Shown here: piece after piece, positions 1-64,000 of the stretch
Layout of the letters: each line of letters opens with the position of its first letter
Numbering within the stretch: position 1 is the first letter of the stretch
Assembly (NCBI GenBank): GCA_004321885.1
Contig: SCQK01000014.1
Location: 75,646-139,645 of the forward strand
Source of the DNA: Patescibacteria group bacterium
GTDB taxonomy: Bacteria > Patescibacteriota > Patescibacteriia > Magasanikbacterales > GWA2-37-8
Reading direction: 5' to 3'
Length of the DNA stretch: 64,000 nucleotides
Notes under the pieces: generated by a model
The model's database searches: none
What the model was told of the DNA's origin: nothing
What the model saw: the letters and a program-made list of their open reading frames with translations, nothing else
Made by a program: the position numbers and the translations under genes

Positions 1-159
1 TTGAACGCGCAAGGCCATACTGTAATTCTGGTAACGCACGAAAAATACACGGCCGAGCACGCCCAGCGCATTTTGCGCCTCAAGGACGGTGCGTTGGTGG
101 GCGATGAGAAGGTGAGAGACCGCCAGCTCGCGGACGGAAACGGCGAATTGAGGAAATGA
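1..159 (+). CDS. ABC transporter ATP-binding protein, C-terminal fragment (MacB/LolD-like); start lies upstream of the window
   Basis: Frame 1 reads [37 protein letters not shown] to a TGA at 157-159, the typical C-terminal end of an ABC ATPase (H-loop VTHE). Two FtsX-type permease genes follow immediately. Confidence 0.6.
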
Positions 160-178
160 ATAGTGAAGGGAATACCTT

Positions 179-1417
179 ATGCACTACGGCAACAGCATGC
201 ATTGTTCGTGGAAAACGCTCGCGGCTAATAAGGCGCGTTCTTTTTTGTCTATGCTCGGCGTGATTATCGGCGTGATGGTCGTCATTATCATTATTTCCGT
301 GGGCGCGGGCGCGCAAAGCTTGATTTTGAATCAGATCAAGAGTTTGGGCTCAAATTTAGTCGGGGTTTTGCCCGGCCAGTCCGAGGAAAAAGGCCCGCCC
401 GTGGCCGCCCTGGGCGTGGTTATCACCACTTTGAAATATGAAGACGGCAAAGCCATTGCCCAGTCTGGCAATCCGCATATCATTGGCGTGGCCTCTTATG
501 TGCGCGGCATTGATACGGTTGTTGTTGGAGATAAAAAAACAGATACGAATTTTTTGGGCACTACGGCCAGCTATATCAATGTGGAAGACGCGAACGTGGA
601 AACCGGCAGATTTTTTACCGAGGAAGAAGAGCGGGCCATGGGCCGGGTGGCGGCGCTGGGCAGCCAAGTGGCGCAGGATTTGTTTGGCAATGATGACCCG
701 CTCGGCAAACAAATAAAAATTAAGCGCACGCCGTTTACGATTATCGGCGTGATGAAAGCGCGCGGGGTGAGCGGTTTTCAAAACCAGGATAATCAGATTT
801 TTGTGCCCCTGCCCGCGGCGCAAAAATTACTGCTCGGCATCAATCATGTCAGTTTTATGCGCGTAAAAGTTGACAGCGGCGAGTATGTGGACAGCGCCAT
901 GGATTTCGTGAAACAGATTTTGCGCGCAGAGCACGGCATTACGAACGCGGCTGACGATGACTTTACCGTGCGCTCGGCCACCGATGGTTTGGCCGCGCTC
1001 ACTCAAATTACCAATGCCCTGCGTTTTTTCCTGGCCGCGGTGGCCAGCATCGCGCTGGTGGTGGGCGGATTTGGCATAATGAATATCATGCTGGCGGCTG
1101 TTACCGAGCGCACCCGCGAAATCGGTTTGCGCAAAGCAGTCGGGGCGCGTCACAGCGATATCACGCGTCAGTTTTTGGTGGAGACCGTTACCATTACTTT
1201 GTCCGGCGGCATTATCGGGGCGCTGTTTGGCATTTTGCTCTCGGTAATCGCGGCCACGGTGGCGCAAAATTTGGGCTATAAATGGGATTTGGTCGTCACG
1301 TTTTCCTCGGTGCTCTTTGCCGGCGCGGTGTCTGTCGCCATCGGACTTATTTTTGGCATTGTGCCGGCCCGCCGCGCCAGCCGCCTCAATCCGATAGAAG
1401 CCTTGCGGTACGAGTAA
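179..1417 (+). CDS. ABC transporter permease, FtsX/MacB family
   Basis: 412 aa with an N-terminal TM helix, a large periplasmic domain and a C-terminal FtsX 3-TM module (LRKAVGARHSDITRQFLVETVTITLSGGIIGALFGI). Confidence 0.8.
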   Translation: MHYGNSMHCSWKTLAANKARSFLSMLGVIIGVMVVIIIISVGAGAQSLILNQIKSLGSNLVGVLPGQSEEKGPPVAALGVVITTLKYEDGKAIAQSGNPHIIGVASYVRGIDTVVVGDKKTDTNFLGTTASYINVEDANVETGRFFTEEEERAMGRVAALGSQVAQDLFGNDDPLGKQIKIKRTPFTIIGVMKARGVSGFQNQDNQIFVPLPAAQKLLLGINHVSFMRVKVDSGEYVDSAMDFVKQILRAEHGITNAADDDFTVRSATDGLAALTQITNALRFFLAAVASIALVVGGFGIMNIMLAAVTERTREIGLRKAVGARHSDITRQFLVETVTITLSGGIIGALFGILLSVIAATVAQNLGYKWDLVVTFSSVLFAGAVSVAIGLIFGIVPARRASRLNPIEALRYE

Positions 1418-1420
1418 CTT

Positions 1421-2665
1421 ATGAATAAAACCATTTTTCAATTAGCCATTACTGCTTTGCGGCGCCAGAAAACGCGCGCCATTTTAACCATGGTCGCCAT
1501 CAGCATTGGCATCGCGGCTGTCGTGGTAATGTCTGCGGCCGGCAAGGGGCTGGAAAAAATGGTCATTAGCGAGCTTGATGTTTTTGGGCCCAATACGATT
1601 GAAATAGAAGTAAAGGTGCCGAGCGTGAAAAAAACTTCTAGCGAAAACGCCATGGGTCTTTCCACGGGCATTACCATTACCACGCTTAAGGACCGCGACA
1701 TTGATTCGGTGCGCCAGCATCCCAACATTGAATACGCCAACGGCTCGGTGATGGGGCAGGAATCGGTGAGCTACGGCGGGCAAATAAAAAAAGTGGTGCT
1801 GATGGGGCACGGCTGGGAGCAGGCACTGATAGACGACGTGAAATTTGCCAGCGGCCGTTTTTTTACCAAAGAAGAAGAAGAGTCGCTGAATTCGGTGGCG
1901 GTGCTGGGCAACGCGGTCAAGCAAAAAATGTTTGGCGATGACGAGGCAATCGGCAAAACCATTTACGTGAAAGGCAAGCCTTTCAAGGTGGTGGGCGTGA
2001 TGGCCAAGCGCGGGGCCGCTTTTTTCTTTGACATAGACAACATGGTTACCCTGCCCACCAAAACAATGCAAAAAAAACTTTTAGGCATCAATTATGTCAT
2101 GTACATCATGGCCAAGATGAAAGACCGTACGCAAGCCAAGCAGACCGCGGTCGAGCTCACGGAAATAATTCGCGCCAATCACGGCATCACGGACCCGGAC
2201 AAAGATGATTTCGCTGTCAATACCATGGAAGAGGCCAAAGCCATTTTGAAAACCATTATCGGCGCGCTGACCCTGCTTCTCATCGCGCTGGTGTGCATTT
2301 CGCTGGTGGTGGGCGGGGTGGGTATTATGAATATAATGTATGTGTCCGTGGCCGAGCGTAAATTTGAAATCGGCCTGCGCAAATCCGTGGGCGCCAGGCG
2401 TCAGGATATTTTATGGCAATTTTTGGACGAAGCTGTCATTCTCACCACCGGCGGAGGAGTGCTGGGAATTGTTTTGGGCGCCCTGCTCGCGTTTGTCATC
2501 TACATTGTGGCAATATCCTACGGCTTCAAATGGTCGTATATTTTGCCGTTCTCTTCCATTTTATTATCCCTCGGCTTCTCGGCCTTTATCGGCATTCTTT
2601 TTGGTGTTTACCCGGCCAAAAAAGCCGCCTCACTAAACCCCATTGAGGCCTTGCGCCGGGAGTAA
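1421..2665 (+). CDS. ABC transporter permease, FtsX/MacB family (second copy)
   Basis: 414 aa paralogue of the upstream permease with the same architecture (LRKSVGARRQDILWQFLDEAVILTTGGGVLGIVLGA). Confidence 0.8.
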   Translation: MNKTIFQLAITALRRQKTRAILTMVAISIGIAAVVVMSAAGKGLEKMVISELDVFGPNTIEIEVKVPSVKKTSSENAMGLSTGITITTLKDRDIDSVRQHPNIEYANGSVMGQESVSYGGQIKKVVLMGHGWEQALIDDVKFASGRFFTKEEEESLNSVAVLGNAVKQKMFGDDEAIGKTIYVKGKPFKVVGVMAKRGAAFFFDIDNMVTLPTKTMQKKLLGINYVMYIMAKMKDRTQAKQTAVELTEIIRANHGITDPDKDDFAVNTMEEAKAILKTIIGALTLLLIALVCISLVVGGVGIMNIMYVSVAERKFEIGLRKSVGARRQDILWQFLDEAVILTTGGGVLGIVLGALLAFVIYIVAISYGFKWSYILPFSSILLSLGFSAFIGILFGVYPAKKAASLNPIEALRRE

Positions 2666-2687
2666 GAGCTTGGTATGCTATGCCCGT

Positions 2688-4502
2688 ATGACCGACACTC
2701 AAGCCATCAAAGACCGGCTGGATATTGTGCAAATCATCGGCGAATATCTGCAGTTGAAAAAAGCCGGGGCCAACTGGAAGGCCAACTGCCCATTTCATCA
2801 GGAGAAAACCCCGTCTTTTATGGTGCACCCGGAAAAGCAGATATTTCATTGCTTTGGCTGCGGCAAAGGCGGGGATGTTTTTACCTTTGTGCAGGAAATG
2901 GAAGGGTTTGATTTTCCCGAAGCCCTGAAATTTTTGGCTGACCGCGCCGGGGTGAAGATAGACACGTATCGCAGTGAAATAGACAAAAGCCAGCGCAACC
3001 GGATTTTGGAAATCAACAACAAGGCCGCGTATTTTTTTCATCATTTTTTACTGGAAATGCCCGGGGCGCAAAAGGCCCGCGATTATTTAACGGAAAGAAA
3101 ATTAAAACCCGAAACAATAGAAGAATGGCAGGTGGGCTTTGTGCCTGACCAGTGGGACTTGCTTACGCAATATTTATTAAAAAAAGGATTTGGCATAGAT
3201 GATTTGGTTTTAGCGGGGTTGACCATAAAAAGAGAAGGGGCCAGCTTGTACTCGGGCAAGGGTTTTTACGACCGTTTTCGCGGTCGCATCATGTTTCCCA
3301 TTTGGGACGCGCACGATAATGTCGTCGGTTTTACGGGCAGGATTTTGGTGGAAACCGAACATTCCGGCGGCAAGTACGTCAATACTCCCCAAACCCTGGT
3401 TTATGATAAGTCACGCGTGCTTTACGGCATAAACAAGGCCAAACAAGAAATAAAAGCCAAAGATTTGGCTGTGCTAGTGGAAGGACAAATGGACGTCATC
3501 GCTTGCCATCAGGCCGGCATGAAAAATGTCTTCGCGGTTTCGGGCACGGCCCTGACTGCGGAGCAGATAAAATTAATAAAGCGATACACCAACAACGCGG
3601 CCTTTGCTTTTGACGTGGACGCGGCCGGGCAAAACGCGGCCAAGCGAGGGATAGACGCGGCCATAGAACAAGGCTTGAACACAAAAATTGTTCAACTACC
3701 CGAAGGCGCCGGCAAAGACGCGGATGAGTGTATAAAAGCAAATTCACAAATTTGGTTCAAGGCTGTGGAACAAGCCAAGGATGTGATGCAATGGCTGTTT
3801 GAAAAAAATTTGGCCGGGGTGGATATAGTCGACCCCAAGCAAAAACAGAGAGCCGGGCACAATTTACTCATAGAAATCAGCCGTTTGCCTTATGCTTTGG
3901 AACGCGACCATTGGCTAAAAGTATTGGCTGAGCGCCTGCGTGTGGACGAGGAAGTATTGAGAGAAGAAATGAAGAGCGCGGCCAAAGACGCGGCCAAAGA
4001 AGACAGGCGCGGCGGTTCCCCTCCCATTGATAAGAAGAGGGATGGGGAGGGGTCTGTGAACACATTAGTTGTTCAAACCCGCTATGACCTGCTCCTGCAG
4101 AATCTGTGGGCTTTGCTTCTTAAATACCCCTCGCTCATTAGCGCGTTTTGGAGCTCGCTGAAAGAGGACTATTTTTCCGGCACAGGGTTTGGATTGCTTT
4201 ACGATTTGGCGAAAAAGAGGTATAATACCGGCAGTGTGTCGCCCGAGGATTTGAGGGCTGATTTTGGCAACCAAGAGCAAAATTTTATTGATGTTTTATT
4301 GCTCAAGGCAGACACCATTTATGGCGATTACAAAGAGAGTGAGAGCGCGAAAGAAATTGAATTGATTTTGGCCGAGTTAAATAAAAGCTGGGTGAAAAAC
4401 AAGCGTGAACAGCTGATGGAAAAATTGAAAGAAGCGCAAAAAAACGGGGATTTGGGCGAGGTTAAAGATATTTTGTATAAAATTATTGAGTTAAACGAAT
4501 AA
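2688..4502 (+). CDS. dnaG: DNA primase
   Basis: Zinc-ribbon CPFHQEKTPSF...HCFGCGKGGDVFTFV followed by a TOPRIM region (EGQMDVIACHQAG). The ORF opens at 2643, but the ATG at 2688 (MTDTQAIKDRL) avoids overlap with the upstream gene. Confidence 0.9.
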   Translation: MTDTQAIKDRLDIVQIIGEYLQLKKAGANWKANCPFHQEKTPSFMVHPEKQIFHCFGCGKGGDVFTFVQEMEGFDFPEALKFLADRAGVKIDTYRSEIDKSQRNRILEINNKAAYFFHHFLLEMPGAQKARDYLTERKLKPETIEEWQVGFVPDQWDLLTQYLLKKGFGIDDLVLAGLTIKREGASLYSGKGFYDRFRGRIMFPIWDAHDNVVGFTGRILVETEHSGGKYVNTPQTLVYDKSRVLYGINKAKQEIKAKDLAVLVEGQMDVIACHQAGMKNVFAVSGTALTAEQIKLIKRYTNNAAFAFDVDAAGQNAAKRGIDAAIEQGLNTKIVQLPEGAGKDADECIKANSQIWFKAVEQAKDVMQWLFEKNLAGVDIVDPKQKQRAGHNLLIEISRLPYALERDHWLKVLAERLRVDEEVLREEMKSAAKDAAKEDRRGGSPPIDKKRDGEGSVNTLVVQTRYDLLLQNLWALLLKYPSLISAFWSSLKEDYFSGTGFGLLYDLAKKRYNTGSVSPEDLRADFGNQEQNFIDVLLLKADTIYGDYKESESAKEIELILAELNKSWVKNKREQLMEKLKEAQKNGDLGEVKDILYKIIELNE

Positions 4503-4508
4503 CGCGTT

Positions 4509-5837
4509 ATGTCTAGAAAAAGAGGGAAAAAGGTTTTGGCGCGAAAAAAATTGAAGGTTACGAAGCGCCAAGCGCCAAAGCGCGCCGTAAAAAAAATCAA
4601 GCGGGTCAAGAAAAAAGCGCGCGCCTCCAAAGGCCGCAAAATAAAAAAGACGTTTAGGTCCGCGAAAAAGCCTGCCCATGCGGCAGGCAGGCCTGTTTTT
4701 GTTAAAGGTAAAAAATCCATACCGCCGCTGGAAGTTATCGCCGAGCCGACCGGCGAGCAAATTTGGGCGCTCATTGCCAAGGGGCGCAACCGCGGTTTTA
4801 TCACCCAGATGGAATTGGAGCAGTTATTCTCTCGTCCCGAGCGCTATTTAGATTTGTACGAGGGTTTTATAGAAACGTTGGATAAAAACGGGGTCTCGCT
4901 GGTAGAGCACGTCGGCGGTCTTTTGGCCGACAAAAAAGACAAGCAGATAGTTTTGAAACAATTTCAGGGAGAACAACCGGACATGGATTCACCTTTTGAT
5001 TTAGGGCAAATTTCTTCGGATTCAATTCAGATGTACTTGCGCGAAATCGGCAAGATTCCGTTGCTTACCGGCGAGGAAGAAGTGTCTTTAGCCAAGCGTA
5101 AAGAGCGCGGCGATAAAGAGGCCGAGCAGAAATTAATTTCGGCCAATTTGCGCCTGGTGGTTTCTATTGCTAAAAAATTTATCGGCAAATCCCTGTCTTT
5201 GCTGGATTTGATTCAGGAAGGCAACATCGGCCTGTTTCGCGCCGTCAAAAAATTTGACTACCGCAAGGGCTATAAATTTTCCACCTACGCCACCTGGTGG
5301 ATTCGTCAGGCCATTACCCGCGCCTTGGCGGACCAGAGTCGCACTATCCGCATTCCGGTGCACATGGTGGAAACCATCAACCGCTTCCAGCAGGTGCAGA
5401 GGCGGCTGTTGCAGGATTTGGGGCGCGACCCCACGCCCGAAGAATTGGCCGCCGAGATGGGCGAAGAGGTGGGCAAGATAAATCACATCATCAAAATTTC
5501 GCAGGAGACCGTGTCTTTGGAAATGTCCGTGGGCGACGACGATGACGATGATTCGTCTTTGCAGGATTTTGTGGAGGACGTGAAAAACTTGTCGCCGGAC
5601 CGCGTGGCCGGCATGGAGATTTTGCGCGATTATGTCAAAGACGCCATCAAAGACCTGTCCCCGCGCGAGCAGAAAATTTTGGAAATGCGCTTTGGCCTCA
5701 CCGACGGCGTAACCCACACCCTGGAAGAAGTGGGCAAGGAATTTGACGTGACCCGCGAGCGCATCCGCCAGATAGAAGCCAAGGCCCTGGAAAAAATCAA
5801 AGCCATGGGCATTATCAGCAAGTTGAGGGATTATTAA
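4509..5837 (+). CDS. rpoD: RNA polymerase sigma-70 factor RpoD with an unusual lysine/arginine-rich N-terminal extension
   Basis: Region 2.4 [16 protein letters not shown] and regions 3 and 4 are conserved. It lies directly after dnaG, the classic arrangement. The first 70 aa are almost entirely K/R. Confidence 0.9.
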
Positions 5838-5853
5838 TCACAAACCTGTCAAT

Positions 5854-7461
5854 ATGGCAGAGAAACCGTCGCCCTTGTATTTACACAAGGAAAGCAGGGC
5901 TCTTGAACAACTGAGAGACGCTTCTTTGAGTAAGGAAAAATTAACATCCGAAGATGTTAAGGAATATGTTGACGGGGTTTTGGATGAAATAAAAACCGCC
6001 ACCAGTAAAAGAAAAAAAGAAAGTATTTTGGCGAAGGCTTTGGATAAAGAAATCGTCTTGCGATATTTAAGTACGGAAGAAAGTATTTTTGATGAACAAT
6101 CTAAGGATGAAATTGAGGCCAAGGCCGATGTCGACGTCAGGACAATGGTTGCCGAGCGTCTTTTGAAGGCGATAATGGAAGAATTCCAGAAGAGGGGCGA
6201 GCACGATATTAATCTTTATACTCTATTGCATGGCAGAGGGATGATTAGCAGACTGGAAAGAACAGGGGGCGTTAATAGGATATACAAAGAGCATTTAACC
6301 AAGAGAGAAGGCATGCAGGAAGCAGACAAGCAGGCAAAGTATGGCGAAGGCCTGGAGGCGGCTAAAAAGACCATGCAAAAGTATATGCGCATGCCGAAAA
6401 GCGAGCATTTATTGCATGTATTCAAATTTGATCCTGACACCATGGCAGTGATAGTTCCGGAAATTCCGAATTATACCACTTTGGCGGATGTTGCTGATTT
6501 TCCAGAAAGAAATAAGTTAGCGGAGGCGTTGAAGATTTTGCTTGGAGGGATTGAAGGCGTGGAAGAATTAAGGAGGGCGGGCTTTATCATGCAGGATATC
6601 AAGGGGCTCAATATCGTAAAAATAGAGATTGTTAGAGAAGTAGAGGATACAGAGGGCAAAAAGACAATCATAAAAGAAACAAGCGGCGCGCTTCCCGATC
6701 TTGACGGTCTCACCCGAGAAAAAGATATTAAGAAAAATACGCGGTTATTTTTTGGAACACCGGGGCACGTGCCGCCGGAACTGGGAGAGGAAAAACAAAC
6801 GCGAACAGCCGAAACCGGGCAGACCGTTTCTTTGGAGAGTCCGCCGATGGCTATAGCTGATGATGAAAGTGGTCGGGTCGATTCAGGGGATACCGAAATC
6901 AATGCCGCGCCGTCGACTACAGCAGAAGACGTCGCTCCCGGCGGTATTGATAAAGGGCAGGAAAATAAAGATATTTCTCGCGACCGCACGGTATTGGCTC
7001 CGACAGCGGCCATTTCTCCGGAAGATAGCAGTCATTTAAGGCCTAAGGTTATTTCCGAATTTAACCAAGGCGGTTACAAAGAAGAGGTTTTTCAATTAGG
7101 GAGATGTCTTGAGGATATCGTGGTTGCTTTACCGCATGAAATGGAAGACAAAAACGCGGCTTCTCGCTTAAAGGATAATTATGCGGATCTAAAGGGTTTG
7201 CCTGGGAAAGACAGGAGGTCATTTATGGCGGAACTTTCTTCTTTATATCTAAAAATGAAACAGAGGGACCCAAAAAAAAGGCCGAATTTAGAAGAGGTTA
7301 GCGCGATTTTAAGCGGTCTCATCAGGCGGTTGGAAAGTCGAGGCGCTGATACGCAGGCAATTGCCGAAATCTCAAGAAGAATTGAAGAGATGACGCCAAC
7401 TGTTTCTGATACGACGAAGACGGCGATTGTTGACACAAAAATAGTAAAAAAAGCCGCATGA
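5854..7461 (+). CDS. hypothetical acidic protein with degenerate protein-kinase-like motifs
   Basis: 535 aa. AGFIMQDIKGLNIV resembles a kinase catalytic loop (HRDxKxxN), and FFGTPGHVPPE resembles the activation-segment GTPxxxAPE. The catalytic residues are not canonical, so it may be a pseudokinase. Confidence 0.3.
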   Translation: MAEKPSPLYLHKESRALEQLRDASLSKEKLTSEDVKEYVDGVLDEIKTATSKRKKESILAKALDKEIVLRYLSTEESIFDEQSKDEIEAKADVDVRTMVAERLLKAIMEEFQKRGEHDINLYTLLHGRGMISRLERTGGVNRIYKEHLTKREGMQEADKQAKYGEGLEAAKKTMQKYMRMPKSEHLLHVFKFDPDTMAVIVPEIPNYTTLADVADFPERNKLAEALKILLGGIEGVEELRRAGFIMQDIKGLNIVKIEIVREVEDTEGKKTIIKETSGALPDLDGLTREKDIKKNTRLFFGTPGHVPPELGEEKQTRTAETGQTVSLESPPMAIADDESGRVDSGDTEINAAPSTTAEDVAPGGIDKGQENKDISRDRTVLAPTAAISPEDSSHLRPKVISEFNQGGYKEEVFQLGRCLEDIVVALPHEMEDKNAASRLKDNYADLKGLPGKDRRSFMAELSSLYLKMKQRDPKKRPNLEEVSAILSGLIRRLESRGADTQAIAEISRRIEEMTPTVSDTTKTAIVDTKIVKKAA

Positions 7462-7489
7462 AAATATCCAAAGATATTTTCATGATTCG

Positions 7490-7520
7490 TTCGGAAATAG
7501 CCGCTTACAGCGGCTATTTC
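7490..7520. terminator. perfect 12 bp-stem hairpin GGAAATAGCCGC-TTACA-GCGGCTATTTCC
   Basis: A palindrome seen directly between the hypothetical gene and murG. The T-run is weak, so this may be a terminator or an RNA-stability hairpin. Confidence 0.4.
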
Positions 7521-7531
7521 CCTCACTCATT

Positions 7532-8611
7532 ATGAAAATAATGTTTTCCGGCGGGGGGACTTTGGGGCCGGTGACGCCGCTTTTGGCGGTGCACGAGATT
7601 TATCGCCGCCGCAATCCGGGGGCGAAATTTGTGTGGGTGGGCACAAAGCGCGGCCCAGAGAAAAAAATTTTGGAAAAATATAACATAGTTTTTTACGCGG
7701 TCACATCGTGCAAGTGGCGCCGCTATTTTTCTTTGCGCAACATCATAGACGCGATTAAATTCGGCGTTGCTTTTTTCCAGTGTTTGATTTTGCTGTGGAT
7801 AGAAACGCCCGACCTGCTTGTTTCCGCCGGCGGGTTCGTGAGCGTGCCTTTGCATTGGGCCGGCGCCCTGCTGGGCATACCGGCCTGGGTTCATCAGCAA
7901 GACCCGAGCGTGGGATTGGCCAACAAATTGAACGCGCGTTTTGCCAAGAAAATTACCACGGCCCTGCGCGACACCGCGCGATTTTTTCCCGAGAAAAAAA
8001 CCGAATGGCTGGGCAACCCGGTGCGCGACCTGACAGTGGGCGATGCGCAAGCGGCGCGCGGGCGTTTGGGTTTGCCGCTGACCGGCCCGGTTATTTTTGC
8101 CTTGGGCGGCGGCACCGGGGCCTCAAAATTAAACGAGCTGGTGTTGCAATCCTTGGCTTCTCTGCCCAAGGATTGGCAGGTCATTCATCTGCTCGGCGAC
8201 AGACCCATGGAAATGGCCGAGCGGGCCGCGCAGACATTTACCAATTACCATCCGCGCCAATTTTTTACTCACGAGATGAAAGACGCCTACGCGGCGGCTG
8301 ATGTGGTTATCGCGCGCGCCGGTTTTGGCACCATCAGCGAGCTGGCGGCCCTGGGCAAGGCCGCGGTCATAATTCCTATGCCCGGCTCGCATCAGGAAGA
8401 AAACGCGAAATTGCTTTCAGCCAACAAAGCGGCCATCGTGCTCCGCGAAGAAACAGCTAACGGAATGAAGCTGGCGCATATCGTGGATGAGATTGCGCGC
8501 TATCCGGAATTCAAAGATTATCTCGGCAACCGCTTGCGCTCTATTTTACCGCCGGCTAGGCCCGAGAGGGTCGTGGAAATTATTGAAGAACTTACAGAAT
8601 CAAAGAAATAA
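7532..8611 (+). CDS. murG: undecaprenyldiphospho-muramoylpentapeptide beta-N-acetylglucosaminyltransferase
   Basis: N-terminal MFSGGGTLGPVTPLLAV (the G-loop of GT28) and a C-terminal UDP-GlcNAc-binding region (GGGTGASKLN...ARAGFGTISE). Confidence 0.85.
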   Translation: MKIMFSGGGTLGPVTPLLAVHEIYRRRNPGAKFVWVGTKRGPEKKILEKYNIVFYAVTSCKWRRYFSLRNIIDAIKFGVAFFQCLILLWIETPDLLVSAGGFVSVPLHWAGALLGIPAWVHQQDPSVGLANKLNARFAKKITTALRDTARFFPEKKTEWLGNPVRDLTVGDAQAARGRLGLPLTGPVIFALGGGTGASKLNELVLQSLASLPKDWQVIHLLGDRPMEMAERAAQTFTNYHPRQFFTHEMKDAYAAADVVIARAGFGTISELAALGKAAVIIPMPGSHQEENAKLLSANKAAIVLREETANGMKLAHIVDEIARYPEFKDYLGNRLRSILPPARPERVVEIIEELTESKK

Positions 8612-8654
8612 AAATTTGAACGGTGAATCGCTCGGAGAATTTGGGATTCAATGT

Positions 8655-9986
8655 TCAAATTTTTATTTCTTTGATTTTATTTTGTAAAGTTTGTTTTGAT
8701 TTTACTCGCACCCGCACAAATTCCGGCGTATATCCCGCGAAGTAGCCGGATTTTTTTTGTTCAAACAGTACTGGGCGGGTTTTGCCGGTGAATTTGGCCG
8801 CGAATTTTTTGGCCTCGGCTTTGGAAATTTTGAGCAGTTTTTTTACGCGTTCGGTTTTGATTTTGTCCTGCACTTGGTTTGGCATTTTGGCCGCGGCAGT
8901 GCCAGGGCGCGGAGAAAAAGGGAAAACGTGTATTTTGGCAAAGCCCCCGCCAAAGGCGGGTCCGTCTTGGGCGGACATTTTTTTTACAAACGCGCAGGTC
9001 TCGGTGAATTCTTTTTCGGTCTCGCCCGGGAAGCCGACGATAATGTCGGTGGTAAAAGAAAACAGGGGATTGGCCTGGCGCAGTTTTTGAACAATTCCAA
9101 GATATTGTTTCGCGTTATATCCGCGCCGCATCCGTTTGAGCATTGTGTCCGAGCCCGATTGCAAGGACAAATGCCAATGCGGCATCAATCTGTTTTGTCC
9201 CCCCTTTTTAAGGGGGGAATAAAAGGGGGGTAAGAATAATTTTATTAATTTTTCCGAAATCAGCCGCGGGTCCAGCGAACCGAGCCGGATGCGCTCTATT
9301 TTTGTTTCTCGTAAAATTTTTTTCAGCAGTTCGGCCAAGTCTCCCCCACTGCCAGAGGGGGGGACGAAGGGGGGGTGGGAGCTGTCTTTGTATTGGCAAA
9401 TATTTACTCCGGTCAGTACCGCTTCTTTATAGCCGTCTTTTTCCGCTTCTTTGATTTTTTTTATCACCGCCTCGGATGGCACACTTCGCGTTCGGCCGCG
9501 GAAAGATGGAATAATACAATAGGCGCAGTTAAAATTACAGCCGGTTTGGATTTTGATGAGAGTGCGTGTTCTATCATTGCGTAGCCGAGCGGTCGGATGT
9601 GTTCGTAGCGCCTTATGCCGCCGCAGCGGCATGGCCGAGGCCTCGCGGCCGAGGGAAGCGAGAACACATCCGACCGCTCCTCTGCGAGCTTCGCAATGGC
9701 TCACAACTTCCTCATTCCCTCTCGCCACAAAATCAATCTCGGGCAAATCCTTGTTTTCCAGACAGCCAACCGCGATTACGTACGCCCCGCGCCGTTTGGC
9801 CCGCCGAATCATCTCGCGCGTGGTCTGACTGGCGTCCACGGTCACTCCGCAGGCGCGCACCACGGCTACGTCTTCGTGCGCGCCAAAAAGCACGACAGAA
9901 AAACCTCGCTGTACGAGGTCTTTTTTCAGTTCTTCTGTCTCGGCTTGATTCAATTTGCACCCCAGGGTGTGGAATGAAATTTTCAC
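8655..9986 (-). CDS. radical-SAM methylthiotransferase, MiaB/MtaB/RimO family, carrying three in-frame repeat insertions
   Basis: MKISFHTLGCKLNQAETEEL (UPF0004 domain), the radical-SAM cysteine motif CNFNCAYCIIP, and a C-terminal TRAM-like end. Three GC-rich palindromic segments are inserted in frame. Confidence 0.8.
   Translation of the reverse strand: MKISFHTLGCKLNQAETEELKKDLVQRGFSVVLFGAHEDVAVVRACGVTVDASQTTREMIRRAKRRGAYVIAVGCLENKDLPEIDFVARGNEEVVSHCEARRGAVGCVLASLGREASAMPLRRHKALRTHPTARLRNDRTRTLIKIQTGCNFNCAYCIIPSFRGRTRSVPSEAVIKKIKEAEKDGYKEAVLTGVNICQYKDSSHPPFVPPSGSGGDLAELLKKILRETKIERIRLGSLDPRLISEKLIKLFLPPFYSPLKKGGQNRLMPHWHLSLQSGSDTMLKRMRRGYNAKQYLGIVQKLRQANPLFSFTTDIIVGFPGETEKEFTETCAFVKKMSAQDGPAFGGGFAKIHVFPFSPRPGTAAAKMPNQVQDKIKTERVKKLLKISKAEAKKFAAKFTGKTRPVLFEQKKSGYFAGYTPEFVRVRVKSKQTLQNKIKEIKI
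9196..9236. repeat. family-A GC palindrome (CCCCCCTTTTTAAGGGGGG...AAAAGGGGGG) in frame in the miaB-like gene
   Basis: Translates as PPFYSPLKKGGQ within the ORF. Confidence 0.7.
9336..9382. repeat. family-A element with CCCCC...GGGGGGG arms and a GGGGGGGTGGGAGC tail, in frame in the miaB-like gene
   Basis: Translates as HPPFVPPSGSGGD. The same tail motif recurs at 46831-46843 and 53875-53888. Confidence 0.7.
9585..9678. repeat. 94 bp structured insert inside the miaB-like gene: 18 bp perfect inverted repeat (GAGCGGTCGGATGTGTTC / GAACACATCCGACCGCTC) around a GC-rich 56 bp core
   Basis: Inverted repeat read directly from the sequence. It is translated in frame as EVVSHCEARRGAVGCVLASLGREASAMPLRRHKALRTHPTARL. 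Confidence 0.7.
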
Positions 9987-9987
9987 G

Positions 9988-10632
9988 CTATTCCATTAAA
10001 ATGTAAGACCGAAAGCCGCCTCCATAACTCGATTCCGCGAATTGTTTTACAAAGTCATTCATCACCCTTCTGGTTGGTTCGTCTTTGATGTTTTCGTGCT
10101 GTTTGATCAGGTTGTTCAGCACGAATTTGTCCCTAAAGTCGCCTTTGCTGTTTAGGTTGGTATTGCCTATGTTGTAATGTTCAAAGAAAAATTGGTGGTC
10201 CATCTGGTCTATTATTCTTGCCACTTTCGTCTCGTCCGAATCCCCGTGTTCAAATTCGTTGAACAGTTCCTTGAGTTCGCGTCCATCCGGTTCTTCCAGG
10301 TAGCCGGCCAAAAGCTCCATCGCTTTTTCTCCAATTTTGTTTTTATATTCGGTAAGTTCTGGGTAGCGGCGGTGCAAGGGCGCAGAGATATCACCTCCGA
10401 AAAGTTCACCCAAATCATGCACCAAGAGCATGGACATTATTTTTTCGCCGTCAATTTTTCCGCCCTCCCTCTTTATTTTTTTCAGTAAAAAATAGGCGAT
10501 AATGCAGGCGCCATAATGATGCTCGGCCAGGGTTTCAACCTCGTGCAGGCGGATGCCGCCCAAAAGATAGCCGGTGAGCGGCTGTTCTTTGGTGAGTTGT
10601 AAGATGGAAAAAAGTTTGACGAGATTTTGCAT
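9988..10632 (-). CDS. HD-domain phosphohydrolase (YfbR-like)
   Basis: H...HD motif (AEHHYGACIIAYFLL...LVHDLGELFGGD). Start chosen at the ATG at 10632 (MQNLVKLFS); the longer ORF to 10800 runs through a tRNA-like remnant. Confidence 0.6.
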   Translation of the reverse strand: MQNLVKLFSILQLTKEQPLTGYLLGGIRLHEVETLAEHHYGACIIAYFLLKKIKREGGKIDGEKIMSMLLVHDLGELFGGDISAPLHRRYPELTEYKNKIGEKAMELLAGYLEEPDGRELKELFNEFEHGDSDETKVARIIDQMDHQFFFEHYNIGNTNLNSKGDFRDKFVLNNLIKQHENIKDEPTRRVMNDFVKQFAESSYGGGFRSYILME

Positions 10633-10633
10633 A

Positions 10634-10653
10634 TTTGTGACCCGGCTGGGATT
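10634..10653. repeat. 20 bp direct repeat TTTGTGACCCGGCTGGGATT duplicating the 3' end of tRNA-Lys (second copy at 10826-10845)
   Basis: Exact 20/20 match. The 170 bp between the copies contains a degenerate T-arm-like GGCGTTCGAATCCCACCG. Confidence 0.7.
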
Positions 10654-10828
10654 TGGCCTCGCCTCTCGCTCGCTTCCGCTCGCTCGGGCTGGCCACCGCC
10701 TCGCGGTTTGGCTCGCCCATAAGCTCGCCAAACATCGCTCCGGCGTTCGAATCCCACCGCGAGCAAAACTATTTGCTCGCTGCCGGTTCCCAAAATTCAA
10801 ATCCGCCTAATTGCGGATTTTAATTTTG

Positions 10829-10901
10829 TGACCCGGCTGGGATTCGAACCCAGGACCTCTTCCTTAAAAGGGAATTGCTCTACCAACTGAGCTACCGGGC
10901 C
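10829..10901 (-). tRNA. tRNA-Lys(TTT)
   Basis: On the minus strand: GGCCCGG-TA-GCTCAGTTGGTAGAGC-A-ATTCC-CTTTTAA-GGAAG-AGGTC-CTGGGTTCGAATCCCAG-CCGGGTC-A. Cloverleaf folds, with anticodon loop CU-UUU-AA. Confidence 0.8.
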
Positions 10902-10989
10902 GTCACTTCACTTTTAACTTATTAAATGATATACTAAATTCACAAGAAAATCAAGAGTCTGGCGTCGTTAAGACGCTATATTACGTATT

Positions 10990-11562
10990 ATGCTCAATAA
11001 AAAGTATTTTCAAAAAGTCCGGGGAGATTTGTTAAATTATGCCGGCGTGCACCGTGAGGTGATAAAAATTTGCGGTGATGCCCAGCATTTAGCCAAAAAA
11101 GCCATTTTTGCCATGCAAAGAGACGGGGGCAAAGACGCGGACAAGCTTTTGGAGCAGGCGCGCGCGCTTTTGGCCGGTCTGCAAAAAAAGCACGCCAAAG
11201 ACAGCCGCGTGTTTGACGAGGGCGCCTACAAAGCGGCTATGGAGGAGTTCGCGGAAGCGGCGCTGTTTTCGGAATATTTGCGGGGCGAAGAAATGGGTGA
11301 AATAAAAAATTTAAACGTCAGTTCGGAAAGTTTCGTCGGCGGTTTGTGTGATGTGCCGGGCGAACTCTTGCGTTATGCCATCAAGTCGGCCACGGAAAAG
11401 GATTTCAAAAAAGTAAAAAAATGTTTTGACGCGGCCGATGCTGTTTTGCGTGAATTAATGGACATGGACTTGACCGGATACAACCGCCAGAAATTTGACC
11501 AGGCCAAACAGGCCTGGTACAAGCTGGAGCAGGTGGCGTATGAGGTGAGCATGAAGGGGTGA
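10990..11562 (+). CDS. hypothetical protein, possibly translin-like
   Basis: 190 aa, all-helical composition. FVGGLCDVPGELLRYAI resembles the translin GLxDLTGEL region. This is weakly supported. Confidence 0.3.
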   Translation: MLNKKYFQKVRGDLLNYAGVHREVIKICGDAQHLAKKAIFAMQRDGGKDADKLLEQARALLAGLQKKHAKDSRVFDEGAYKAAMEEFAEAALFSEYLRGEEMGEIKNLNVSSESFVGGLCDVPGELLRYAIKSATEKDFKKVKKCFDAADAVLRELMDMDLTGYNRQKFDQAKQAWYKLEQVAYEVSMKG

Positions 11563-12854
11563 GTATGAAGAGAATGTTTCATTTGTTAATCGCGTGGCTG
11601 GCCTATTGGTTTTACGGCCGGCCGGCGAGAAAATTGATTGTGGTGGGCGTTACCGGCACCAAGGGTAAATCCACCGCCTGCCGGCTCATCGCTTCGGTGA
11701 TGGAAGCCGGCGGGCACAAAGTCGGTCTGCTTACCACGGTGGAGTTTCAAATAGCGGACAAGCGCTGGGCCAATGACAAAAAAATGACCATGCTCGGGCG
11801 CGGGCAGATTCAAAAAATGCTGGCGGAAATGGTGAAAGCTGGTTGCCGCTATGCCGTGGTAGAGACATCGTCAGAGGGAATTTTGCAATTTCGGCATTAT
11901 GGTTTGAATTACGACATCGCCGTGTTCATGAATTTGGGCGAAGAGCACAGCGAACGTCACGGCGGATTTGCCAATTTGAAACGTGATAAGGGAAAAATGT
12001 TCGCCGGTCTGAACCGGGCGCGCCGCAAAATTATCGGCGGCAAATCAGTGCCTAAAGTTATCGTGGCAAACGTTGACGATGAAAACGCGAAATACTACAT
12101 GTCTTTCGCGGCTGATGAAAAATACGAATTTGGAATGCGCGACGCGAACATTACAAAGAGCGATGAAAGCGGCGTGGAGTTCGCGGCGCAAAATGTAAAA
12201 TACAAAATAAATTTAGTGGGTGAGTTCAATGTTTATAACGCCTTGGCCGCGATAGCCGTGGGCAAGTCGCAAGGAATAAGCGAAGCGCAAATCGCGGCCG
12301 GATTGGCGAGCGTGAAACTGGTGCCGGGCAGGATGGAGTTTATAAACGAAGGGCAGGATTTCAAAGTGGTGGTTGACTACGCTCATGAGCCGATGAGTTT
12401 GACCGAACTATTCAAAACTTTGCGCCGGCTGATTGGGCCGCAGAACAAAATTATCGCCGTGGTCGGCTCGGACGGCGGCGGCCGCGACAAAGGCAAGCGC
12501 GCTAAAATGGGCGAGATAGCGGGCCGGCTCACCGACCGCGTGGTTATCACTGATGTAAATTGTTTTGATGAAGATCCCAAGTCCATTGCCGAGATGCTCG
12601 CGGCCGGGGCGCGCGCGGCCGGCAAAACAGAGAGCATTGATTTGTTTATAGAGCTGGACCGTGCCAAGGCGATGGAAAAAGCAATGTCGCTGGCCGGCGC
12701 TGGCGACGCCGTGGTTATCACGGCCAAAGGCACCGAGCAGTGGATTGCCGTGGCCAAGGGCAAGAAAATTCCGTGGGACGACAGAGAAGTGGCGCGAAAA
12801 ATTTTGAATCAAATACCCAGCCCAAGCAAGTGTATTAGTGTGATTAGTGAATAA
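11559..12854 (+). CDS. Mur ligase family protein (MurE-like central and C-terminal domains, short N-terminus)
   Basis: P-loop VVGVTGTKGKSTA at residue 30 and VVVDYAHEP...AVVGSDGGGRDKGKR typical of MurE. It lacks the usual roughly 100 aa N-terminal domain. Confidence 0.6.
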   Translation: MSMKRMFHLLIAWLAYWFYGRPARKLIVVGVTGTKGKSTACRLIASVMEAGGHKVGLLTTVEFQIADKRWANDKKMTMLGRGQIQKMLAEMVKAGCRYAVVETSSEGILQFRHYGLNYDIAVFMNLGEEHSERHGGFANLKRDKGKMFAGLNRARRKIIGGKSVPKVIVANVDDENAKYYMSFAADEKYEFGMRDANITKSDESGVEFAAQNVKYKINLVGEFNVYNALAAIAVGKSQGISEAQIAAGLASVKLVPGRMEFINEGQDFKVVVDYAHEPMSLTELFKTLRRLIGPQNKIIAVVGSDGGGRDKGKRAKMGEIAGRLTDRVVITDVNCFDEDPKSIAEMLAAGARAAGKTESIDLFIELDRAKAMEKAMSLAGAGDAVVITAKGTEQWIAVAKGKKIPWDDREVARKILNQIPSPSKCISVISE

Positions 12855-13506
12855 GATTAGTGGTTCTATGTCTCTCATTAAAAAAATCCAGCCGCGCGAG
12901 GGCGAGCTCGTGGTGCGCGCGGTCTATCGCTACCAGCTGACAAACTGGTGGAAGTACATGCTGGGTTTCGCGCTCTTGTTCGCGGCCTCGTTTTTCATGT
13001 TTCGGTTTTTTTCCTGGGGGCTTTTCGGTTACGGGCTTTTCGGCGTTTGTGTTCTTGTCGGTGCCATGTTCATTTTAAGAACATACATATTCAATCGCAC
13101 GAATTGCCTTGTTATCACCGACCAGAGGGTCGTTGACATCAATCGCGTCAGCATGTTTGACGAGGTGATTTCTTCGGTCGGGCATCATGATATTTTGGAC
13201 GTTTCAGCCAGGCGCAACGGCATTTTGGAAAATATTTTCAATTACGGCGGCATCAGCATTCATACCAAAAACAGCCAGTTCGCGCTGGATATCGTGAAAG
13301 TGCGCCGTCCGATTGACGTGCAGGCTGTCATTTTGGAGCTGGGCGACCGCCACTTGCGCGCCCGCGCCGCGAGCGATTCGGCCGCCGTTTGCCGCGGCTT
13401 TATCAAAATAATTCCCGAACTCTCGCAGAAAGACCTTATAGCTATCGGCAATTTGATAAATGAACAGATAGATAAGGTTTCGCCTTTCGGAGAGCGTCAA
13501 ATATGA
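12847..13506 (+). CDS. membrane protein with bacterial PH (bPH_2/YdbT-like) domain
   Basis: Two N-terminal TM helices, then ITDQRVVDINRVSMFDEV...GGISIHTKNSQFALDIV. Confidence 0.45.
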   Translation: MNKISGSMSLIKKIQPREGELVVRAVYRYQLTNWWKYMLGFALLFAASFFMFRFFSWGLFGYGLFGVCVLVGAMFILRTYIFNRTNCLVITDQRVVDINRVSMFDEVISSVGHHDILDVSARRNGILENIFNYGGISIHTKNSQFALDIVKVRRPIDVQAVILELGDRHLRARAASDSAAVCRGFIKIIPELSQKDLIAIGNLINEQIDKVSPFGERQI

Positions 13507-13925
13507 CGAGACAAGATCGGGGCTGGAAAAAAATTTTTAATTCGCGCTTGTTTTTGTTCGCTTTGACAGGCGCGGCCGTGTTTGTAATTTTTGTTTACGT
13601 CAAAACTTATTATCAGGACTTCTTGGTGCGCCAGGAAATAGCGCGCCTGCAGGAAAGCGCCGCTGTTTTGCAGGCCAGAAAATTGGAATTGGCCCAGGCC
13701 TTGCAATACGCCAAATCCAGCTCTTTTGTGGAGGAAAAAGCGCGCACCGAGCTGAATATGGCCAAGCCGGGCGAGCGCGTTTTGATTATCCCGGATGCCG
13801 CGGCCGGTCCGGCCGGCGTTAACGGGGAAAGCGGACAAAAAATTTATGGACAAGCCGGGAAAACTGTGGTACAATCGTCAAACGAATCAAATTTTTACAA
13901 GTGGTGGAAATTTTTTACAAGATAA
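13503..13925 (+). CDS. septum formation initiator FtsB/DivIC-like
   Basis: Single TM helix plus a coiled coil (QEIARLQESAAVLQARKLELAQALQYAKSSSFVEEKARTELNMAKPGE). Confidence 0.5.
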   Translation: MTRQDRGWKKIFNSRLFLFALTGAAVFVIFVYVKTYYQDFLVRQEIARLQESAAVLQARKLELAQALQYAKSSSFVEEKARTELNMAKPGERVLIIPDAAAGPAGVNGESGQKIYGQAGKTVVQSSNESNFYKWWKFFTR

Positions 13926-13935
13926 AAATTAAATT

Positions 13936-14949
13936 ATGCAAGAGCAAAACATGTCAGGAGGAGCGGAAAATTTTAATCAGGAGAAAAAATTTAACGGCAA
14001 AATGTTTTTGCTGGGTCTCTTGGGATTTTTGGCTTTGGCTTTGGCCGCGGCGCTGGCCGTGGGCATTTACCGCGTTTACGCCAAGGCGGCCACAGACGGC
14101 TTTACCCTGACCGTGGCCAGGGTTTTACGTTTGCCCGCGTTTAAGGCGGATGACAAGGCCGTGCTGTACGTGGATTATGCCGATGACCTGCGCGCCATTC
14201 GCGCGATGAGAGACTTTGACAAGAAAAATAACGGCGAAAACGCCGAGCTCACGGACCAGCAGATGTCGGACCAGGTTTTGTGGCGACTGCTGAATAATGT
14301 TTTGCTGGACAAAGCCGCCAAAACATATAATTTGAAAGTGCAGGAAAGCGATTTGCGCGATTTGAAGCGCCAGGTGATGCAGAATTTCAAGAATGAAGAC
14401 GAAGCGAATAAGGAAATTAAAGAAAGATACGGCTGGGATTTTGCCACCTATCAAAAAAAGGTGATGAGCCAGTATGTCTTGCAAAGCAAGCTTGACCAGG
14501 AGGTGCAGGGGGATAAAAAATTGCTTGACGAACAGTTTGTTTTGGCGAATAAAGTACTGACCGAGGTAAAGGGCGGGGCGGATTTTGCCGAGCTGGCGAA
14601 AAAATACGGGCAGGACGGCACGGCCGCGGCCGGGGGCGATTTGGGCTGGTTTGCCAAAGGCGAAATGGTGCCGGCGTTTGAAACCGCCGCGTTCGCGCTA
14701 AAGAAAGGCGAGCTGGCCAAAGACCCGGTAGAAACCGAATTTGGTTTTCATGTTTTGAAAGTGACTGACAAGAAAACCGAGAAGAAAAAAGACGCCAAGG
14801 GCAAGACAACCTCGGTGGCGCAAGTGCGAGCCAGTCATATTCTTTTCCGTCGGCCCAACGCGTCGCAATATCTGGACAAGCTGGCGCGGCAGGCCAATTT
14901 ACATTTATATATAGCCGTGCACGACCCGTTTGCCGGGTTGAAGAAATAA
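13936..14949 (+). CDS. peptidyl-prolyl cis-trans isomerase, parvulin type (PrsA/SurA-like)
   Basis: N-terminal TM helix and a C-terminal parvulin signature GGDLGWFAKGEMVPAFETAAFALKKGE...FGFHVLKV. Confidence 0.7.
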   Translation: MQEQNMSGGAENFNQEKKFNGKMFLLGLLGFLALALAAALAVGIYRVYAKAATDGFTLTVARVLRLPAFKADDKAVLYVDYADDLRAIRAMRDFDKKNNGENAELTDQQMSDQVLWRLLNNVLLDKAAKTYNLKVQESDLRDLKRQVMQNFKNEDEANKEIKERYGWDFATYQKKVMSQYVLQSKLDQEVQGDKKLLDEQFVLANKVLTEVKGGADFAELAKKYGQDGTAAAGGDLGWFAKGEMVPAFETAAFALKKGELAKDPVETEFGFHVLKVTDKKTEKKKDAKGKTTSVAQVRASHILFRRPNASQYLDKLARQANLHLYIAVHDPFAGLKK

Positions 14950-14990
14950 TTGGAGCGGGATACGAGAATCGAACTCGCATCTCTTGCTTG

Positions 14991-15104
14991 CCCCCACACC
15001 AATAATATTGAGCGGACGATGGGAATCGAACCCACGCCTCAACCTTGGGAAGGTCGCATACTACCATTATACTACGCCCGCGTATCGCACTATTGGTGTG
15101 GGGG
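14991..15104. mobile_element. 114 bp MITE-like element with 14 bp perfect inverted repeats (CCCCCACACCAATA...TATTGGTGTGGGGG) carrying a complete tRNA-Gly(CCC); 4 bp direct duplication CTTG at 14987-14990 and 15105-15108
   Basis: Inverted repeats and flanking duplication read directly. Removing the element plus one duplication copy restores an intact tRNA. Confidence 0.7.
15011..15081 (-). tRNA. tRNA-Gly(CCC), the cargo of the inserted element
   Basis: On the minus strand: GCGGGCG-TA-GTATAATGGTAGTAT-G-CGACC-TTCCCAA-GGTTG-AGGC-GTGGGTTCGATTCCCAT-CGTCCGC-T. Confidence 0.8.
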
Positions 15105-15147
15105 CTTGGGAAGCAAGCATACTGCCACTGTACTAATCCCGCGATTG

Positions 15148-15220
15148 AGCCGACCATGGGACTCGGACCCATAACCTACGGTTTACGATACCGTTGCTCT
15201 ACCAGTTGAGCTAGGTCGGC
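15148..15220 (-). tRNA. tRNA-Thr(CGT)
   Basis: On the minus strand: GCCGACC-TA-GCTCAACTGGTAGAGC-A-ACGGT-ATCGTAA-ACCGT-AGGTT-ATGGGTCCGAGTCCCAT-GGTCGGC-T. Confidence 0.75.
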
Positions 15221-15273
15221 GTTACTGCATACATTTTGCCAGAAAAACTGGCGCGGGTCAATGACCTGTGGTA

Positions 15274-15288
15274 TAATATCGTCATCCC
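15274..15288 (+). promoter_or_regulatory. extended -10 promoter (TGgTATAAT) upstream of ftsE
   Basis: gtggtataat at 15279-15288. Confidence 0.4.
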
Positions 15289-15293
15289 GTCGT

Positions 15294-15974
15294 ATGATTA
15301 CCATCAGCGGAGTGACAAAAATTTATCCCACCGGCACGCCCGCTTTGCGCAACGTGAACCTGCATATCAATGCGGGCGATTTTGTTTCTATCGTGGGCCA
15401 GAGCGGCACCGGCAAATCCACGCTGGTGAAATTGATGATTGCCGAAGAAAAGCCGTCCAAGGGCACGATAGACATCGGCGGCTGGGATATCACGCGCATC
15501 AGGCGCGGCGACGTGCCGTTTTTCCGCCGGCAAATCGGCGTGGTCTTTCAGGATTACAAGCTTCTGCCGAAAAAGACCGCCTACGAAAACATTGCCTTTG
15601 CTTTGGAAGTGGCCGGCGAAACTTATCGCCGCATTCACAAAATCATTCCGCAGGTGCTTGACATCGTTGGTCTCTCGCACAAGCACAACAGCTATCCTTT
15701 TCAGCTTTCCGGCGGTGAACAACAGCGCATCGCCATCGCGCGTTCTTTGGTGCACCGGCCTAAAATCATCGTGGCCGACGAGCCCACGGGAAATTTAGAC
15801 GCCATCAACGCGGCCGAGATTGTTTCTATCCTCAAAAAAATAAACGAATTCGGCACCACGGTTTTACTGGTCACGCACAACCGCGAAATCGTCAATCATT
15901 TGCGCCGCCGCGTCATCACCCTGCACGGCGGAGAAATCGTCAACGACGAACAGGAAGGAAAATACCGTTTATAG
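15294..15974 (+). CDS. ftsE: cell division ATP-binding protein FtsE
   Basis: Walker A GQSGTGKST, signature LSGGEQQRIAIARSL and Walker B IIVADEPTGNLD. FtsX follows directly. Confidence 0.85.
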   Translation: MITISGVTKIYPTGTPALRNVNLHINAGDFVSIVGQSGTGKSTLVKLMIAEEKPSKGTIDIGGWDITRIRRGDVPFFRRQIGVVFQDYKLLPKKTAYENIAFALEVAGETYRRIHKIIPQVLDIVGLSHKHNSYPFQLSGGEQQRIAIARSLVHRPKIIVADEPTGNLDAINAAEIVSILKKINEFGTTVLLVTHNREIVNHLRRRVITLHGGEIVNDEQEGKYRL

Positions 15975-15975
15975 T

Positions 15976-16884
15976 ATGCTCGCTCTACTGCGCATCATCA
16001 AATACGCCCTGCAAGACATTTGGCGCAACATCAGTCTGTCGTTCATGACGGTTTTTATTTTGGTGCTGATGCTACTTTCGGTAAACACCCTGTGGTCACT
16101 GGATGTTTTAACCAAAGAAGCCGTGGGCCTGGTGAAAAAACAGGTTGACGTCAGCTTTTATTTTTACGCCGGCGCCAATCCCAAAGACGTGGCCGAGATA
16201 AAAAAATATCTGGGCTCGTTTCCCGAAGTGGTTTCAGTGGCGGTGCAGTCGCCCGAGGACGTGCTGAAATCTTTTAAGGAGCGGCACAAAGACGAAAGCG
16301 ACGTGGAAAACGCTCTGACCGAATTGGGCGAAAATCCGTTCGGTCCCACGCTCACCGTGAAAACCAAAGAGCCGAAGGATTACCAGAAAATAATGACGGC
16401 GATGAACGTGCCTGAGTACAAAAATTTGATAGAAAAGCGCAGTTTTGAGAATCACGAGGCGGCCATAGAACGTTTGCAAAACATTATCAACCGCATAGAA
16501 AAAATCGTGCTGGGCCTCACCGCCATGTTCGCCATTATTTCTTTCTTGATTATTTTCAACACCATCCGCGTGGCCATCAACACCCAGCGCGTGGAAATCA
16601 GCATCAAGCGCCTGGTGGGAGCCAGCAATTGGTTTATCCGCGGGCCGTATATAGTGGAGTCGTTTTTATTTACCTGCCTAAGCGTGGCGGCCACCGTCTT
16701 TTTGGTTTTTTTCGCTTTGCAATACCTGGACCCTTATTTGGCCGCTGTTTTGCCCGCGGGTTCATCCTTGACAAATTACTACAATTCGCATATATTCGTC
16801 CTGTTCGGCGTGCAAACAACGGCCGTGCTCCTGCTTACTATCGCTTCCAGCGTTTTGGCGATGAGGAAGCAGTTGAAGGTGTAA
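15976..16884 (+). CDS. ftsX: cell division permease FtsX
   Basis: 302 aa with the FtsX-type 4-TM topology (KRLVGASNWFIRGPYIVE), partnered with ftsE. Confidence 0.8.
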   Translation: MLALLRIIKYALQDIWRNISLSFMTVFILVLMLLSVNTLWSLDVLTKEAVGLVKKQVDVSFYFYAGANPKDVAEIKKYLGSFPEVVSVAVQSPEDVLKSFKERHKDESDVENALTELGENPFGPTLTVKTKEPKDYQKIMTAMNVPEYKNLIEKRSFENHEAAIERLQNIINRIEKIVLGLTAMFAIISFLIIFNTIRVAINTQRVEISIKRLVGASNWFIRGPYIVESFLFTCLSVAATVFLVFFALQYLDPYLAAVLPAGSSLTNYYNSHIFVLFGVQTTAVLLLTIASSVLAMRKQLKV

Positions 16885-17013
16885 TTCCGGGGTCGTCCAA
16901 TGGCAAGACAGAGGCCTTTGAAGCCTCTTATCCAGGTCCGAATCCTGGCCCCGGAACACAGTTAATTGTGCAGTCGCTTTTAAGGCGGCTTTTTGGTATA
17001 ATGCCAGAATCGT

Positions 17014-17466
17014 ATGGAAATTAATTATTCAAGAGCCAACAGGCGCGATAAGCAAGATGTTTATGAGCTTAGCTTGTTGTTGAACAAAGGGGACGATACC
17101 AAAACAACCAAAGACATAGAAGAATCTGTTAATAGGGCGCTGAAAAATAATTTGGTGTGGTCGGCGAAAGACGAAGACAGAATCATCGGTTATGTTCTTT
17201 GTGAATTGTTTGATGAGACCCAATTGAATTTTCCGAACTCAATTTTTATTTCCGAACTTTATGTAGTTGACGCGTTTCGCAAGCAAGGAGTTGGTAAAGA
17301 GCTCGTTAAAATGGTGCTATCCAATAAATTTCCAAAAAAGTATTACTATTTTTCCGTAACACACGATCCTAAGGCGTTTTATTTAACTGATTTTTATAAA
17401 TCCTGCGGGTTTGAAGAAAAGGGCATAACGAATGCGGGAAATATAAAATTAACGAGAAAAATATAA
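17014..17466 (+). CDS. GNAT family N-acetyltransferase
   Basis: LYVVDAFRKQGVGKELVKMVL is the acetyl-CoA-binding motif A region. Confidence 0.55.
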   Translation: MEINYSRANRRDKQDVYELSLLLNKGDDTKTTKDIEESVNRALKNNLVWSAKDEDRIIGYVLCELFDETQLNFPNSIFISELYVVDAFRKQGVGKELVKMVLSNKFPKKYYYFSVTHDPKAFYLTDFYKSCGFEEKGITNAGNIKLTRKI

Positions 17467-17483
17467 TTAACATCAAAAATAAT

Positions 17484-18323
17484 ATGGAGAAAACAAAAAT
17501 CGCAATTTTTAAGGGCAAAAAAGTTCGCAAGATTCTATTTCAAAAAGAGTGGTGGTTTGTCATAAATGATGTCATTGAAATGTTGACGGATTCAGGTGAT
17601 CCAGCCCAATACTTTAAGAGATTAAAAGAAAGAGACGAGGAGCTGGCAAAAATCGTAGACAAAGGGGGGGTACAATTTGTACCACCCCTCATGCTTGTTG
17701 TAGAAACTGCCGGTGGCAAGCAAAAAATGTATTGCTGGAATACTGAGGGTATTTTTCGTCTTGTACAATCAATCCCGTCGCCAAAAGCCGAGCCATTTAA
17801 GCGCTGGCTGGCCAGGGTGGGCTATGAGCGTGTGCAGGAAATTGAGAACCCGGAATTGGCCACTAAACGAACGCGGATGTTATACAAGTTAAAAGGCTAT
17901 CCTGATAGTTGGATAGAAAAACGAATGCGCGGCATTGAAGTGCGCGAAACCCTGACTGACCAGTGGCAAAAACACGAAGTGAAACTGCAAAAAGAGTACG
18001 AAATACTAACCGCCGAAATCGCCCGTGCCACTTTCGGCCTTACTCCAAGCCAGCATAAAAAAGTTAAAGGTTTAAAAAGAGAAAATCTGCGCGACCACAT
18101 GAACGACTTGGAGTTGATTTTTTCCATGCTTGGCGAAGCCGCCACCACGGAAATCGTCCGCAACGAACATCCGCTTGGATTTGTGAAAAATAAAAAAGTT
18201 GCCAAACGCGGCGGCGGCGTGGCCGGTTTGGCCAGAAAGAAGATGGAAATAGAAACCGGTAAAAAAGTAGTGAGCAAAGAAAATTATCTGCCGCTGATAA
18301 AAAGAAAAAAGCGGTTAAAATAA
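17484..18323 (+). CDS. Bro-N domain protein (DinD/antirepressor-like)
   Basis: N-terminal IAIFKGKKVRKILFQKEWWFVINDVIEML matches the Bro-N fold signature. The C-terminus is basic. Confidence 0.4.
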   Translation: MEKTKIAIFKGKKVRKILFQKEWWFVINDVIEMLTDSGDPAQYFKRLKERDEELAKIVDKGGVQFVPPLMLVVETAGGKQKMYCWNTEGIFRLVQSIPSPKAEPFKRWLARVGYERVQEIENPELATKRTRMLYKLKGYPDSWIEKRMRGIEVRETLTDQWQKHEVKLQKEYEILTAEIARATFGLTPSQHKKVKGLKRENLRDHMNDLELIFSMLGEAATTEIVRNEHPLGFVKNKKVAKRGGGVAGLARKKMEIETGKKVVSKENYLPLIKRKKRLK

Positions 18324-18327
18324 TTTT

Positions 18328-20157
18328 TTACTCCCACTCAATAGTTCCGGGTGGTTTGTTGGTGAGGTCGTAGAAGATGAAGTCCACGGCGTTTAGAGCG
18401 TGGATTTTTTTGATGATTTTTTTCAGAGTGGGCGAGGGTATGACGCCAAACGAGACGGTCATCGCTTCTTCTGATTCCACGGGTCGCAGGACAATTGATT
18501 CGCCGTGCTTGTGCCCAAACGGCACGAGCACCGTGGGCATTTGCCAGATTTTTTGGCATTGCTTGTCGGTCAAAATGGCGCTGTCGGCGATGTCATCTAT
18601 TTTTCGCAAAAGGTCCAGCCGTTTTTTGGTAAGATACGCTTTTTTCAGCGTGGCTTTTGGCAATGATTTTTTGTCGCCGGAAACAAGCAGTAGAACGCGG
18701 TTGATGTCTTTGTGGGCGTTGGTGATTTTAGGAGAAAGGGATTGATAATACCCCCACCCGGCCTCCCCCTTATAAAGGGGGAGGGGACCTGTGATAACGG
18801 CGGGGTGGGCGTAGGAGCGCTCGTCGCCTTGCACGCCCACGGATTTGATGGGGAGACGCCAAATTGTTGGCTCCACAGCCCCGACTAAGTCGGGGACTAT
18901 GGAGCCAGCGTCGTTTGATCCTTCCGAGCACAGACAGCGAATGGCCAGGCCCGGGCCCGGAAAGGGATGGCGGTTTATCAATTTTTGCGGCAGACCGAGC
19001 TTAAGGCCGATGGCGCGCACTTCGTCTTTGTACAAATCCTTAATCGGCTCTATGATTTTTCCTTCGGCGATCATTTGTTTTATCCGCGGTACGCGATTGT
19101 GATGCGTTTTTATGACGTCGGCGTTTTTGGTGCCGCCCGATTCAATAGTGTCGGGATAAATGGTGCCTTGGCCGACCAACCATTTGTCTCCGGTCAATTT
19201 TTTTCTACCAGACCCGCCTTTGGCGGGTTCGGCCATTACTTTGTCCACAATATCCAAAAACAAATCGCCGATGATTTTTCTTTTTTGTTCCGGATCAGAC
19301 ACGCCTTTGAGCGCGGATAAAAATTCTTTTTCGGCGTTATACACCCGCAAGTTGTCTCCCAGTCGCTTCAGAGCCGCTATGATTTTTTTTGTCTCATCCA
19401 ACCGCATCAGGCCGCTGTCAATGTGCAAGCCGAAAACCCTTTTTTCGCCAAGCACTTTTCGCAATAGGGCGAAACAAACCGTGGAATCAACGCCGCCGGA
19501 GACGAGCAAGAAAACATTTTTACCGCCCGCTTCCTTTTTTATATTTTTTTCAATTTGATCCAGCATTGTCTCTGTCGTCCAGTTTTTTTCCGCCCCGCAA
19601 ATATTTAAAATAAAATTGGCCAGAATTTTTTTTCCTTCTTTCGTGTGATTTACTTCCGGATGAAACTGAAAGCCGAAGAACTTTTTTGATAAATTTTGCA
19701 TGGCCGCCACCGAACGGTTGCCGGTTGAAGCGATTGGCGTAAAACCGAACGGCAGTTTGTCCACGTGATCGCCGTGGCTCATCCAGACAACGGTATTTTT
19801 ACTTACGCCCGAAAAAATCGGCGAGGCGCTGACGGATAATTTCGCCAAACCGTATTCACGCGCCTTGCCCGATTCAACGCGCCCGCCAAAAAAATCTGCC
19901 ATCAACTGATGCCCGTAGCACAGACCCAAAATCGGCGCGCTGAGCGTAAAAATTTTTTTATCAAAAGGCAAACGCGCGTCGCGCACCAGCGAACGCGGAC
20001 CGCCGGAAAGGATGATTCCACACGCGTTTTTCAATCGTTCGGCTTTGACGTTATTCGGGTAAATACGTGAAATAACGCCCAGTTCGCGCACGCGACGGGC
20101 GATGAGATGGGTGTACTGGGAACCGAAATCAAGGATGGCGATTTCACTTTTTGGCAT
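18328..20157 (-). CDS. guaA: GMP synthase (glutamine-hydrolysing) with a roughly 95 aa in-frame insertion derived from palindromic repeats
   Basis: ILDFGSQYTHLIARRVRELGV (GATase), SGGVDSTVCFALL (PP-loop) and C-terminal KPPGTIEWE are conserved. Start set at the ATG at 20157; the longer ORF to 20532 overlaps the guaB promoter. Confidence 0.85.
   Translation of the reverse strand: MPKSEIAILDFGSQYTHLIARRVRELGVISRIYPNNVKAERLKNACGIILSGGPRSLVRDARLPFDKKIFTLSAPILGLCYGHQLMADFFGGRVESGKAREYGLAKLSVSASPIFSGVSKNTVVWMSHGDHVDKLPFGFTPIASTGNRSVAAMQNLSKKFFGFQFHPEVNHTKEGKKILANFILNICGAEKNWTTETMLDQIEKNIKKEAGGKNVFLLVSGGVDSTVCFALLRKVLGEKRVFGLHIDSGLMRLDETKKIIAALKRLGDNLRVYNAEKEFLSALKGVSDPEQKRKIIGDLFLDIVDKVMAEPAKGGSGRKKLTGDKWLVGQGTIYPDTIESGGTKNADVIKTHHNRVPRIKQMIAEGKIIEPIKDLYKDEVRAIGLKLGLPQKLINRHPFPGPGLAIRCLCSEGSNDAGSIVPDLVGAVEPTIWRLPIKSVGVQGDERSYAHPAVITGPLPLYKGEAGWGYYQSLSPKITNAHKDINRVLLLVSGDKKSLPKATLKKAYLTKKRLDLLRKIDDIADSAILTDKQCQKIWQMPTVLVPFGHKHGESIVLRPVESEEAMTVSFGVIPSPTLKKIIKKIHALNAVDFIFYDLTNKPPGTIEWE
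18750..18786. repeat. family-A palindrome CCTCCCCCTTATAAAGGGGGAGG inside guaA
   Basis: Translated on the minus strand as PLPLYKGEAGW. Confidence 0.7.
18869..18906. repeat. family-C palindrome GGCTCCACAGCCCCGACTAAGTCGGGGACTATGGAGCC inside guaA
   Basis: Translated as AGSIVPDLVGAVEP. A near-identical copy sits at 58028-58065. Confidence 0.7.
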
Positions 20158-20212
20158 ACTTGCAATAAAATCGGCTATACTATACCATACAACCAATTTA
20201 CAGCCAATATTT

Positions 20213-21676
20213 ATGCGTGAAACACTTACATTTGATGATGTTTTGCTGGTGCCGCAGAAGTCCGACGTTCTGCCCAAAGACGCCCATCTGACCAGTTTTT
20301 TAACACACGAAATCAAATTGAATTTGCCGTTTTTGAGCGCGCCCATGGACACGGTCACCGAACACGGTATGGCTATTGCTTTGGCCCTCTCCGGCGGCCT
20401 GGGCATTATCCACAAAAATTTGTCTTTGGAACAGCAGGTAGCCGAGGTGCGTTGCGTAAAAAGATTTGAAAACGGTTTTATAGAAAATCCGGTTACGGTA
20501 AAACCGGATGACAAAATTTTGAAAGTTGACAAAATAAAAAGCGAGCTGGGTTTTAAGAAAGTGCCGGTCTGCGACGAAGGCGGCCGGCTGGTCGGCCTTA
20601 TTTCCGACGTGGATTATTATATGCCCGACGACGCCGAGGCGCCGGTGCGGGAAAGAATGCGCCCGCTTGGCGAACTGAAAATCGCGGTGGGTAAAATTGA
20701 ACTGGACGAAGCCAACAGATTATTGCGGATGTTTCGCCTCAAAACTTTGTGCGTGGTGGATGAGAGCGGCAAGTTGGCGAGCATTGTCACGCGCAAGGAT
20801 TTGGAAAAAAATCAAACCTATCCATTGGCCTGCAAGAACAAGCATAAGCAATTGCGGGTGGGCGCGGCCATTGGCGCCGGCGAGTTTGCTTTGGCGCGGG
20901 CCGACGCCCTGGTGGCGGCCGGCGCCGACGCTCTGGTGATAGACACGGCCCACGGACACTCCGAGGGCGTTTTGGAAACCCTGCGCCGGGTCAAGCAAAA
21001 ATATCCTTATCAGCCGGTGCTCGCCGGCAATATCGCCACCGGCGCCGCGGCCAGGGATTTGATAGAAGCCGGCGCCGACGCTATAAAAGTTGGTATCGGG
21101 CCCGGTTCAATCTGTACCACGCGCGTTGTTTCTGGCGTGGGCATGCCCCAGCTCACGGCCATTATGGACGTGGCCGAAACCGTCAGGGCCATGGGCAGCC
21201 AAACGCCGCTCATTGCCGACGGAGGCATTAAAAATTCCGGCGATATCGTGAAAGCCCTGGCCGCCGGCGCCAGCTCGGTGATGATGGGCAATATGTTCGC
21301 CGGCACCGACGAAGCCCCGGGCCGCGTGGAATTTTTGAACGGGCGCATGTATAAAGTCTATCGCGGCATGGGCAGTTTGGAAGCGATGGACAGGGGAAGT
21401 AAAGACCGCTATGGCCAATGCGATGTCAGCGAAAAAAATAAGCTCGTGCCCGAAGGCGTCAGCGGCCGCGTGCCGTACAAGGGCCACGTGGCGCGCATTA
21501 TTTTTCAGCTGGCCGGCGGGGTAAAAAGCGGCATGGGCTACCTGGGGGCGCGCACCATTCCAGCACTTCAGCAAAAAGCCGAATTTATAAAAATTTCTTC
21601 GTCAGGCGTGCGCGAAAATCATCCGCACGACCTGCTTTCGTTTGACGCGGCGCCCAACTACCGCGCCGATGAATAG
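20213..21676 (+). CDS. guaB: IMP dehydrogenase
   Basis: [22 protein letters not shown] pair, catalytic [11 protein letters not shown] and [17 protein letters not shown]. Divergent from guaA with a 55 bp shared intergenic region. Confidence 0.9.
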
Positions 21677-21678
21677 CG

Positions 21679-23055
21679 TTGACAATAATTTTTTATATGA
21701 CCGAGCCAATCAATCAAACAGAAACACCAAAGGAACAGCGTAATTTCATCAGGGTCACAAAAAAAATCGCGGCGATTTTTGTGATACTTTTGCTCATTGG
21801 TTTGGGTGCGATGCTTTACGTGGGCGCCCAGGCCGGCCATTGGGCCTATGCTAATTTTTTGCATTGGAAAAATAAAAATGCCGGGTCGTTTATTTTTAAT
21901 CCGGCGCAAAAAATAAAAGACTTGTTTCGGGCGCCGCAAAAAACCGCGCCGGCAGCCGCGCCGGCGCAAACCGTGCGCGTGGTCAGCGAGGAGTCGGCCG
22001 TGATAGATGTGGTAAAAAAAGCCTCGCCGGCCGTGGTCAGCGTCATCGCCAGCGAGGAAGTGCCCAAATTGGAGCAGTGTTTTGAGGATTACAACAGCGG
22101 CTTGCCGCCCCAGTTGCGCGATTTTTTTAATTTTGATTTCCGGGTGCCCGGCTTGTGCCAGCGCGGCACTGAAATTCAGCGGGTGGGCGCGGCCTCGGGT
22201 TTTATCGCTTCCGCCGACGGCTATATTCTGACCAACAAGCACGTGGTGGAAAATGATAGGGCCGAGTACACCGTGGTGCTAAACGATGAGAAAAATTTCG
22301 GCAAAAAAGTGAAGGCCCTGGTGGTGGCGCGCGACCCCGCTAACGACATTGCCGTGCTTAAAATAAATTTGAGCGGACTGCCTGAATTGGATTTCGGCGA
22401 TTCGGATAAATTGCAGGTGGGGCAAACCGCCATTGCCATCGGCTATTCTTTGGGGCAGTTTGAAAATACCGTGAGCAAGGGAGTGGTTTCTGGCTTGCTT
22501 CGCTCCATCACCGCCGCGGGCTCGCGCGCCGGCGCGGAAAGACTGCGCGGCCTGATTCAAACCGACGCGGCCATCAATCCGGGCAATTCGGGCGGTCCGC
22601 TTTTGGATATCGGGGGCAATGTCATTGGCATGAATGTGGCCGTGGCCGACGCGCAAAGCATTGGTTTCGCCATTCCGATAAATGCCGTGAAAAAAGTTTA
22701 CGATGAAGTGAGAACGACCGGCAAAATCAGCGCGGCCAAACAGCCGTTTTTGGGGGTGCGCTATGTGCCGGTAAATGAAGAACTAAAAAAGAATTATAAA
22801 TTATCCTACGATTACGGTATGCTTTTGGTGAAAGGCAAAGACGTCAGCGAGCCGGCTGTGGCGCCGGGTTCTCCGGCCGACCAAGCCGGGCTCAAAGAAG
22901 GGGATATTATTTTGGAAGCCGGCGGGAAAAAGTTGGATGAAAGAAATTTGCTTGGCGATGTGATAGCCGAACGCAAGATTGGCGATGACATTTCACTTTT
23001 GGTTTTTAGCGGGGGACAAACCAGAGATATAAAAGTAAAATTGGGAGAAAAATAG
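21679..23055 (+). CDS. htrA: HtrA/DegP family serine protease with PDZ domain
   Basis: Catalytic triad context HVV...DIAVLKI...GNSGGPLLDIGGNVIGMN plus a C-terminal PDZ. Confidence 0.85.
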   Translation: MTIIFYMTEPINQTETPKEQRNFIRVTKKIAAIFVILLLIGLGAMLYVGAQAGHWAYANFLHWKNKNAGSFIFNPAQKIKDLFRAPQKTAPAAAPAQTVRVVSEESAVIDVVKKASPAVVSVIASEEVPKLEQCFEDYNSGLPPQLRDFFNFDFRVPGLCQRGTEIQRVGAASGFIASADGYILTNKHVVENDRAEYTVVLNDEKNFGKKVKALVVARDPANDIAVLKINLSGLPELDFGDSDKLQVGQTAIAIGYSLGQFENTVSKGVVSGLLRSITAAGSRAGAERLRGLIQTDAAINPGNSGGPLLDIGGNVIGMNVAVADAQSIGFAIPINAVKKVYDEVRTTGKISAAKQPFLGVRYVPVNEELKKNYKLSYDYGMLLVKGKDVSEPAVAPGSPADQAGLKEGDIILEAGGKKLDERNLLGDVIAERKIGDDISLLVFSGGQTRDIKVKLGEK

Positions 23056-23081
23056 TCTATTCATTCCGAAGAATTTAAGCT

Positions 23082-23807
23082 GTGAAAATATTTATTCGCG
23101 ACGACGCGGACCAAAGCGTGTATAACGAAATTTTTAAGCTGGGCGAATATCGCGCCGCGGACAAAGCCATAAAAAACGCGCGTGAACCCGTTATAGACGT
23201 CGGCGCGCACGCCGGCTTTTTTAGTTTGTATTGCCGCGCGCTCAATCCCCAGGTGAAAATTTTCGCCATTGAACCCGAGCCGGAAAATTTTAAGCAGTTA
23301 CAAAAACACATCGCGGGCAACAATATTAAGGGCGTGGAGCCGGTGCCAGCCGCTTTGGCCGGCGAGACCGGGGAGAGGGAGTTGATAATATCCAAAGACA
23401 ATCATAATCATCGGCTCCGATTACCCCCTCCTCGCCTCCCCCTTATAAAGGGGGAGGACAATTTCCCTCCCCTTGATAAGGGGAGGGCGAGGGAGGGGTA
23501 CTGGGTCGCGGCTTTTTCCTTGGGTGATTTTTGCCGGCGTTATAAAATCAAAAACGTCGCTTTGCTCAAAATGGACATAGAAGGAGGAGAGGAAGAAACG
23601 TTCAAAAGTGCGAGCGCGTCTGATTTGGCTATGGTAAAAAACGTAATTTTGGAGTATCATGGTAATAACTTCGCGCCAATAGAACAAAAATTGCGCGAAA
23701 ACGGTTTTGGAGTACAGAAATTTCCGTCCAAGTTTGATAATAAAATGGGTTTTTTGTTTGCACGCAATAAAAGGTATGTCTCACCAAGCATGGATAGTGG
23801 CGGTTGA
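23082..23807 (+). CDS. FkbM-family methyltransferase with in-frame palindromic insertion
   Basis: VIDVGAHAGFFSL...FAIEPEPENF...LLKMDIEGGEEE is the FkbM signature. The insert is translated as HRLRLPPPRLPLIKGEDNFPPLDKGRAREGYW. GTG start. Confidence 0.55.
   Translation: MKIFIRDDADQSVYNEIFKLGEYRAADKAIKNAREPVIDVGAHAGFFSLYCRALNPQVKIFAIEPEPENFKQLQKHIAGNNIKGVEPVPAALAGETGERELIISKDNHNHRLRLPPPRLPLIKGEDNFPPLDKGRAREGYWVAAFSLGDFCRRYKIKNVALLKMDIEGGEEETFKSASASDLAMVKNVILEYHGNNFAPIEQKLRENGFGVQKFPSKFDNKMGFLFARNKRYVSPSMDSGG
23418..23500. repeat. tandem pair of family-A palindromes (CCTCCCCCTTATAAAGGGGGAGG and CCCTCCCCTTGATAAGGGGAGGG with a CGAGGGAGGGG tail)
   Basis: Lies in frame inside the methyltransferase gene. 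Confidence 0.7.
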
Positions 23808-25101
23808 CATGGGCTATGGCCACCAGCGCGCGGCCCACCCTTTGCGCCACTTGTCGCCCACGGGCAAGGTGATTACGGCCAACAACTACGCGGGCATTCC
23901 GGTCAAAGACCAGAAAATCTGGCAGGATTCCGAGACTTTTTACGGGCATGTTTCGCGTCTGTCCAATCTGCCGCTTATTGGCCATTGGTTATTCGGCCTG
24001 TACGATAAATTGCAAAGCATTGCCGAGTTTTATCCGCGCCGCGATTTGTCCAAACCCAATTTTCAGCTCAAACAAATGTACCGGCTGATTGGCAGGGGCT
24101 GGGGCAAAGATTTGGTGAATTTTTTGAACACGCGGGATGTGCCGCTTATCACCACTTTTTTCTTGGTGGCTTTTTTCGCTGAAGAACACGGCTTCAAAAA
24201 CGATATTTACTGCGTGCTCTGCGACGCCGACATCAGCCGCGCCTGGGTTGGTTTCAATCCGCCCAAGAGCAGAATCAAATATCTGGCGCCCTGCCGGCGC
24301 GTAGTGGAGAGGCTGAAGCTTTACGGCGTGCCCGAGAAAAATATCTATCTCACAGGCTTTCCCTTGCCCGAAGAAAATCTGGGCGGCGCCCAGCTGCATT
24401 CTCTAAAAAGCGATTTGTCCGAGCGCATTATTAATTTGGATCCCCAAAATCGGTATCGCCAAAAATATTTCCAGACCGTGAAGCATTTTTTGAAGGACGC
24501 GAACAAGGAAGAGGCGCACAGCCATCCGCTCACCCTCACTTTCGCCGTGGGCGGAGCCGGCGCGCAGAGAAATCTGGCCAAGGACATTTTGCGCAGCTTA
24601 AAGAAAAAATTATTGGATGAAGAAATCAATCTGAATCTGGTCGCCGGCAATCGCAACGACGTGTATTTGTATTTCCGCGACCATATCGCCGAGACTGGTT
24701 TGGGCAAGTTGGCGGGCCGTAATCTGAATATAATTTTTGATGTCAATAAGGAAGATTATTTTACCAAGTTTAACAGTTGTTTGCGCAGTACCGATATTTT
24801 GTGGACCAAGCCGAGCGAGCTGGTGTTTTACACGGCCCTGGGATTGCCCATTATTATGGCGCCGTCTCTGGGGTCGCAGGAGGTTTTCAACCGCACCTGG
24901 CTAAAAACCATCGGCGGGGGCATTTCGCAAAACGAGCCGCGCTACACGCGCGAGTGGCTGATGGACTGGGTGGATTCGGGCTGGCTGGCCGAAGCGGCCA
25001 TGGCCGGTTTTCTTGACGGCCGGCAGTTCGGGGTGTACAACATTATGGACGTGGTTTTTAACGGCGTGAGAGAGCCGGCCAAGAGCTATCAGTTGTTGTA
25101 G
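23776..25101 (+). CDS. hypothetical protein (possible GT-B-like glycosyltransferase)
   Basis: 442 aa. N-terminal WIVAVDMGYGHQRAAHPL is reminiscent of the GT28/MGDG-synthase G-loop. This is weak. Confidence 0.3.
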   Translation: MSHQAWIVAVDMGYGHQRAAHPLRHLSPTGKVITANNYAGIPVKDQKIWQDSETFYGHVSRLSNLPLIGHWLFGLYDKLQSIAEFYPRRDLSKPNFQLKQMYRLIGRGWGKDLVNFLNTRDVPLITTFFLVAFFAEEHGFKNDIYCVLCDADISRAWVGFNPPKSRIKYLAPCRRVVERLKLYGVPEKNIYLTGFPLPEENLGGAQLHSLKSDLSERIINLDPQNRYRQKYFQTVKHFLKDANKEEAHSHPLTLTFAVGGAGAQRNLAKDILRSLKKKLLDEEINLNLVAGNRNDVYLYFRDHIAETGLGKLAGRNLNIIFDVNKEDYFTKFNSCLRSTDILWTKPSELVFYTALGLPIIMAPSLGSQEVFNRTWLKTIGGGISQNEPRYTREWLMDWVDSGWLAEAAMAGFLDGRQFGVYNIMDVVFNGVREPAKSYQLL

Positions 25102-25168
25102 TCGTCAATAGACCCTCTCCTATTAGGAGAGGGATACAGGGTGGGGTTTGTATTAAATAATTTTTTGA

Positions 25169-27103
25169 TTGCTTATGCCCATAAGACTTTCGCCGGAAGT
25201 CAATATACCAGAGCCGAAAATGGAACAAAAGCCAGTCTCGGAATTATCGCGATTGCGCCATGAGTTGGATTTTGCGGACAAGATAAAAGGTTTTGAGGCC
25301 GGAGTGGAAAGTCCGAATGATGGGCGGATAATGGCCGATGTTTTGGAAAGGCGCGATTGGGGGCATTTGTTCAGGGAAGCCAAGAAAGGACGAAGAATAC
25401 TCACGTTCAAGACGCCAAGCGACGAGGTTTATAATTTAAAGAAAATGAATGACAAGGTTTTGGGCCCGACCAGGGTTGATGAAATCTTTATTTTTCGGCG
25501 TAAATTAATGGATGAAGCGGCAAAGAAAATCGGGGCGAAAGTCGTCATCAATCCGGTTGTCGCCGATGTCATGATTATAGATGAAGCTCGGAAGAATATA
25601 ACCGAGGATGAATTAACAGAGATTGCGCGGGAAATTAAAGAGAAAATGACAGCCAAGATTTTGGCCCTGGCCGAGTCGGCGCAAGAGCCGGGCCGTCGCG
25701 AGGCGGCCGCGGCCTTTATAAAAGAATTTAAGAAAAGCGGGTATGAAGTCAGGTTTGGTGTGGCCGATATTGAAGGCGACGACGAAGCGGCTAAAATTTC
25801 GGCTGTCAGCCGGTCTTTGCAAGCGTGTAAAATGGCAGCCGAGGGCGAATTTGGAAGCGTGTACAATCCGGAAAAAATCCTGCAAACCTTAGAGAGGATT
25901 TCGGTTTTAACGGAAGAAATTGATAAAGCGGGCAATGAAATTACCGATGCAAATGGCTTTTCGTATTACATTATGATACAAGGAAGCATAAACATAGATG
26001 TTTTGCGCATGGCGCGCAGTTATTCCTTGAAAGTCAAAAAAGGCGACACAGACGGGGCAAAACAGCTAAGCCGTATTTTGGAGTATCTCAGCTTGATAAA
26101 TAATTTGGATAATGTCAAACCCTTTACGATGAAAGAGGTTGACGCGGGCGAGACCAAAAAACGAATAGCCCGCCATGAAGCGTTGGCAGAGAAAGTTAGA
26201 AGCGGCGATCTATCGGATGACGAGAGAGCCGAGGCGGCCAAAAGCATTGAGAGAGATGAAAAGGACGGCCGCTTCACCGCCAGGAGCATTTTTCACCAAA
26301 GGGCTTCCGCGATGAGCCATTGCCATTACATATTGATAGACGTTCGCGATATCGGAGTTGAGCAGTTAAAAAAATACGAGAGAAGGACTTTGGCTATCGC
26401 CCAGTTGAAAGACGACGCCACCAAAGTTGAGGCGTATGAGCAGGCGTCATTGGAGGCGGACGATGACACTACGGAAAAATTGCGTCGTTTTAGGGATGTC
26501 ATCGTGGAGACAGTCAGGGAAAAATTTTCTTTGTCCGAGGCGGAAGAAATTTTGGGTTTTGTGGGCGGGGACGAGCTTAACTTGGCGATTGACGGCGACA
26601 AGTTTGGCCAGGAAAAAGTGGATGAATTGATTTTTGCGATAAAAGCCAGGCTGGCGGCGGGCGGAGTGGAAGCGAGAATCCAGACAGTTGTTTCACAGGC
26701 CGAGAAAGACATTGACAGCGCGAGCGGCCAGGAAGAAAAATTACAGGCTCATTTTGAATCGCTTAAAATGGCCGAAGAAGGCGCGGATATCGCCAAAGCC
26801 GTGGAGGATTTGGAGCGGAAATTGAATTACTATTTAATTAGGGGAGAAGAATATCCGGAGGAAGGAGTGGCGCCGGAGCGGCTGAAGGACTTTTTGGGCG
26901 ACTTGAATTGGCTTTTTGAATTTCAAAATAAGAAGTTTAAGTGCGTTGATTTTAAGGTTGAAGCGCTCGGCGATGAACGGGTCAATATTGTGGGCCGCAA
27001 ATCGTCTTTGCAATATTCCAAAAAGGAAATTAAGGCAAAATTGGAGAGTTTTATAACTCCGAACGATGTGGCAAAGATGCCAAAGGAGCTGAAGATGGCG
27101 TAA
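25169..27103 (+). CDS. hypothetical protein, acidic, coiled-coil rich
   Basis: 644 aa ORF with normal codon structure and no recognisable motif. Confidence 0.45.
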   Translation: MLMPIRLSPEVNIPEPKMEQKPVSELSRLRHELDFADKIKGFEAGVESPNDGRIMADVLERRDWGHLFREAKKGRRILTFKTPSDEVYNLKKMNDKVLGPTRVDEIFIFRRKLMDEAAKKIGAKVVINPVVADVMIIDEARKNITEDELTEIAREIKEKMTAKILALAESAQEPGRREAAAAFIKEFKKSGYEVRFGVADIEGDDEAAKISAVSRSLQACKMAAEGEFGSVYNPEKILQTLERISVLTEEIDKAGNEITDANGFSYYIMIQGSINIDVLRMARSYSLKVKKGDTDGAKQLSRILEYLSLINNLDNVKPFTMKEVDAGETKKRIARHEALAEKVRSGDLSDDERAEAAKSIERDEKDGRFTARSIFHQRASAMSHCHYILIDVRDIGVEQLKKYERRTLAIAQLKDDATKVEAYEQASLEADDDTTEKLRRFRDVIVETVREKFSLSEAEEILGFVGGDELNLAIDGDKFGQEKVDELIFAIKARLAAGGVEARIQTVVSQAEKDIDSASGQEEKLQAHFESLKMAEEGADIAKAVEDLERKLNYYLIRGEEYPEEGVAPERLKDFLGDLNWLFEFQNKKFKCVDFKVEALGDERVNIVGRKSSLQYSKKEIKAKLESFITPNDVAKMPKELKMA

Positions 27104-27125
27104 AATACTTAATACAAAAATAGCC

Positions 27126-27160
27126 TTGAATTTAGGGCTATTTTTTTGCGTTTAGTTTAT
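27126..27160 (+). terminator. intrinsic terminator AAATAGCC-loop-GGCTATTTTTTT
   Basis: Hairpin plus a T-run directly after the stop at 27103. Confidence 0.6.
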
Positions 27161-27226
27161 CCACAGGCCAGCCCTTGATTTTTTTTCGGCTTTATGCTAT
27201 GTTGGTTTGTCCCTATAATGGGGAAG

Positions 27227-27825
27227 AGAGGAGACCCTACGGATGTGTGCTCGGCGATGGTTTTTTAGAATCGCCGGGCTGAAAGTCCGGCGGGTTGCAT
27301 GGGACCCGCGTTCGCGGGAACTATGCTTGGAGTTTTGTTGCAGTGAGCTTGGAAACGGAGTTTCCAGCCCACTGCTTAGCCGCAAGGTCTGGCACGGGAT
27401 TTTTGGGGATTTGCGCAAGCTTATCCTCAAGCCAGACCACATAGACACGTATACGTTGAAGCCAGTGTCTATGAGGCCGTTGGTGCCGGGCAGTTTGGCG
27501 CCTGATCCCGGGGGCGAAATGCGAGTGAGACTCGTTTTCGCCGTTGGCCCGGGCGGGGCGAGCACTGACAGGGCCGGTGCGGAAAACGCGGCCGCGTTAA
27601 TAGAATGGGAGTGGCCGCGTTGGTGGCGCAAGATGCTCTTCTTTTTTAAGGGAGAAGAGCAAGCCATGAGCTTGACGCCCGTGGATGACGTTGCCGCGGA
27701 CACAATCGCGGCAAACAAATAAAATTACGCCCGACAGAGCATCAGAGCATCGCCGGGCGAGCACATCAAGGAGAAAGGAGGAAAACCCGGCAGTTCGTCT
27801 GACCGGGTTTCGTATTTTTACTGTC
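27227..27825 (+). ncRNA. candidate structured ncRNA (RNase P RNA-like motifs; identity unconfirmed)
   Basis: A roughly 600 nt stretch at about 60% GC with no credible ORF; the two overlapping ORFs on opposite strands are W/R-rich. A TATAAT sits at 27215-27220 and an intrinsic terminator at 27796-27830. It contains CUGAAAGUCCGGCGGGUUGCAUGGGAC (compare RNase P CR-I AGGAAAGUCCGGGCUCCAUAGGGCA), GGUGCGGAAAACGCGGCC (compare GGUGCGGUAAGAGCGCACC) and ACAGAG near the 3' end (compare ACAGAA of P4). Confidence 0.35.
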
Positions 27826-27870
27826 ATTCCAGCCCGCCTTTAGTCCCAGCGAAAGCTGGGATGGAATCCA
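27822..27870. repeat. family-B element TGTCATTCC-(hairpin)-GGAATCCA
   Basis: tgtcattccagcccgcctttagtcccagcgaaagctgggatggaatcca. Confidence 0.6.
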
Positions 27871-27878
27871 TTCGCTGG

Positions 27879-29033
27879 TCATTTTTTCTCCTGCCCCAGC
27901 CAGTAGGCCGCCAGCAAAGTGGCGATGGGCACGGATAGGGCCACGCCGATACTGCCCACCAGGGTGCGCACGATTTCCGTGGCAATGGTTTCGTTGTTTA
28001 TGGCTTGGGCCCAAGAGAGCGGCGGGTCGCGTTGAATATGAAACAGCAGTAAAACAGGCAAAGACGCTCCGGCGTAGGTTAAAAACAAAGTATTGACCAA
28101 GGCGCCCAAATGCGCGTTGCCGATTTTATAGGCTGATGTAAAAACTTGCGCGGGCGACAGCGACGGATTCGCGTTTTTTATTTCCCGCACTGCTTCAATT
28201 TGCCCCACGATTACATCATCAAGCACGCCGATGGCGCCGATAAGTATGCCGGATAGTAACAGGCCCTGAAAATTTATGGCGCCCTTGTTCGCGCCGATTA
28301 AAAACATGGCCTCTTCCTGCCCCAGGCCGGAAAGCCGCGCCAGTTTCGTGAAAAGCCAAGACAGAAAAAACGTGGCCGCCAGCGAGAGCAAAACACTGAC
28401 AATGGCCAGGTGGGATTTTTTATTCCAGCCTTCGTTTAAGTAAATAATGATGGCCAGCACCGCGAAGGCGCCAAACAAGGCGATGGGCAGGGGACTGACG
28501 CCTTTCATGAGCAAGGGCACAATTATTTTGATAATTAAAAAAAAGCTGATGGCCAAGCCGACCAGGGCCAGCAGGCCTTTTTTCTTGCCCACCAAAAGAA
28601 CCACGAGCGCGAAAATGAGAGTCAGCCACAACAGGGGAGTCTGGCGCACGTAATCTACTGCGTAAAAATTTTCCGTGCCATCGCTGCGCTTGACATAATT
28701 TACCAAAACCTTGTCGTTGACTTTATAAACTCCGGACGAGAGCACATCCAAATCGGAAATGCCGCTCACATTAAATTCTTTGTCTTCCCATTTTCCCTCC
28801 AGCCCGCGCAGAAGCAGATTTTGTTGGACGGCTTGGCGGCCGTCCGGGCGCGTCGTTTCTTTTTGTTCCAGTATTTTTATTACTTTGGCTTTGAAAACCG
28901 CTTCTGTTTCATTGGCCGCATACGTACCGGCTGGCAGAAACAAAATAAAAAACAGCGTCAAAATAAAAATAATGAATCGTTTACGTCCCTCCCTTAGGGG
29001 GAGGATAGAAGGGGTATGCATGATGTTATACAA
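27879..29033 (-). CDS. YibE/F-like polytopic membrane protein
   Basis: Signal/TM start, a roughly 100 aa extracytoplasmic segment, then 7-8 TM helices, as in the YibE/F family. The TTG/ATG start region contains a family-A palindrome translated as PSILPLREGRKR. Confidence 0.5.
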   Translation of the reverse strand: MYNIMHTPSILPLREGRKRFIIFILTLFFILFLPAGTYAANETEAVFKAKVIKILEQKETTRPDGRQAVQQNLLLRGLEGKWEDKEFNVSGISDLDVLSSGVYKVNDKVLVNYVKRSDGTENFYAVDYVRQTPLLWLTLIFALVVLLVGKKKGLLALVGLAISFFLIIKIIVPLLMKGVSPLPIALFGAFAVLAIIIYLNEGWNKKSHLAIVSVLLSLAATFFLSWLFTKLARLSGLGQEEAMFLIGANKGAINFQGLLLSGILIGAIGVLDDVIVGQIEAVREIKNANPSLSPAQVFTSAYKIGNAHLGALVNTLFLTYAGASLPVLLLFHIQRDPPLSWAQAINNETIATEIVRTLVGSIGVALSVPIATLLAAYWLGQEKK

Positions 29034-29034
29034 C

Positions 29035-29067
29035 AGTCATTCCCCCGACTTAGTCGGGGGAATCCAG
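29035..29067. repeat. family-B element (CCCCCGACTTAGTCGGGGG core) abutting the start of the 27879-29033 gene
   Basis: agtcattcccccgacttagtcgggggaatccag. Confidence 0.7.
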
Positions 29068-29074
29068 TCGTCAA

Positions 29075-29713
29075 CTAAAACAATATCGCCGCATGCGGCA
29101 TTCTCGCTTTCAAAGTCCTAATCGCGCTCTTGGGAATGGGATTGCCGATAAGGTTCAGCTCGGTCAGATTTTTTAATCCGGCGATGCCGGCGGGAACGGA
29201 CGTTAATTTGTTGTAAGAAAAATCCAAAATTTGCAGTGATTTAATTTCTAAAATTTTTGCCGGGATTGAGCGGTAGGTATTTTTGGCCAGAGATAAATGT
29301 GTGAGTTTTTTCAGGTTGGCGATTTCATCGGGCATGGTGTCAATTTTGTTTTCGCCGTAGTTTAGGGTTTCCAGGTTGCCGAGCTGGCCGATTTCGGCCG
29401 GGATGCCGGTCATATTATTATTGCTCGCGTCCAAGAATTTCAAATTTTGCAAATGGCGGATTTCGGCCGGCAAGGCGCCGGTGAGATTGTTGCCGGACAA
29501 GTCCAAAATTTCCAGCGCGGTTTTGCTAAAAATATCCATGGGTACTTTGGATAAGCCGCGCTCGCTAAGGTCAAGCTGGGTCTGGCTTTGCGGTATGCGC
29601 GGCGCGAAAGTTTTCAGCGCCCCATCCCGCGATTTGGCAAAGTATAAAATACCGGCCGCGGCCACAACGAGCAAAGCAATAATCGCTCCAAGCGTTACTT
29701 TTTTTTGAGGCAT
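29075..29713 (-). CDS. leucine-rich repeat protein, membrane anchored
   Basis: N-terminal TM helix (TLGAIIALLVVAAAGIL), then at least 7 LRRs (LDLSGNNLTGALPAEI, LDASNNNMTGIPAEI and others). Start at the ATG at 29713; the upstream ORF extension is made of palindromic repeats. Confidence 0.7.
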   Translation of the reverse strand: MPQKKVTLGAIIALLVVAAAGILYFAKSRDGALKTFAPRIPQSQTQLDLSERGLSKVPMDIFSKTALEILDLSGNNLTGALPAEIRHLQNLKFLDASNNNMTGIPAEIGQLGNLETLNYGENKIDTMPDEIANLKKLTHLSLAKNTYRSIPAKILEIKSLQILDFSYNKLTSVPAGIAGLKNLTELNLIGNPIPKSAIRTLKARMPHAAILF

Positions 29714-29727
29714 ATATTTGTGGTTCC

Positions 29728-29800
29728 TCTCCCCTTTACAAGGGGGAGGCTTGTCACCACACCAAAAATTTTGGTGTGGTGACAGAGAGGGGGTAATCCT
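29728..29800. repeat. nested palindromes: family-A CCCCTTTACAAGGGGGAGG, then CACCACACCAAAAATTTTGGTGTGGTG (an empty inverted-repeat pair of the tRNA-Gly element family), then AGAGAGGGGG
   Basis: Read directly in the intergenic region between the LRR gene and the SHOCT gene. Confidence 0.65.
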
Positions 29801-29801
29801 C

Positions 29802-30050
29802 TCACATTTCAATATCTTTTCTCATTTCCGCGAATTGCGCTTTGGTTATTTCGCCTTTGACGTATCTCTCTTTGAGAATGGCGAGCGCGTCGGCGCGCGT
29901 TGGGCTAGTTCTGGGCGGTTCGTGGTCGCGGCGCTCGCGCGAACCCTGCACCAGTGAAACAATACCCCATATCAGCGCCATCCAAAAAAGCAGCATAAAC
30001 ACCGGGCCGATAATTCCGTATCCTCCCCAGTTGGTAAATGGGAACATCAT
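29802..30050 (-). CDS. SHOCT-domain small membrane protein
   Basis: TM helix plus a C-terminal LAILKERYVKGEITKAQFAEMRKDI, the SHOCT motif. Confidence 0.5.
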   Translation of the reverse strand: MMFPFTNWGGYGIIGPVFMLLFWMALIWGIVSLVQGSRERRDHEPPRTSPTRADALAILKERYVKGEITKAQFAEMRKDIEM

Positions 30051-30057
30051 AAATTAT

Positions 30058-30092
30058 TGTCATTCCGGTCGCCTGCGGCGGCCGGAATCCAG
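30058..30092. repeat. family-B element tgtcattccggtcgcctgcggcggccggaatccag
   Basis: The same core also occurs at 47453-47487 in the opposite orientation. Confidence 0.7.
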
Positions 30093-30139
30093 TTAATTAG
30101 CTCATTCTATCTTAACAGATTATAATTTTTTGTCCATAA

Positions 30140-30168
30140 TTGACATTTTCGCTATTTTTTTCTATAAT
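30140..30168 (+). promoter_or_regulatory. consensus sigma-70 promoter TTGACA-17 bp-TATAAT
   Basis: ttgaca at 30140-30145 and tataat at 30163-30168. It reads into a family-B element, a tRNA-Asn 5'-half copy, the GIY-YIG gene and tRNA-Asn. Confidence 0.6.
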
Positions 30169-30172
30169 AGTT

Positions 30173-30200
30173 GTCATTCCGGACTTGATCCGGAATCCAG
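30173..30200. repeat. family-B element tgtcattccggacttgatccggaatccag placed 4 nt after the -10 box
   Basis: Read directly. Confidence 0.7.
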
Positions 30201-30218
30201 CTCCTTTGAAAATAAATT

Positions 30219-30262
30219 CCGGGGTAGCGCTCCGCCAGCCGGCGGAGGTAGCGCAGTTGGCT
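30219..30262 (+). repeat. partial copy of the tRNA-Asn 5' half (acceptor plus D-arm) with a 13 bp hairpin inserted in the D-loop
   Basis: TCCGGGGTAGCGC-tccgccAGCcggcgga-GGTAGCGCAG compared with the tRNA TCCGGGGTAGCGCAGCGGTAGCGCAG at 30502-30527. Confidence 0.65.
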
Positions 30263-30511
30263 GTGTATACTGTTTACGCTATTTACAATCAAAAAAACGA
30301 TAAAATTTATATTGGACAAACAAAAGACATGGCCGAACGATTAAGGTTGCATAATGAAAAAATCCTTCTTGGTTATACTTATAGATTTGATGGAAATTGG
30401 AAATTAATTTATAGTGTACAGATCGAGAATAGACAAAAAGCTTTACAAAGAGAGAGACAACTTAAAAGTTTTAGAGGCAGAGAATTTATAAAACAATTTA
30501 TTCCGGGGTAG
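30258..30511 (+). CDS. GIY-YIG nuclease family protein (small, YhbQ/UPF0213-like)
   Basis: VYTVYAIYNQKNDKIYIGQTKDMAERLRLHNE is the GIY-YIG core. A GTG start at 30258 lies inside the tRNA-half copy, and the stop overlaps tRNA-Asn by 10 nt. Confidence 0.6.
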
Positions 30512-30573
30512 CGCAGCGGTAGCGCAGAGGACTGTTAATCCTTTGGTCGTGGGTTCGAATCCCACCCCCGGAG
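30502..30573 (+). tRNA. tRNA-Asn(GTT)
   Basis: TCCGGGG-TA-GCGCAGCGGTAGCGC-A-GAGGA-CTGTTAA-TCCTT-TGGTC-GTGGGTTCGAATCCCAC-CCCCGGA-G. Confidence 0.85.
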
Positions 30574-30578
30574 CAAAA

Positions 30579-30707
30579 ACAAAAATACTGGTAATATCCA
30601 GTATTTTTGCTTTTGCTCGGAATACACGAAAAAATACGAACGGATTTGGGCGAATTTTAGGGCGCGGGCGAAATTCCCTCCCCACACCCCTTCCTTTCGC
30701 CCGCGAA
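30579..30707. repeat. left terminal inverted repeat of the island
   Basis: See the island feature. The outermost hairpin probably also terminates tRNA-Asn. Confidence 0.7.
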
Positions 30708-30883
30708 GCGAAACGGGGGCTCTGGTGGACAAAAACTGCCAAAGAACCCGTAAAAAATGTCGGCCGAACTTTATGTTGGCCAAAAGCAAACTTTTCTCTT
30801 TGATATTGAATTACGATTGTTAAAGTGATATAATCAAGTCAATGAGCGTCCCATTCTTGCTATCTTATGTATACTATCATACT

Positions 30884-31090
30884 ATGGAAGAAAAGAAAAC
30901 AATCGGCGAAAAAATAAAAAAATGGAGAGCGAAGAAAGATTTGACACAAGACGCCTTGGCAAAAAAGGCGGATATTCCATATAGCACGATTGCTAAAATT
31001 GAATCAGATGTTATTACGAGGCCAACAATACAGACAGTGCAAAAGCTGGCCGTTGGTTTGGGTATAACACTTGATGAATTATTAAAATAG
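30884..31090 (+). CDS. XRE-family HTH protein, probable C (controller) protein of the R-M module
   Basis: TIGEKIKKWRAKKDLTQDALAKKADIPYSTIAKIE is an HTH_XRE motif, about 70 aa. An extended -10 TGATATAAT sits at 30826-30834, and the gene lies immediately upstream of the methyltransferase (stop-ATG overlap). The ORF also opens at 30842, a possible leaderless start. Confidence 0.55.
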   Translation: MEEKKTIGEKIKKWRAKKDLTQDALAKKADIPYSTIAKIESDVITRPTIQTVQKLAVGLGITLDELLK

Positions 31091-31091
31091 T

Positions 31092-31973
31092 ATGGTTAAA
31101 GGTCACAAAGTGAAAAATGAAAAAATCGATAAAAAAATAGCTTTTGGTTGGTATGGCGGTAAGTTTAGTCATCTTGACTGGCTTTTGCCGCTGTTGCCGG
31201 AAACCGATCATTTTTGTGAGCCGTTTGGTGGCTCTGCTGCCGTTATCATAAACAGAAATCCTTCTTTAATCGAAACATATAATGATTTAGATGGCGAGGT
31301 AGTTAATTTCTTCAGAGTATTAAGGGAACATCCTAACGATCTTATAAGACAAATTGGGCTTACTCCATTTTCGAGGGAAGAATTCAAATATGCTATTGAA
31401 CACGAAGATGATAAAAATCTTTCAGATATTGAGAGGGCTAGGTCTTTTTTTATCCGCGCAAGGCAGGTTAGGACTGGACTTGCTCAAAAAGCTACTTCTG
31501 GTAGATGGGCAAATTGTAAATTAACTTCCAGAGCCGGAATGTCAGGTGCGGTCTCGAGGTGGTTGGGAAGTGTTGACGGGCTAACAGAGATTGCGGAAAG
31601 GCTTTTACGAATACAAATTGAAAATGCTCCTGCAATTGAAGTTGTAAGGCGATATGATAGCCCACAGACCTTATTTTACTGTGATCCTCCGTATACACAT
31701 GATTCTCGAGGTGATATAAATGCCTATAAATTTGAAATGGACAGGGATGCGCATGTCGAACTGGCCGAAACACTAAAACAGGTTAAGGGGTTAGTCGCTA
31801 TATCGGGTTACGACTCTCCCCTAATGAACGAGCTGTATCAAGGATGGAAAAAAATCGCTGGGCCAGTAAAAAATGCAAATTCTATACAACAACCTAGACA
31901 AGAAATTTTATGGGTTAATTATAATATTAATGATAAATCTTTATGGAAAAAGCAGCAAAGATCCTTGATATAA
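31092..31973 (+). CDS. N6-adenine DNA methyltransferase, Dam/D12 class
   Basis: FxGxG motif EPFGGSAAV and catalytic DPPY (LFYCDPPYTHDS). Confidence 0.8.
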   Translation: MVKGHKVKNEKIDKKIAFGWYGGKFSHLDWLLPLLPETDHFCEPFGGSAAVIINRNPSLIETYNDLDGEVVNFFRVLREHPNDLIRQIGLTPFSREEFKYAIEHEDDKNLSDIERARSFFIRARQVRTGLAQKATSGRWANCKLTSRAGMSGAVSRWLGSVDGLTEIAERLLRIQIENAPAIEVVRRYDSPQTLFYCDPPYTHDSRGDINAYKFEMDRDAHVELAETLKQVKGLVAISGYDSPLMNELYQGWKKIAGPVKNANSIQQPRQEILWVNYNINDKSLWKKQQRSLI

Positions 31974-33064
31974 TTTTGAAAAAAACTAATGGGCATCTAG
32001 AAAAACCTTTTATAAAAAATAGGGAGATTTTGCGGAAAATAGAATTTATTTCTCATAATATTCAAAATCGAGCCGGCGTCCGCCTTATTATGTCTTGCTT
32101 ACTGGCGAAACTTGACGATCCAAAAGTTGATGTAAGAAAACCTTATACGGAGATTGGCAGTCGTGATAGTTTTTCGGGCAGAACATATGACGAGGCCTAT
32201 GTCGGCAGTTTTATCACTAAACATCACTTGCCGTGTAATCCAACAACAGCGTTTTTGACGCCAGCTCTACGTAATAGAAATATTGTACTTACGCCAAAAG
32301 TAAATTTAGTCGGCAGGCCACCAGAAATTTATCAATACGTTCTCGACCTCCTAGAATTAGTATTTAAAGGATTTCTTGCCCCAGCCATTCTGCTTGCGGA
32401 AATAATGCGACAACTTGTTCTTTTACGAGATGAAAATCAAAAACGTATAAAATCTTTGTTAAAGAATCTCGGGAAAAATGGTAGTGTGCCTCTTTCGGGT
32501 GAAGACATAATAAAACTTATTGAGCAACATTTAAATTGCAAAGGAGCCAGCAGACTTCCCGTACTTATCGTGGCCGCTGCTTACAACACTATTGGAAATT
32601 TCATCCAAGAAAAAGTATTACCTATCTTTTCTCACAATTCTGCAGATAAACAAACTGGTGCGCTCGGCGATATACAAATTACGTTAATTAATGACGAGAA
32701 TGTAGTAACTAGTTATGAGATGAAGATGAAGAAGGTCACAAAGGACGACATTGATATCGCTCTGCAAAAAATTTCGGGAGTTAAGTACAAAATAGATAAT
32801 TATATTTTTATAACGACGGATATAATAGATGATTCGGTAAAAGAATATGCGAAATCACTTTATGAGCAAACCGGCGGAATAGAGATAGTTGTCTTAGATT
32901 GTATTAGTTTTCTTAGGCATTTTATTCATTTATTCCACCGCTTCAGATTGCCATATCTTGAAGAGTATCAAAAGTTGGTGATGGGTGAAGCAGACAGCGC
33001 GGTCAGTCAGCCCCTTAAAGAGGCATTTCTTGCTCTTCGACAGGCAACAGAAAGCGCGAATTAA
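31943..33064 (+). CDS. putative type II restriction endonuclease (PD-(D/E)xK-like)
   Basis: Overlaps the methyltransferase gene by 31 nt. GDIQITLINDENVVTSYEMK fits a D...ExK nuclease motif. Its position in a C-M-R array supports the call. Confidence 0.45.
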   Translation: MEKAAKILDIILKKTNGHLEKPFIKNREILRKIEFISHNIQNRAGVRLIMSCLLAKLDDPKVDVRKPYTEIGSRDSFSGRTYDEAYVGSFITKHHLPCNPTTAFLTPALRNRNIVLTPKVNLVGRPPEIYQYVLDLLELVFKGFLAPAILLAEIMRQLVLLRDENQKRIKSLLKNLGKNGSVPLSGEDIIKLIEQHLNCKGASRLPVLIVAAAYNTIGNFIQEKVLPIFSHNSADKQTGALGDIQITLINDENVVTSYEMKMKKVTKDDIDIALQKISGVKYKIDNYIFITTDIIDDSVKEYAKSLYEQTGGIEIVVLDCISFLRHFIHLFHRFRLPYLEEYQKLVMGEADSAVSQPLKEAFLALRQATESAN

Positions 33065-33145
33065 TGCAATAAAATAGTAAAAATGCAACCTTTTTCGGTG
33101 TGCGACGTTATATTATTGGGAGCTAAATATGACGATTATTAAAAA

Positions 33146-33802
33146 GTGTTTATCTTTATGGATATTGAAGCCGAAAAAGAACAAATCGTGAAGGCCCAAA
33201 GTAATATCAAGGAGTTTGCGCCTTTATTTGATGAATATTACCCCCAAATACTTAAATATTTAATAGGGCGTATCCGCAGTGTGGAAATTGCCCAGGATAT
33301 TGCATCTGTTACATTCTTGAAAGCCTTAGAGAATATAAAAAAATTTAACTGTCGGGGGATTAGCATATCATCGTGGCTGTACCGAATAGCTACGAACGAG
33401 GTCACTACATATTTTAGAAAAAATAAAACCCTTTCACTCGATGAGATAAGGGCATGTGAAAATTTTGATCCGCCCGCTATCGGCAACCCGTACATTGAAA
33501 TTGTCCAGGCGCAGGAAAAAATTGAAAATGATAAAAAATTTTTGAATCTACAAAATGAGATTCTAAAATTACATATAAATTATCAAGAAGTCATAATGTT
33601 GCGATATTTCGAGAAAAAACAAATAAATGAGATAGCAGAAATTTTAAATAAAAGCGAGGGGACGATTAAATCTCTCCTCCATCGAGGTTTGAAAAAATTA
33701 AAAAAAAATTTTCAACTACACAACAGTGACGCCAGAACGCAACCTTTTCAAAATAAAAACGTTCTAAATATAGAACAGGTACTAGTACCCATAAAATTAT
33801 GA
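33146..33802 (+). CDS. ECF-type sigma-70 family sigma factor encoded on the island
   Basis: Region 2 (FDEYYPQILKYLIGRIRSVEIAQDIASVTFLKALENIKKF...WLYRIATNEV) and region 4 (QEVIMLRYFEKKQINEIAEILNKSEGTIKSLLHRGLKKL). Confidence 0.8.
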   Translation: MFIFMDIEAEKEQIVKAQSNIKEFAPLFDEYYPQILKYLIGRIRSVEIAQDIASVTFLKALENIKKFNCRGISISSWLYRIATNEVTTYFRKNKTLSLDEIRACENFDPPAIGNPYIEIVQAQEKIENDKKFLNLQNEILKLHINYQEVIMLRYFEKKQINEIAEILNKSEGTIKSLLHRGLKKLKKNFQLHNSDARTQPFQNKNVLNIEQVLVPIKL

Positions 33803-34041
33803 ATGACCTACAGGAGTTAGAAAAAATGTTAGAGGAGATCGAGGTTCCGTCTGTGGACTTAAATATAAATAAGGAGTTGTTGAAGAGTTACCTATTTAGA
33901 AATGAGCGGGTTGAATTTGAGAGCAGCAAACAAGATAACTCCATATTTGCCCCGCAGTTTGAATTTTTACCTTGTCCGTCATTTACGTATGATTATTTAA
34001 TTAATGATTTTAATTCAACTACATATGTCCTTAGTTATTAA
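33799..34041 (+). CDS. hypothetical small protein (positioned like an anti-sigma factor or adaptor)
   Basis: 80 aa. It overlaps the sigma gene stop and the next gene's start. No motif was recognised. Confidence 0.3.
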   Translation: MNDLQELEKMLEEIEVPSVDLNINKELLKSYLFRNERVEFESSKQDNSIFAPQFEFLPCPSFTYDYLINDFNSTTYVLSY

Positions 34042-34987
34042 TGTAACCACACCCGAAGGAATTGTGTTAGCAGCTGATAGTCGTCAAAGCTACCGCAACC
34101 AAAAAGGCGCAGCCCGTATAGGCAGCGATAACGCTTCGAAACTGTTTAAATTAAACGACCGGATAGCTGTTGCAGCTACAGGCATGGCCTTTTTACCTGA
34201 AAAAGGAATGCTTAAAAATATAAGTAAATTTATAGAACAATTTAAAAAAATTGAAATTGAAAAAATAGAAAATATATCAGTTAAGGAAACGGCAGAAAAA
34301 ATTCATGAATATTTCAAAAGTATATACAAAGTAGAAGACCAGATAAGGGCAATTGAGCAGCAAATTACAAATGATATCGCAAAAAACGGGGGTAAAATAT
34401 TGAGAACAGACGCTAAAAAAAATATAGTTATTGTAGAGTTTGAAGATGCAAATGGGAAAAAAGGTGTTGCCAACGTAGTTCTGGAGCCCTTGAATTTCAT
34501 GGTGGCTGGTTTTAATAGCAATTTCGATTCGCACGAGGTTTACACGTGTAGAATACCGGGGGGGATAGAATTAAAAAGAAATAGTAGCGTGGATAATAAA
34601 GAGTATGGCGCCTCGTGGGAAGGGCAAAATGATGTGGTAGCGCGAATTGTCTTGGGTTTTGATCCTAGGATAGGGAATATAAAATTTGTACAAGAAGCAG
34701 CGGAAAAAATTGGGAAGGATCAAATTAATGAACAGCTTAGAAATTTAGAATACGCAATACAATGGGGCACCATGACTTTGCAAGATGCTATCGACTTTTG
34801 TGTGTTAATTATAAAAACAACCTCAGCCATTCAAAGATTTTCGGATGGCATTAAAGCTGATCCTGGTGCAATCCCTGGCGTGGGCGGCTCCATCGATGTG
34901 GTGGTCATCAGACCAGAAGAGGGGTTTAATTGGGTAAGTAAAAAGAAGTTATCTATCAATGAAAATTGTTCAGAAATAAATTTTTAA
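34025..34987 (+). CDS. proteasome beta / HslV-like Ntn-hydrolase with C-terminal extension
   Basis: VINV|TTPEGIVLAADSRQSY...ASKLFKLNDRIAVAATGMA matches the N-terminal Thr nucleophile and GxxxD/R pattern of the proteasome beta/HslV family. The start could also be the ATG at 34004. Confidence 0.5.
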   Translation: MSLVINVTTPEGIVLAADSRQSYRNQKGAARIGSDNASKLFKLNDRIAVAATGMAFLPEKGMLKNISKFIEQFKKIEIEKIENISVKETAEKIHEYFKSIYKVEDQIRAIEQQITNDIAKNGGKILRTDAKKNIVIVEFEDANGKKGVANVVLEPLNFMVAGFNSNFDSHEVYTCRIPGGIELKRNSSVDNKEYGASWEGQNDVVARIVLGFDPRIGNIKFVQEAAEKIGKDQINEQLRNLEYAIQWGTMTLQDAIDFCVLIIKTTSAIQRFSDGIKADPGAIPGVGGSIDVVVIRPEEGFNWVSKKKLSINENCSEINF

Positions 34988-35011
34988 TAAATTATTTTTA
35001 ACTAATAGTTT

Positions 35012-35656
35012 ATGAAAAAACCTCTTTATATAATGCTCCATCACTCGGCTGTTTCATACGACAAAAATCCAGATCAATTTGATGCAAATAATAATTACCA
35101 TAAAGCACAGTGGAATTTTAAAGGTTCCCTTGGTTTTTATCTTGGTTACAATTACGAAATATCTAAAACCGGCCTGACACGACAAGCCCGAGCAGACGGT
35201 GAAGTTACGGCAGCATGCTATCAAAAAGATATGAACGATGGTAGGTGTATACATATTTGTATGGATGGCCACTTCGATCAAGAAAAACCAACGCCAGAAC
35301 AAATAGAGGCGTTAAGAAAATTGCTAAAACAAAAATTCGAGGAGCACAATATCAAAAGAGAGAACTTAATTTTTCATAGGGATTACGCCCCTAAAACCTG
35401 TCCGGGGTCTAATTTAGACATAAAAAATATTCGCGATCTTGCCACACCGGAAGGCAATGAATTGTACGCAGCCGCATTGACGCTTATGAAAGAGAATAAT
35501 TCACCAGCTATTTACTTTTTCGGTTTTGATAATATGTGGCACGGACTTGGGGATATGGATATTTTAAAATCATTAAAAGGAAACTATAATCCAGTAGAAA
35601 TAATGAAAGTAGAAAATCTCCCTGATAATATTTCATTTTCAATAGGCAAACAATAA
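35012..35656 (+). CDS. N-acetylmuramoyl-L-alanine amidase, PGRP/amidase_2 type (endolysin-like)
   Basis: MLHHSA...H...GYNYEI...HICMDGHFD...IFHRDYAPKTCPG matches the zinc-binding pattern of T7-lysozyme-type amidases. Confidence 0.75.
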   Translation: MKKPLYIMLHHSAVSYDKNPDQFDANNNYHKAQWNFKGSLGFYLGYNYEISKTGLTRQARADGEVTAACYQKDMNDGRCIHICMDGHFDQEKPTPEQIEALRKLLKQKFEEHNIKRENLIFHRDYAPKTCPGSNLDIKNIRDLATPEGNELYAAALTLMKENNSPAIYFFGFDNMWHGLGDMDILKSLKGNYNPVEIMKVENLPDNISFSIGKQ

Positions 35657-35777
35657 AAAGCTGCGTTTCCGCCAAAGCCGAGCGAAGCTCGGTATCCCGC
35701 CGCAACAAGTAGCGTCGGGATGAAAAACTGGAAATCGTCATTCGTCGGAGATCCCTCCGCCCAAGGCGGGCAGGCAC

Positions 35778-35905
35778 CGCGGGCGGAAGGAAGGGGTGTG
35801 GGGAGGGAATTCCGCCCGCGCCCTAAAATTCGCCCAAATCCGTTCGTATCTTTTCATAAGTCCCGAGCAAAAGTAAAAATACTGGTAATATCCAGTATTT
35901 TTTGT
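35778..35905. repeat. right terminal inverted repeat of the island
   Basis: Reverse complement of the left inverted repeat. Confidence 0.7.
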
Positions 35906-35928
35906 TACTATGTTAGTAAATAAAATTT

Positions 35929-36552
35929 ATGCTTGGCCTGACAAAATCCGAACTGAAAATTTTAAAAAGACTCAACACGCCCATAAAAATTCAGAATTTT
36001 TTGGATACCTTTCCGATAAATTGGGAAAAGAAAGGCGAGACATACATGTCGCCCGGCCGGTCGCTTGGCGCGCGCAAGATACATTGTTTTGAGGGCGCGC
36101 TTTTGGCGGCCGCGGCTTTGTGGATAAACGGCGAACAGCCGTTGCTTTTAGACCTAAAAGCCAAAGGCGACTTTGACCATGTGGTGGCGCTGTACAAACG
36201 AAACGGCTATTGGGGGGCGATAAGCAAAACCAATCACGCCACTCTGCGTTGGCGCGACCCGGTGTATAAAACCCTGCGTGAGCTGGCCGTGTCGTATTTC
36301 CACGAATACTTTGACAACAAGTTTTACAAAAAACGCCTGGTCAGTTTTTCCCGGCCGTTTAACTTAAAAAAATACGGCGCCAAGTGGATGGCGGCCGAAG
36401 AAGACCTGCACGAGCTGGTGGATGCTTTGGACCACTGCCCGCACGAAAAAATCTGCCCGCCCAAAAACGCGAAATATATCCGCCGGGCGGACAAAATGGA
36501 GCGTCGCGCCGGCCGGCTGATTGAGTGGAAAAAATCTCATCCGCGTACTTGA
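35929..36552 (+). CDS. hypothetical protein
   Basis: 207 aa ORF. No confident motif; KIHCFEGALLAAAAL could be a cysteine-hydrolase-like site. Confidence 0.4.
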   Translation: MLGLTKSELKILKRLNTPIKIQNFLDTFPINWEKKGETYMSPGRSLGARKIHCFEGALLAAAALWINGEQPLLLDLKAKGDFDHVVALYKRNGYWGAISKTNHATLRWRDPVYKTLRELAVSYFHEYFDNKFYKKRLVSFSRPFNLKKYGAKWMAAEEDLHELVDALDHCPHEKICPPKNAKYIRRADKMERRAGRLIEWKKSHPRT

Positions 36553-36708
36553 CGTTAGTAGGCGCGTCTCCGATATGGGGCGCGCTGTTTGCGCGGAGTA
36601 AGATTTTTTGCTATAATGGAAATGAGCGAAAATAATAAATTGCTTGCAGTTTACTATTGAGCGAATGACATTATATGTGGCCGTAGGCCACCTATACTAA
36701 TTTCATTT

Positions 36709-37629
36709 ATGCAAGCCCAAAGCTATCTGTTAATCGTATTCGCCGGTATTATTATCGGTTTTTTGATATTTGACCTGGGTTTTCTAAATCGTCAAAGCCA
36801 CAAAATTGAATTCAAGCCCGCTTTACTTCAGTCCATTTTTTGGATCGCGGTCGCCCTTATTTTCGGGCTTTTGATTTTAAGATTCATGGACCAAACCCTG
36901 GCCGCGGAATTTTTCAGCGCCTATGTCACCGAAAAAATGCTGTCCGTGGACAATCTGTTCGTGATGATGCTCATATTCAGCTATTTCGGTCTGGAAGAAA
37001 AGTACCACCACAAGGCGCTGTTTTGGGGAATAATGGGAGCCATCATTTTTCGCGGCATTTTTATCAGCGCCGGCTCTTTCATCGTCGGCCAGTTTCATTG
37101 GGTGCTTTACATTTTTGGCGCGATTTTAATTTACACGGCCTTCAAAATTTTGAAAGACAAAAAAGAAGAGCATATTGATTTCAGCCGCAACAAAGTTATC
37201 AGGCTGGCGCGCAAATATCTGCCCTTCACCGCCAGCCATCACGGGGGCAAATTTTTCTTCAGAGAAAAAGGCAAATTTTTCTTCACCTCGCTGTTTTTGG
37301 TGGTACTGCTCGTGGAAGCCACCGACATAATTTTCGCCGTTGATTCCATTCCGGCCGTGTTCGCCATATCGCAAAATTTATTCATCGTGTTCACCTCCAA
37401 CATTTTCGCCATCATGGGTTTGCGCGCCCTTTTCTTCCTCATAGAAAACGTCTTGCACCAATTTCACCACCTGCAAAAGGGACTGTCCTTTATTTTATTT
37501 TTCATCGGCGCTAAAATGCTTTCCGGCATTTTCGGTCTGCACATCTCTTCGCTTATCTCTTTTGGCATAATCATGTTAGCCCTCGCTTTATCCATAATTC
37601 TCTCGGTTGTGTTCCCGAAAAAGATTTGA
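36709..37629 (+). CDS. terC: TerC family integral membrane protein
   Basis: MLSVDNLFVMMLIFSYFGL and VEATDIIFAVDSIPAVFAIS are the paired TerC motifs. Confidence 0.8.
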   Translation: MQAQSYLLIVFAGIIIGFLIFDLGFLNRQSHKIEFKPALLQSIFWIAVALIFGLLILRFMDQTLAAEFFSAYVTEKMLSVDNLFVMMLIFSYFGLEEKYHHKALFWGIMGAIIFRGIFISAGSFIVGQFHWVLYIFGAILIYTAFKILKDKKEEHIDFSRNKVIRLARKYLPFTASHHGGKFFFREKGKFFFTSLFLVVLLVEATDIIFAVDSIPAVFAISQNLFIVFTSNIFAIMGLRALFFLIENVLHQFHHLQKGLSFILFFIGAKMLSGIFGLHISSLISFGIIMLALALSIILSVVFPKKI

Positions 37630-37737
37630 CCGCCCCGGCTTGATTATTTCGCCCTTTTGTGGTATACTGTTGGCATACCTTAATAGAAATGTCGTCAATT
37701 TCTGTTCGGTATATTTTATTCACCAGAGAACATTTCT

Positions 37738-37938
37738 ATGAAAGGCACCATCAAGACCATCATTGCCGAGAAGAATTTTGGCTTTATCACGCCCGAAGAC
37801 GGCGCCAAAGACATCTTCTTTCACGCCACTTCTTTAAGCGGCGTTGAATTCAGCCAGTTAAAGACCGGCGATGCCGTAAACTTTGATGTGGAAGAATCGG
37901 AAAAAGGCCCGCGCGCGGCCAATGTCACGTTAGCTTAA
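37738..37938 (+). CDS. cspA: cold-shock protein
   Basis: MKGTIKTIIAEKNFGFITPEDGAKDIFFHATSL carries RNP1/RNP2-like motifs. A long 5' UTR follows a TGgTATACT promoter. Confidence 0.9.
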   Translation: MKGTIKTIIAEKNFGFITPEDGAKDIFFHATSLSGVEFSQLKTGDAVNFDVEESEKGPRAANVTLA

Positions 37939-37950
37939 CATCAAAAAAAA

Positions 37951-37990
37951 CAAACCCTGCGCCGACAAAGCGCGGGGTTTTGTTTTTTTG
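37951..37990. terminator. bidirectional intrinsic terminator AAACCCTGCGCC-loop-GCGCGGGGTTTTGTTTTTTT
   Basis: Read directly after csp. Confidence 0.7.
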
Positions 37991-38088
37991 AAAAATTGTG
38001 CTATACTATTTAGGGCCTGTCGCCGGATACGCTTTCGTGACGAAATGGTATTCGGCGACAGGCCCATTTATGAAGAAGAATCATTTGT

Positions 38089-38928
38089 ATGAAAAAAATC
38101 ATTGTCTCTTTGCTCGTGCTGGGAATCGCGGTTTTGGGTTTTGTGTTGTTCAGGGAATTTAGAAAAAATTTCGGGCGCGTGGCCGGGCCCGCGGGACAGA
38201 CCGGCGAAACCGCCGGGCCCGAGGCAGGGGCCTACAAAATTTCCGACGCCGCGCTTAAAGAAGACAGCGCGCGTTATGTTATCATCGCCAAGTATCCGCG
38301 CCTCTTGGGCTTGTCGCCTGCGGCCGACAAAAATTTCAATGACGCGATGTTGGCCTTAATCAATCAGAATGTCAGCGATTTTAAGAAAAATGTGGCCGAA
38401 ACGCCCGACACGCAGGTAAACAGCAGTCTGGAAACCAACTTTGACATCGTGGAAGAAAATGAAAATTTTGTCAGCATTCTTTTGATTGTTGATTCGTACG
38501 TGGCAGGCGCGGCTCATCCCGCGCGCCGTCTGGCCAGCTTTAATTTTGATTTGGAAAAAGGCGCGGTGTTTGGGCTCAAAGATGTTTTCAAATCCGGCGC
38601 GCCATATTTGGAACGGCTGTCGCAATTCGCGCGCGCCGAGCTTTTAGAGTCCAACAAACAGGAGCCGTTTACCGACGAAGCCACCATCAACGCCGGCACC
38701 GAGCCGAAAGAGGAAAACTTTCAGGTGATAAATTTTTCCGCGGCTGGCATTGCGATAGTTTTTAATGAATATCAGGTGGCGGCCTACGCGGCCGGGCCGC
38801 AAATGGTGGAGATTGATTACGAAAGCGTGAAGGATATTTTGAACGAAGAAGGCCCGCTGGCGCTGTTTTTAGCCAAGACCGAGGAGGAAGCGGAGCCGTC
38901 GCTGGATTCAGGGTCAAGCCCGGAATGA
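38089..38928 (+). CDS. hypothetical secreted/anchored protein (possibly DUF3298/DUF4163-like)
   Basis: An N-terminal TM helix followed by a roughly 250 aa domain. Confidence 0.35.
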   Translation: MKKIIVSLLVLGIAVLGFVLFREFRKNFGRVAGPAGQTGETAGPEAGAYKISDAALKEDSARYVIIAKYPRLLGLSPAADKNFNDAMLALINQNVSDFKKNVAETPDTQVNSSLETNFDIVEENENFVSILLIVDSYVAGAAHPARRLASFNFDLEKGAVFGLKDVFKSGAPYLERLSQFARAELLESNKQEPFTDEATINAGTEPKEENFQVINFSAAGIAIVFNEYQVAAYAAGPQMVEIDYESVKDILNEEGPLALFLAKTEEEAEPSLDSGSSPE

Positions 38929-38955
38929 CAATAAAAATATTTTTTAATAAATAAA

Positions 38956-38988
38956 CTGGATTTTCCCGACTTAGTCGGGGGAATGACA
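38956..38988. repeat. family-B element (inverted orientation) ctggattttcccgacttagtcgggggaatgaca, ending 5 nt before the ATG of the M4 peptidase gene
   Basis: Read directly. Confidence 0.7.
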
Positions 38989-38993
38989 AGTGT

Positions 38994-41870
38994 ATGCCTA
39001 AGAGAAAAAAGAGGGATAGACGCGTAAGGTACGCGTTTTTGGCGATAGTTTTGTGTTTGGCCGCGGGCGGTGCCGGCGCGGCCGTGTATTTAACATCAAA
39101 GGCCAGTTCGGCGAATTTTAGCGCGCAAATTTACGGCGCGGTTTCGCCGCGATTAAACGTTATAGACGTGGATTTTTTGCGCGACAATAATTTGAAGTTC
39201 ACGCAGGACAAAAAAACCAATTTCGTGCGCTCGCTTTCGGCCCTGGGCCAGCCCATTCCTTTAAGCAAAGGAAATTTGGTCAGCGACTTGGCGGTCAGCA
39301 ATCAATTTTTGAAAGACTACGCGCGCTTTTTCGGAGTGGGCGACAGCAAACAACTCATACTGCATTCGTCCAAGAAAGACGAGCTGGGGCTAAGTCACAT
39401 AAAATACCAGCAAAAAATCGGCGGGGTGCCGGTGTTTGGCGCACAGATGCTGGTGCACGTAAAAGAGGACCTGTCCGTCAATTCAGCGGCCGGCAAACTA
39501 TTGGCCAATGTTTCCATCAATACCAATCCCAAAATCACGGGGCGCGCGGCCGGCGACGCGGTGAAGCGTTCGTGGCAAAAGAGCGACAAGGCGCCCAAAG
39601 TTTCGGCGGGCAAGCTGTATATTTTCAACAAGAACCTTTTGGACGCTCGGTTTGAAAATAAAAATCATCTAACCTGGGAGATAAAGGCCGTGGACGCGGA
39701 TTCGGGCTTTTCCGAAACCTATTACATAGACGCAACCAGCGGAGCAATTTTGCAGAAAATTTCCAATGTCAAACAGATTAGCCGTCGGATTTTTAATTGC
39801 GGCAACAATCGCAACCGTACTACCTGCCGAAACATGCTGGGCGCCGCGGCCAGCCGGGCGCAAAACGACCGGGCCGAGGGCTGGGCCGCCGCGGGCGTGG
39901 CCGAGGTTGACAACGTCTATCAAATGATGAACCAGGCGCATAATTATTTTCAAAACACCTTTGGCATAGACGGCGCCAACGGCCGCGACGGCATTGGCGA
40001 CAACACCGACGGCCATCCGCGCACCTCCACCGACGTTTATGCTGATTGGCTTATCCCCGCCAGCTGGGGTTTTAATTGTCCCAATTCTTTCTTTTTCGAA
40101 AACAAGCTGATGTTCTGCAACAACACGGTCAATCTGCCGGTGGTGGGACACGAATACATGCACGGCGTGGCGCACTTCAACGGCCCGCCCCTCACTTACG
40201 CCTACGAGTCCGGCGCCATTGAAGAGGCCAATGCCGACATCTTTGGCCAGGCCCTGGAAAATGCCGTGACCGGCTCTTCCAGCTGGCGCATCGGCCCCAC
40301 TGGCGGAAATCTGTGGCGCAATATCGTCAATCCCGCTTCGCTCAATGACCCGGACCGGTTTTACAGCAACAATTTTTATTGCGGAGATAATGACGAGGGC
40401 GGGGTGCACAACAATTCCAATGTCATTTCACACGCCGCGTATTTGCTTGCCACCGGCGGCAGTTTCAACGGCTGTTCCATAGACAGCATCGGCCAAAACA
40501 GAATGGAAAGAATTTTCTACCGCGCCCTGACAGTTTACCTCACGGCCAGTTCGGATTTCAATGATTTGTACGACGCGCTGGACAATGCCTGCGGCGACCT
40601 GTATTCCGACGCGATTTGCGCGCAAGTGCGCCGCGCCTTGCAGGCCGCGGAAATAGACCAGCCCGGGCGATGCAGCGGCACAGCGGCCGCGCCCAAGCCA
40701 ACCTGTTTTCCGCCGTATATTCTTTCGGTGTCGGCGAATGCCGGGCATTATCGGGCCAATCAAAGTATTACATTGAGGTTTAAGTTTTCCAAGCCCGTGC
40801 GCACGGCCGGCGCCGTGGATGTGTTCGCGGTCTTAAACGGCCGCACGGCCGAAAAAATTTGCTCCCTTGATTTGAGCTCGCGCGCCGACGACGTGTCATG
40901 CTCGTTTAAGGTAAATGACGGCGACAGCGGCCGTCTGCGCGTGGACAGAATTGAGTGGGATGTCAAGAGGCCGATTTTGGACGCTGATTCAAGCGAGCTT
41001 ACCGATATGGTGCCGGCCGAGCAGTTTCCCAAGGGCGACGTGATTATAGACACCGCCAAGCCAACCGGAAGCGTTACCATCAATAGCGGGGCTAAAACCA
41101 CGGCCAGCCATATAGTGGAGCTGGCGCTAAGTTCAAACGACGACAAAGCCGGGTTGCTATACCGCGTTTCCAACAACGGCGTCAGTTACAGCCGTTGGGA
41201 TGATTTTGCGGCAACGACGTCGTGGAATTTGTACAACGCGGACGCGGGCGGCGGGGTGTTTCCCACCACCAACAGTGGATATCCGCGCACGGTTTATGTT
41301 CAGTTCAAAGACCAGGCCGGCAATGTTTCCGACACGTATTCGGCCAATATCACCTTTAGCCGGCTGACGATTTTAATAGAAGAGCCGGCGCAACTTGCGG
41401 TTCCAACTTCATCACAGCCGAATGGCGCGAATCTCCTACTCAATATTCCCCCCAGCGCCCTGACCATCCCCGGCGTCAATGTTACAGTTACGCAGACAAG
41501 CGCGGTGGTTCTGCCGCAGATTTCCACGACCACTGTCAATTTGAATCCGGCGATTTCTTCTTCGCTTATTGATGTTGTCAGTGTTCCGGATTTCACGATT
41601 TCCGTAAAGCAGGGCGGGCTGACAACATATTTGAGCGGCGCCATAAATTATTGGGGCAAGGGGGCAAAATGCGAGGGCCCGCGAACTTATGACGCGGTAG
41701 TAGCGAACTGGGGCGATGGCGCATCAGCCAAGCCCGCGCGCAAGGATAAAACATTCTATGCTTCGCATACTTACGCCAAGACCTTTGGCTCGTACAAGAT
41801 TTTGGTAAAGGTTTACAACAGTTGCGGTGGCAGCGCGAGCAAATCTTTGTACGTAAAGCCGCAGATATAA
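38994..41870 (+). CDS. secreted thermolysin-like (M4) zinc metallopeptidase with long C-terminal extension
   Basis: HEXXH in VVGHEYMHGVAHF, the downstream Glu in GAIEEANADIFG, and GGVHNNSNVISHAAYLLATGG (M4 C-terminal domain). 958 aa, and the C-terminal third is repetitive. Confidence 0.75.
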   Translation: MPKRKKRDRRVRYAFLAIVLCLAAGGAGAAVYLTSKASSANFSAQIYGAVSPRLNVIDVDFLRDNNLKFTQDKKTNFVRSLSALGQPIPLSKGNLVSDLAVSNQFLKDYARFFGVGDSKQLILHSSKKDELGLSHIKYQQKIGGVPVFGAQMLVHVKEDLSVNSAAGKLLANVSINTNPKITGRAAGDAVKRSWQKSDKAPKVSAGKLYIFNKNLLDARFENKNHLTWEIKAVDADSGFSETYYIDATSGAILQKISNVKQISRRIFNCGNNRNRTTCRNMLGAAASRAQNDRAEGWAAAGVAEVDNVYQMMNQAHNYFQNTFGIDGANGRDGIGDNTDGHPRTSTDVYADWLIPASWGFNCPNSFFFENKLMFCNNTVNLPVVGHEYMHGVAHFNGPPLTYAYESGAIEEANADIFGQALENAVTGSSSWRIGPTGGNLWRNIVNPASLNDPDRFYSNNFYCGDNDEGGVHNNSNVISHAAYLLATGGSFNGCSIDSIGQNRMERIFYRALTVYLTASSDFNDLYDALDNACGDLYSDAICAQVRRALQAAEIDQPGRCSGTAAAPKPTCFPPYILSVSANAGHYRANQSITLRFKFSKPVRTAGAVDVFAVLNGRTAEKICSLDLSSRADDVSCSFKVNDGDSGRLRVDRIEWDVKRPILDADSSELTDMVPAEQFPKGDVIIDTAKPTGSVTINSGAKTTASHIVELALSSNDDKAGLLYRVSNNGVSYSRWDDFAATTSWNLYNADAGGGVFPTTNSGYPRTVYVQFKDQAGNVSDTYSANITFSRLTILIEEPAQLAVPTSSQPNGANLLLNIPPSALTIPGVNVTVTQTSAVVLPQISTTTVNLNPAISSSLIDVVSVPDFTISVKQGGLTTYLSGAINYWGKGAKCEGPRTYDAVVANWGDGASAKPARKDKTFYASHTYAKTFGSYKILVKVYNSCGGSASKSLYVKPQI

Positions 41871-41981
41871 CGAGTAAAAAAACAAGGCCTTGGGATAATC
41901 CCCAAGGCCTTTTGGTTGTGCCTGCCCGTGGCAGGCAGGGGCCGCCCCGCGTGAAGAAGCGGGGCGGCCATGAGGCGCTGG

Positions 41982-42674
41982 TCAGGTACAACCCGGGATC
42001 GGGTTGTTTTTGCACCCGATGCTGGGAATGCACTCGTTGGTGGTGCAGGCATTCCCATCATCGCAGAAGTCCGGACAAGAGCCGCAACTTCCGGCGATAC
42101 TGGTCCAGGTGCAAAATCCGTTGACGCACCCGACTTGGGTACACCCCACGTAGTAGTTGACGCATGGGGTCGTCGGGAGCGAACAAGCGACCTTGGCGCA
42201 AGCGCCTGACACACAGTGCAGCCCCTTGTTACAGAAGCTGTTGTTGCCGCTACACTTGCCGCTGGGCAGGCAGTTGTAGCACCGCGCGCCCTCGGAGCCC
42301 TGGGCCGGCTGGACATCGGGCTTGACCACGATGCTGTCCGGCGGCGGTTTCTTGTCTGGCGCCGGCTTGTCCGGCAGTGGCTTAGTGTCGTGCGTCGGCT
42401 TGGTGTCTGGCGTGCCCTTGTCCGGGCCAAGGTCCGCGCCCAGCTCGCGGCCTGCTTCACGCTTCGGCGTGAACGCGTCAGCCGCCATGTCGGGCATGCC
42501 GCCCTCCACGCTGGCTGCGCTGTCTTGCCAGCTGTCAGCGACAGCGGCGTCAATGCCGCTGTCCAGCCGGTTCTTGTCGGCCTGGGCGTCCACCGACGCC
42601 GCCGGGTTGTAGCCAAAGAGCAGGTGGCACCCGCCGGCGCCCAGCGCCAGCATTGCGATGAAAAGAGCCTTCAT
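41982..42674 (-). CDS. cysteine-rich secreted protein / putative lipoprotein in a high-GC patch
   Basis: Signal peptide MKALFIAMLALGAGGC, a P/K/D-rich linker (DTKPTHDTKPLPDKPAPDKKPPPD) and a C-terminal domain with at least 20 Cys. Chosen over the overlapping R-rich ORFs on the other frames. Confidence 0.4.
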   Translation of the reverse strand: MKALFIAMLALGAGGCHLLFGYNPAASVDAQADKNRLDSGIDAAVADSWQDSAASVEGGMPDMAADAFTPKREAGRELGADLGPDKGTPDTKPTHDTKPLPDKPAPDKKPPPDSIVVKPDVQPAQGSEGARCYNCLPSGKCSGNNSFCNKGLHCVSGACAKVACSLPTTPCVNYYVGCTQVGCVNGFCTWTSIAGSCGSCPDFCDDGNACTTNECIPSIGCKNNPIPGCT

Positions 42675-42873
42675 GTTCTCTCCTTTTCTTGAAGCGCCCT
42701 ATCCATAAGGACGCTTGTTTGTTTTTGTCAAGTTTTGCCTATTTTGGCCAAAACTCGGGCGTATCATATCTTGCGCCTGGCCAAAAAACAAGCAGAACCT
42801 ATTATTTAATACACAAAAAGCGAGAGTTGTCAACCTTGCGCCAATATGGTAAATATGGTAAAATTGTTGGCGA

Positions 42874-42902
42874 TGGATTCCGGCTCGGGGGCCGGAATGA
42901 CA
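42874..42902. repeat. family-B element (inverted orientation) tggattccggctcgggggccggaatgaca overlapping the start of the PAP2 gene
   Basis: Read directly. The ATG at 42897 lies inside the GGAATGACA arm. Confidence 0.65.
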
Positions 42903-42911
42903 CGACTGGTT

Positions 42912-43448
42912 ATGTTTGAAAAAATTGTTCAGTTGGATAAATATCTAAATCAGGAGTTCGTCGGTTCCGGCGGAAAATTTTTGCAGGGATTGGGAATTTT
43001 TATTGATTCGGCTTCGGGCATGGTTGTTTTTGGCGTCATCGGCCTAATCGCGGCGCTGTATTTTTGCAAAACAAAAAAATGGCGCGAGCTGGCCTTGTTT
43101 TTCGCGGCCGGGGCCGGCGCGGTTTTTTGGGAATTATTTTTGAAATGGGTTTTTGGCCGGCCGCGCCCGGGCGCGCTGTCGCCGACCGATGGTTTTAGTT
43201 TCCCCAGCGGGCACGCGACTGTTTCCCTGGCTGTCTTTGGCGCTATAATATATTTGTTTGCTCCGCGCATAAAAAATAAAAATTGGCGCAAGATTTTTAT
43301 CGGCGCTTGCGCTCTGTTTATTCTTCTCATCGGCGTCAGCCGCGTGTATCTGGGGGTGCATTGGTTTAGCGATGTAGTGGCCGGCTTTGCTCTCGGTTTA
43401 GTTTGGCTTTGGCTGGTAATTTTTGGCTTCAAACGATTTTGGCGATAG
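42912..43448 (+). CDS. PAP2 family phosphatase (undecaprenyl-diphosphatase-like)
   Basis: KxxxxxxRP...PSGHAT...SRVYLGVHWFSDVVAG are the three PAP2 motifs. Alternative in-frame starts at 42897 or 42846. Confidence 0.7.
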   Translation: MFEKIVQLDKYLNQEFVGSGGKFLQGLGIFIDSASGMVVFGVIGLIAALYFCKTKKWRELALFFAAGAGAVFWELFLKWVFGRPRPGALSPTDGFSFPSGHATVSLAVFGAIIYLFAPRIKNKNWRKIFIGACALFILLIGVSRVYLGVHWFSDVVAGFALGLVWLWLVIFGFKRFWR

Positions 43449-43537
43449 TGATACCCCTCCCTTTAACCCTCCCCTTAATAAGGGGAGGGAGGGGTGGGGT
43501 TTGCTTTTTTAGGTTCGCGAGTATATTATAAAAATGT

Positions 43538-44647
43538 ATGGACGAGCAATTTTCCTACAAATTTTTTAATACCACCAGGACGGCCTGGGACGCGATGTAC
43601 GCCGCCATTTCCCGCGCCCAAAAATCCATTTATTGGGAGGTGTATATTTTTGTTGACGATGCTTCGGGCGCGCGCTTCGTGGATTTGCTTTGCGAAAAAG
43701 CCCGGGCCGGTCTGGACGTAAAAATCGTGGTGGACGCGCTGGGTAGCAAAGGGCTTTCCAACTCGGGCATCAAGCGCCTGAAATCCAGCGGCGCGAAAGT
43801 GCTGGCGTTTCACCGCCTGGCGCCGGATTTTAATTTGCGCGGCTGGTGGAACGATGTCTGGCGCCGCACCCACCGCAAGGTGCTTATCATAGACAGCGCC
43901 GAGGCGTTTATCGGCGGGGTGAACGTGGAGCACGGCTCGGCCGAATGGGACGACCTGCTCTTGGAGCTGTCCGGAGAAAAAATCATCCGGCCGCTGGCGC
44001 GCGGATTCGCCAAAAGTTATTTGCGTTCGGGCGGGGAGCGCAAAGACGTGCGCGAACTGCTGCACCCCAAAATCACGCGCGGCCTGGAAGAGTGGCGCGA
44101 GAAAATAAATTTTATTTTGCACTCGCCGGTAAAAGTAACGCGCCATTCGCCCCTGCAGAATTTTTACGCCAAGGCCCTGGGGGTGGCCAAAGAAAGTTTT
44201 AATTTGCTCACGCCCTACTACGCGCCGGACCGGAATTTTTTGGAGCTGGTGTCGCGCGCGCGCAAGCGGGGAGTGAAAGTAAATATCATTATGCCCTGGC
44301 GCACCGACGTGAAGCTGATGGAATATATGGCGCGCGCCCTGTATGGGGTTTCGGAAAAAGCCGGCGCCGCCTTTCATTTTTTGCGCAAAATGAATCACGG
44401 CAAGGCTGTTAGTGTTGACAGCGCCCTGGGCATGGTAGGCAGCGCCAATCTCACCCCGCGCAGTTTATTTATGAACCAGGAAGCGGGCGTGGTTTTTTCC
44501 GATGCCAAAATGGTGGACGAACTCAACCATATTTTGGACGACTGGAAAAGCCAGGCCGACCCGCTTTTGGAAGTGGGTTTCAAAAAGCGCGGCTGGGCCA
44601 AGCGGTTTAAGGATTGGTGGGTAAAAAGATTACGCGATTATGTCTAA
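43538..44647 (+). CDS. phospholipase D / cardiolipin synthase family protein
   Basis: Two HKD motifs: THRKVLIIDSAEAFIGGVN and NHGKAVSVDSALGMVGSANL. Confidence 0.75.
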   Translation: MDEQFSYKFFNTTRTAWDAMYAAISRAQKSIYWEVYIFVDDASGARFVDLLCEKARAGLDVKIVVDALGSKGLSNSGIKRLKSSGAKVLAFHRLAPDFNLRGWWNDVWRRTHRKVLIIDSAEAFIGGVNVEHGSAEWDDLLLELSGEKIIRPLARGFAKSYLRSGGERKDVRELLHPKITRGLEEWREKINFILHSPVKVTRHSPLQNFYAKALGVAKESFNLLTPYYAPDRNFLELVSRARKRGVKVNIIMPWRTDVKLMEYMARALYGVSEKAGAAFHFLRKMNHGKAVSVDSALGMVGSANLTPRSLFMNQEAGVVFSDAKMVDELNHILDDWKSQADPLLEVGFKKRGWAKRFKDWWVKRLRDYV

Positions 44648-45857
44648 CGCGCCTTTGGCCGACCGCCTGCGCCCGCGCGATTTTTCCGAATTCGCGGGAC
44701 AGTCGGAAATCGTCGGCCCGGACAAATTACTGCGCAAGCTGATAGAAAACGACGAGCTGTCGTCAATTATTTTTTGGGGCCCGCCGGGCACGGGCAAGAC
44801 CACGTTGGCGCGCATTATCGCCGGCGAAACCGCGGCGCGATTTGAAATGCTCTCGGCTGTGATGAGCGGCAAAGAGGAACTGCGCCGGATAATCGCCGAG
44901 GCGAAAAAATTGCTGGAGCAGGAAAAGCGCACCGTGCTGTTTGTGGATGAAATCCATCGTTGGAACAAGGCCCAGCAGGACGCGCTGCTGCCTTTCGTGG
45001 AAAACGGCACGATTATTTTAATCGGCGCCACGACCGAAAATCCGTCTTTTGAAATCATCGGCGCCCTCTTGTCGCGCTCGCGCGTTTTTATTTTGAAACA
45101 TTTAAGTCGAGGGGATATAATAAAGATAATTGAACGGGCTCTAACCGACGAAGACAGGGGATTGGGTAGATTAAAAATAAAAATGCCGGACGAGACGAAG
45201 GAATTACTGGCCGAGCTGTCGGGCGGCGATGCGCGCGTGGCCCTAAACGGTTTGGAGCTGGCGGCCAAGGCGATGGGGAATAAAAAATCCATTCTCGGCG
45301 AGGACATCAAAGAAGCCCTGCAACGCACGCATCTCATTTTTGACAAAAGGGGAGAGGAGTTTTACAATTTAATATCAGCCCTGCACAAATCCATGCGCGG
45401 GTCTGACGCCAACGCGGCGTTGTACTGGCTGGCGCGCATGCTGGAAGGCGGGGCCGATCCGCTCTACGTGGCGCGCCGGGTACTACGTTTTGCCAGCGAA
45501 GACATTGGCATGGCCAACAGCGAAGCCCTGGTGCAGGCCAATGCGGCCTATGACGCCTGCCACAAAATCGGCATGCCAGAGTGCGCGGTGCATCTGGCCC
45601 AGGCCGTTGTTTATTGCGCCAAGTCCACAAAATCAAATTTGCTCTATGTCGGTTACGGACGGGCGGCGTCTGACGCGCGCCAGACATCGCATTTGGGCGT
45701 GCCCCTGCACTTGCGCAACGCCCCCACTGATTTTATGAAAGATATCGGTTACGGCAAGGATTATAAATATTCCCCCGAATTCGACTATAAAGAAAAGCAG
45801 GAGTATATGCCGAAAGAATTAAAGGGGAGAAATTATTTAAAATTCAATTCCCAATGA
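44640..45857 (+). CDS. rarA: replication-associated recombination protein A (AAA+ ATPase)
   Basis: [37 protein letters not shown] and the C-terminal MgsA helical domain. Confidence 0.85.
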
Positions 45858-45935
45858 CCAATGTCCAATCAATTTCCAAGTTTCAATGTTCAAAACGGAC
45901 ATTGGAAATTGTGATTTGGAAATTTAAAAAATTTT

Positions 45936-46487
45936 ATGTCAATAAAATTTTTATTACATGCCTGCTGCGCGCCGTGCAGTATCGCGGTGATAGATGAGCT
46001 GAAATCAAAGTTCGTTTTGACCGTGTTTTTTTACAATCCCAACATCCATCCGGAAGAAGAATACAAAAAAAGAAAAGCCGAATTGGTGAAAGTTTGTAAA
46101 GAATGGGGCGTGCCGATGGTGGACATGGATTACGACGCAGACCGGTGGCACAAGATCGTGGGTGAAGGCCTGTCTGCCGAGGGCGAGGGCGGCACGCGCT
46201 GTTTCTTGTGTTTCAAATTTCGTTTAGCCAAGGTGGCCGATTATGCCGCCAAAAACTGTTTTCAGTATTTCGGCACCTCGCTTTCCAGCGGCCGCAATAA
46301 AAACGCCGAGGTAATAAACGACGTTGGCCGGTCTTTCGCGGCGCATTATAAAATAAAATACTACGCCGCTGATTGGAAAAAAGGCGGACGGCAGGAAAAG
46401 GCGCGCCAGATGGCGGCCGAGCGGGGGATTTACCGCCAGGATTATTGCGGCTGTGTTTATTCTTTTCGCGACAAGCGCGAGGAATAG
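45936..46487 (+). CDS. queH: epoxyqueuosine reductase QueH (DUF208)
   Basis: LLHACCAPCS...CFLC cysteine motifs characteristic of QueH. Confidence 0.75.
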   Translation: MSIKFLLHACCAPCSIAVIDELKSKFVLTVFFYNPNIHPEEEYKKRKAELVKVCKEWGVPMVDMDYDADRWHKIVGEGLSAEGEGGTRCFLCFKFRLAKVADYAAKNCFQYFGTSLSSGRNKNAEVINDVGRSFAAHYKIKYYAADWKKGGRQEKARQMAAERGIYRQDYCGCVYSFRDKREE

Positions 46488-46508
46488 GCGTGCGCCCTCC
46501 TCCCCCTT

Positions 46509-47063
46509 TTAGAGCCTGTCCCGAACTTGTTTCGGGAGGGAGGATAGAGGAGGGAGTATGTGTATTTTTCTCTTGTTCCCTCCCGCGTATTCAATTCTGA
46601 CGGTTATTATTTTCGGCCCTTGGCCGATATTTTTCAAAAGCTCTTTTATTTTCTCCGGCCACTCAATCGCGCAAATCGTATCCGGCCTGCCCAAATAATC
46701 CAGCGCGCCGATTTCCACAAGTTCGTGCTCATTTTTTAGCCGGTAGGTATCTATATGGACGAATTTTTGTGTCCCCCTGCCCCCACACCAAAATTTTTGG
46801 TGTGGGGGCCTGCCCGAGGGGGACTTTGAGGGGGGTGGGAGCAAGTACACATTCATCAACGCGAACGTCGGACTGGTAATTTTTTCTTTGACGCCCAAGC
46901 CGGCGGCAATGCCTTTCACCAATGCAGTTTTGCCCGCGCCCAGTTCGCCGTAAAGCAATAAAATATCGCCGCCGCGCAATTTTCGCGCCAAAGCCGCGCC
47001 AAACGCAAATGTTTCTTTTTCGTTTTTCGTGATAATTTTTTGATTGTTTTGACGGGTTGACAT
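46509..47063 (-). CDS. tsaE: tRNA threonylcarbamoyladenosine biosynthesis protein TsaE with a 23 aa in-frame palindromic insertion
   Basis: LLYGELGAGKTALVKGIAAGLG...SPTFALMNVY...HIDTYRL. Start at MSTRQNN; the ORF extends upstream to 47138. The insert LLPPPSKSPSGRPPHQKFWCGGRGTQ lies between the two conserved blocks. Confidence 0.7.
   Translation of the reverse strand: MSTRQNNQKIITKNEKETFAFGAALARKLRGGDILLLYGELGAGKTALVKGIAAGLGVKEKITSPTFALMNVYLLPPPSKSPSGRPPHQKFWCGGRGTQKFVHIDTYRLKNEHELVEIGALDYLGRPDTICAIEWPEKIKELLKNIGQGPKIITVRIEYAGGNKRKIHILPPLSSLPKQVRDRL
46771..46843. repeat. composite palindromic insert: outer GTCCCCCTG...CGAGGGGGAC, enclosing CCCCCACACCAAAATTTTTGGTGTGGGGG, plus a GAGGGGGGTGGGAGC tail
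   Basis: The inner palindrome equals the two 14 bp inverted repeats of the tRNA-Gly-carrying element joined head to head. The outer part matches the grpE insert at 53838-53888. Confidence 0.7.
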
Positions 47064-47270
47064 AGAAAAGCGATTACCTGTAATATATAGATGGTGGGCG
47101 CGGAGCGGCGGAAAAAATGTTCTACAACTTTTTTTCATAGGTTCGCCAATATCTGTTTGGCCCTTGGGTCAAACGTGCGGCTTACCACCTACTATCACGG
47201 GACACGTGACGCCGCTTGCGCGCTTAACCCTTTTTTGATTTTACAGTAAAACTGAAAAAAAGCAACGGGT

Positions 47271-47337
47271 TATACTGCGTATAGCCCGTTCTCGCTCGGA
47301 AACGCAAAATTAAAATTTTGCGTTTCGCTCGCTCGAA
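47271..47337. repeat. two palindromes upstream of tRNA-Pro: AACGGGTTATACTGCGTATAGCCCGTT (a near inverted copy of the tRNA 5' end) and GAAACGCAAAATTAAAATTTTGCGTTTC flanked by CTCGCTCG direct repeats
   Basis: Read directly. Confidence 0.55.
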
Positions 47338-47410
47338 CGGGCTATAGCGAAGTTGGTATCGCGCATGCATGGGGTGCATGAGACCGTGGGTTCAAGTCCC
47401 ACTAGCCCGA
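47338..47410 (+). tRNA. tRNA-Pro(GGG)
   Basis: CGGGCTA-TA-GCGAAGTTGGTATCGC-G-CATGC-ATGGGGT-GCATG-AGACC-GTGGGTTCAAGTCCCAC-TAGCCCG-A. Confidence 0.8.
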
Positions 47411-47417
47411 CTAACAC

Positions 47418-47448
47418 AAACTACTCCGCCCGGGCGGAGTAGTTTTTT
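47418..47448 (+). terminator. intrinsic terminator AAACTACTCCGCCC-GGGCGGAGTAGTTTTTT
   Basis: Read directly after tRNA-Pro. Confidence 0.7.
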
Positions 47449-47452
47449 GCTA

Positions 47453-47487
47453 CTGGATTCCGGTCGCCTGCGACGACCGGAATGACA
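47453..47487. repeat. family-B element (inverted) ctggattccggtcgcctgcgacgaccggaatgaca
   Basis: Same core as the element at 30058-30092. Confidence 0.7.
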
Positions 47488-47491
47488 ATTT

Positions 47492-48022
47492 TTACTCAAT
47501 GCAACAGTCAATCGCTTTTTTGACCAGCGTGCGCAAACGGCCCATCAGCCCGGCCTTTTCCTCGTCGTGCCGGTTGAGAGCGTTGTCGTCTATCTTTTTA
47601 ATGTCGTCGGTTTTTATCAATTTCATGTTCACGCCCCAAAACAGCGAATACAAATCATAAGCCTTTTGAAACAAATCGCGCGCCTCGTCTTTTTTGCCCA
47701 TGCCCATTTGCTTGGCGCCCACTTCCATCAGGCGCATGCTGGCGGCCAGCAAATGTTTGGAAATGCACCAGACTTCGCCTTCGTATTCTTTTATAATTTT
47801 TCGCAAAAGTTCTCCCCTTATCTGCCGCACTTCTTGAAGCAAATCATAATATTCGGGCTTGCCGGTTTTGGCGCCGGTAAAGAAAAAATGCTCTTCAATG
47901 CTAATCAGGTTCATGATGGCGATGGACAAATCCTGGTCCGAAGACAAATCCAGCTTGTCCTGTTTTTTCATGCCGTCAACTTTTTTGACGAGCTCGTCCA
48001 AATTTTGAATGGGATTGTCCAT
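47492..48022 (-). CDS. hypothetical protein
   Basis: 176 aa helical ORF with no recognised motif. Confidence 0.4.
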   Translation of the reverse strand: MDNPIQNLDELVKKVDGMKKQDKLDLSSDQDLSIAIMNLISIEEHFFFTGAKTGKPEYYDLLQEVRQIRGELLRKIIKEYEGEVWCISKHLLAASMRLMEVGAKQMGMGKKDEARDLFQKAYDLYSLFWGVNMKLIKTDDIKKIDDNALNRHDEEKAGLMGRLRTLVKKAIDCCIE

Positions 48023-48025
48023 AAT

Positions 48026-48532
48026 TTAACGTGTTATAAAATAAAACAGCGCGCTGAGGGCGACCAGCGGCCCCACGGACAGCGCTATTTTTTCAAAGGG
48101 AAAATGCGCGTGCCCGTTGTTTTTAGTTTTGAGATAAAAATATAAATTGGCGCCGGCGTAAAATACCACACTGCCGATGATGATGCCGAGCAGTAGTTTG
48201 TCCATGCCCCACAGGGTATTGTATGGATGTCCTATGACATTCATCCAGAACAGGGGAACAATGGTGAGGCCATAATAAACAATCGCGAAAACAATGCCGC
48301 TTAATTTGAAGTTTTTGCCTTTTTTGATAAGCCAGTTTTTTGTCCACATTGTCAGCGCGGCCAGCAGGCCGCCCACCCACAAGCCGGTAATGGCATCATC
48401 CACGCCCAGCCAGCGCGACAGCCCCACGCCCGCCCCCACGGCCACGGCGCAGACAGGGCACACTGCTTTGGCCGGAGCCGCGGCGGCAAGAATGACGAGG
48501 ATACTAATTAGCGACGTTTTTTTGTTTAACAT
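48026..48532 (-). CDS. membrane protein with CPVC motif (possible thiol-disulfide exchange partner, VKOR/DsbB-like)
   Basis: 4-5 TM helices with CxxC (KAVCPVCAVAVG) at a TM boundary. Adjacent to a thioredoxin-fold gene. Confidence 0.35.
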   Translation of the reverse strand: MLNKKTSLISILVILAAAAPAKAVCPVCAVAVGAGVGLSRWLGVDDAITGLWVGGLLAALTMWTKNWLIKKGKNFKLSGIVFAIVYYGLTIVPLFWMNVIGHPYNTLWGMDKLLLGIIIGSVVFYAGANLYFYLKTKNNGHAHFPFEKIALSVGPLVALSALFYFITR

Positions 48533-48875
48533 ACTGAAATAAATAATCTCTCACCTGGTCTTCTCCGACGTGGCAAGAAGCGCCGTCTGACAAAAACGGC
48601 ACCCCCACCTGCCCGCCCGGCAGACCGCATTTTTTGGCGGCCCTGGCCATGTCCAGGGCATTGCCCTGGTCGTGATAAACTTCTTTGCGGTTGATGGTTA
48701 TTTTTTCGTCCAGCTTGTTGCTTTGAATGAAAGCGTCTATGTTGGCGCAGTGCGGGCATTCGCGACCGTAATATAAAACAATCTCTCCGGCCGCGGCTGG
48801 TTTTTCGCGGAAAAGAAAAATTACGCCGGCGATGGCCGCGAGAGAAATGATGACAAGCAGGGTTGTTTTTTTCAT
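48504..48875 (-). CDS. membrane-anchored thioredoxin-fold protein (CPHC active site)
   Basis: Start at MKKTTLLVIISLAAIAG, then IVLYYGRECPHCANIDAF. The upstream ORF extension is R/Q-rich and was rejected. Confidence 0.55.
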   Translation of the reverse strand: MKKTTLLVIISLAAIAGVIFLFREKPAAAGEIVLYYGRECPHCANIDAFIQSNKLDEKITINRKEVYHDQGNALDMARAAKKCGLPGGQVGVPFLSDGASCHVGEDQVRDYLFQYVKQKNVAN

Positions 48876-48883
48876 GTTAATCC

Positions 48884-49060
48884 TTAGGCCGCCTTTTTGG
48901 CCAGAGTGCGCCGGCAGGTGGAGCAGACGCGCGCGGAAACGCCGTCCAGCTTTATCATCTGCAAGTTCGGCTTTTGGCGCCGCGGCGTTTTGATGTTGGA
49001 GTGGCTGACGCTGTTGGCGCGGGCCGCTTTTTTTCCGCACAAGTCGCAGGTTCGGGACAT
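48884..49060 (-). CDS. rpmB: 50S ribosomal protein L28
   Basis: MSRTCDLCGKKAARANSVSHSNIKTPRRQKPNLQ...RVCSTCRR. Confidence 0.85.
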   Translation of the reverse strand: MSRTCDLCGKKAARANSVSHSNIKTPRRQKPNLQMIKLDGVSARVCSTCRRTLAKKAA

Positions 49061-49145
49061 AGTGAGCAAATTATACTAAACTTGGCATTTACTGTCAAGT
49101 ATGGTATTATGAAGACAATTCATTTTTTTCATATTTTGCGTTTGT

Positions 49146-50393
49146 ATGCCGTCAAAAATTCAAAAAGAAGGGCCGTTTGAAGGGGCGCTGAAACAACTGG
49201 AAAAAACGCGCAAGCTCATCAGCCTGGAAGAAAATATTTACGCTCAGCTCAAAGCGCCGAAGCGGTTTTTGCAAGTGTCCATTCCGGTGCGCATGGACAA
49301 TGGCTCGGTGCGGGTCTTTACCGGCTATCGTTCGCAGTATAACGACAGCCGCGGGCCGTACAAGGGCGGTATTCGTTTTCATCCGGATGTGAACGAAAGT
49401 GAAGTCAAGGCCTTGAGTATGTGGATGACTTGGAAGTGCGCCGTGGTCGGCATTCCTTTGGGCGGCGGCAAGGGCGGGGTGATTGTCAATCCCCGCGAGC
49501 TGTCGGTCGGCGAGCTGGAGCGCCTGTCGCGCGGCTATATTCAGGCCGTGTTTGCGTTTTTGGGTCCGCAACTGGATGTGCCGGCCCCGGATGTTTACAC
49601 TGACCCGAAAATCATGGGCTGGATGCTGGATGAATACGAAAAATTGCTGGGTCATCACGCGCCCGGAGTAATTACCGGCAAGCCCCTTTCTATCGGCGGT
49701 TCAGCGGCGCGCGGCTACAGCACGGCCCAGGGCGGGGTTTATGTTTTAAGCAATGCCGCGGCCAAATTAAAATTAAGCAAAGACGCCAAGGTGGCTATCC
49801 AGGGTTTTGGCAACGCCGGTTCCAATATGGCTGATTTGCTGGCCAAAAAAGGATACAAAATTGTGGCTGTGAGCGATTCCAAGGGCGCTATTTACAAGGC
49901 CAAGGGATTGGACGTGGCGGCTTTAGCGGCGCACAAACAAAAAACCGGCGGGGTGGCCAATTTTGCCGGTGCGCAAAAATTGGAAGACATCATCGGCTGT
50001 GATTGCGATATTTTGGTTTTGGCGGCTTTGGAAAATTCCGTCACTTTGGAAAATGCGAAAAGCATCAAAGCGAAATTGGTGTTTGAGCTGGCCAATGGGC
50101 CGGTTTCGCCCGGGGCCGATGAGGTTTTGGCAGGCGACGGAGTTTCGATAATACCGGATATTTTGGCCAACGCCGGCGGAGTGGCCGTGAGCTATTTTGA
50201 ACAGGCGCAAAATGCGAGCAATTATTATTGGACCGAAGCAGAGGTTTTGCAAAAACTGGAAAAGCTGATGAACGATGCTTTTGACGCGGTATGGGAAAGA
50301 AAAGAAAAATATAAAACGACCTTGCGCCTGGGCGCGCATATTTTGGCCGTGGAGCGCGTGGCCCAGGCGATGAGGGATAGGGGATTGAATTAA
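49146..50393 (+). CDS. gdhA: NAD(P)-specific glutamate dehydrogenase
   Basis: YKGGIRFHPDVNESEVKALSMWMTWKCAVVGIPLGGGKGG and the dinucleotide-binding GFGNAGS. Confidence 0.9.
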   Translation: MPSKIQKEGPFEGALKQLEKTRKLISLEENIYAQLKAPKRFLQVSIPVRMDNGSVRVFTGYRSQYNDSRGPYKGGIRFHPDVNESEVKALSMWMTWKCAVVGIPLGGGKGGVIVNPRELSVGELERLSRGYIQAVFAFLGPQLDVPAPDVYTDPKIMGWMLDEYEKLLGHHAPGVITGKPLSIGGSAARGYSTAQGGVYVLSNAAAKLKLSKDAKVAIQGFGNAGSNMADLLAKKGYKIVAVSDSKGAIYKAKGLDVAALAAHKQKTGGVANFAGAQKLEDIIGCDCDILVLAALENSVTLENAKSIKAKLVFELANGPVSPGADEVLAGDGVSIIPDILANAGGVAVSYFEQAQNASNYYWTEAEVLQKLEKLMNDAFDAVWERKEKYKTTLRLGAHILAVERVAQAMRDRGLN

Positions 50394-50514
50394 AATGACC
50401 AATTTCAAATTACAAATGTCAAATTAATGTCAAAATTACAATGTCCAATTTGATATTAAAATTAGTCATTGGACATTGATTGGAAATTGGAAATTTGGAT
50501 TTTGAAATTTTCGT

Positions 50515-51210
50515 ATGCTGTCTTACATCTGGTTCACTTTCCTGTATCAGCCGCTGTTTAATGCCTTGGTTTGGCTTTACGTAAACGTGGCGCATCAAAA
50601 TTTGGGCTGGGCTGTGGTTTGGCTGACAATTTTTTTGCGCGTTCTGCTTTTGCCGTTCACAATAATTTCTTACCGCGACGTTGGGCGCCAGGAAAAAGCC
50701 CAGCTGGAGGCCTTAAAAGCGGCGCGGGCGTACCAGGGCGATTTAGTGGCGCAGAAAGAAATTATCCGCGATATCATGAGGAAAAACCGCATTTCGCCCT
50801 GGGCCAAGGTTTTGACTTTGGGCGTTCAGCTTTTGGTTTTGGTCCTGCTCTATCAGGTTTTCGTGCGCGGCATTACCGGCGAGAAGGTCATTAAAATTCT
50901 TTACCCGAGCATTGATTTTCCGGGCAAAATCAACACTGAATTTTACGGTTTTGACATCGGCGCTAGGCATGATTTTATCTGGGCCGGCGCGGCCGCGCTC
51001 TATTTGTTTATTTCCATAATGTTCGCCAGCCGGCATCGCAAGCATTGGGACGGCGCTTCGGCCGTCTATGTGGTGCTTTTTCCGCTGGCCACTTTTTTCG
51101 CGCTTTGGCTTTTGCCTATGGTTAAATCGCTCTTCATTTTGACAACCATGATTTTTTCTGATACAATATCCGTGTTAAAAGCGCTTTTATTCCCCGCTAA
51201 AAAAACCTAG
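50515..51210 (+). CDS. yidC: membrane protein insertase YidC (short form)
   Basis: GWAVVWLTIFLRVLLLPFTI...ISPWAKVLTLGVQLLVLVLLYQVF is the YidC/Oxa1 core. Confidence 0.65.
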   Translation: MLSYIWFTFLYQPLFNALVWLYVNVAHQNLGWAVVWLTIFLRVLLLPFTIISYRDVGRQEKAQLEALKAARAYQGDLVAQKEIIRDIMRKNRISPWAKVLTLGVQLLVLVLLYQVFVRGITGEKVIKILYPSIDFPGKINTEFYGFDIGARHDFIWAGAAALYLFISIMFASRHRKHWDGASAVYVVLFPLATFFALWLLPMVKSLFILTTMIFSDTISVLKALLFPAKKT

Positions 51211-51216
51211 TATAAT

Positions 51217-51244
51217 TGTCATTCCCGCGAAAGCGGGAATCCAG
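51217..51244. repeat. family-B element tgtcattcccgcgaaagcgggaatccag, directly after a TATAAT at 51211-51216 and 6 nt before the ATG at 51250
   Basis: Read directly. Confidence 0.7.
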
Positions 51245-51249
51245 CAAAT

Positions 51250-51822
51250 ATGTCCGCCGACTCATTGGACAAACTGATGTATTCGTTCGTGATGGAGGAT
51301 GTTTTGAAAGGCATTTTTATCACAGTGCCGCCCGGGTATGTGGCGTGCGTTTACGATTACGGCCGGGGAGTGCTGAAAAAAGTTTTGACTCCGGGTTTGC
51401 ATTTGAAAATTCCGTTTTGGCAGAAGGCCAAATTGTTTAACACACAGACCTTGGAATACAGCATTTCGCGCAACTTTAATCCCGAGCACGAAAAGTCTTT
51501 GGGCGATATTCCCATCGCGGCCGTAACCAAAGACAGCCAGCGCGTGGGCGTGGAAGGCACAATTTTACTTCGCCTGGACGTGCACCAGATTCCCAGCATT
51601 TGGCAGACCATTGGCGAGGATTTTGTGGTCAAGATAGTGCGGCCCAGCATACGTAGCCGCATCCGCATGGTCTTTTCGCACTATGATTTTCAGGAAATTA
51701 TCACGGTGAAGCGCGACGCCGTGGAAATGGAACTAAAAAACGAGCTTGAGCGCATCTTTTACGCGCGCGGCATTTACGTGGAGAATGTATTGCTCTCCGA
51801 GATTTCACAGATAAGGCAGTAA
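51250..51822 (+). CDS. SPFH/band-7 (prohibitin/HflC-like) domain protein
   Basis: The region YVACVYDYGRGVLKKVLTPGLHLKIPFWQKAKLFNTQTLEY...VEGTILLRLD matches the SPFH fold pattern. Confidence 0.65.
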   Translation: MSADSLDKLMYSFVMEDVLKGIFITVPPGYVACVYDYGRGVLKKVLTPGLHLKIPFWQKAKLFNTQTLEYSISRNFNPEHEKSLGDIPIAAVTKDSQRVGVEGTILLRLDVHQIPSIWQTIGEDFVVKIVRPSIRSRIRMVFSHYDFQEIITVKRDAVEMELKNELERIFYARGIYVENVLLSEISQIRQ

Positions 51823-51863
51823 TGTCATTCTGGCTCGGGAGCCAGAATCCATCATTCAATTCA

Positions 51864-51892
51864 AACCGGCAGTATCACTGCCGGTTTTTATT
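51864..51892 (+). terminator. intrinsic terminator AAACCGGCAGT-atca-CTGCCGGTTTTT
   Basis: Read directly. It is preceded by a family-B-like element at 51824-51852. Confidence 0.7.
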
Positions 51893-51957
51893 ATTGACTT
51901 TTTTATGTTAGTGGTATATTATAATGGGTCTTTTCGGATTCACGTCCGAGGGATAGT

Positions 51958-52452
51958 TTGAAAACCAGCCGCTTGCAAGCGGCACAACGATGGAGGGAAA
52001 TCATGATCGCTCTTTTTATCGTGCTGACGCTCTGTGCCTTGGCAGGCAAGGTGTACCTCACCTTCTTCAAAGAGGAGGAATGGTGGGGGAATGTTTGTCT
52101 GTTATTCGGGCTGGTCTTTAGTGTGGTCATCGCGACGTTTCTGGCGTATAATGACCAGAAACGTGACTGGGAGAAAAAAGTGGCAAATGCTAAAACTGTT
52201 ACAGGAATCGTGCAAAGAGTGTCGGTGGAGGTTGCTACTCCAAGTAACTTCGCCACCTTCTATATCTACTTGCGCGGCGACTCTAAGCTCTATCGTTTGT
52301 CGAGGAATATTTCCGACGAGCTGCCGTCCACACGTGAAGGCGACAGGGTGCGTGTGAAGTATGTGGAAGGAAAAGATGAGACGATCTACTTCGACAACCT
52401 CGATCTCTCTCCCACTCCACCGACCTCCACGGCCTGTCCGGAAAGGCAGTGA
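51958..52452 (+). CDS. hypothetical membrane protein (DUF3592-like)
   Basis: Two TM helices followed by a small beta-rich domain. The start may be the ATG at 52003. Confidence 0.4.
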   Translation: MKTSRLQAAQRWREIMIALFIVLTLCALAGKVYLTFFKEEEWWGNVCLLFGLVFSVVIATFLAYNDQKRDWEKKVANAKTVTGIVQRVSVEVATPSNFATFYIYLRGDSKLYRLSRNISDELPSTREGDRVRVKYVEGKDETIYFDNLDLSPTPPTSTACPERQ

Positions 52453-52700
52453 TAGAGATGACGAAGCTCAGGCGGTGCATGTTGTTGGCGGTTGAGATCG
52501 TGTTCTGGACGGTTGGTTCGTTGGTTTACGTTGCGGTTGTGCTGTTTCTGGCGCCGCCGTTGCCGGTAATCACCGCTACTCTCGGCGTGTTTGGCGCCCT
52601 GCTGTCGCCGTTGGGAGGGGTCGCCTTCGGAACGGCGCTGGTTCTGGGCGCTAACAAACTTGAAGAAAGGAGGCGGAAATCAAGGCGGTTCTTTGTGTGA
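52449..52700 (+). CDS. hypothetical small 2-TM protein
   Basis: 83 aa with ATGA overlap onto the previous gene. Confidence 0.3.
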   Translation: MIEMTKLRRCMLLAVEIVFWTVGSLVYVAVVLFLAPPLPVITATLGVFGALLSPLGGVAFGTALVLGANKLEERRRKSRRFFV

Positions 52701-52820
52701 TTTTTCAGGAGTGTTCCGGCGCGCTAGTAGCGAGGCGCTGGGCAGAGTGGGGAAAGGAGGAAATCTCGCTACCACTCAAAAGCAGCTTTTTACAAGGCTG
52801 TTTTTGTTTTTTCCATGCTC

Positions 52821-52873
52821 TTGACATTCCTTTCGCGCGTATGATATTATCACTCGTGTAGTGAGAGTGATAA
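52821..52873 (+). promoter_or_regulatory. hrcA promoter (TTGACA-18 bp-TATTAT) overlapped by a CIRCE-like operator TTATCACTC-N9-GAGTGATAA (52847-52873)
   Basis: Perfect 9 bp inverted repeat with a 9 nt spacer, one position off the canonical TTAGCACTC-N9-GAGTGCTAA. It lies directly upstream of hrcA-grpE-dnaK-dnaJ. Confidence 0.7.
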
Positions 52874-52879
52874 CGGACG

Positions 52880-52913
52880 CTGGATTCCCCCGTACTTAGT
52901 CGGGGGAATGACA
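52880..52913. repeat. family-B element (inverted) ctggattcccccgtacttagtcgggggaatgaca ending 12 nt before the hrcA ATG
   Basis: Read directly. Confidence 0.7.
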
Positions 52914-52925
52914 CTTGGATAAAGT

Positions 52926-53612
52926 ATGGATACTCGCAGACAAAAACTCCTTATTTTGGTGATAGAAAACTATATTGATTCAGCCGAGCCGGTTGGCTCC
53001 AAGTTTTTGGTGTCTGACGCGGATCTGGATTGGAGCGAAGCCACGGTGCGAAACGACCTGCGCGCCCTGGAAGAAGAGGGTTATCTGACCCACCCGCACA
53101 CTTCGGCCGGACGCGTGCCCACCGAGCGCGGCTACCGTTTTTATCTGAAAAATTTGGATTTGAACAAGGTCAAAATTTCCAAGCGCGACAACGATGTTTT
53201 GGGTATGAGCATGAAAGAAGCGCGCGACGTGGAACTGCGCTACAAAAATTTGGCCAGGTCGCTGGCCGAGCTTTCCGGCGAGACCGTGCTGTTTGCTGTC
53301 TCGCCCGAGAAAGTGTATTTTACCGGTCTTTCCAATTTATTCAGCAAGCCGGAGTTTCACGCCCTGGAGCTGATAGCCGACTTGTCGCAGATTTTGGATC
53401 ACTGCGACCGCTGTCTGGACCAGTTTTTTTCCGAAGAAGAAGTGGGCGGCGAACCTAAGTTTTTTTTGGGGCGTGAACATTCTTTCGGCGACATGCTTTC
53501 GGCGTTGGCTTTCAGTGGCGGTCCGGAGAGTTTGCTGGTGATGCTTGGCCCCATGCGCATGGATTACCGCCGCAATTACGCCTTGATGAATAAGATAAAA
53601 GAATTGTTATAA
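52926..53612 (+). CDS. hrcA: heat-inducible transcription repressor HrcA (short form)
   Basis: MDTRRQKLLILVIENYIDSAEPVGSKFLVS...ATVRNDLRALEEEGYLTHPHTSAGRVPTERGYRFY is the N-terminal winged helix. At 228 aa it is shorter than the typical 340 aa. Confidence 0.75.
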   Translation: MDTRRQKLLILVIENYIDSAEPVGSKFLVSDADLDWSEATVRNDLRALEEEGYLTHPHTSAGRVPTERGYRFYLKNLDLNKVKISKRDNDVLGMSMKEARDVELRYKNLARSLAELSGETVLFAVSPEKVYFTGLSNLFSKPEFHALELIADLSQILDHCDRCLDQFFSEEEVGGEPKFFLGREHSFGDMLSALAFSGGPESLLVMLGPMRMDYRRNYALMNKIKELL

Positions 53613-53614
53613 AT

Positions 53615-54121
53615 ATGGCTGAAGAAGAAAAAAAAGAGATAGAGGAAAAGGAAGAGGGAGCGCCTTGTGAAAAGTGTGAAGAGCACAAAGCCAATTGGAA
53701 GAGGGCGTTGGCCGATTACAAGAATTTGCAAAACGAGATCGCCCGATGCAAATCAGATTGGGCGAAAATGAGCGAGGCGCAGATTTTGCAGGAGTTTATT
53801 CCGGTGTATGATAATCTGAAACGGGGGCTGGCGGTTTCTCTCCCCCTGCTCGAGGGGGAGAAGCCCGAAGAACAGAGGGGGTGGGAGCAGTTGAAACAGG
53901 GGATAGAGTACGTGAAAAAGCAATTTGGAGAGGTCTTGAAAGCGCACGGAGTGGAGGAAATAAAAACCATCGGCGAACAGTTTGACCCGCGTTGGCACGA
54001 AGCCGTGGGCGAGGAAGAAGCCGATGGCGCCGAGGCGGGCGCGATTGTTCGCGAGGTGGATTCGGGATATAAAGTGGGCGACAGGGTCATAAAACCGGCG
54101 AAAGTAATCGTGGCGAAATAG
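53615..54121 (+). CDS. grpE: nucleotide exchange factor GrpE with in-frame palindromic insert
   Basis: WKRALADYKNLQNE...EFIPVYDNLKRGLAV...VLKAHGVEEI...VREVDSGYKVGDRVIKPAKV. The insert SLPLLEGEKPEEQRGWEQ is encoded by the palindrome at 53838-53888. Confidence 0.8.
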   Translation: MAEEEKKEIEEKEEGAPCEKCEEHKANWKRALADYKNLQNEIARCKSDWAKMSEAQILQEFIPVYDNLKRGLAVSLPLLEGEKPEEQRGWEQLKQGIEYVKKQFGEVLKAHGVEEIKTIGEQFDPRWHEAVGEEEADGAEAGAIVREVDSGYKVGDRVIKPAKVIVAK

Positions 54122-54138
54122 CACCTTAAAATTAGGTC

Positions 54139-54228
54139 TTGACAAACGGGTGGTTAGTGTTGTATAGTAAATTCACTAAAATCACCCACTCTGCTCCCGC
54201 AAGGGAGCACAGTGGGGCTTTTATTTTA
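54139..54228 (+). promoter_or_regulatory. dnaK promoter (TTGACA-17 bp-TATAGT) followed by a 14 bp-stem hairpin plus U-run at +15 to +60
   Basis: ttgaca at 54139-54144 and tatagt at 54162-54167. The hairpin CACCCACTCTGCTCCC-gcaa-GGGAGCACAGTGGGG at 54183-54217 is followed by CTTTTATTTT. Two family-A palindromes follow at 54252-54310. Confidence 0.45.
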
Positions 54229-54323
54229 TAAAGAAAAAAGAAAATAAATTTTCTCCCTTAATTAGGGGGAGAACGCCAAACAGTTCCCTCCCCTAAAAGG
54301 GGAGGGTGTAAAACAATGAAATT

Positions 54324-56231
54324 ATGTCAAAAGTACTCGGAATAGATTTGGGGACTACGAACAGCTGTATGGCTGTGATTGAAGGCGGCCAGCCGAAAGT
54401 GCTGGAAAACAAGGAAGGAGCGCGCACCACGCCCTCGGTGGTGGCGGTAAGCAAAAGCGGCGAGCGGCTGGTGGGCTTGCTGGCCAAACGTCAGGCCGTC
54501 ACCAATCCGGAAAACACTTTGTATTCCATCAAGCGCTTGATAGGTCGCAGATGGGAAGACCCGGAAGTGCAAAAGGATTTGCAACTGATGCCTTATAAAA
54601 TCGTGAAAGCCAATGGCGGAGTGAAAGTGGCTTTGCAGACCGAAGAAAAATCGCCGCAGGAAATTTCGGCCATGATACTGCAAAAAATGAAAACCGACGC
54701 CGAGGCGCGTTTGGGCGCGACCATCACCGAAGCGGTCATCACCGTGCCGGCGTATTTTGATGACAGTCAAAGACAGGCCACCAAAGACGCGGGCGAAATC
54801 GCGGGTCTCAAAGTTTTGCGTATTATCAACGAGCCGACCGCGGCCGCTCTGGCTTACGGTTTTGACAAAAAAGCCGAACAGAAAATCGCCGTGTATGATT
54901 TGGGCGGCGGCACTTTTGACGTTTCCATTTTAGAAGTGGCGCCCGACACGGTGCAAGTGCTCTCCACCAATGGCGACACGCACTTGGGCGGCGATGATTT
55001 TGACCAGCGCGTGATTGAATGGATTTTATCCGAGTTCAAGCGCGATAGCGGCATTGATTTGGGCAAGGACCCCCTATCTTTGCAGAGAATAAAAGAAGCC
55101 GCCGAGAAAGCCAAGATAGAATTGTCCACTGCCCAGGAAACCGAAATCAACCAGCCGTTTATCACTTCCGACGCCTCGGGCCCCAAACATTTAATGATGA
55201 AACTGACCCGCGCCAAACTGGAAGAATTGGTGGGCGATTTGGTGGAAAAAACCTTGGAGCCCGCGCGCAAGGCCCTGGCCGACGCCAAACTGACAGCCAA
55301 TGATTTGCACGAGGTGATAATGGTGGGCGGCATGACCCGCATGCCCTTGGTGATGCAAACCGTGGAAAAGTTTTTCAACAAGAAACCGAACATCAGCGTG
55401 AACCCCGACGAAGTGGTGGCCATTGGCGCGGCCGTGCAAGGCGGCGTGCTTTCCGGCGACGTGAAAGACGTTCTGCTTTTGGACGTAACCCCGCTTTCGC
55501 TGGGCATAGAAACCCTGGGCGGCGTGATGACAAAATTAATAGAACGTAACACCACGGTTCCCACCAGCAAGTCGCAGGTGTTTTCCACGGCGGCCGATAA
55601 TCAGCCGAGCGTGGAAATTCACGTGCTTCAGGGCGAGCGTCCGATGTCTGGCGACAACAAGACCCTCGGCCGGTTTATCCTTAGCGGTTTGCCTCCGGCG
55701 CCGCGCGGAGTGCCGCAAGTTGAGGTGAGTTTTGACATAGACGCCAACGGCATTTTGAACGTCAAAGCCAAAGACAAGGCCACTAATGCCGAGCAGTCCA
55801 TTCGCATTGAGGCCTCTTCGGGTTTGAATAAAGACGAAGTGGAAAAAATGAAAAAGGAAGCCGAGGCGCACGCCACCGAAGACAAGAAAAAACAGGAATT
55901 GATAGAGGCGCGTAATTTGGCCGACACCATGATTTACACCACGGAAAAAATGATGCGCGAGGTGGATGAAAAAAAAGTGGCCGTCACTGACGAAGAAAAA
56001 ACAAAAGTAGACGACGCGCTCAAGGCCCTCAAAGACGTGAAAGATAAAGAAGACGTGGAAGCCATAAAAAAGTCCGCCGAAGAATTATCCAAAGCCGCGC
56101 AAACCGTGGGCATGAAGATGTATCAGCAGGAGCAGGCAAACAAAGGCGGCCAGGCCGGCGGCAACCCAAGCGGCGAGGGAAAAAAAGACGAAGGCCCGAT
56201 TGAGGGCGAGGTGGTTGATGATAAGAAGTAA
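54324..56231 (+). CDS. dnaK: molecular chaperone DnaK (Hsp70)
   Basis: [25 protein letters not shown], and a C-terminal substrate-binding and lid region. 635 aa. Confidence 0.95.
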
Positions 56232-56243
56232 AGAGAGTAGAAT

Positions 56244-56268
56244 AAAGAGGCCCTAATTAGGGCCTCTT
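56244..56268 (+). terminator. hairpin AAGAGGCCCTAATTAGGGCCTCTT after dnaK
   Basis: Read directly. Confidence 0.55.
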
Positions 56269-56288
56269 GAATAATTAAGATAAAACGT

Positions 56289-56741
56289 ATGTCAGAAGGG
56301 TATACTAAAAATGGCACTCACGATAGGGTTAGCCGCTTGCTTGAAACAGAGGGGCAGTTGGCAATTTTCAGGGCGGAAATAGAAACGTTGAGAAACAGGT
56401 ATGGCAGTAAAGATGCCACTTTGGCCAATGTTAAAGATGTTGAAGAATTGGATGAGAAGGATATGGAAAGCTGGCAGATTTACAAGAAAATTTTAACAAA
56501 TGTTAATAATTTGGTGAATGACCCGGAAGCAATGCTGTCGGACTGCAAAGATTTGATGGCGAGAAATTTTGTCTCAAAAACCGAATCTGTCGCAGAGTCC
56601 GGAAGACAGTCAAAGTTGTCTTTTATGAGCTGGCTTAACAACAGAAATCCTTTCTCCTGGGCACAGCTTTTCACATCTGGCGATATCAGCGCTGAAGAAT
56701 TAAAACTTACACTGACTCGCGATATTGGCAGGTATTTGTAA
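56289..56741 (+). CDS. hypothetical protein between dnaK and dnaJ
   Basis: 150 aa ORF with no motif. Confidence 0.4.
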   Translation: MSEGYTKNGTHDRVSRLLETEGQLAIFRAEIETLRNRYGSKDATLANVKDVEELDEKDMESWQIYKKILTNVNNLVNDPEAMLSDCKDLMARNFVSKTESVAESGRQSKLSFMSWLNNRNPFSWAQLFTSGDISAEELKLTLTRDIGRYL

Positions 56742-56868
56742 AAAAACATGTCCAAGGATTATTATATGGCCTGCGGCCATATAAGCTCCTTGACTCGGAA
56801 ATTGCCATTCGTGGCAATTTCTCTCGTCTGCGTTCGCTTATAAAATTTTAGGGCAAAAATGTCTGGGT

Positions 56869-57969
56869 ATGGCAAAAGATTACTATAAAATACTGGGTAT
56901 TGATAAAAACGCCTCGCCCGAGGAAATAAAAAAAGCTTTCAAAAAGCTGGCTTTGGAGCACCATCCGGACAGGCCGGGCGGCAATGAGGCGAAGTTCAAG
57001 GAAATAAACGAGGCCTATCAGGTGCTGGGCGACGCGGAAAAACGCCAGCGTTACGACCAGTTTGGCGCGGACTTTGAACAGCAAGGCGGTTTTGGCGGCG
57101 CCAGCTGGGAGGATTTTATGCGGGCCGCGCGCGGGCAAAACGGTTTTAGCAACGGCGGATTTTCATTTAACTTCGGGGACTTGGATTTGGGGGATATTTT
57201 CGGCGATGTGTTTGGCGCGGGCCGTTCACGCCGAGGAGGACGTGAGCGCGGCCAGGACATTCAAATTGACGCGCAAATTGATTTCAAAGAAGCGGCTTTT
57301 GGCGTGGAAAAAACTTTTTCTTTGCGCAAGAAAAGCCAGTGCGACGTGTGCGGCGGCAGTGGCGCCGAGCCGGGCAGTAAAATGGAAACCTGCAAGACCT
57401 GCGGGGGACAGGGGCAGGTGGTACGCCAGCAAAGCAGTTTTTTTGGCATGGTGCAGACAGTGGGCGCCTGTCCCGATTGCGGCGGCCGCGGGCAAAAGCC
57501 GGGTAAAAAATGCAAGCATTGCGGCGGCTCGGGCGCGCTGGCTAAAACCAGCGATATAAATGTGAAAATTCCGGCCGGCATTGACGATGGCCAGGCCATA
57601 CGGTTGGCGGGTTATGGCGAGGCGGGCGAACATGGCGGGCAGGCCGGTGATTTGTTTGTGCGGGTGCGCGTAAAGCCGCTCAAAGGTTTTGAACGCGACA
57701 GCGATGACGTCTACACCGAGAGCGAGATTAGTTTTGTTCAGGCCGCGCTAGGCGATAATATCAGCGTGGAAACATTGGACGGTTTGCTCACGATTGTGGT
57801 GCCGGCTGGCACCGAGCACGGGCAAATGATACGACTCAAAGGCCGCGGGATAGAACGAATAAACCGCGGGGGCCGGGGAGACCATTTCGTAAAAATAAAA
57901 ATCCGCGTGCCGAAAAAATTAAGCCGCTCGGCGCGGAAGTTGTTAGATGATTTAAGAGGGGAATTGTAA
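56869..57969 (+). CDS. dnaJ: molecular chaperone DnaJ
   Basis: J domain [32 protein letters not shown], a G/F-rich region, and four CxxCxGxG zinc-finger repeats. Confidence 0.9.
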
Positions 57970-57977
57970 TAATCGCT

Positions 57978-58113
57978 GGCTCCATAGTTGCGAAGCACTA
58001 TGGAGCTCAAATGTTGGTCAGCAATTCGGCTCCACAGCCCCGACTGGGTCGGGGACTATGGAGCCAGCCATAGGATAACACTGGATTCCCCCGACTAAGT
58101 CGGGGGAATGACA
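57978..58113. repeat. array of three palindromic elements (a C-type with alternative core at 57978-58006, a C-type at 58028-58065, and a B-type at 58081-58113) filling the dnaJ / ECF sigma intergenic region
   Basis: Read directly. The B-type ends 2 nt before the ATG at 58116. Confidence 0.7.
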
Positions 58114-58115
58114 AC

Positions 58116-58613
58116 ATGAATAAGAAAAAATTTGAAAAATTTTACAGCGACAACATAGACAAAATTTACCGTTTTGTCTTTTTTCGCGTGGGCGGGGACA
58201 AAGACCTGGCCGAGGATTTAGTTTCGGAAGTTTTCATGAAGGCGTACAACAGCTTTGCGGTCTACGATGAAAACATCAGCAAGTCGGCCTGGCTGATTAC
58301 CATCGCCCGCAACCACTTGGCCAATTACTGGCGCGATCGTAAACTGACCTCGCCTTTGCCAACGGGCGAAGACGGCGAGGAAAGCGAATCGGTCTGGCTG
58401 GATTCGGGCATCGTCAAATTCAAGCAGGAAGAGAACGGCCGCCAGGTTTACGAACTGCTGGAAAAGCTGAATCCGGACGAAAAAGAGGTTGTAACCTTTC
58501 ATTATTTATTCGGGTATAGTTACTCGGAAATCGCCCAAATGAGGGGCTCCAGCGAAGGAGCGGTCAAGGTGGCGGCCCATCGGGCGATAAAAAAGATGAG
58601 GGGGAGACTATGA
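58116..58613 (+). CDS. ECF-type sigma-70 family sigma factor
   Basis: Region 2 (VFFRVGGDKDLAEDLVSEVFMKAY...WLITIARNHLANYWR) and region 4 (EVVTFHYLFGYSYSEIAQMRGSSEGAVKVAAHRAIKKM). Confidence 0.8.
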   Translation: MNKKKFEKFYSDNIDKIYRFVFFRVGGDKDLAEDLVSEVFMKAYNSFAVYDENISKSAWLITIARNHLANYWRDRKLTSPLPTGEDGEESESVWLDSGIVKFKQEENGRQVYELLEKLNPDEKEVVTFHYLFGYSYSEIAQMRGSSEGAVKVAAHRAIKKMRGRL

Positions 58614-58662
58614 ATACCCCTCCCGCGCCCTCCCCTTAAAAAAGGGGAGGGGCAAACTAAAT

Positions 58663-59358
58663 ATGAATCTCAAAGTTAGGTACAATTTATGGAAAGAACA
58701 GCGCCGGATGTCGCCGAATTTTAAGTTTAAGCGCGCGCTTTTGGCGCGTGTGCTGGATTCTCGCCTGCGCGGGAATGACAGCGAGGACTGGCGCGGCAAA
58801 CACCCTATTAGATTTTTTGCCTATTTCACCCACTTGCGCTGGGGCGTGGTTATGGCCAGTGTTTTGTTGTTGGCTTTGCTGGCCACCGGCGCATACGCCT
58901 ACAACAGCGACGAAGTTACCGAGGGTACTGTTTTGTATCCGGTAAAACAAAAGCTGGAAGAAGTGGAGGAACTGACCAAGCGCACGCCCGAAGCCAAGGC
59001 GGATTTTTATCTGAAACAGATTAAGCGGCGCGAAGCCGAGGAGGCGGCGCTGGAGCGCCGGCGCGCCAGGATTGAAAAAGCTAAAAATCGGCTGGACATG
59101 CTGGAAAAAAACATAGAAGCGTCCGAGGAAAAAGCCGAGCGCGTGCAGACCCAGCTTGAAGAAGTAAATAAAATATTGAGCGGCAAAAACAGCGCGCAGA
59201 ACAAAGAATTGCGCCAGCGCGTGCAGGCGATTTTGGAAGCCAAAAAAATAAAAAGAGAGCGCGAATTGGACAAAAAAGTGGAAATGATACGGCGGAAAGC
59301 GGAAATGATTGACAAGTTATACGCCAGCTTGGAAGAGGAAATGGAAAAAGAAGAATAA
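58663..59358 (+). CDS. putative anti-sigma factor (single TM plus long coiled coil)
   Basis: Lies immediately downstream of the ECF sigma gene, with a TM helix (WGVVMASVLLLALLATGAYA) and an E/K-rich coiled coil. A B-like palindrome at 58747-58775 is in frame. Confidence 0.4.
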   Translation: MNLKVRYNLWKEQRRMSPNFKFKRALLARVLDSRLRGNDSEDWRGKHPIRFFAYFTHLRWGVVMASVLLLALLATGAYAYNSDEVTEGTVLYPVKQKLEEVEELTKRTPEAKADFYLKQIKRREAEEAALERRRARIEKAKNRLDMLEKNIEASEEKAERVQTQLEEVNKILSGKNSAQNKELRQRVQAILEAKKIKRERELDKKVEMIRRKAEMIDKLYASLEEEMEKEE

Positions 59359-59384
59359 AATAATTAAAGGTCGAGACAAAAAGT

Positions 59385-60236
59385 GTGTCTATTAAAATAA
59401 ACATAAATTATATGTTCAAAAAAATTATAACCCTAACACTGGTGGCCGCGATGGCTCTGGCCCTGGTCGCTCCGGCGTCGGCCTCTACTTTGGACGACAC
59501 CACCACTACCCTGAAAAACAAACTGAAAGATTTGAATAGTCAGATTAAGGATGTCAGGAAACAGTTGAATAAAGTGTCTGTCTTGAAAAGAATACTCGCC
59601 CGTCCGTTTGTTTTGAAAGGCGAATTGGTTTCTGTCGCTGGTCTCACGCCTCCGACCACGCTTACGGTAAAATTAACCGGCATGTCGCCGAAAAGACCAA
59701 ATGACGCCGAAGCTGTTTGGCCTGAAATTGGGAAAGAATTGACCGTAAAAATAACCGAGAAAACACAGATTGTGCGCCGCTATTGGGGCAAGAGCTCGCT
59801 GGAAGAGCTGACTCCCGGCGATAAACTGCACATTGTCGCCAAGAGGGGCGAAGACGGCGTGTTCACGGCTACGGTGGTTAAAGACGAGTCAATCCATGTT
59901 ACCTTCCGCGTGCACAATGGCAAAATTGAGTCCATTGACGCGGCGGCCCAGACCTTTGTTTTGAAGCAGAACAACAAACGGCAGGTAACGGTGAAAGTTT
60001 CCGCCAAGACAAAACTGTTCGTGCTTGGCGTAACCAATCCGACATTCGCTGATTTGAAAGTCGGCATGAGGGCGCATGTGCGCGGAGTGATAAACAACCG
60101 AACCAAGACCATAGACGCTTCGCTCGTGCGCGCCAATTGGCCGCTCGTGGAAGCGACTCCCACCAGCACTCCTACTCCGGTGCCGGCGCCTGCCCCAACA
60201 CCCACTCCCGCGCCGACCTCCACCACTTCAACCTGA
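59385..60236 (+). CDS. hypothetical secreted protein with C-terminal PT-rich low-complexity tail
   Basis: A signal peptide and a C-terminal PTPTPVPAPAPTPTPAPTSTTST. Confidence 0.45.
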   Translation: MSIKININYMFKKIITLTLVAAMALALVAPASASTLDDTTTTLKNKLKDLNSQIKDVRKQLNKVSVLKRILARPFVLKGELVSVAGLTPPTTLTVKLTGMSPKRPNDAEAVWPEIGKELTVKITEKTQIVRRYWGKSSLEELTPGDKLHIVAKRGEDGVFTATVVKDESIHVTFRVHNGKIESIDAAAQTFVLKQNNKRQVTVKVSAKTKLFVLGVTNPTFADLKVGMRAHVRGVINNRTKTIDASLVRANWPLVEATPTSTPTPVPAPAPTPTPAPTSTTST

Positions 60237-60250
60237 TTGAGAATGAACGA

Positions 60251-60282
60251 AAAAAGGCGGCCTAACGGCCGTCTTTTTTTTT
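60251..60282. terminator. bidirectional terminator AAAAAGGCGGCC-taa-CGGCCGTCTTTTTTTTT
   Basis: Lies between convergent genes; the rnhA stop codon sits in the loop. Confidence 0.6.
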
Positions 60283-60672
60283 ATCCAATATCTGATTCAC
60301 AATCTTATCCGCTTCTTTATTTTTTTCCCGAAACACATGCCGGTAATTCACTTTTTTGAATTTGGCGGCGACGTTGTAGGCGGCCACGAACATTTTTTGC
60401 AGGGTCGGTTCTTTCACTTTGTACTCCAGTTTCATCTGCTTGGTTACCAGCTCGCTGTCCAGCACGCAATCCACGGCTTCGGCCCCCAGCTCGGCCGCTT
60501 TTTTCAGCCCGGCGATAAGCGCCGCGTATTCGGCGTAGTTGTTGGTCTGCTCGCCAAGATACTCGCCGAAAGCCGCCACGGTTTTGCCGGCCTCATTTTT
60601 TACCACTACCCCGGCCGCCGCCGGCCCCGGGTTACCCCGCGCCCCCCCGTCAGAATAAATAATCAGTTTCAT
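60262..60672 (-). CDS. rnhA: ribonuclease HI
   Basis: MKLIIYSDGGARGNPGPAAAGVV...NNYAEYAALIAGL. Confidence 0.85.
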   Translation of the reverse strand: MKLIIYSDGGARGNPGPAAAGVVVKNEAGKTVAAFGEYLGEQTNNYAEYAALIAGLKKAAELGAEAVDCVLDSELVTKQMKLEYKVKEPTLQKMFVAAYNVAAKFKKVNYRHVFREKNKEADKIVNQILDKKKDGR

Positions 60673-60749
60673 ATTTTCAAAATTTTAGTCAATGATTTAT
60701 CATTGGCGAGCTCGACCAATATATCCAATTCGAGCGAGCGGAACTAAAA

Positions 60750-62090
60750 TTAATATTCCAAACGCCACAATCCTTCCACATTCCCAATTTTATCCACGTA
60801 ATACAGCGCCTTCTGCCCCGGGTCAGCCGCGGCCACAGCCGCGTTTCCATCCGCCAATTCATGGGTCACGTAATAATACGGAAACAAGGCCGTAATTTTA
60901 TTTTTCCAGACCAGCGCCAAAGTATTGTGCTTGTCCAGCGGAAATACGTTCATTAAATTTTCGCCGGAGCGGTTTAGCAAATAGGGCTCTTCGCCCGCGC
61001 TGTATGTCCACAGCTCCCACGGCGTCCACATCAGCCACCAATTGTTGTATGGCGAGATATAAAATTTGTCGCCGGCAAAAGCAAATTTTTTGTCTCTTGT
61101 CACGAGCATCATCTCAGACGCGTTGTTTTTTTTCAAAAGCGCGCTGTCGCGTTCGGCGTAAAGCAGCCGCCAATCTTCCGTGTTTTCCAGTTGGCCGATT
61201 TCGGATTGAAAACCCAAAGCGTCTTTTTTGACGAGTAGATTGTGGCTGGAGGTGGCGAATGTTAGAGTCCAGAGCTGGCCGTTGTCCATATACCAGTCGT
61301 AAAAATCGCGCTCGGAGATTTTTTGCGCGCGTCCATTGGCTGGCGAAAAGGCGAACAGCCCGTCTCGCGTTTGATAATATAAACTCGGTCTGCTGCCGTC
61401 GCCCCATTGCGTTTTGATGATTTTTACCCCGGCGATTTTGGTTAAATTGTAAATCTTGCCCGGATTATCCGGCGCCTGCCTGCCGGCAGGCAGGCAAAAC
61501 GCGTAGACAACGTCATTGCCTGTCACGGAGGCGCAATTTTTTTCCTTTGCCCACGCCAGAGACGGCAATGTTTTTGGCATGGTTGTCACGCTCGCCAGCG
61601 CTTCGGTTTTGGTGTTTAACAACCAAATTTTCCCGTCGGCCGACGAGGCAAAAAGAATATAGCGGCCGTCGCTGGAAAGCGCCAGCGCGGCAATTTGCCC
61701 GGGGGCCGCCAAGAGCGGCCTGGCATTTTTTTTGAGCAGGCTGATTTCCTTTATATACACGGTCAGCTTGTTAAAGACCTCTATTTCTTTGTTCCAGTCC
61801 GCGTAGCCGGGCGCTGTGATGCGCAAGCTGTATTTGGCCGGCGCGATATTGTTTAGGCGCACCGGCATCTTGCTTTTGATTTTGATGCCGTTCAAATAAA
61901 GCGCCGCGTTTTTGGGCTCCACGTCCACGCTGATGGCGCCGGTCTGTTTCAAGAAGCCGTTTTTGAAATCATAGCGATAGCCGGCGGTGTAGGCGATTAT
62001 TATCGGGGAAACGACAAAAAAAAGCGCGATGAGCGCGAGCAGAAAAGCGCGCCGGAAGGCGAAAGTAAATCTGGTGCCCGGGTATTCCAT
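60750..62090 (-). CDS. PEGA-domain / beta-propeller periplasmic protein
   Basis: N-terminal TM helix, then a PEGA-like VDVEPKNAALYLNGIKI...YSLRITAPGY, then WD/TolB-like repeats. Confidence 0.45.
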   Translation of the reverse strand: MEYPGTRFTFAFRRAFLLALIALFFVVSPIIIAYTAGYRYDFKNGFLKQTGAISVDVEPKNAALYLNGIKIKSKMPVRLNNIAPAKYSLRITAPGYADWNKEIEVFNKLTVYIKEISLLKKNARPLLAAPGQIAALALSSDGRYILFASSADGKIWLLNTKTEALASVTTMPKTLPSLAWAKEKNCASVTGNDVVYAFCLPAGRQAPDNPGKIYNLTKIAGVKIIKTQWGDGSRPSLYYQTRDGLFAFSPANGRAQKISERDFYDWYMDNGQLWTLTFATSSHNLLVKKDALGFQSEIGQLENTEDWRLLYAERDSALLKKNNASEMMLVTRDKKFAFAGDKFYISPYNNWWLMWTPWELWTYSAGEEPYLLNRSGENLMNVFPLDKHNTLALVWKNKITALFPYYYVTHELADGNAAVAAADPGQKALYYVDKIGNVEGLWRLEY

Positions 62091-62152
62091 CTGTTTTGCT
62101 TATTTTTTTGAATTATAGTATAATTTAGCAAATATATAAAGGTAAGTAAAGT

Positions 62153-63454
62153 ATGCATCTAAAAATAACCGGTGGAAAAAAATTGCGCGGAGCCATAAAT
62201 AACCAGTCGGCCAAAAATAGCGCCACGCCCATCATCTGCGCCTGCGCTATGATTAAAGGCCCGGTTACGCTCGCCGACGTGCCTGATATTGAAGATGTCA
62301 ATCGTATTTTAGAACTCATCGCCAGCATCGGCGTGAAAGTAAAAAAAACCGGTGCGCGCGAATTTTTGTTAGACGCGTCGGGTTCTTTGGACGTAAAAAA
62401 AATGAATCGCGCGGCCGCCGAGGCCAATCGGTCGTCTCTTTTTCTGCTCGGCGCTTTGGCGGCGCGGGTAAAAAAATTTTCCCTGTACAAGCCCGGCGGC
62501 TGCAAGCTGGGTGAGCGCACCATCCGTCCGCATTTGTTCGCCTTGGCGGATTTGGGCGCGCGCATAGAGGAGCGCGGAGATTGTTTCGCGGTCAAAGCGC
62601 CCGCGCTCAAAGGCAATAAAATAATAATGTACGAAAGCGGGGACACGGCCACGGAAAACGCGGTGTTGGCCGCGGCGCTGGCCCGCGGAGAGACGACCAT
62701 CAAATTCGCTTCGGCCAATTACCAGGTGCAGGATTTGTGTCATTTTCTAAATCGCGCCGGCGCCAAAATTTCCGGCATCGGCACATCCACCCTAAAAATT
62801 ATCGGCGTCAAAAAATTAAAATCCGTAAAAAATTATTCCATCATGCCCGACCCCATCGTGGCCATGACTTTTATCGCCGCGGCTATCACGACCGGCTCGC
62901 GCCTTGTTGTTAAAAATTGCCCCATGGATTTTTTGGAGTTGGAATTGTACAAGCTAAAAAAAATGGGGCAGAAGTTCAAAATAAAAAATCAGCGCTTGTC
63001 AAAAAATGGCGCCTTTGCCATTGCCGATATAGAGATTATTCCTTCGGCGCTGACGGCCTCGCAGGATAAAATAGAAAGCCGTCCGTTTCCGGGCCTGAAC
63101 ATAGACAACCTGCCGCTGTTTGTGCCCATACTTTTGCGGGCCAGGGGTAAAACCCTGGTGCATGATTGGGCCTATGAAAACAGGGCCGCCTACAATTTGG
63201 AATTAAACAAGCTTGGCGCTAAAATATCTTTGCTTGACCCGCACCGCGTGTGGGTGGAGGGGCCCGCCACGCTGAAAGCGGCCGACATCGCCTCGCCCGA
63301 TGCCCTGCGTTCGGCCGTGGTTATTCTGTTGGTCATGCTGGCGGCCAGGGGCAAATCAATTTTGCGTAATACCCGCCCCATAGAGCGCGGGTATGAAAAT
63401 TTATACGCCACATTAAATAAAGCCGGCGCGAACATAAAAATAATAAACGATTAA
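62153..63454 (+). CDS. murA: UDP-N-acetylglucosamine 1-carboxyvinyltransferase
   Basis: MHLKITGGKKLRGAINNQSAKNSATPIICA, catalytic Cys context KPGGCKLGERTIRPH, 433 aa. Confidence 0.9.
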   Translation: MHLKITGGKKLRGAINNQSAKNSATPIICACAMIKGPVTLADVPDIEDVNRILELIASIGVKVKKTGAREFLLDASGSLDVKKMNRAAAEANRSSLFLLGALAARVKKFSLYKPGGCKLGERTIRPHLFALADLGARIEERGDCFAVKAPALKGNKIIMYESGDTATENAVLAAALARGETTIKFASANYQVQDLCHFLNRAGAKISGIGTSTLKIIGVKKLKSVKNYSIMPDPIVAMTFIAAAITTGSRLVVKNCPMDFLELELYKLKKMGQKFKIKNQRLSKNGAFAIADIEIIPSALTASQDKIESRPFPGLNIDNLPLFVPILLRARGKTLVHDWAYENRAAYNLELNKLGAKISLLDPHRVWVEGPATLKAADIASPDALRSAVVILLVMLAARGKSILRNTRPIERGYENLYATLNKAGANIKIIND

Positions 63455-63466
63455 AATATATTTTGT

Positions 63467-64000
63467 TTATGGATAATATCCCGGAAAAAAAACCAAGAAA
63501 ATACGTTTGGCTCATTTTCGCGGTTGCCCTGTTCTCTTTGTCTTTTGGCACGGGCATTGTGGTGGGCCGGGTTTGGGGCATTAAAAAAGCCATTACCGGC
63601 GAGGGCGGCAATGTGGAAATCAGCAAGGTGATAAACATCCAGCGCGCGCTGAACAAAAGCGACGAGGTGGAGTTTTCGCAATTTTGGGACGTATGGGACA
63701 AAGTGAAAGCGAAGTTCGTGAAACAGCCGATAAAAGACGCGGATTTATTTTACGGCTCAATGCAGGGAATGGTGGCGTCGCTTGGCGACCCGTACTCGGT
63801 TTATTTGCCGCCCAAAGAGGCAAACGAATTTGCCAAGGATTTGTCCGGCGAGCTGGAAGGCATTGGCGCGGAAATTGGCATAAAGAGCAGTCAGCTTTTG
63901 ATAGTGTCGCCTTTGCCTGATTCGCCGGCCGAGAAAGCAGGCCTGCGCCCGGGCGATAAAATTTTAGCCATTGATAAAGTAATCACCCTGGGCATGGACG
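63467..64000 (+). CDS. carboxyl-terminal processing (S41) protease, N-terminal part; continues beyond the window
   Basis: TM helix, then LGDPYSVYLPPKEANEF...LEGIGAEIGIK...GLRPGDKILAIDK (S41 with PDZ start). No stop codon before the window end. Confidence 0.7.

What the first reader, a model, noticed from the sequence alone, without database searches (positions are those of the whole stretch)
9196..9678. Three separate in-frame repeat insertions inside one essential-type gene (miaB/mtaB-like)
The radical-SAM methylthiotransferase ORF stays open through a 94 bp hairpin element (18 bp perfect arms) at 9585-9678, a CCCCC...GGGGGGG-GGGGGGGTGGGAGC element at 9336-9382, and a CCCCCCTTTTTAAGGGGGG element at 9196-9236. 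Each adds 13-30 residues between conserved blocks: UPF0004 to the radical-SAM cysteine cluster, and inside the radical-SAM core. This mirrors the in-frame behaviour of Rickettsia palindromic elements, but in an unrelated genome and with different sequences.
Basis: partly seen in the sequence, partly recalled or inferred. Interest (0 to 1): 0.7.

Follow-up and report, generated by a model that had tools for sequence, protein, structure and literature searches.

The report
In-frame hairpin repeats inside mtaB
A tRNA-modifying enzyme gene (mtaB) of an uncultivated Patescibacteria bacterium has taken up four small hairpin-forming DNA repeats without losing its reading frame. The same kinds of repeat sit in other housekeeping genes nearby and in the same protein loops of related species, which resembles the "protein-coding palindromes" of Rickettsia in a different phylum.

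Summary
The minus-strand ORF 8655-9986 is a full-length MtaB (NCBIfam TIGR01579 above cut-off; all six cluster cysteines present).

Against 118 Patescibacteria orthologues and 12 other phyla, the segments are derived additions of about 10-21 residues. They lie in the domain linker and in three loops of the radical-SAM domain, and these are the only low-confidence stretches of an otherwise confident AlphaFold model.

- **Site 1** is a 124-nt nested hairpin (fold z = -6.4). Its termini, CATTGCGA...TCGCAATG, match a hairpin-repeat family also found intergenically on alphaproteobacterial and cyanobacterial plasmids.
- **Sites 2-4** belong to short GC-rich palindrome families with further copies in this window. 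Some are intergenic; others are in frame in guaA, dnaG, grpE and a methyltransferase gene.
- **Orthologues** carry different hairpin elements at the same three loops (27, 20 and 16 of 119), scattered over the tree.

Best reading: selfish palindromic repeats that survive in coding DNA only where they are in frame, stop-free and in a permissive loop. This works like Rickettsia palindromic elements but is not a member of that family. I found no description for Patescibacteria. Translation of the inserts and the insertion mechanism are inferred.

The parts
8655..9986 (-). mtaB: the radical-SAM methylthiotransferase that makes ms2t6A on tRNA. 443 aa, GTG start.
   Evidence: ORF. Pfam UPF0004 at residues 2-83 and Radical_SAM at 144-333. 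NCBIfam TIGR01579 MtaB equivalog, 377.5 bits against a cut-off of 357. C10, C46, C75, C150, C154 and C157 are invariant in alignment A1. The AlphaFold2 model has mean pLDDT 87, and its best fold matches are MtaB and MiaB. A 4,440-nt Logan contig (SRR8426592) is 100% identical.
9575..9698 (-). Insert 1, about 124 nt. It is a nested hairpin element that makes up essentially the whole linker between the UPF0004 and radical-SAM domains (residues about 97-138, HCEARRGAVGCVLASLGREASAMPLRRHKALRTHPTARLRND).
   Evidence: Outer arms at 9575-9585 / 9688-9698. Inner arms at 9580-9604 / 9662-9686, with 18 nt perfect at 9587-9604 / 9662-9679. DNA fold z = -6.4. The linker is 42 aa here, against a mode of 21-22 aa. 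Model residues 119-134 have pLDDT below 50. The termini CATTGCGA...CGCAATG resemble the GTCATTGCGAG...CTCGCAATGAC elements at the same linker in orthologues L001, L008, L038 and L039. The same family occurs on Methylosinus and Aulosira plasmids. No second copy was found in the window.
9340..9382 (-). Insert 2. A degenerate member of the 'C arm - loop - G arm - spacer - G run' repeat family, read on its reverse strand as SHPPFVPPSGSG (residues about 203-214).
   Evidence: The sequence is. It is 81% identical to insert 3 over 21 nt (family D2). It aligns with 7 other copies in alignment A2. The loop is 17 aa here, against a mode of 6 aa in 93 of 119 orthologues. Model residues 208-213 have pLDDT below 50.
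9195..9236 (-). Insert 3. A member of the same family, CCCCCC-TTTTTAA-GGGGGG-AATAAAA-GGGGGG, read as PPFYSPLKKGGQ (residues about 252-264).
   Evidence: Perfect stem. Aligned in A2. The loop is 15 aa here, against a mode of 4-6 aa. MiaB shows a 10-residue gap at this point. Model residues 257-261 have pLDDT below 50.
8946..8975 (-). It consists of two small hairpins, CCCGCCAAAGGCGGG and GTCCGTCTTGGGCGGAC, read as SAQDGPAFGG (residues 338-347).
   Evidence: The loop is 12 aa here, against 2 aa in all 118 other orthologues and 2-3 aa in 12 other phyla. A 17/18 copy lies inside guaA at 19210-19227 in the opposite orientation relative to its host gene. Chance expectation is 0.11 matches. Mean pLDDT of residues 341-350 is 65.
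18749..18784 (-). A copy of the C/G hairpin family in frame in guaA (PLPLYKGEAGWGY).
   Evidence: Family D3, 92% identical to the copy at 23422-23457. In frame. The human GMP synthase alignment has a gap here.
18869..18909 (-). A second repeat in frame in guaA, GGCTCCACAGCCCCGACTAAGTCGGGGACTATGGAGCC.
   Evidence: 95% identical to the intergenic copy at 58028-58068 (family D15). It falls in the unaligned stretch between the two matched segments against human GMP synthase, query residues 408-429.
19210..19227 (-). The guaA copy of the insert-4 hairpin (AEPAKGGSG).
   Evidence: The human GMP synthase alignment has an 8-residue gap here.
23422..23497 (+). Two adjacent family copies in frame in an FkbM-type methyltransferase ORF (LPPPRLPLIKGEDNFPPLDKGRAREG).
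4019..4051 (+). A degenerate family copy in frame in dnaG (SPPIDKKRDGEG).
53839..53861 (+). The hairpin TCTCCCCCTGCTCGAGGGGGAGA in frame in grpE (SLPLLEGEK).
43467..43499 (.). An intergenic copy of the same family. Others are at 25113-25133, 54286-54306 and 58615-58651.

Best explanation
The mtaB gene has been colonised by four small, GC-rich, hairpin-forming repeat elements. They belong to at least three sequence families of dispersed palindromic repeats in this Patescibacteria genome.

Such elements land, or arise, throughout the genome. Inside genes, only copies that are a multiple of three in length, free of stop codons in the host frame, and located in a structurally permissive loop or linker escape purifying selection.

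The surviving copies are transcribed and translated with the host gene. They add short disordered surface loops rich in Pro, Gly, Arg and Ala. C runs give Pro, G runs give Gly, and AT-rich hairpin loops give Lys, Leu or Tyr. The enzyme core is left intact.

The same filter acting in related species explains why different hairpin elements sit at the same three loops of MtaB orthologues.

Shown:
- the inserts, their hairpins and their family relatives;
- their derived status;
- their position in loops;
- an intact catalytic core.

Inferred:
- that they are translated;
- that they are neutral or nearly so;
- that they spread by a transposition-like or hairpin-dependent copying process whose enzyme is unknown.
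For: Derived and in loops:
- Modal lengths at the four sites among 119 orthologues are 21-22, 6, 4 and 2 aa. The query has 42, 17, 15 and 12.
- Sites 2-4 are short in 12 other phyla and are gaps against MiaB.
- The AlphaFold2 model is confident overall (pLDDT 87). It is low exactly at residues 119-134, 208-213, 257-261 and about 341-350, and all of these are coil.

Intact enzyme:
- The MtaB equivalog scores above its cut-off over the full length.
- All six cluster cysteines are invariant.
- The fold matches MtaB, MiaB and RimO.

Repeat nature:
- The window has 30 GC-rich perfect hairpins against about 4 expected.
- Inserts 2 and 3 align with six other copies of one family, both intergenic and in frame in guaA, dnaG and a methyltransferase gene.
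- Insert 4 has a 17/18 copy in guaA in the opposite orientation; 0.11 matches are expected by chance.
- A guaA repeat is 95% identical to an intergenic copy.
- Family copies keep the stem through changes on both sides: 4 of 10 pairs show them, 91% of cells are paired, and 0 of 500 shuffles reach the covariation score.

Insert 1:
- It shares its termini with GTCATTGCGAG...CTCGCAATGAC nested hairpins found at the same linker in orthologues.
- The same family lies intergenically on Methylosinus, Methylocystis, Halomonas, Aulosira and Calothrix plasmids.

Recurrence:
- Among 399 core columns, internal insertions of at least 6 aa occur at only five places: site 1 in 27 sequences, site 2 in 20, site 3 in 16, site 4 in 1, and near residue 410 in 3.
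- They are scattered over the neighbour-joining tree.
- They include different element types and two different reading frames, VIAR... and HCE....
- The sister sequence P0004 carries a different type at site 1.

Not an artefact: a 100% identical contig exists in an independent per-run assembly, and the same pattern appears in many independent MAGs.
Against: - No other copy of insert 1 exists in the 64-kb window. A scan of metagenome contigs with its 18-nt arm gave only chance single-arm hits. A peptide search found nothing. Mobility of this particular element is therefore inferred only from its termini.
- No target-site duplication was seen. No filled-site versus empty-site pair of near-identical genomes was found. 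Insertion events are therefore not directly demonstrated.
- In about 100 kb of flanks around orthologous mtaB genes, the GTCAT...ATGAC elements occur only in the mtaB linker. This could mean old vertical inheritance or site-specific targeting, not random insertion followed by filtering.
- Inserts 2 and 3 resemble the inserts of P0001, P0004 and P0078 at the same sites. Some of them may be inherited, not independent.
- The hairpin of insert 2 is not significant on its own.
- Translation is not shown.
Confidence: 0.7

Rival explanations
1. The inserts are ancestral, vertically inherited loop expansions. Each loop was expanded once in an early Magasanikbacteria-like ancestor. The segments have since diverged and been lost repeatedly, because palindromes delete easily. 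They are not recurrently inserted mobile elements.
For: Inserts occupy the same three positions in many orthologues. Site-2 inserts of the query and P0001 share the motif S-H-(P/H)-P, and six orthologues plus the query have exactly 17 aa there. Site-3 inserts of the query, P0004 and P0078 share architecture, frame and the flanking ACA. No GTCAT...ATGAC element occurs in the flanks of orthologous loci.
Against: Most orthologues, and all 12 outgroup phyla, have short loops. Occupancy is patchy on the tree. Site 1 holds discrete element types (VIARS.ATKQS, VILS.AKD, HAELVSAS...KQVQDD) and two frames, and the sister taxa (query and P0004) differ in type. The same element types exist intergenically in other phyla. 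Near-identical copies of the short repeats exist elsewhere in this genome, at 92-95% identity, which vertical decay in place cannot give. Insert 4 is unique to the query.
Confidence: 0.15
2. The hairpins are generated locally, without any mobile element. Template switching or snap-back synthesis during replication or repair creates short inverted duplications in place, and low-complexity Pro/Gly loops then look like a family.
For: Each copy is a near-perfect palindrome, while copies differ from one another at paired positions. No transposase, target duplication or second copy of insert 1 was found.
Against: Copies share non-palindromic parts. These include the trailing spacer plus second G run ending in TA (alignment A2), 36-41-nt stretches at 92-95% identity at distant loci, and conserved termini across phyla. 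Local generation would not reproduce any of these.
Confidence: 0.07
3. The inserts are not part of the mature protein. They are removed or skipped, for example by RNA processing or by translational bypassing of GC-rich hairpins, as for the mitochondrial 'byp' elements of the yeast Magnusiomyces (own knowledge).
For: The inserts are stable hairpins within mRNA (insert 1). CPR bacteria are known for intervening sequences in rRNA genes (own knowledge).
Against: All four inserts, and the seven other intragenic copies in the window, are multiples of three and stop-free in the host frame, while some alternative frames contain stops. Neither splicing nor bypass requires that. No intron or other RNA family matches. 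The segments are far too short for inteins.
Confidence: 0.04
4. The intragenic hairpins are selected functional nucleic-acid signals. Examples would be internal attenuators, RNase sites, protein-binding or G-quadruplex/hairpin DNA sites. On this view they are kept in coding DNA for that reason and are not merely tolerated.
For: The stem is preserved by changes on both sides among copies. The arms of insert 1 are perfect over 18 bp despite lying in coding sequence. The G arm plus G run gives four G tracts in most copies.
Against: Both orientations occur relative to host genes. Most orthologues lack the inserts. There is no T tract after the sense-strand hairpins, and no terminator-like site on the gene's strand at the inserts. 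Compensatory change is equally expected if the copying machinery recognises a hairpin.
Confidence: 0.04

Closest known systems
Rickettsia palindromic elements (RPEs; Ogata et al. 2000 Science and 2002 Genome Res, as summarised in PMC10969869)
   Same: Palindromic repeats occur both between genes and in frame inside unrelated housekeeping genes. They are translated as extra peptide segments at positions compatible with the fold. Several families coexist in one reduced genome.
   Different: The phylum is different (Patescibacteria). No sequence relationship was tested or is expected. Three of the four inserts are 30-40 nt, against about 100-150 bp for RPEs. Here the same loops of one protein are occupied by different elements across many species. 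One family (GTCATTGCGAG...) is shared across phyla.
Small dispersed repeats (SDRs) of Nostoc and other cyanobacteria (Elhai et al. 2008, Genome Res; cited in PMC3116915; details from own knowledge, the paper is not held)
   Same: Very short (about 20-40 nt) hairpin-forming mobile repeats with no coding capacity, found in intergenic DNA and sometimes within genes without breaking the frame.
   Different: Different sequences and host. SDRs are often nested in other repeats. Membership was not tested.
Bacterial MITEs that give in-frame fusions, e.g. Coxiella QMITE1/2 (PMC5896051) and ERIC/BOX elements (PMC10969869)
   Same: Non-autonomous elements with terminal inverted repeats that can extend or interrupt ORFs in frame. 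Insert 1 has terminal inverted repeats and is of MITE size.
   Different: No target-site duplication, no parent insertion sequence and no second copy of insert 1 were found. QMITE insertions mostly affect gene ends or hypothetical genes, not internal loops of conserved enzymes.
REP/REPIN elements mobilised by RAYT transposases (PMC3116915, PMC3733652)
   Same: Short GC-rich imperfect palindromes at high copy number, with stems maintained by compensatory changes. This is consistent with recognition as a single-stranded DNA hairpin.
   Different: REPs are extragenic and carry a GTAG or CGTC head. The copies here lack that tag, and more than half lie inside genes. No RAYT gene was looked for.
Coding palindromes in Nematomorpha mitochondrial genes (PMC6649704)
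   Same: Long perfect inverted repeats are embedded in functional protein-coding genes and translated.
   Different: There, both arms encode conserved parts of the protein. Here the palindromes are added loop material absent from orthologues.

Membership tests
MtaB (tRNA ms2t6A methylthiotransferase, TIGR01579) | Full-length match to the equivalog model above its curated cut-off | tested here: met
   377.5 bits against a cut-off of 357.05, residues 5-443 on profile positions 1-416. The MiaB and RimO equivalogs score below their cut-offs.
MtaB (tRNA ms2t6A methylthiotransferase, TIGR01579) | N-terminal UPF0004 domain with three cysteines, and a radical-SAM CxxxCxxC motif | tested here: met
   Pfam UPF0004 at 2-83 and Radical_SAM at 144-333. 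C10, C46, C75, C150, C154 and C157 are invariant in 29 sequences.
MtaB (tRNA ms2t6A methylthiotransferase, TIGR01579) | C-terminal TRAM domain | tested here: inconclusive
   There is no Pfam TRAM hit at E <= 0.01. However, the model shows an all-beta C-terminal domain (strands between 403 and 442), and the whole chain superposes on MtaB and MiaB (TM 0.75-0.81).
Rickettsia palindromic elements (RPE) | Sequence membership in one of the RPE families of Rickettsia | not tested
   No RPE consensus was available to compare. The host is a Patescibacteria bacterium by its best protein hits, so membership is not expected.
Rickettsia palindromic elements (RPE) | Palindromic repeat inserted in frame in conserved genes at positions compatible with the fold | tested here: met
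Rickettsia palindromic elements (RPE) | Element length of about 100-150 bp | tested here: inconclusive
   Insert 1 is about 124 nt. Inserts 2-4 are only 30-43 nt.
MITE | Terminal inverted repeats | tested here: met
   Insert 1 has CATTGCGTAGC / GCTTCGCAATG at its ends (pair I11). Orthologue elements have a 15-nt perfect pair, GTCATTGCGAGGAGC / GCTCCTCGCAATGAC.
MITE | Target-site duplication flanking the element | tested here: inconclusive
   No duplication is visible at the junctions of insert 1 or of the elements in L001, L008, L012, Methylosinus and Aulosira. No empty site was available to define the exact borders.
MITE | Multiple copies in the same genome | tested here: inconclusive
   Met for the families of inserts 2-4. 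Not met for insert 1 within the 64 kb available.
MITE | A related autonomous insertion sequence or transposase | not tested
   Only 7 of about 70 ORFs of the window were scanned against protein families.
REP / REPIN | GTAG or CGTC tetranucleotide head | tested here: not met
   None of the eight aligned copies carries such a head next to the stem (alignment A2).
REP / REPIN | Extragenic location | tested here: not met
   Six or more of about ten copies of the C/G family lie inside ORFs.
REP / REPIN | Short GC-rich palindrome with the stem kept by compensatory changes | tested here: met
   91% of cells are paired and 4 of 10 pairs change on both sides.
Intrinsic terminator | GC-rich hairpin followed by a T tract on the transcribed strand | tested here: not met
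   No terminator-like site lies on the minus strand at any of the four inserts. The only one overlapping an insert (8960-8976) is on the antisense strand.
Intron / known structured RNA | Match to a curated RNA family | tested here: not met
   Only tRNAs reach the gathering score in the window. Nothing credible appears in 8600-10950 at E <= 5.

The most novel reading that the evidence does not exclude
The inserts are products of a hairpin-recognising DNA copying system that has not been described. Its elements, for example the GTCATTGCGAG...CTCGCAATGAC nested hairpin, are shared across phyla from Alphaproteobacteria and Cyanobacteria to Patescibacteria.

In streamlined CPR genomes with almost no intergenic space, these elements would persist mainly inside protein loops. 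The hairpins would be actively maintained. That would explain the perfect stems, the compensatory changes and the replacement of the native MtaB linker by the element. They would repeatedly target, or be retained at, the same loops. On this reading they are a general source of new disordered loops in CPR proteins.
Probability: 0.2. Interest if true: 0.75.

Novelty: new variant of a known kind. Interest (0 to 1): 0.55.

Why it matters
[quoted passage not shown] Here the same behaviour appears in the Candidate Phyla Radiation. The elements are much smaller, several families are involved, at least five conserved genes within 64 kb are affected, and the same protein loops are occupied again and again across species.

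If this is general, three things follow:
- It would explain part of the unusual length variation and low-complexity loops of CPR proteins.
- It would warn annotators and structure predictors that such loops are repeat-derived.
- It would give a natural map of the insertion-tolerant sites of radical-SAM methylthiotransferases.

The cross-phylum GTCATTGCGAG hairpin family has no name that I could find in the literature I searched. It deserves a proper census.

Tried and rejected
- **Rfam search** of the window and of 8600-10950: only tRNAs, no intron or repeat family.
- **Protein search with the 50-aa insert-1 peptide:** no candidate found.
- **Scan of metagenome contigs with the 18-nt arm of insert 1:** 25 hits. 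All are single-arm chance matches in unrelated genes, such as kinase motifs.
- **Search for filled/empty-site alleles** among members of the 90%-identity clusters of orthologues: the length differences were only alternative start-codon calls.
- **Literature searches:**
  - Candidate Phyla Radiation with in-frame, palindromic or hairpin terms, and Patescibacteria with MITE or RPE terms, gave nothing relevant.
  - The element DNA strings gave only unrelated primer matches.
  - The typical peptide strings gave nothing relevant.
- **Elhai 2008 and Ogata 2002** could not be read; they are not held.
- **Assembly artefact** was considered and rejected: an identical independent contig exists, and many MAGs show the same pattern.
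- **Pseudogene** was rejected: the ORF and all catalytic residues are intact.
- **Intein** was rejected: the inserts are 10-21 aa, and I know of no intein that small.
- **Sense-strand terminator** was rejected.
Full report
**1. The gene**

The finding lies in a minus-strand ORF, 8655-9986 (443 aa, GTG start).
- Pfam finds UPF0004 (residues 2-83) and Radical_SAM (144-333).
- The NCBIfam MtaB equivalog TIGR01579 matches over the full length at 377.5 bits, against a cut-off of 357. The MiaB and RimO equivalogs fall below their cut-offs.
- The best database relatives are only about 60% identical. They come from Patescibacteria / "Magasanikbacteria" MAGs and are typically 393-400 aa long.
- The six cysteines of the two Fe-S clusters (C10, C46, C75, C150, C154, C157) are invariant in a 29-sequence alignment.
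- A 4,440-nt contig from an independent per-run assembly (Logan, SRR8426592) is 100% identical.

The gene is therefore an intact mtaB. It is not a pseudogene or a chimera of one assembly.

**2. The observation**

All three described elements are present.
- **Insert 1** has perfect 18-nt arms at 9587-9604 / 9662-9679. The arms extend to 25 nt at 88% complementarity. An additional outer pair, CATTGCGTAGC / GCTTCGCAATG, lies at 9575-9585 / 9688-9698. This gives a nested hairpin of about 124 nt. As DNA it folds at -46 kcal/mol with z = -6.4.
- **Insert 2** (about 9340-9382) is a degenerate C-run/G-run hairpin that is not significant on its own (z = +0.95).
- **Insert 3** (9195-9236) is CCCCCC-TTTTTAA-GGGGGG followed by a second G run (z = -2.1).
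It consists of two small hairpins, CCCGCCAAAGGCGGG and GTCCGTCTTGGGCGGAC.

The inserted stretches are 65-75% G+C, except insert 3 (49%). The rest of the gene is 48% G+C.

**3. The inserts are derived, and they sit in loops**

I aligned 119 sequences: the query plus 118 orthologues of at least 370 aa.

| Site | Modal length (aa) | Query (aa) |
|---|---|---|
| 1 | 21-22 | 42 |
| 2 | 6 (93 of 119) | 17 |
| 3 | 4-6 | 15 |
| 4 | 2 (118 of 119) | 12 |

- MtaB/MiaB-type proteins from 12 other phyla have 4-9, 5 and 2-3 residues at sites 2-4. The one exception is a long site-2 loop in a Dokdonia protein.
- The phmmer alignment to MiaB (PDB 7MJV) shows 10-residue gaps at sites 3 and 4.
- An AlphaFold2 model built on the alignment is confident (mean pLDDT 87, pTM 0.85). 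It superposes on MtaB, MiaB and RimO.
- Its only segments with pLDDT below 50 are residues 119-134, 208-213 and 257-261. Residues 341-350 drop to 65. All four are coil between regular secondary-structure elements, and they are exactly the four inserts.

**4. The inserts are members of repeat families, not just odd loops**

The window holds 30 perfect GC-rich hairpins with stems of at least 8 bp. Dinucleotide-preserving shuffles give about 4.

One family has this architecture: C arm, AT-rich loop, G arm, 3-7-nt spacer, second G run, then TA. Its consensus is CCCTCCCC-TTnATAA-GGGGAGGG-CGA-GGGAGGGG-TA.
- Inserts 2 and 3 align with six further copies (alignment A2).
- Two of those six are intergenic (43467, 58615). 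Further intergenic hairpins of the same type lie at 25113 and 54286.
- The others are in frame inside guaA (18749-18784), an FkbM-type methyltransferase ORF (two adjacent copies, 23422-23497) and dnaG (4019-4051). grpE carries a related hairpin at 53839-53861.
- The guaA and methyltransferase copies are 92% identical over 36 nt.

Other links within the window:
- Another guaA repeat (18869-18909) is 95% identical to an intergenic copy at 58028.
- The hairpin of insert 4 recurs at 17/18 identity inside guaA (19210-19227). Relative to its host gene it is in the opposite orientation. Chance expectation is 0.11 matches.
- Against human GMP synthase, two of the three guaA repeats fall at alignment gaps and the third falls in an unaligned stretch.

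Across the eight aligned family copies, 91% of stem cells pair and 4 of 10 pairs change on both sides. No shuffle in 500 reaches the observed covariation score. This shows that the hairpin itself is what the family preserves.

Host genes read the element in either orientation, and always in a stop-free frame. C runs become Pro, G runs become Gly, and the AT-rich loop becomes Leu, Lys, Tyr, Ile or Asp. The typical result is P-L-x-K-G.

**5. Insert 1 and its relatives**

No second copy of insert 1 exists in the window. Its arm and its peptide found nothing elsewhere.

Its termini do resemble elements found at the same linker in orthologues.
- Insert 1 has (G)CCATTGCGAAGC...GCTACGCAATGA(T).
- L001 has a perfect nested hairpin, GTCATTGCGAGGAGCGGAGCGACGAAGCAATC...GATTGCTTCGTCGC...GCTCCTCGCAATGAC.
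- L008, L038 and L039 have variants of this. L012 has GTCATTCTGAAC...GCTCAGGATGAC.
- The peptides at site 1 of 30 or so orthologues fall into discrete types, in two reading frames: VIARS.ATKQS...ARND, CHCE...RFARND, VILS.AKD...KQVQDD / CAQND, and HAELVSAS.
- The L001-type element also occurs intergenically on plasmids of Methylosinus, Methylocystis, Halomonas, Aulosira and Calothrix, at up to 97% identity over 32 nt. It is therefore a cross-phylum hairpin-repeat family. I could find no name for it.

In the query and in several orthologues, the element accounts for almost the whole linker (42 aa, of which about 41 are element). The native linker of about 21 aa has effectively been replaced.

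**6. The same loops are used again and again**

Over 399 core alignment columns, internal insertions of at least 6 aa occur at only five places:
- site 1, in 27 sequences;
- site 2, in 20 sequences;
- site 3, in 16 sequences;
- site 4, in the query only;
- near residue 410, in 3 sequences.

Where DNA was available, most of the longer inserts fold as GC-rich hairpins:
- L005, L007 and L012 at site 2;
- L037 and L038 at sites 1-3;
- L039 at site 3.

Examples are CTCCCCCTTGTTAAGGGGGAG and GTCATCC...CAGAATGAC. The short AT-rich site-3 extras of L007 and L011 do not fold.

Occupancy is patchy on a neighbour-joining tree of the core alignment. The query's sister, P0004, has all three sites filled but with a different element type at site 1.

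Some inserts may be shared by descent. This applies to site 2 of the query and P0001, and to site 3 of the query, P0004 and P0078. I could not separate inheritance from re-insertion, because no pair of near-identical genomes with a filled and an empty site was found.

One point counts against simple random insertion. In about 100 kb of flanks around orthologous mtaB genes, the GTCAT...ATGAC elements occur only in the mtaB linker.

**7. Mechanism**

The best-supported account is that small selfish palindromic repeats spread through the genome. The copying process probably recognises a DNA hairpin, given the compensatory changes.

Selection then removes every intragenic copy that breaks the frame, introduces a stop or disturbs the fold. 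What is left are in-frame, loop-located copies, which are translated into short flexible Pro/Gly/charged loops.

- **Shown:** the hairpins, family membership, derived status, loop location and an intact catalytic core.
- **Inferred:** translation, near-neutrality and the mode of spread.

The rivals are given with their evidence in the rival section:
- ancestral loops with repeated loss;
- local template-switch generation;
- excision or translational bypass;
- selected nucleic-acid function.

The main argument against removal or bypass is that all eleven intragenic copies in the window are in frame and stop-free, while some alternative frames contain stops.

**8. Comparison with known systems**

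In behaviour this is closest to Rickettsia palindromic elements (PMC10969869). Other points of comparison:
- cyanobacterial small dispersed repeats (Elhai 2008, cited in PMC3116915);
- Coxiella QMITEs (PMC5896051);
- REP/REPIN elements (PMC3116915, PMC3733652);
- Nematomorpha coding palindromes (PMC6649704).

It is not a member of any of these by the features I could test:
- There is no GTAG/CGTC head, and the copies are not extragenic (so not REP).
- No target duplication or parent insertion sequence was seen (MITE status is open).
- The host and the sizes differ from RPEs.

Full-text searches found no description of such elements in Patescibacteria / CPR.

**9. Verdict**

This is a new variant of a known kind of phenomenon. 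It is of moderate to good interest, mainly because:
- it affects several conserved genes;
- it recurs at the same loops across species;
- it links to an unnamed cross-phylum hairpin-repeat family.

Noticed in passing
window 10636-10846: The 3' end of tRNA-Lys (10828-10901, minus strand), AATCCCAGCCGGGTCACAAA, is repeated about 190 nt downstream at 10636-10655, directly before the ATG of the HD-domain gene. The GC-rich stretch between the copies folds very stably (z = -8). It contains a T-arm-like GGCGTTCGAATCCCACC on the opposite strand. This looks like an att-type duplication left by a small integrated element, or a tRNA-derived remnant.
   Followed up: partly
window 18328-20145 (guaA): GMP synthase carries three in-frame hairpin repeats (19210-19227, 18869-18909, 18749-18784). 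Two have near-identical copies elsewhere in the window. Against human GMP synthase they fall at alignment gaps or in unaligned stretches.
   Followed up: partly
window 23422-23497; 4019-4051; 53839-53861: An FkbM-type methyltransferase ORF has two adjacent copies of the C/G hairpin family in frame. dnaG has one degenerate copy, and grpE has one related hairpin.
   Followed up: partly
window 29039-29063, 38955-38989, 52884-52909, 58085-58109: A separate intergenic repeat family, ATTCCCCCGACTTAGTCGGGGGAAT (11-bp stem), has four copies, all lying between ORFs. A shorter relative lies inside guaA.
   Followed up: no
window 41884-42007: Four consecutive GC-rich perfect hairpins (stems of 8-11 bp) lie just downstream of the 972-codon open frame 38955-41870.
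   Followed up: no
window 46779-46809, 14989-15010, 29752-29784: Another palindrome family, (T)GCCCCCACACCAAAA-TTTTGGTGTGGGGGC. One copy has a 14-bp perfect stem, and one copy abuts tRNA-Gly.
   Followed up: no
window 23465-23497, 43467-43499 and other family copies: The G arm plus the second G run gives four G tracts (e.g. GGGGAGGGCGAGGGAGGGG). On paper this is a canonical G-quadruplex motif that would compete with the hairpin. It was not tested.
   Followed up: no
L065 301-380 (Methylosinus trichosporium OB3b plasmid pOB3b1); L066 305-375 (Aulosira laxa plasmid): The nested hairpin GTCATTGCGAGGAGCGAAGCGACGAAGCAATC...GATTGCTTCGC...GCTCGCAATGAC sits between genes on alphaproteobacterial and cyanobacterial plasmids. 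It is the same family as the element in the mtaB linker of Patescibacteria orthologue L001.
   Followed up: partly
window 8598-8676: An AT-rich 32-nt inverted repeat (94% complementary) lies between the convergent murG-like gene (7532-8611) and mtaB. Its right arm overlaps the last codons of mtaB. It is probably a bidirectional terminator.
   Followed up: no
L019 3001-3732: In one Magasanikbacteria MAG (CAWDHY010000001.1) the mtaB reading frame ends after 243 codons. This may be a frameshift or a pseudogene.
   Followed up: no

What the first reader, a model, noticed from the sequence alone, without database searches (positions are those of the whole stretch)
14951..15142. tRNA-Gly(CCC) gene split by a 114 bp inverted-repeat element that itself carries a second complete tRNA-Gly(CCC)
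Read on the minus strand, 15142-15105 plus 14990-14951 join to give a perfect 74 nt tRNA-Gly(CCC) with CCA. Between them lies CCCCCACACCAATA...[tRNA-Gly(CCC), 71 nt]...TATTGGTGTGGGGG. These are 14 bp perfect terminal inverted repeats, flanked by a direct duplication CTTG/CTTG of the anticodon-stem target. The inner and outer tRNAs differ in sequence but have the same anticodon. The host gene is inactivated, but the function is replaced by the cargo. A transposable-element-like unit whose payload is a tRNA of the same identity as its target is, to my knowledge, not a described bacterial element type. Alternative reading: an unusually placed intron whose excised part is itself a tRNA.
Basis: seen in the sequence. 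Interest (0 to 1): 0.85.

Follow-up and report, generated by a model that had tools for sequence, protein, structure and literature searches.

The report
A tRNA gene nested inside another
In an uncultured Patescibacteria (Magasanikbacteria-like) genome, a glycine tRNA gene is split by a 118-bp palindrome-armed insert that carries a second, foreign-type glycine tRNA gene with the same anticodon; related genomes show the same nest-and-replace arrangement several times, which points to an undescribed way in which tRNA genes are invaded and replaced.

Summary
On the minus strand, 15142-15105 plus 14986-14951 join into a clean 74-nt tRNA-Gly(CCC). Between them lie 14/15-bp perfect inverted arms around a complete tRNA-Gly(CCC) of a different sequence.

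New evidence from related sequences:
- **Outer gene:** 71/72 identical to an uninterrupted gene in a related genome, which gives the empty site.
- **Inner gene:** 71/72 identical to the gene of the closest relative found. There it follows a 21-nt stump of the outer type.
- **Arms:** they belong to a palindromic repeat family with at least 4 copies in about 65 kb. One copy lies in frame inside tsaE.
- **Recurrence:** same-anticodon nesting occurs in relatives for Gly in L013, L124 and L136 and for Thr in L003, with remnants in L013 and L012. It occurs in series: the window's inner type is itself the split outer gene in L124 and L136. Several outer genes are visibly decayed.
- **Exclusions:** no ribozyme, no bulge-helix-bulge motif, and no transposase in the window.

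Best reading: a recent DNA insertion killed the resident gene and supplied its replacement. The enzyme is unknown. The candidates are break repair or homing linked to the GIY-YIG-plus-tRNA cassettes seen nearby, or transposition of the palindromic element.

The parts
15105..15142 (-). Outer tRNA-Gly(CCC), 5' part (nt 1-39: acceptor strand, D arm, anticodon stem 5' strand, anticodon loop, G39)
   Evidence: nhmmer with a tRNA-Gly profile matches positions 1-39 at E 1e-8. The joined outer gene is 71/72 identical to the uninterrupted L093 gene.
15091..15104 (-). Arm 1 of the palindrome (CCCCCACACCAATA), on the 5' side of the inner tRNA in the tRNA sense
   Evidence: Same family as the hairpins at 46779-46809 and 29752-29784 and at the start of L149.
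15082..15090 (-). 9-nt leader (GTGCGATAC) between arm 1 and the inner tRNA
   Evidence: It has no counterpart in the flanks of the near-identical L153 gene.
15011..15081 (-). Inner tRNA-Gly(CCC), complete, no encoded CCA (type B); presumed to be the working gene
   Evidence: ARAGORN; Rfam tRNA 63 bits; 71/72 identical to the L153 gene and 93-95% to the lone genes of L110, L112, L128 and L131.
15005..15010 (-). Short trailer (CAATAT) between the inner tRNA and arm 2
14991..15004 (-). Arm 2 of the palindrome (TATTGGTGTGGGGG)
   Evidence: In the RNA fold it pairs with arm 1 as part of a long helix.
14987..14990 (-). Extra CAAG: either a 4-bp target duplication or the element's own right-end tetranucleotide
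   Evidence: Compare GGCGGG-CAAG in L013 and GGCGGG-CAGG in L124/L136, and CAGG or CAGA next to the short hairpins.
14951..14986 (-). Outer tRNA-Gly(CCC), 3' part (nt 40-76: anticodon stem 3' strand, variable loop, T arm, acceptor strand, U73, CCA)
   Evidence: nhmmer matches profile positions 35-72 at E 5e-7.
15147..15220 (-). tRNA-Thr(CGT) 4 nt upstream of the outer gene; probably co-transcribed with it
   Evidence: A promoter-like TTGACC-17-CAAAAT lies at 15261-15233 on the minus strand (a consensus match only).
46779..46809 (.). Short copy of the same palindrome (GCCCCCACACCAAAA T TTTTGGTGTGGGGGC), flanked by CCTG on both sides and lying in frame inside tsaE
   Evidence: The Pfam TsaE match is split into two stretches. 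The alignment shows about 19-20 extra residues at this loop.
29752..29784 (.). Variant short copy (TGTCACCACACCAAAA A TTTTGGTGTGGTGACA), intergenic, just upstream of the start of a leucine-rich-repeat protein gene

Best explanation
**What it is.** A resident-type tRNA-Gly(CCC) gene (type A, the form found uninterrupted in most related Magasanikbacteria-like genomes) was recently broken in its anticodon arm. The break can be placed anywhere between nt 35/36 and 39/40, because CAAG is repeated there. The break holds a 118-bp DNA insertion: the two arms of a palindromic repeat that is dispersed in this genome, enclosing a complete tRNA-Gly(CCC) gene of another type (type B). Type B is the resident gene at this same locus in other lineages.

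**How it works now (inferred).**
- The tRNA-Thr promoter transcribes Thr, then the outer 5' half, arm, inner tRNA, arm and outer 3' half as one RNA.
- The arms, together with the split anticodon stem, form a long helix. The inner cloverleaf sits at its tip.
- RNase P and 3' processing release the inner tRNA, which is the working tRNA-Gly(CCC).
- The outer halves cannot make a usable tRNA. Their anticodon sits in a bulge of a long helix, and there is no ribozyme and no bulge-helix-bulge motif.
- The outer gene is therefore dead but still pristine because the event is young.

**How it arose (inferred; least certain).** It is one snapshot of a lineage-wide nest-and-replace turnover. Incoming same-anticodon tRNA genes land in the loops of the resident tRNA gene, and the old halves then decay and are deleted. 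The most likely driver is breakage at loops of tRNA genes and palindromes followed by repair or homing from a donor allele. The suggestion comes from GIY-YIG-nuclease-plus-tRNA cassettes in this genome and in relatives, which show the same layout of old tRNA fragment, GC-rich hairpin and new tRNA. A dedicated transposase acting on the arms is the main alternative.
For: **Insertion relative to an empty site**
- The joined outer gene is 71/72 identical to the uninterrupted L093 gene.
- The closest relatives L151 and L152 carry intact type A genes, and L150 shows an uninterrupted type A 5' portion up to the end of its contig.

**The inner gene is foreign and recently shared**
- It is 71/72 identical to the L153/L154/L155 gene, although FtsE is 73% and FtsX 60% identical and the neighbouring tRNA-Thr is only 66/74.
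- In L153 the same gene follows nt 1-21 of a type A gene plus a hairpin. That is a different break point in the same target.

**Recurrence and seriality**
- L013 has a homologous junction (TGTGGCGGGCAAG|CAAG), with the outer gene truncated.
- L124 and L136 have a type C gene nested in type B, the window's inner type.
- Thr(CGT) is nested in Thr(CGT) in L003/L004. Remnants, in L012 layered ones, occur in L013 and L012.
- The nesting scan gave true same-anticodon hits only for the window, L003/L004, L124 and L136 among 170 tRNAs. Its other hits were different-anticodon artefacts of closely adjacent tRNA genes. L013 was found by eye and by nhmmer.

**Outer genes are dispensable**
- Decayed or truncated outer genes occur in L013 and L012, and a truncated, hairpin-interrupted Gln copy in L011. 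L090 keeps only the last ~20 nt of a type A gene downstream of its type C gene, a T-loop arrangement of a different kind.

**The arms are a dispersed repeat**
-; one copy is in frame in tsaE.

**No RNA-splicing signature**
- Rfam finds only tRNAs. The fold shows a one-sided 5-nt bulge, not a bulge-helix-bulge.

**Nuclease link**
- Three of five GIY-YIG open reading frames in 534 kb end on the first bases of a tRNA gene. Each is preceded by a 5' fragment of that same tRNA interrupted by GC-rich hairpins.
- SegB is a precedent: a free-standing GIY-YIG endonuclease that cuts inside tRNA genes (PMC13096335).
- Position 35/36 is a known hotspot for insertions in Patescibacteria tRNA genes (PMC13011429).
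Against: - No nuclease or transposase gene lies at this locus. The GIY-YIG gene is 15 kb away and belongs to a tRNA-Asn cassette.
- The GIY-YIG cassettes duplicate only a 5' tRNA fragment and do not leave an outer 3' half, so they are not the same architecture.
- The 86-95-residue GIY-YIG proteins have no obvious DNA-recognition domain, and their activity is unknown.
- Between L124 and L136 the outer halves (59/66 identical) are better conserved than the inner tRNA (57/72), and the arms are identical. That would also fit a functional, selected outer gene and arms.
- In L003 the arms pair through two G-U pairs on the sense strand only, a hint of RNA-level constraint.
- There are no expression data.
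- The origin of the first arm-tRNA-arm unit is unexplained.
- All data come from metagenome assemblies, and sampling is biased to one syntenic locus.
Confidence: 0.6

Rival explanations
1. A MITE-like, non-autonomous transposon whose terminal inverted repeats are the 14-bp arms and whose passenger is the tRNA. A transposase acting in trans inserted it with a 4-bp target duplication. The short hairpins would be the same element with the passenger deleted.
For: - The arms are perfect 14/15-bp inverted repeats.
- CAAG flanks the insert on both sides, and CCTG flanks the tsaE copy on both sides.
- The arm sequence is multi-copy.
- L124 and L136 have identical arms around diverged cargo, as expected if the ends are what the enzyme needs.
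Against: - Only one cargo-bearing unit was seen for this genome.
- The target already contains CAAGCAAG, so the duplication is ambiguous.
- The related nested elements (L013, L124, L136, L003) and the L011 hairpin have no flanking duplication, and CAAG or CAGG occurs on the right side only.
- The short copies are centres of longer elements of about 60-80 nt, not bare ends.
- L153 carries the same cargo with unrelated flanks.
- No transposase is encoded in the 64 kb.
Confidence: 0.2
2. A two-step origin. A short palindromic element first inserted into the anticodon loop of the resident gene and killed it. Later a tRNA-Gly gene was captured exactly at the centre (hairpin tip) of that palindrome, a fragile or targeted site.
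For: - The normal form of the repeat is a hairpin with a 1-nt loop.
- Cargo-less hairpins sit in tRNA loops elsewhere: L011 Gln at 35/36, the window's tRNA-Asn fragment, and the L012 tRNA-like gene with a long hairpin in place of its anticodon arm.
- L153, L008 and L122 have the whole hairpin just upstream of the tRNA instead of around it.
- From general knowledge: insertion sequences that target the centres of REP palindromes are known.
Against: - It needs two rare events at one spot, repeated in at least four independent cases.
- It does not by itself explain why the captured gene always has the same anticodon.
- The arm-to-leader junctions are shared by L124 and L136, so at least there the unit was inherited or moved as a whole.
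Confidence: 0.15
3. An RNA-level device. The insert behaves as an intron-like intervening sequence. The inner tRNA is excised by RNase P and RNase Z (or by RNase III cutting in the arm helix), and the outer halves are rejoined or act as a split tRNA, so both tRNAs are made.
For: - The transcript folds as nested cloverleaves with a long arm helix (z -4.8; L136 z -3.7; L003 z -4.7).
- The outer halves are intact in the window, L136 and L003.
- The arms are more conserved than the inner tRNA in L124/L136.
- Paired differences keep the arms complementary (AATA/TATT against AAAA/TTTT; CCGCC/GGCGG against CCCCC/GGGGG).
- Sense-strand G-U pairs occur in the L003 arms.
- The site 35/36 is where Patescibacteria tRNA introns sit (PMC13011429).
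Against: - No ribozyme or intron model matches.
- At 114-118 nt the insert is below the 184-nt minimum reported for tRNA group I introns (PMC13011429).
- There is no bulge-helix-bulge motif.
- After RNase P and RNase Z cuts, ligation would still leave a hairpin of about 40 nt in the anticodon arm.
- Outer genes are truncated or decayed in L013 and L012, as is the hairpin-interrupted Gln copy in L011, and L153 keeps only a 21-nt type A stump.
- No RNA ligase or splicing endonuclease is encoded in the window.
Confidence: 0.08
4. A metagenome assembly chimera that joins reads from two strains carrying different tRNA-Gly genes.
For: - The source is a metagenome-assembled contig.
- Logan contigs of the same run stop at about 14979 and restart at about 15175, so the region is hard to assemble.
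Against: - The junctions join tRNA sequence to a palindrome arm that is found elsewhere in the same genome. They are not tRNA-to-tRNA junctions.
- Homologous or analogous nested structures occur in independent projects: L013, L124 and L136; L003 and L004 as two assemblies; L153, L154 and L155 as three assemblies.
Confidence: 0.02

Closest known systems
Small palindromic repeats and MITEs of bacteria, especially Rickettsia palindromic elements (RPEs)
   Same: - A dispersed, non-coding palindromic family.
- Copies inserted in frame into protein genes (here tsaE), into intergenic DNA and into RNA genes.
- No transposase of its own (RPE features from PMC10969869).
   Different: - There is no sequence relationship, and the host phylum is different.
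- The copy studied here holds a complete functional-looking tRNA gene between its arms and sits inside a tRNA gene of the same anticodon. The MITE review consulted (PMC10969869) does not mention tRNA at all.
Free-standing GIY-YIG homing endonucleases at tRNA genes (phage T4/T6 SegB; 'intronless homing')
   Same: - In this genome and in relatives, GIY-YIG genes abut tRNA genes and are associated with duplicated tRNA fragments.
- SegB cuts inside tRNA genes, drives preferential inheritance and amplification of the tRNA region, and shows microhomology between the segB 3' end and a tRNA 5' end (PMC13096335; PMC2988022).
   Different: - The nested Gly locus itself carries no endonuclease gene.
- The proteins here are 86-95 residues (catalytic domain only) and are chromosomal in a bacterium, not in a phage.
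- Nesting of a whole tRNA in a tRNA is not described for SegB.
Group I introns in Patescibacteria tRNA genes (enriched at anticodon position 35/36)
   Same: - Intervening DNA in the anticodon loop.
- The Gly and Gln insertions here can be placed at 35/36, the position reported as characteristic of this phylum (PMC13011429).
   Different: - No group I core is present (Rfam negative).
- The insert is 114-118 nt against a reported minimum of 184 nt.
- Most of the insert is itself a tRNA.
- Outer genes decay in relatives, so there is no sign of splicing.
Integrative elements that target tRNA genes and restore them
   Same: - The target is a tRNA gene, and the incoming DNA makes good the damage to tRNA function.
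- Relatives (L009, L108, L090) show a tRNA followed by a repeat of its 3' end, in the manner of an attachment site.
   Different: - There is no integrase.
- The insert is 118 bp.
- The restoration is a whole second gene nested inside, not a duplicated 3' segment that completes the interrupted gene.
Archaeal disrupted tRNA genes (bulge-helix-bulge introns; split tRNAs of Nanoarchaeum)
   Same: A GC-rich complementary pair of sequences would hold the two halves of the outer tRNA together in the transcript.
   Different: - The host is bacterial (TsaE, FtsEX, MurG, DnaG, RpoD).
- No bulge-helix-bulge motif is present.
- No splicing endonuclease is known or seen.
- The intervening piece is a tRNA.

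Membership tests
MITE / terminal-inverted-repeat transposon | Terminal inverted repeats | tested here: met
   Arms are 14/14 complementary, or 15/15 with the flanking G and C.
MITE / terminal-inverted-repeat transposon | Target-site duplication of fixed length at every copy | tested here: inconclusive
   CAAG/CAAG flanks the insert here and CCTG/CCTG flanks the tsaE copy. However, the intact target reads CAAGCAAG. There is none at 29752-29784, and none in L013, L124, L136, L003 or L011, where CAAG or CAGG occurs on the right side only.
MITE / terminal-inverted-repeat transposon | Several copies of the same unit in one genome | tested here: inconclusive
   The arm sequence occurs at 4 places in about 65 kb, but the arm-tRNA-arm unit occurs only once. 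The rest of the genome could not be fetched.
MITE / terminal-inverted-repeat transposon | A cognate transposase with matching ends somewhere in the genome | not testable with these tools
   None was found among about 60 window open reading frames scanned against Pfam. Only 64 kb of the genome is available.
Group I intron in tRNA | Catalytic core (P3-P9) recognisable by a covariance model; length of at least about 180 nt | tested here: not met
   Rfam gathering and E-value scans find only tRNAs. The insert is 114-118 nt, against a reported range of 184-894 nt (PMC13011429).
Group I intron in tRNA | Insertion in the anticodon loop (35/36 in Patescibacteria) | tested here: met
   The boundary can be placed at 35/36 because of the CAAG repeat. 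L013, L124, L136 and the L011 Gln copy are at 35/36.
Archaeal-type spliced or split tRNA | Bulge-helix-bulge motif at the exon-intron junctions | tested here: not met
   The fold shows one 5-nt bulge (CCCAA) on the 5' strand only, within a continuous helix.
Archaeal-type spliced or split tRNA | Splicing endonuclease and RNA ligase in the genome | not testable with these tools
   None is encoded in the window; the whole genome is not available.
tRNA-targeting integrative element | Integrase, and a direct repeat of the tRNA 3' segment at the far end of the insert | tested here: not met
   There is no integrase. The flanks are the two halves of one gene, not a 3'-end repeat.
Free-standing homing endonuclease cassette (SegB-like) | Endonuclease gene next to or within the inserted DNA | tested here: not met
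   The insert has no open reading frame, and its neighbours are a PPIase and FtsE. A GIY-YIG gene lies 15 kb away, next to tRNA-Asn.
Free-standing homing endonuclease cassette (SegB-like) | Cleavage of the allele that lacks the insert, and its conversion in crosses | not testable with these tools
   This needs biochemistry or genetics.
RPE-like palindromic elements | Dispersed palindromic repeat tolerated in frame inside protein genes | tested here: met
   The tsaE copy keeps the reading frame. The Pfam match is split in two, and about 19-20 extra residues sit at a loop that is short in P0131.
REP/RAYT or IS200/IS605-derived palindromic elements | Hairpin with a conserved adjacent tetranucleotide, and a Y1 (HUH) transposase in the genome | tested here: inconclusive
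   CAAG, CAGG or CAGA follows the right arm in most copies. No Y1 transposase is encoded in the window, and the whole genome is not available.

The most novel reading that the evidence does not exclude
Magasanikbacteria-like Patescibacteria harbour a distinct class of selfish, self-compensating tRNA-gene cassettes. These are hairpin-armed tRNA genes that home into the loops (D loop at 21/22, anticodon loop at 35/36) of the resident gene with the same anticodon. They destroy the resident gene while supplying its replacement, and they sweep through lineages in successive waves (type A to B to C). They may be driven by minimal GIY-YIG nucleases that cut the tips of cruciforms formed by tRNA genes and palindromes.
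Probability: 0.3. Interest if true: 0.9.

Novelty: new variant of a known kind. Interest (0 to 1): 0.8.

Why it matters
tRNA genes are usually seen as passive landing pads for mobile DNA. Here the incoming DNA is itself a tRNA gene with the same anticodon, nested inside the gene it disables. Relatives show repeated and serial replacement.

If this reading holds, it matters in several ways:
- It describes a new route of tRNA gene turnover and horizontal spread in reduced genomes, with gene-drive-like logic that needs no intron.
- It gives a concrete function to test for the abundant domain-only GIY-YIG proteins.
- It warns annotators that standard tRNA finders miss the outer genes and the remnants.
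- The same palindromic family also remodels proteins in frame, as in tsaE, much as the Rickettsia palindromic elements do.

Tried and rejected
**Searches that led nowhere**
- ARAGORN with its intron options did not report the outer gene. Only joining the halves by hand did.
It gave only 7 useful loci and did not return the source genome.
- Two viral-contig scans for the arms, one with a short loop and one with a 70-100-nt cargo, gave 6 unrelated hairpins and 0 hits respectively.
- The rest of the source genome could not be fetched. Only short Logan contigs, or nothing, came back.
- Literature searches for nested tRNA genes, or a tRNA within a tRNA, in bacteria found nothing relevant in the held library.

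**Readings rejected**
- Group I intron or any ribozyme: Rfam gathering and E-value scans of the window and of 7 related loci found only tRNAs.
- Bulge-helix-bulge intron: rejected from the fold.
- Local duplication as the origin of the inner gene. Inner and outer are about 72% identical, while each is 71/72 identical to a gene in another genome.
- Simple inversion of the tRNA block. The order is Thr then Gly on the minus strand, whereas the relatives that carry both genes have Gly then Thr, in nearly all cases on the plus strand.

**Left aside**
- A tRNA-like 3' fragment near tRNA-Lys (10739-10767) was looked at and not found convincing.
Full report
**1. The observation**

Read on the minus strand, the window shows the following, in order:
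- tRNA-Thr(CGT), 15220-15147.
- The outer 5' part, GCGGGATTAGTACAGTGGCAGTATGCTTGCTTCCCAAG, 15142-15105.
- Arm 1, CCCCCACACCAATA.
- A 9-nt leader.
- A complete tRNA-Gly(CCC), 15081-15011.
- A short trailer.
- Arm 2, TATTGGTGTGGGGG.
- The outer 3' part, CAAGCAAGAGATGCGAGTTCGATTCTCGTATCCCGCTCCA, 14990-14951.

ARAGORN and Rfam report only the inner gene, at 63 bits. When the halves are joined and one CAAG is removed, ARAGORN calls a 74-nt tRNA-Gly(CCC), and its minimum-free-energy fold is a textbook cloverleaf.

**2. The organism and the empty site**

The neighbouring genes encode translin, a Mur ligase, DivIC, a parvulin-type PPIase, FtsE and FtsX. The PPIase carries an NCBI label from a 'Patescibacteria group bacterium'. 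Its homologues, at 60% identity or less, are mostly from Candidatus Magasanikbacteria.

I collected 68 syntenic loci from this clade, 534 kb in all, plus a few more later.
- All 53 other tRNA-Gly(CCC) genes lie on the PPIase strand, and where both genes are present Gly comes before Thr. The window alone has the pair on the opposite strand in the order Thr then Gly, which is not a simple inversion.
- The window's outer gene is 71/72 identical to the uninterrupted gene of L093, which reads ...GCTTGCTTCCCAAGCAAGAGATGCG....
- The closest PPIase relatives L151 and L152 carry uninterrupted genes of this type A; the L150 contig ends inside such a gene.

The window therefore carries a net 118-bp insertion in a resident-type gene.

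**3. The inner gene is a different, shared type**

Clustering of all the Gly genes separates three main types:
- Type A includes the window's outer gene.
- Type B includes the window's inner gene, the lone genes of L110, L112, L128 and L131, and the outer genes of L124 and L136.
- Type C includes the lone genes of L009, L090, L108 and L122, among others, and the inner genes of L124 and L136.

A last protein search used the antisense reading frame of the nested region as bait. It led to L153, L154 and L155, three assemblies of the closest genome found, with FtsE 73% and FtsX 60% identical to the window. In that genome, nt 1-21 of a type A gene are followed by a GC-rich hairpin, then TAAATAT, then a type B gene 71/72 identical to the window's inner gene. 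The adjacent tRNA-Thr is only 66/74 identical. The flanks of the two type B genes are unrelated.

The same cargo has therefore entered type A genes at two different break points in two diverged genomes. This argues for recent spread of type B. It also argues against a fixed arm-cargo unit.

**4. The arms are a dispersed palindromic repeat**

The arm sequence recurs as short hairpins with a 1-nt loop at these places:
- 46779-46809 (GCCCCCACACCAAAA T TTTTGGTGTGGGGGC).
- 29752-29784, a variant copy.
- The very start of L149, a Logan contig of the same genome just upstream of the window.

The chance expectation is 0.41 matches, and none of 100 shuffles reached the 4 observed.

The copy at 46779 lies in frame inside tsaE. 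The Pfam match is split in two, and the alignment shows about 19-20 extra residues at a loop that has 8 residues in P0131 and other variable inserts in other Patescibacteria.

Just outside an arm these copies carry CAGG or CAGA, followed in two of them by a G-rich box. The related nested elements of L013 (GGCGGG-CAAG) and of L124 and L136 (GGCGGG-CAGG) carry such a tetranucleotide outside the right arm only.

**5. Nesting recurs, always with the same anticodon, and in series**

I wrote a scan that trims 0-60 nt from each side of every ARAGORN tRNA, rejoins the flanks and re-runs ARAGORN. Among 170 tRNAs in 1.7 Mb its true same-anticodon hits were the window Gly, L003/L004 Thr(CGT), and L124 and L136 Gly. 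Its other hits were different-anticodon artefacts of closely adjacent tRNA genes. The control loci held only 29 tRNAs, so they are a weak control. Profile searches for tRNA fragments and inspection by eye added more cases:
- L013 Gly has a right junction homologous to the window's. Its outer gene is truncated after the T loop and its left arm is eroded.
- L013 Thr has perfect 13-bp arms, TTATCCCGATAGA / TCTATCGGGATAA. Its outer gene is decayed.
- L012 Thr is followed by a right arm, an old 3' half, and then another right arm. These are layered remnants.
- L124 and L136 have a type C gene nested in a type B gene. The window's invader type is itself invaded there.

Comparing L124 with L136:
- the flanks are about 35% identical;
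- the outer halves are 59/66 identical;
- the arms plus CAGG are 36/37 identical;
- the inner tRNA is 57/72 identical.

All four Gly cases, and a cargo-less 40-nt hairpin in a tRNA-Gln copy in L011, can be placed between anticodon nt 35 and 36. The L003 Thr insertion and the L153 break point are at 21/22. Position 35/36 is the site reported as characteristic for group I introns in Patescibacteria tRNA genes (PMC13011429).

**6. What it is not**

- Rfam finds no intron or ribozyme at either threshold. The insert is shorter than any reported tRNA group I intron.
- The transcript would fold as nested cloverleaves: z -4.8 for the window, -3.7 for L136 and -4.7 for L003.
- In that fold the outer anticodon lies in a one-sided 5-nt bulge of a long helix. 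That is not a bulge-helix-bulge motif. RNase P and RNase Z cuts followed by ligation would still leave a hairpin in the anticodon arm.
- About 60 window open reading frames scanned against Pfam are housekeeping genes. The exceptions are a restriction-modification module, a Bro-N protein and one GIY-YIG protein. No transposase, integrase, reverse transcriptase, RtcB or splicing endonuclease is present.

**7. A possible driver**

At 30218-30574 the window has the following, in order:
- nt 1-13 of tRNA-Asn;
- a 16-nt hairpin, TCCGCCAGCCGGCGGA, flanked by an 8-nt repeat;
- a GIY-YIG open reading frame (Pfam E 2e-15);
- an intact tRNA-Asn whose first bases overlap the end of that reading frame.

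L011 and L008 show the same layout for tRNA-Gln. L110 has the same hairpin and a GIY-YIG gene just after a type B Gly gene. Three of the five GIY-YIG open reading frames in 534 kb end on a tRNA start.

SegB of T-even phages is a free-standing GIY-YIG endonuclease that cuts inside tRNA genes and drives inheritance and amplification of the tRNA region (PMC13096335, PMC2988022). The layout in L153 (old 5' stump, hairpin, new tRNA) equals these cassettes minus the reading frame.

This makes break-induced repair or homing, followed by loss of the nuclease gene, a reasonable route. It remains inference. The nested Gly locus has no nuclease gene, and the cassettes do not retain an outer 3' half.

**8. 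Weighing the readings**

*Shown*
- An insertion relative to an empty-site homologue.
- A foreign-type inner gene with the same anticodon.
- Arms that belong to a dispersed repeat.
- Recurrence and seriality in relatives.
- Frequent decay of outer genes.
- Absence of known splicing signatures.

*Inferred*
- The inner gene is the working gene and the outer gene is dead. The pristine state of the outer gene (1 difference from L093) and the perfect arms then mean the event is young.
- Co-transcription from the Thr promoter, which rests on a consensus match only.

*Unresolved*
- The insertion enzyme.
- Whether the tRNA entered a pre-existing palindrome or arrived with its arms.
- Whether the arms also serve as an RNA processing stalk. 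Hints in favour are the conservation of the arms in L124/L136, paired changes that keep them complementary, and G-U pairs found only on the sense strand in L003.

tRNA-Gly(CCC) and tRNA-Thr(CGU) are redundant isoacceptors, because UCC and UGU tRNAs can read their codons. This is general knowledge and was not tested here. It may explain why disruption of these genes is tolerated.

**9. Verdict**

The best description is a recent nest-and-replace insertion of a palindrome-armed tRNA-Gly gene into the resident gene with the same anticodon. The held literature does not describe tRNA genes nested in same-anticodon tRNA genes in bacteria. That library is incomplete, so this is not proof of novelty.

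Noticed in passing
window 46765-46835 (tsaE, minus strand; palindrome 46779-46809): A palindromic repeat copy lies in frame in TsaE and adds about 19-20 residues (…LLPPPSKSPSGRPPHQKFWCGGRGTQK…) at a loop. Other Patescibacteria TsaE proteins carry different variable inserts at the same loop. This resembles the behaviour of Rickettsia palindromic elements.
   Followed up: yes
window 29718-29800; L149 1-45: Two further copies of the same palindrome sit directly upstream of gene starts, each followed by a G-rich box that looks like a ribosome-binding site. Logan contigs of the same sample break at or near these palindromes and at the tRNA genes.
   Followed up: partly
window 30218-30574: nt 1-13 of tRNA-Asn, then a 16-nt hairpin (TCCGCCAGCCGGCGGA) flanked by an 8-nt repeat (GGTAGCGC), then a GIY-YIG open reading frame (about 30263-30511) whose end overlaps an intact tRNA-Asn(GTT) at 30502-30574.
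   Followed up: partly
L011 4285-4696; L008 10510-10908; L110 1567-2066: The same cassette layout occurs in relatives. A 5' copy of tRNA-Gln, interrupted by GC-rich hairpins (at 35/36 in L011, after nt 10 in L008), is followed by a GIY-YIG open reading frame and then an intact tRNA-Gln. L110 has the hairpin TCCGCCCGCCGGCGGA and a GIY-YIG gene just downstream of a type B tRNA-Gly.
   Followed up: partly
L003 7200-7381 (= L004 4798-4979); L013 8300-8456; L012 10655-10790: tRNA-Thr(CGT) is nested in tRNA-Thr(CGT) at the D arm, with imperfect arms that pair through G-U on the sense strand. L013 has perfect 13-bp arms around its Thr gene and a decayed outer gene. L012 shows layered remnants: Thr, a right arm, an old 3' half, and another right arm.
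   Followed up: partly
L136 3166-3358; L124 4112-4290: tRNA-Gly type C is nested in type B, the window's inner type. The arms are identical (CCCGCCCGCTTCG / CGAAGCGCTGGCGGG plus CAGG), but the inner tRNAs are only 79% identical.
   Followed up: yes
L153 2990-3125 (also L154, L155): In the closest genome found, nt 1-21 of a type A tRNA-Gly are followed by the hairpin CCCCCGTCGC…GGCGGG, then TAAATAT, then a type B gene 71/72 identical to the window's inner gene. L008 has a similar hairpin-plus-TAAAT motif directly upstream of its Gly gene, and L122 a comparable hairpin without it.
   Followed up: partly
L009 7235-7410; L108 4049-4190; L090 4722-4862 (= L138): tRNA-Gly type C is followed by a 48-87-nt spacer made of hairpins (…GCCCAGTCGAATGACTGGGC) and then a 19-21-nt copy of a tRNA-Gly 3' end starting in the T loop. 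In L090 that remnant is of type A with CCA. This is a second kind of event, reminiscent of an attachment site, at the same locus.
   Followed up: no
L012 10440-10524: At the position of tRNA-Gly lies an 85-nt tRNA-like gene (Rfam tRNA 46 bits) whose anticodon arm is replaced by a long AT-rich hairpin. It may be an outer gene with a cargo-less palindrome.
   Followed up: no
window 14951-15220: The Thr-Gly pair lies on the strand opposite to the PPIase gene, in the order Thr then Gly. All 53 other Gly genes in related loci lie on the PPIase strand, and where Thr is also present it follows Gly. The PPIase stop codon is 1 nt from the CCA end of the outer tRNA. The locus has been rearranged as well as invaded.
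   Followed up: partly
window 38013-38065: An intergenic palindrome with 26-nt arms and a 1-nt centre (GGGCCTGTCGCCGGATACGCTTTCGT / ACGAAATGGTATTCGGCGACAGGCCC). It shares the CCTGTC(C)GCC motif with the arms of the L003 Thr element.
   Followed up: no
L112 2554-2579: A 5' fragment (nt 1-27) of a tRNA-Thr is followed by unrelated non-coding sequence. No 3' part and no Rfam intron were found on the contig.
   Followed up: no
window 30842-33064 and 17484-18323: An HTH protein, a D12-class adenine methyltransferase and an unassigned 373-residue open reading frame lie together and are probably a restriction-modification module. A Bro-N domain protein is also present. These are the only other hints of mobile DNA in an otherwise housekeeping window.
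   Followed up: no
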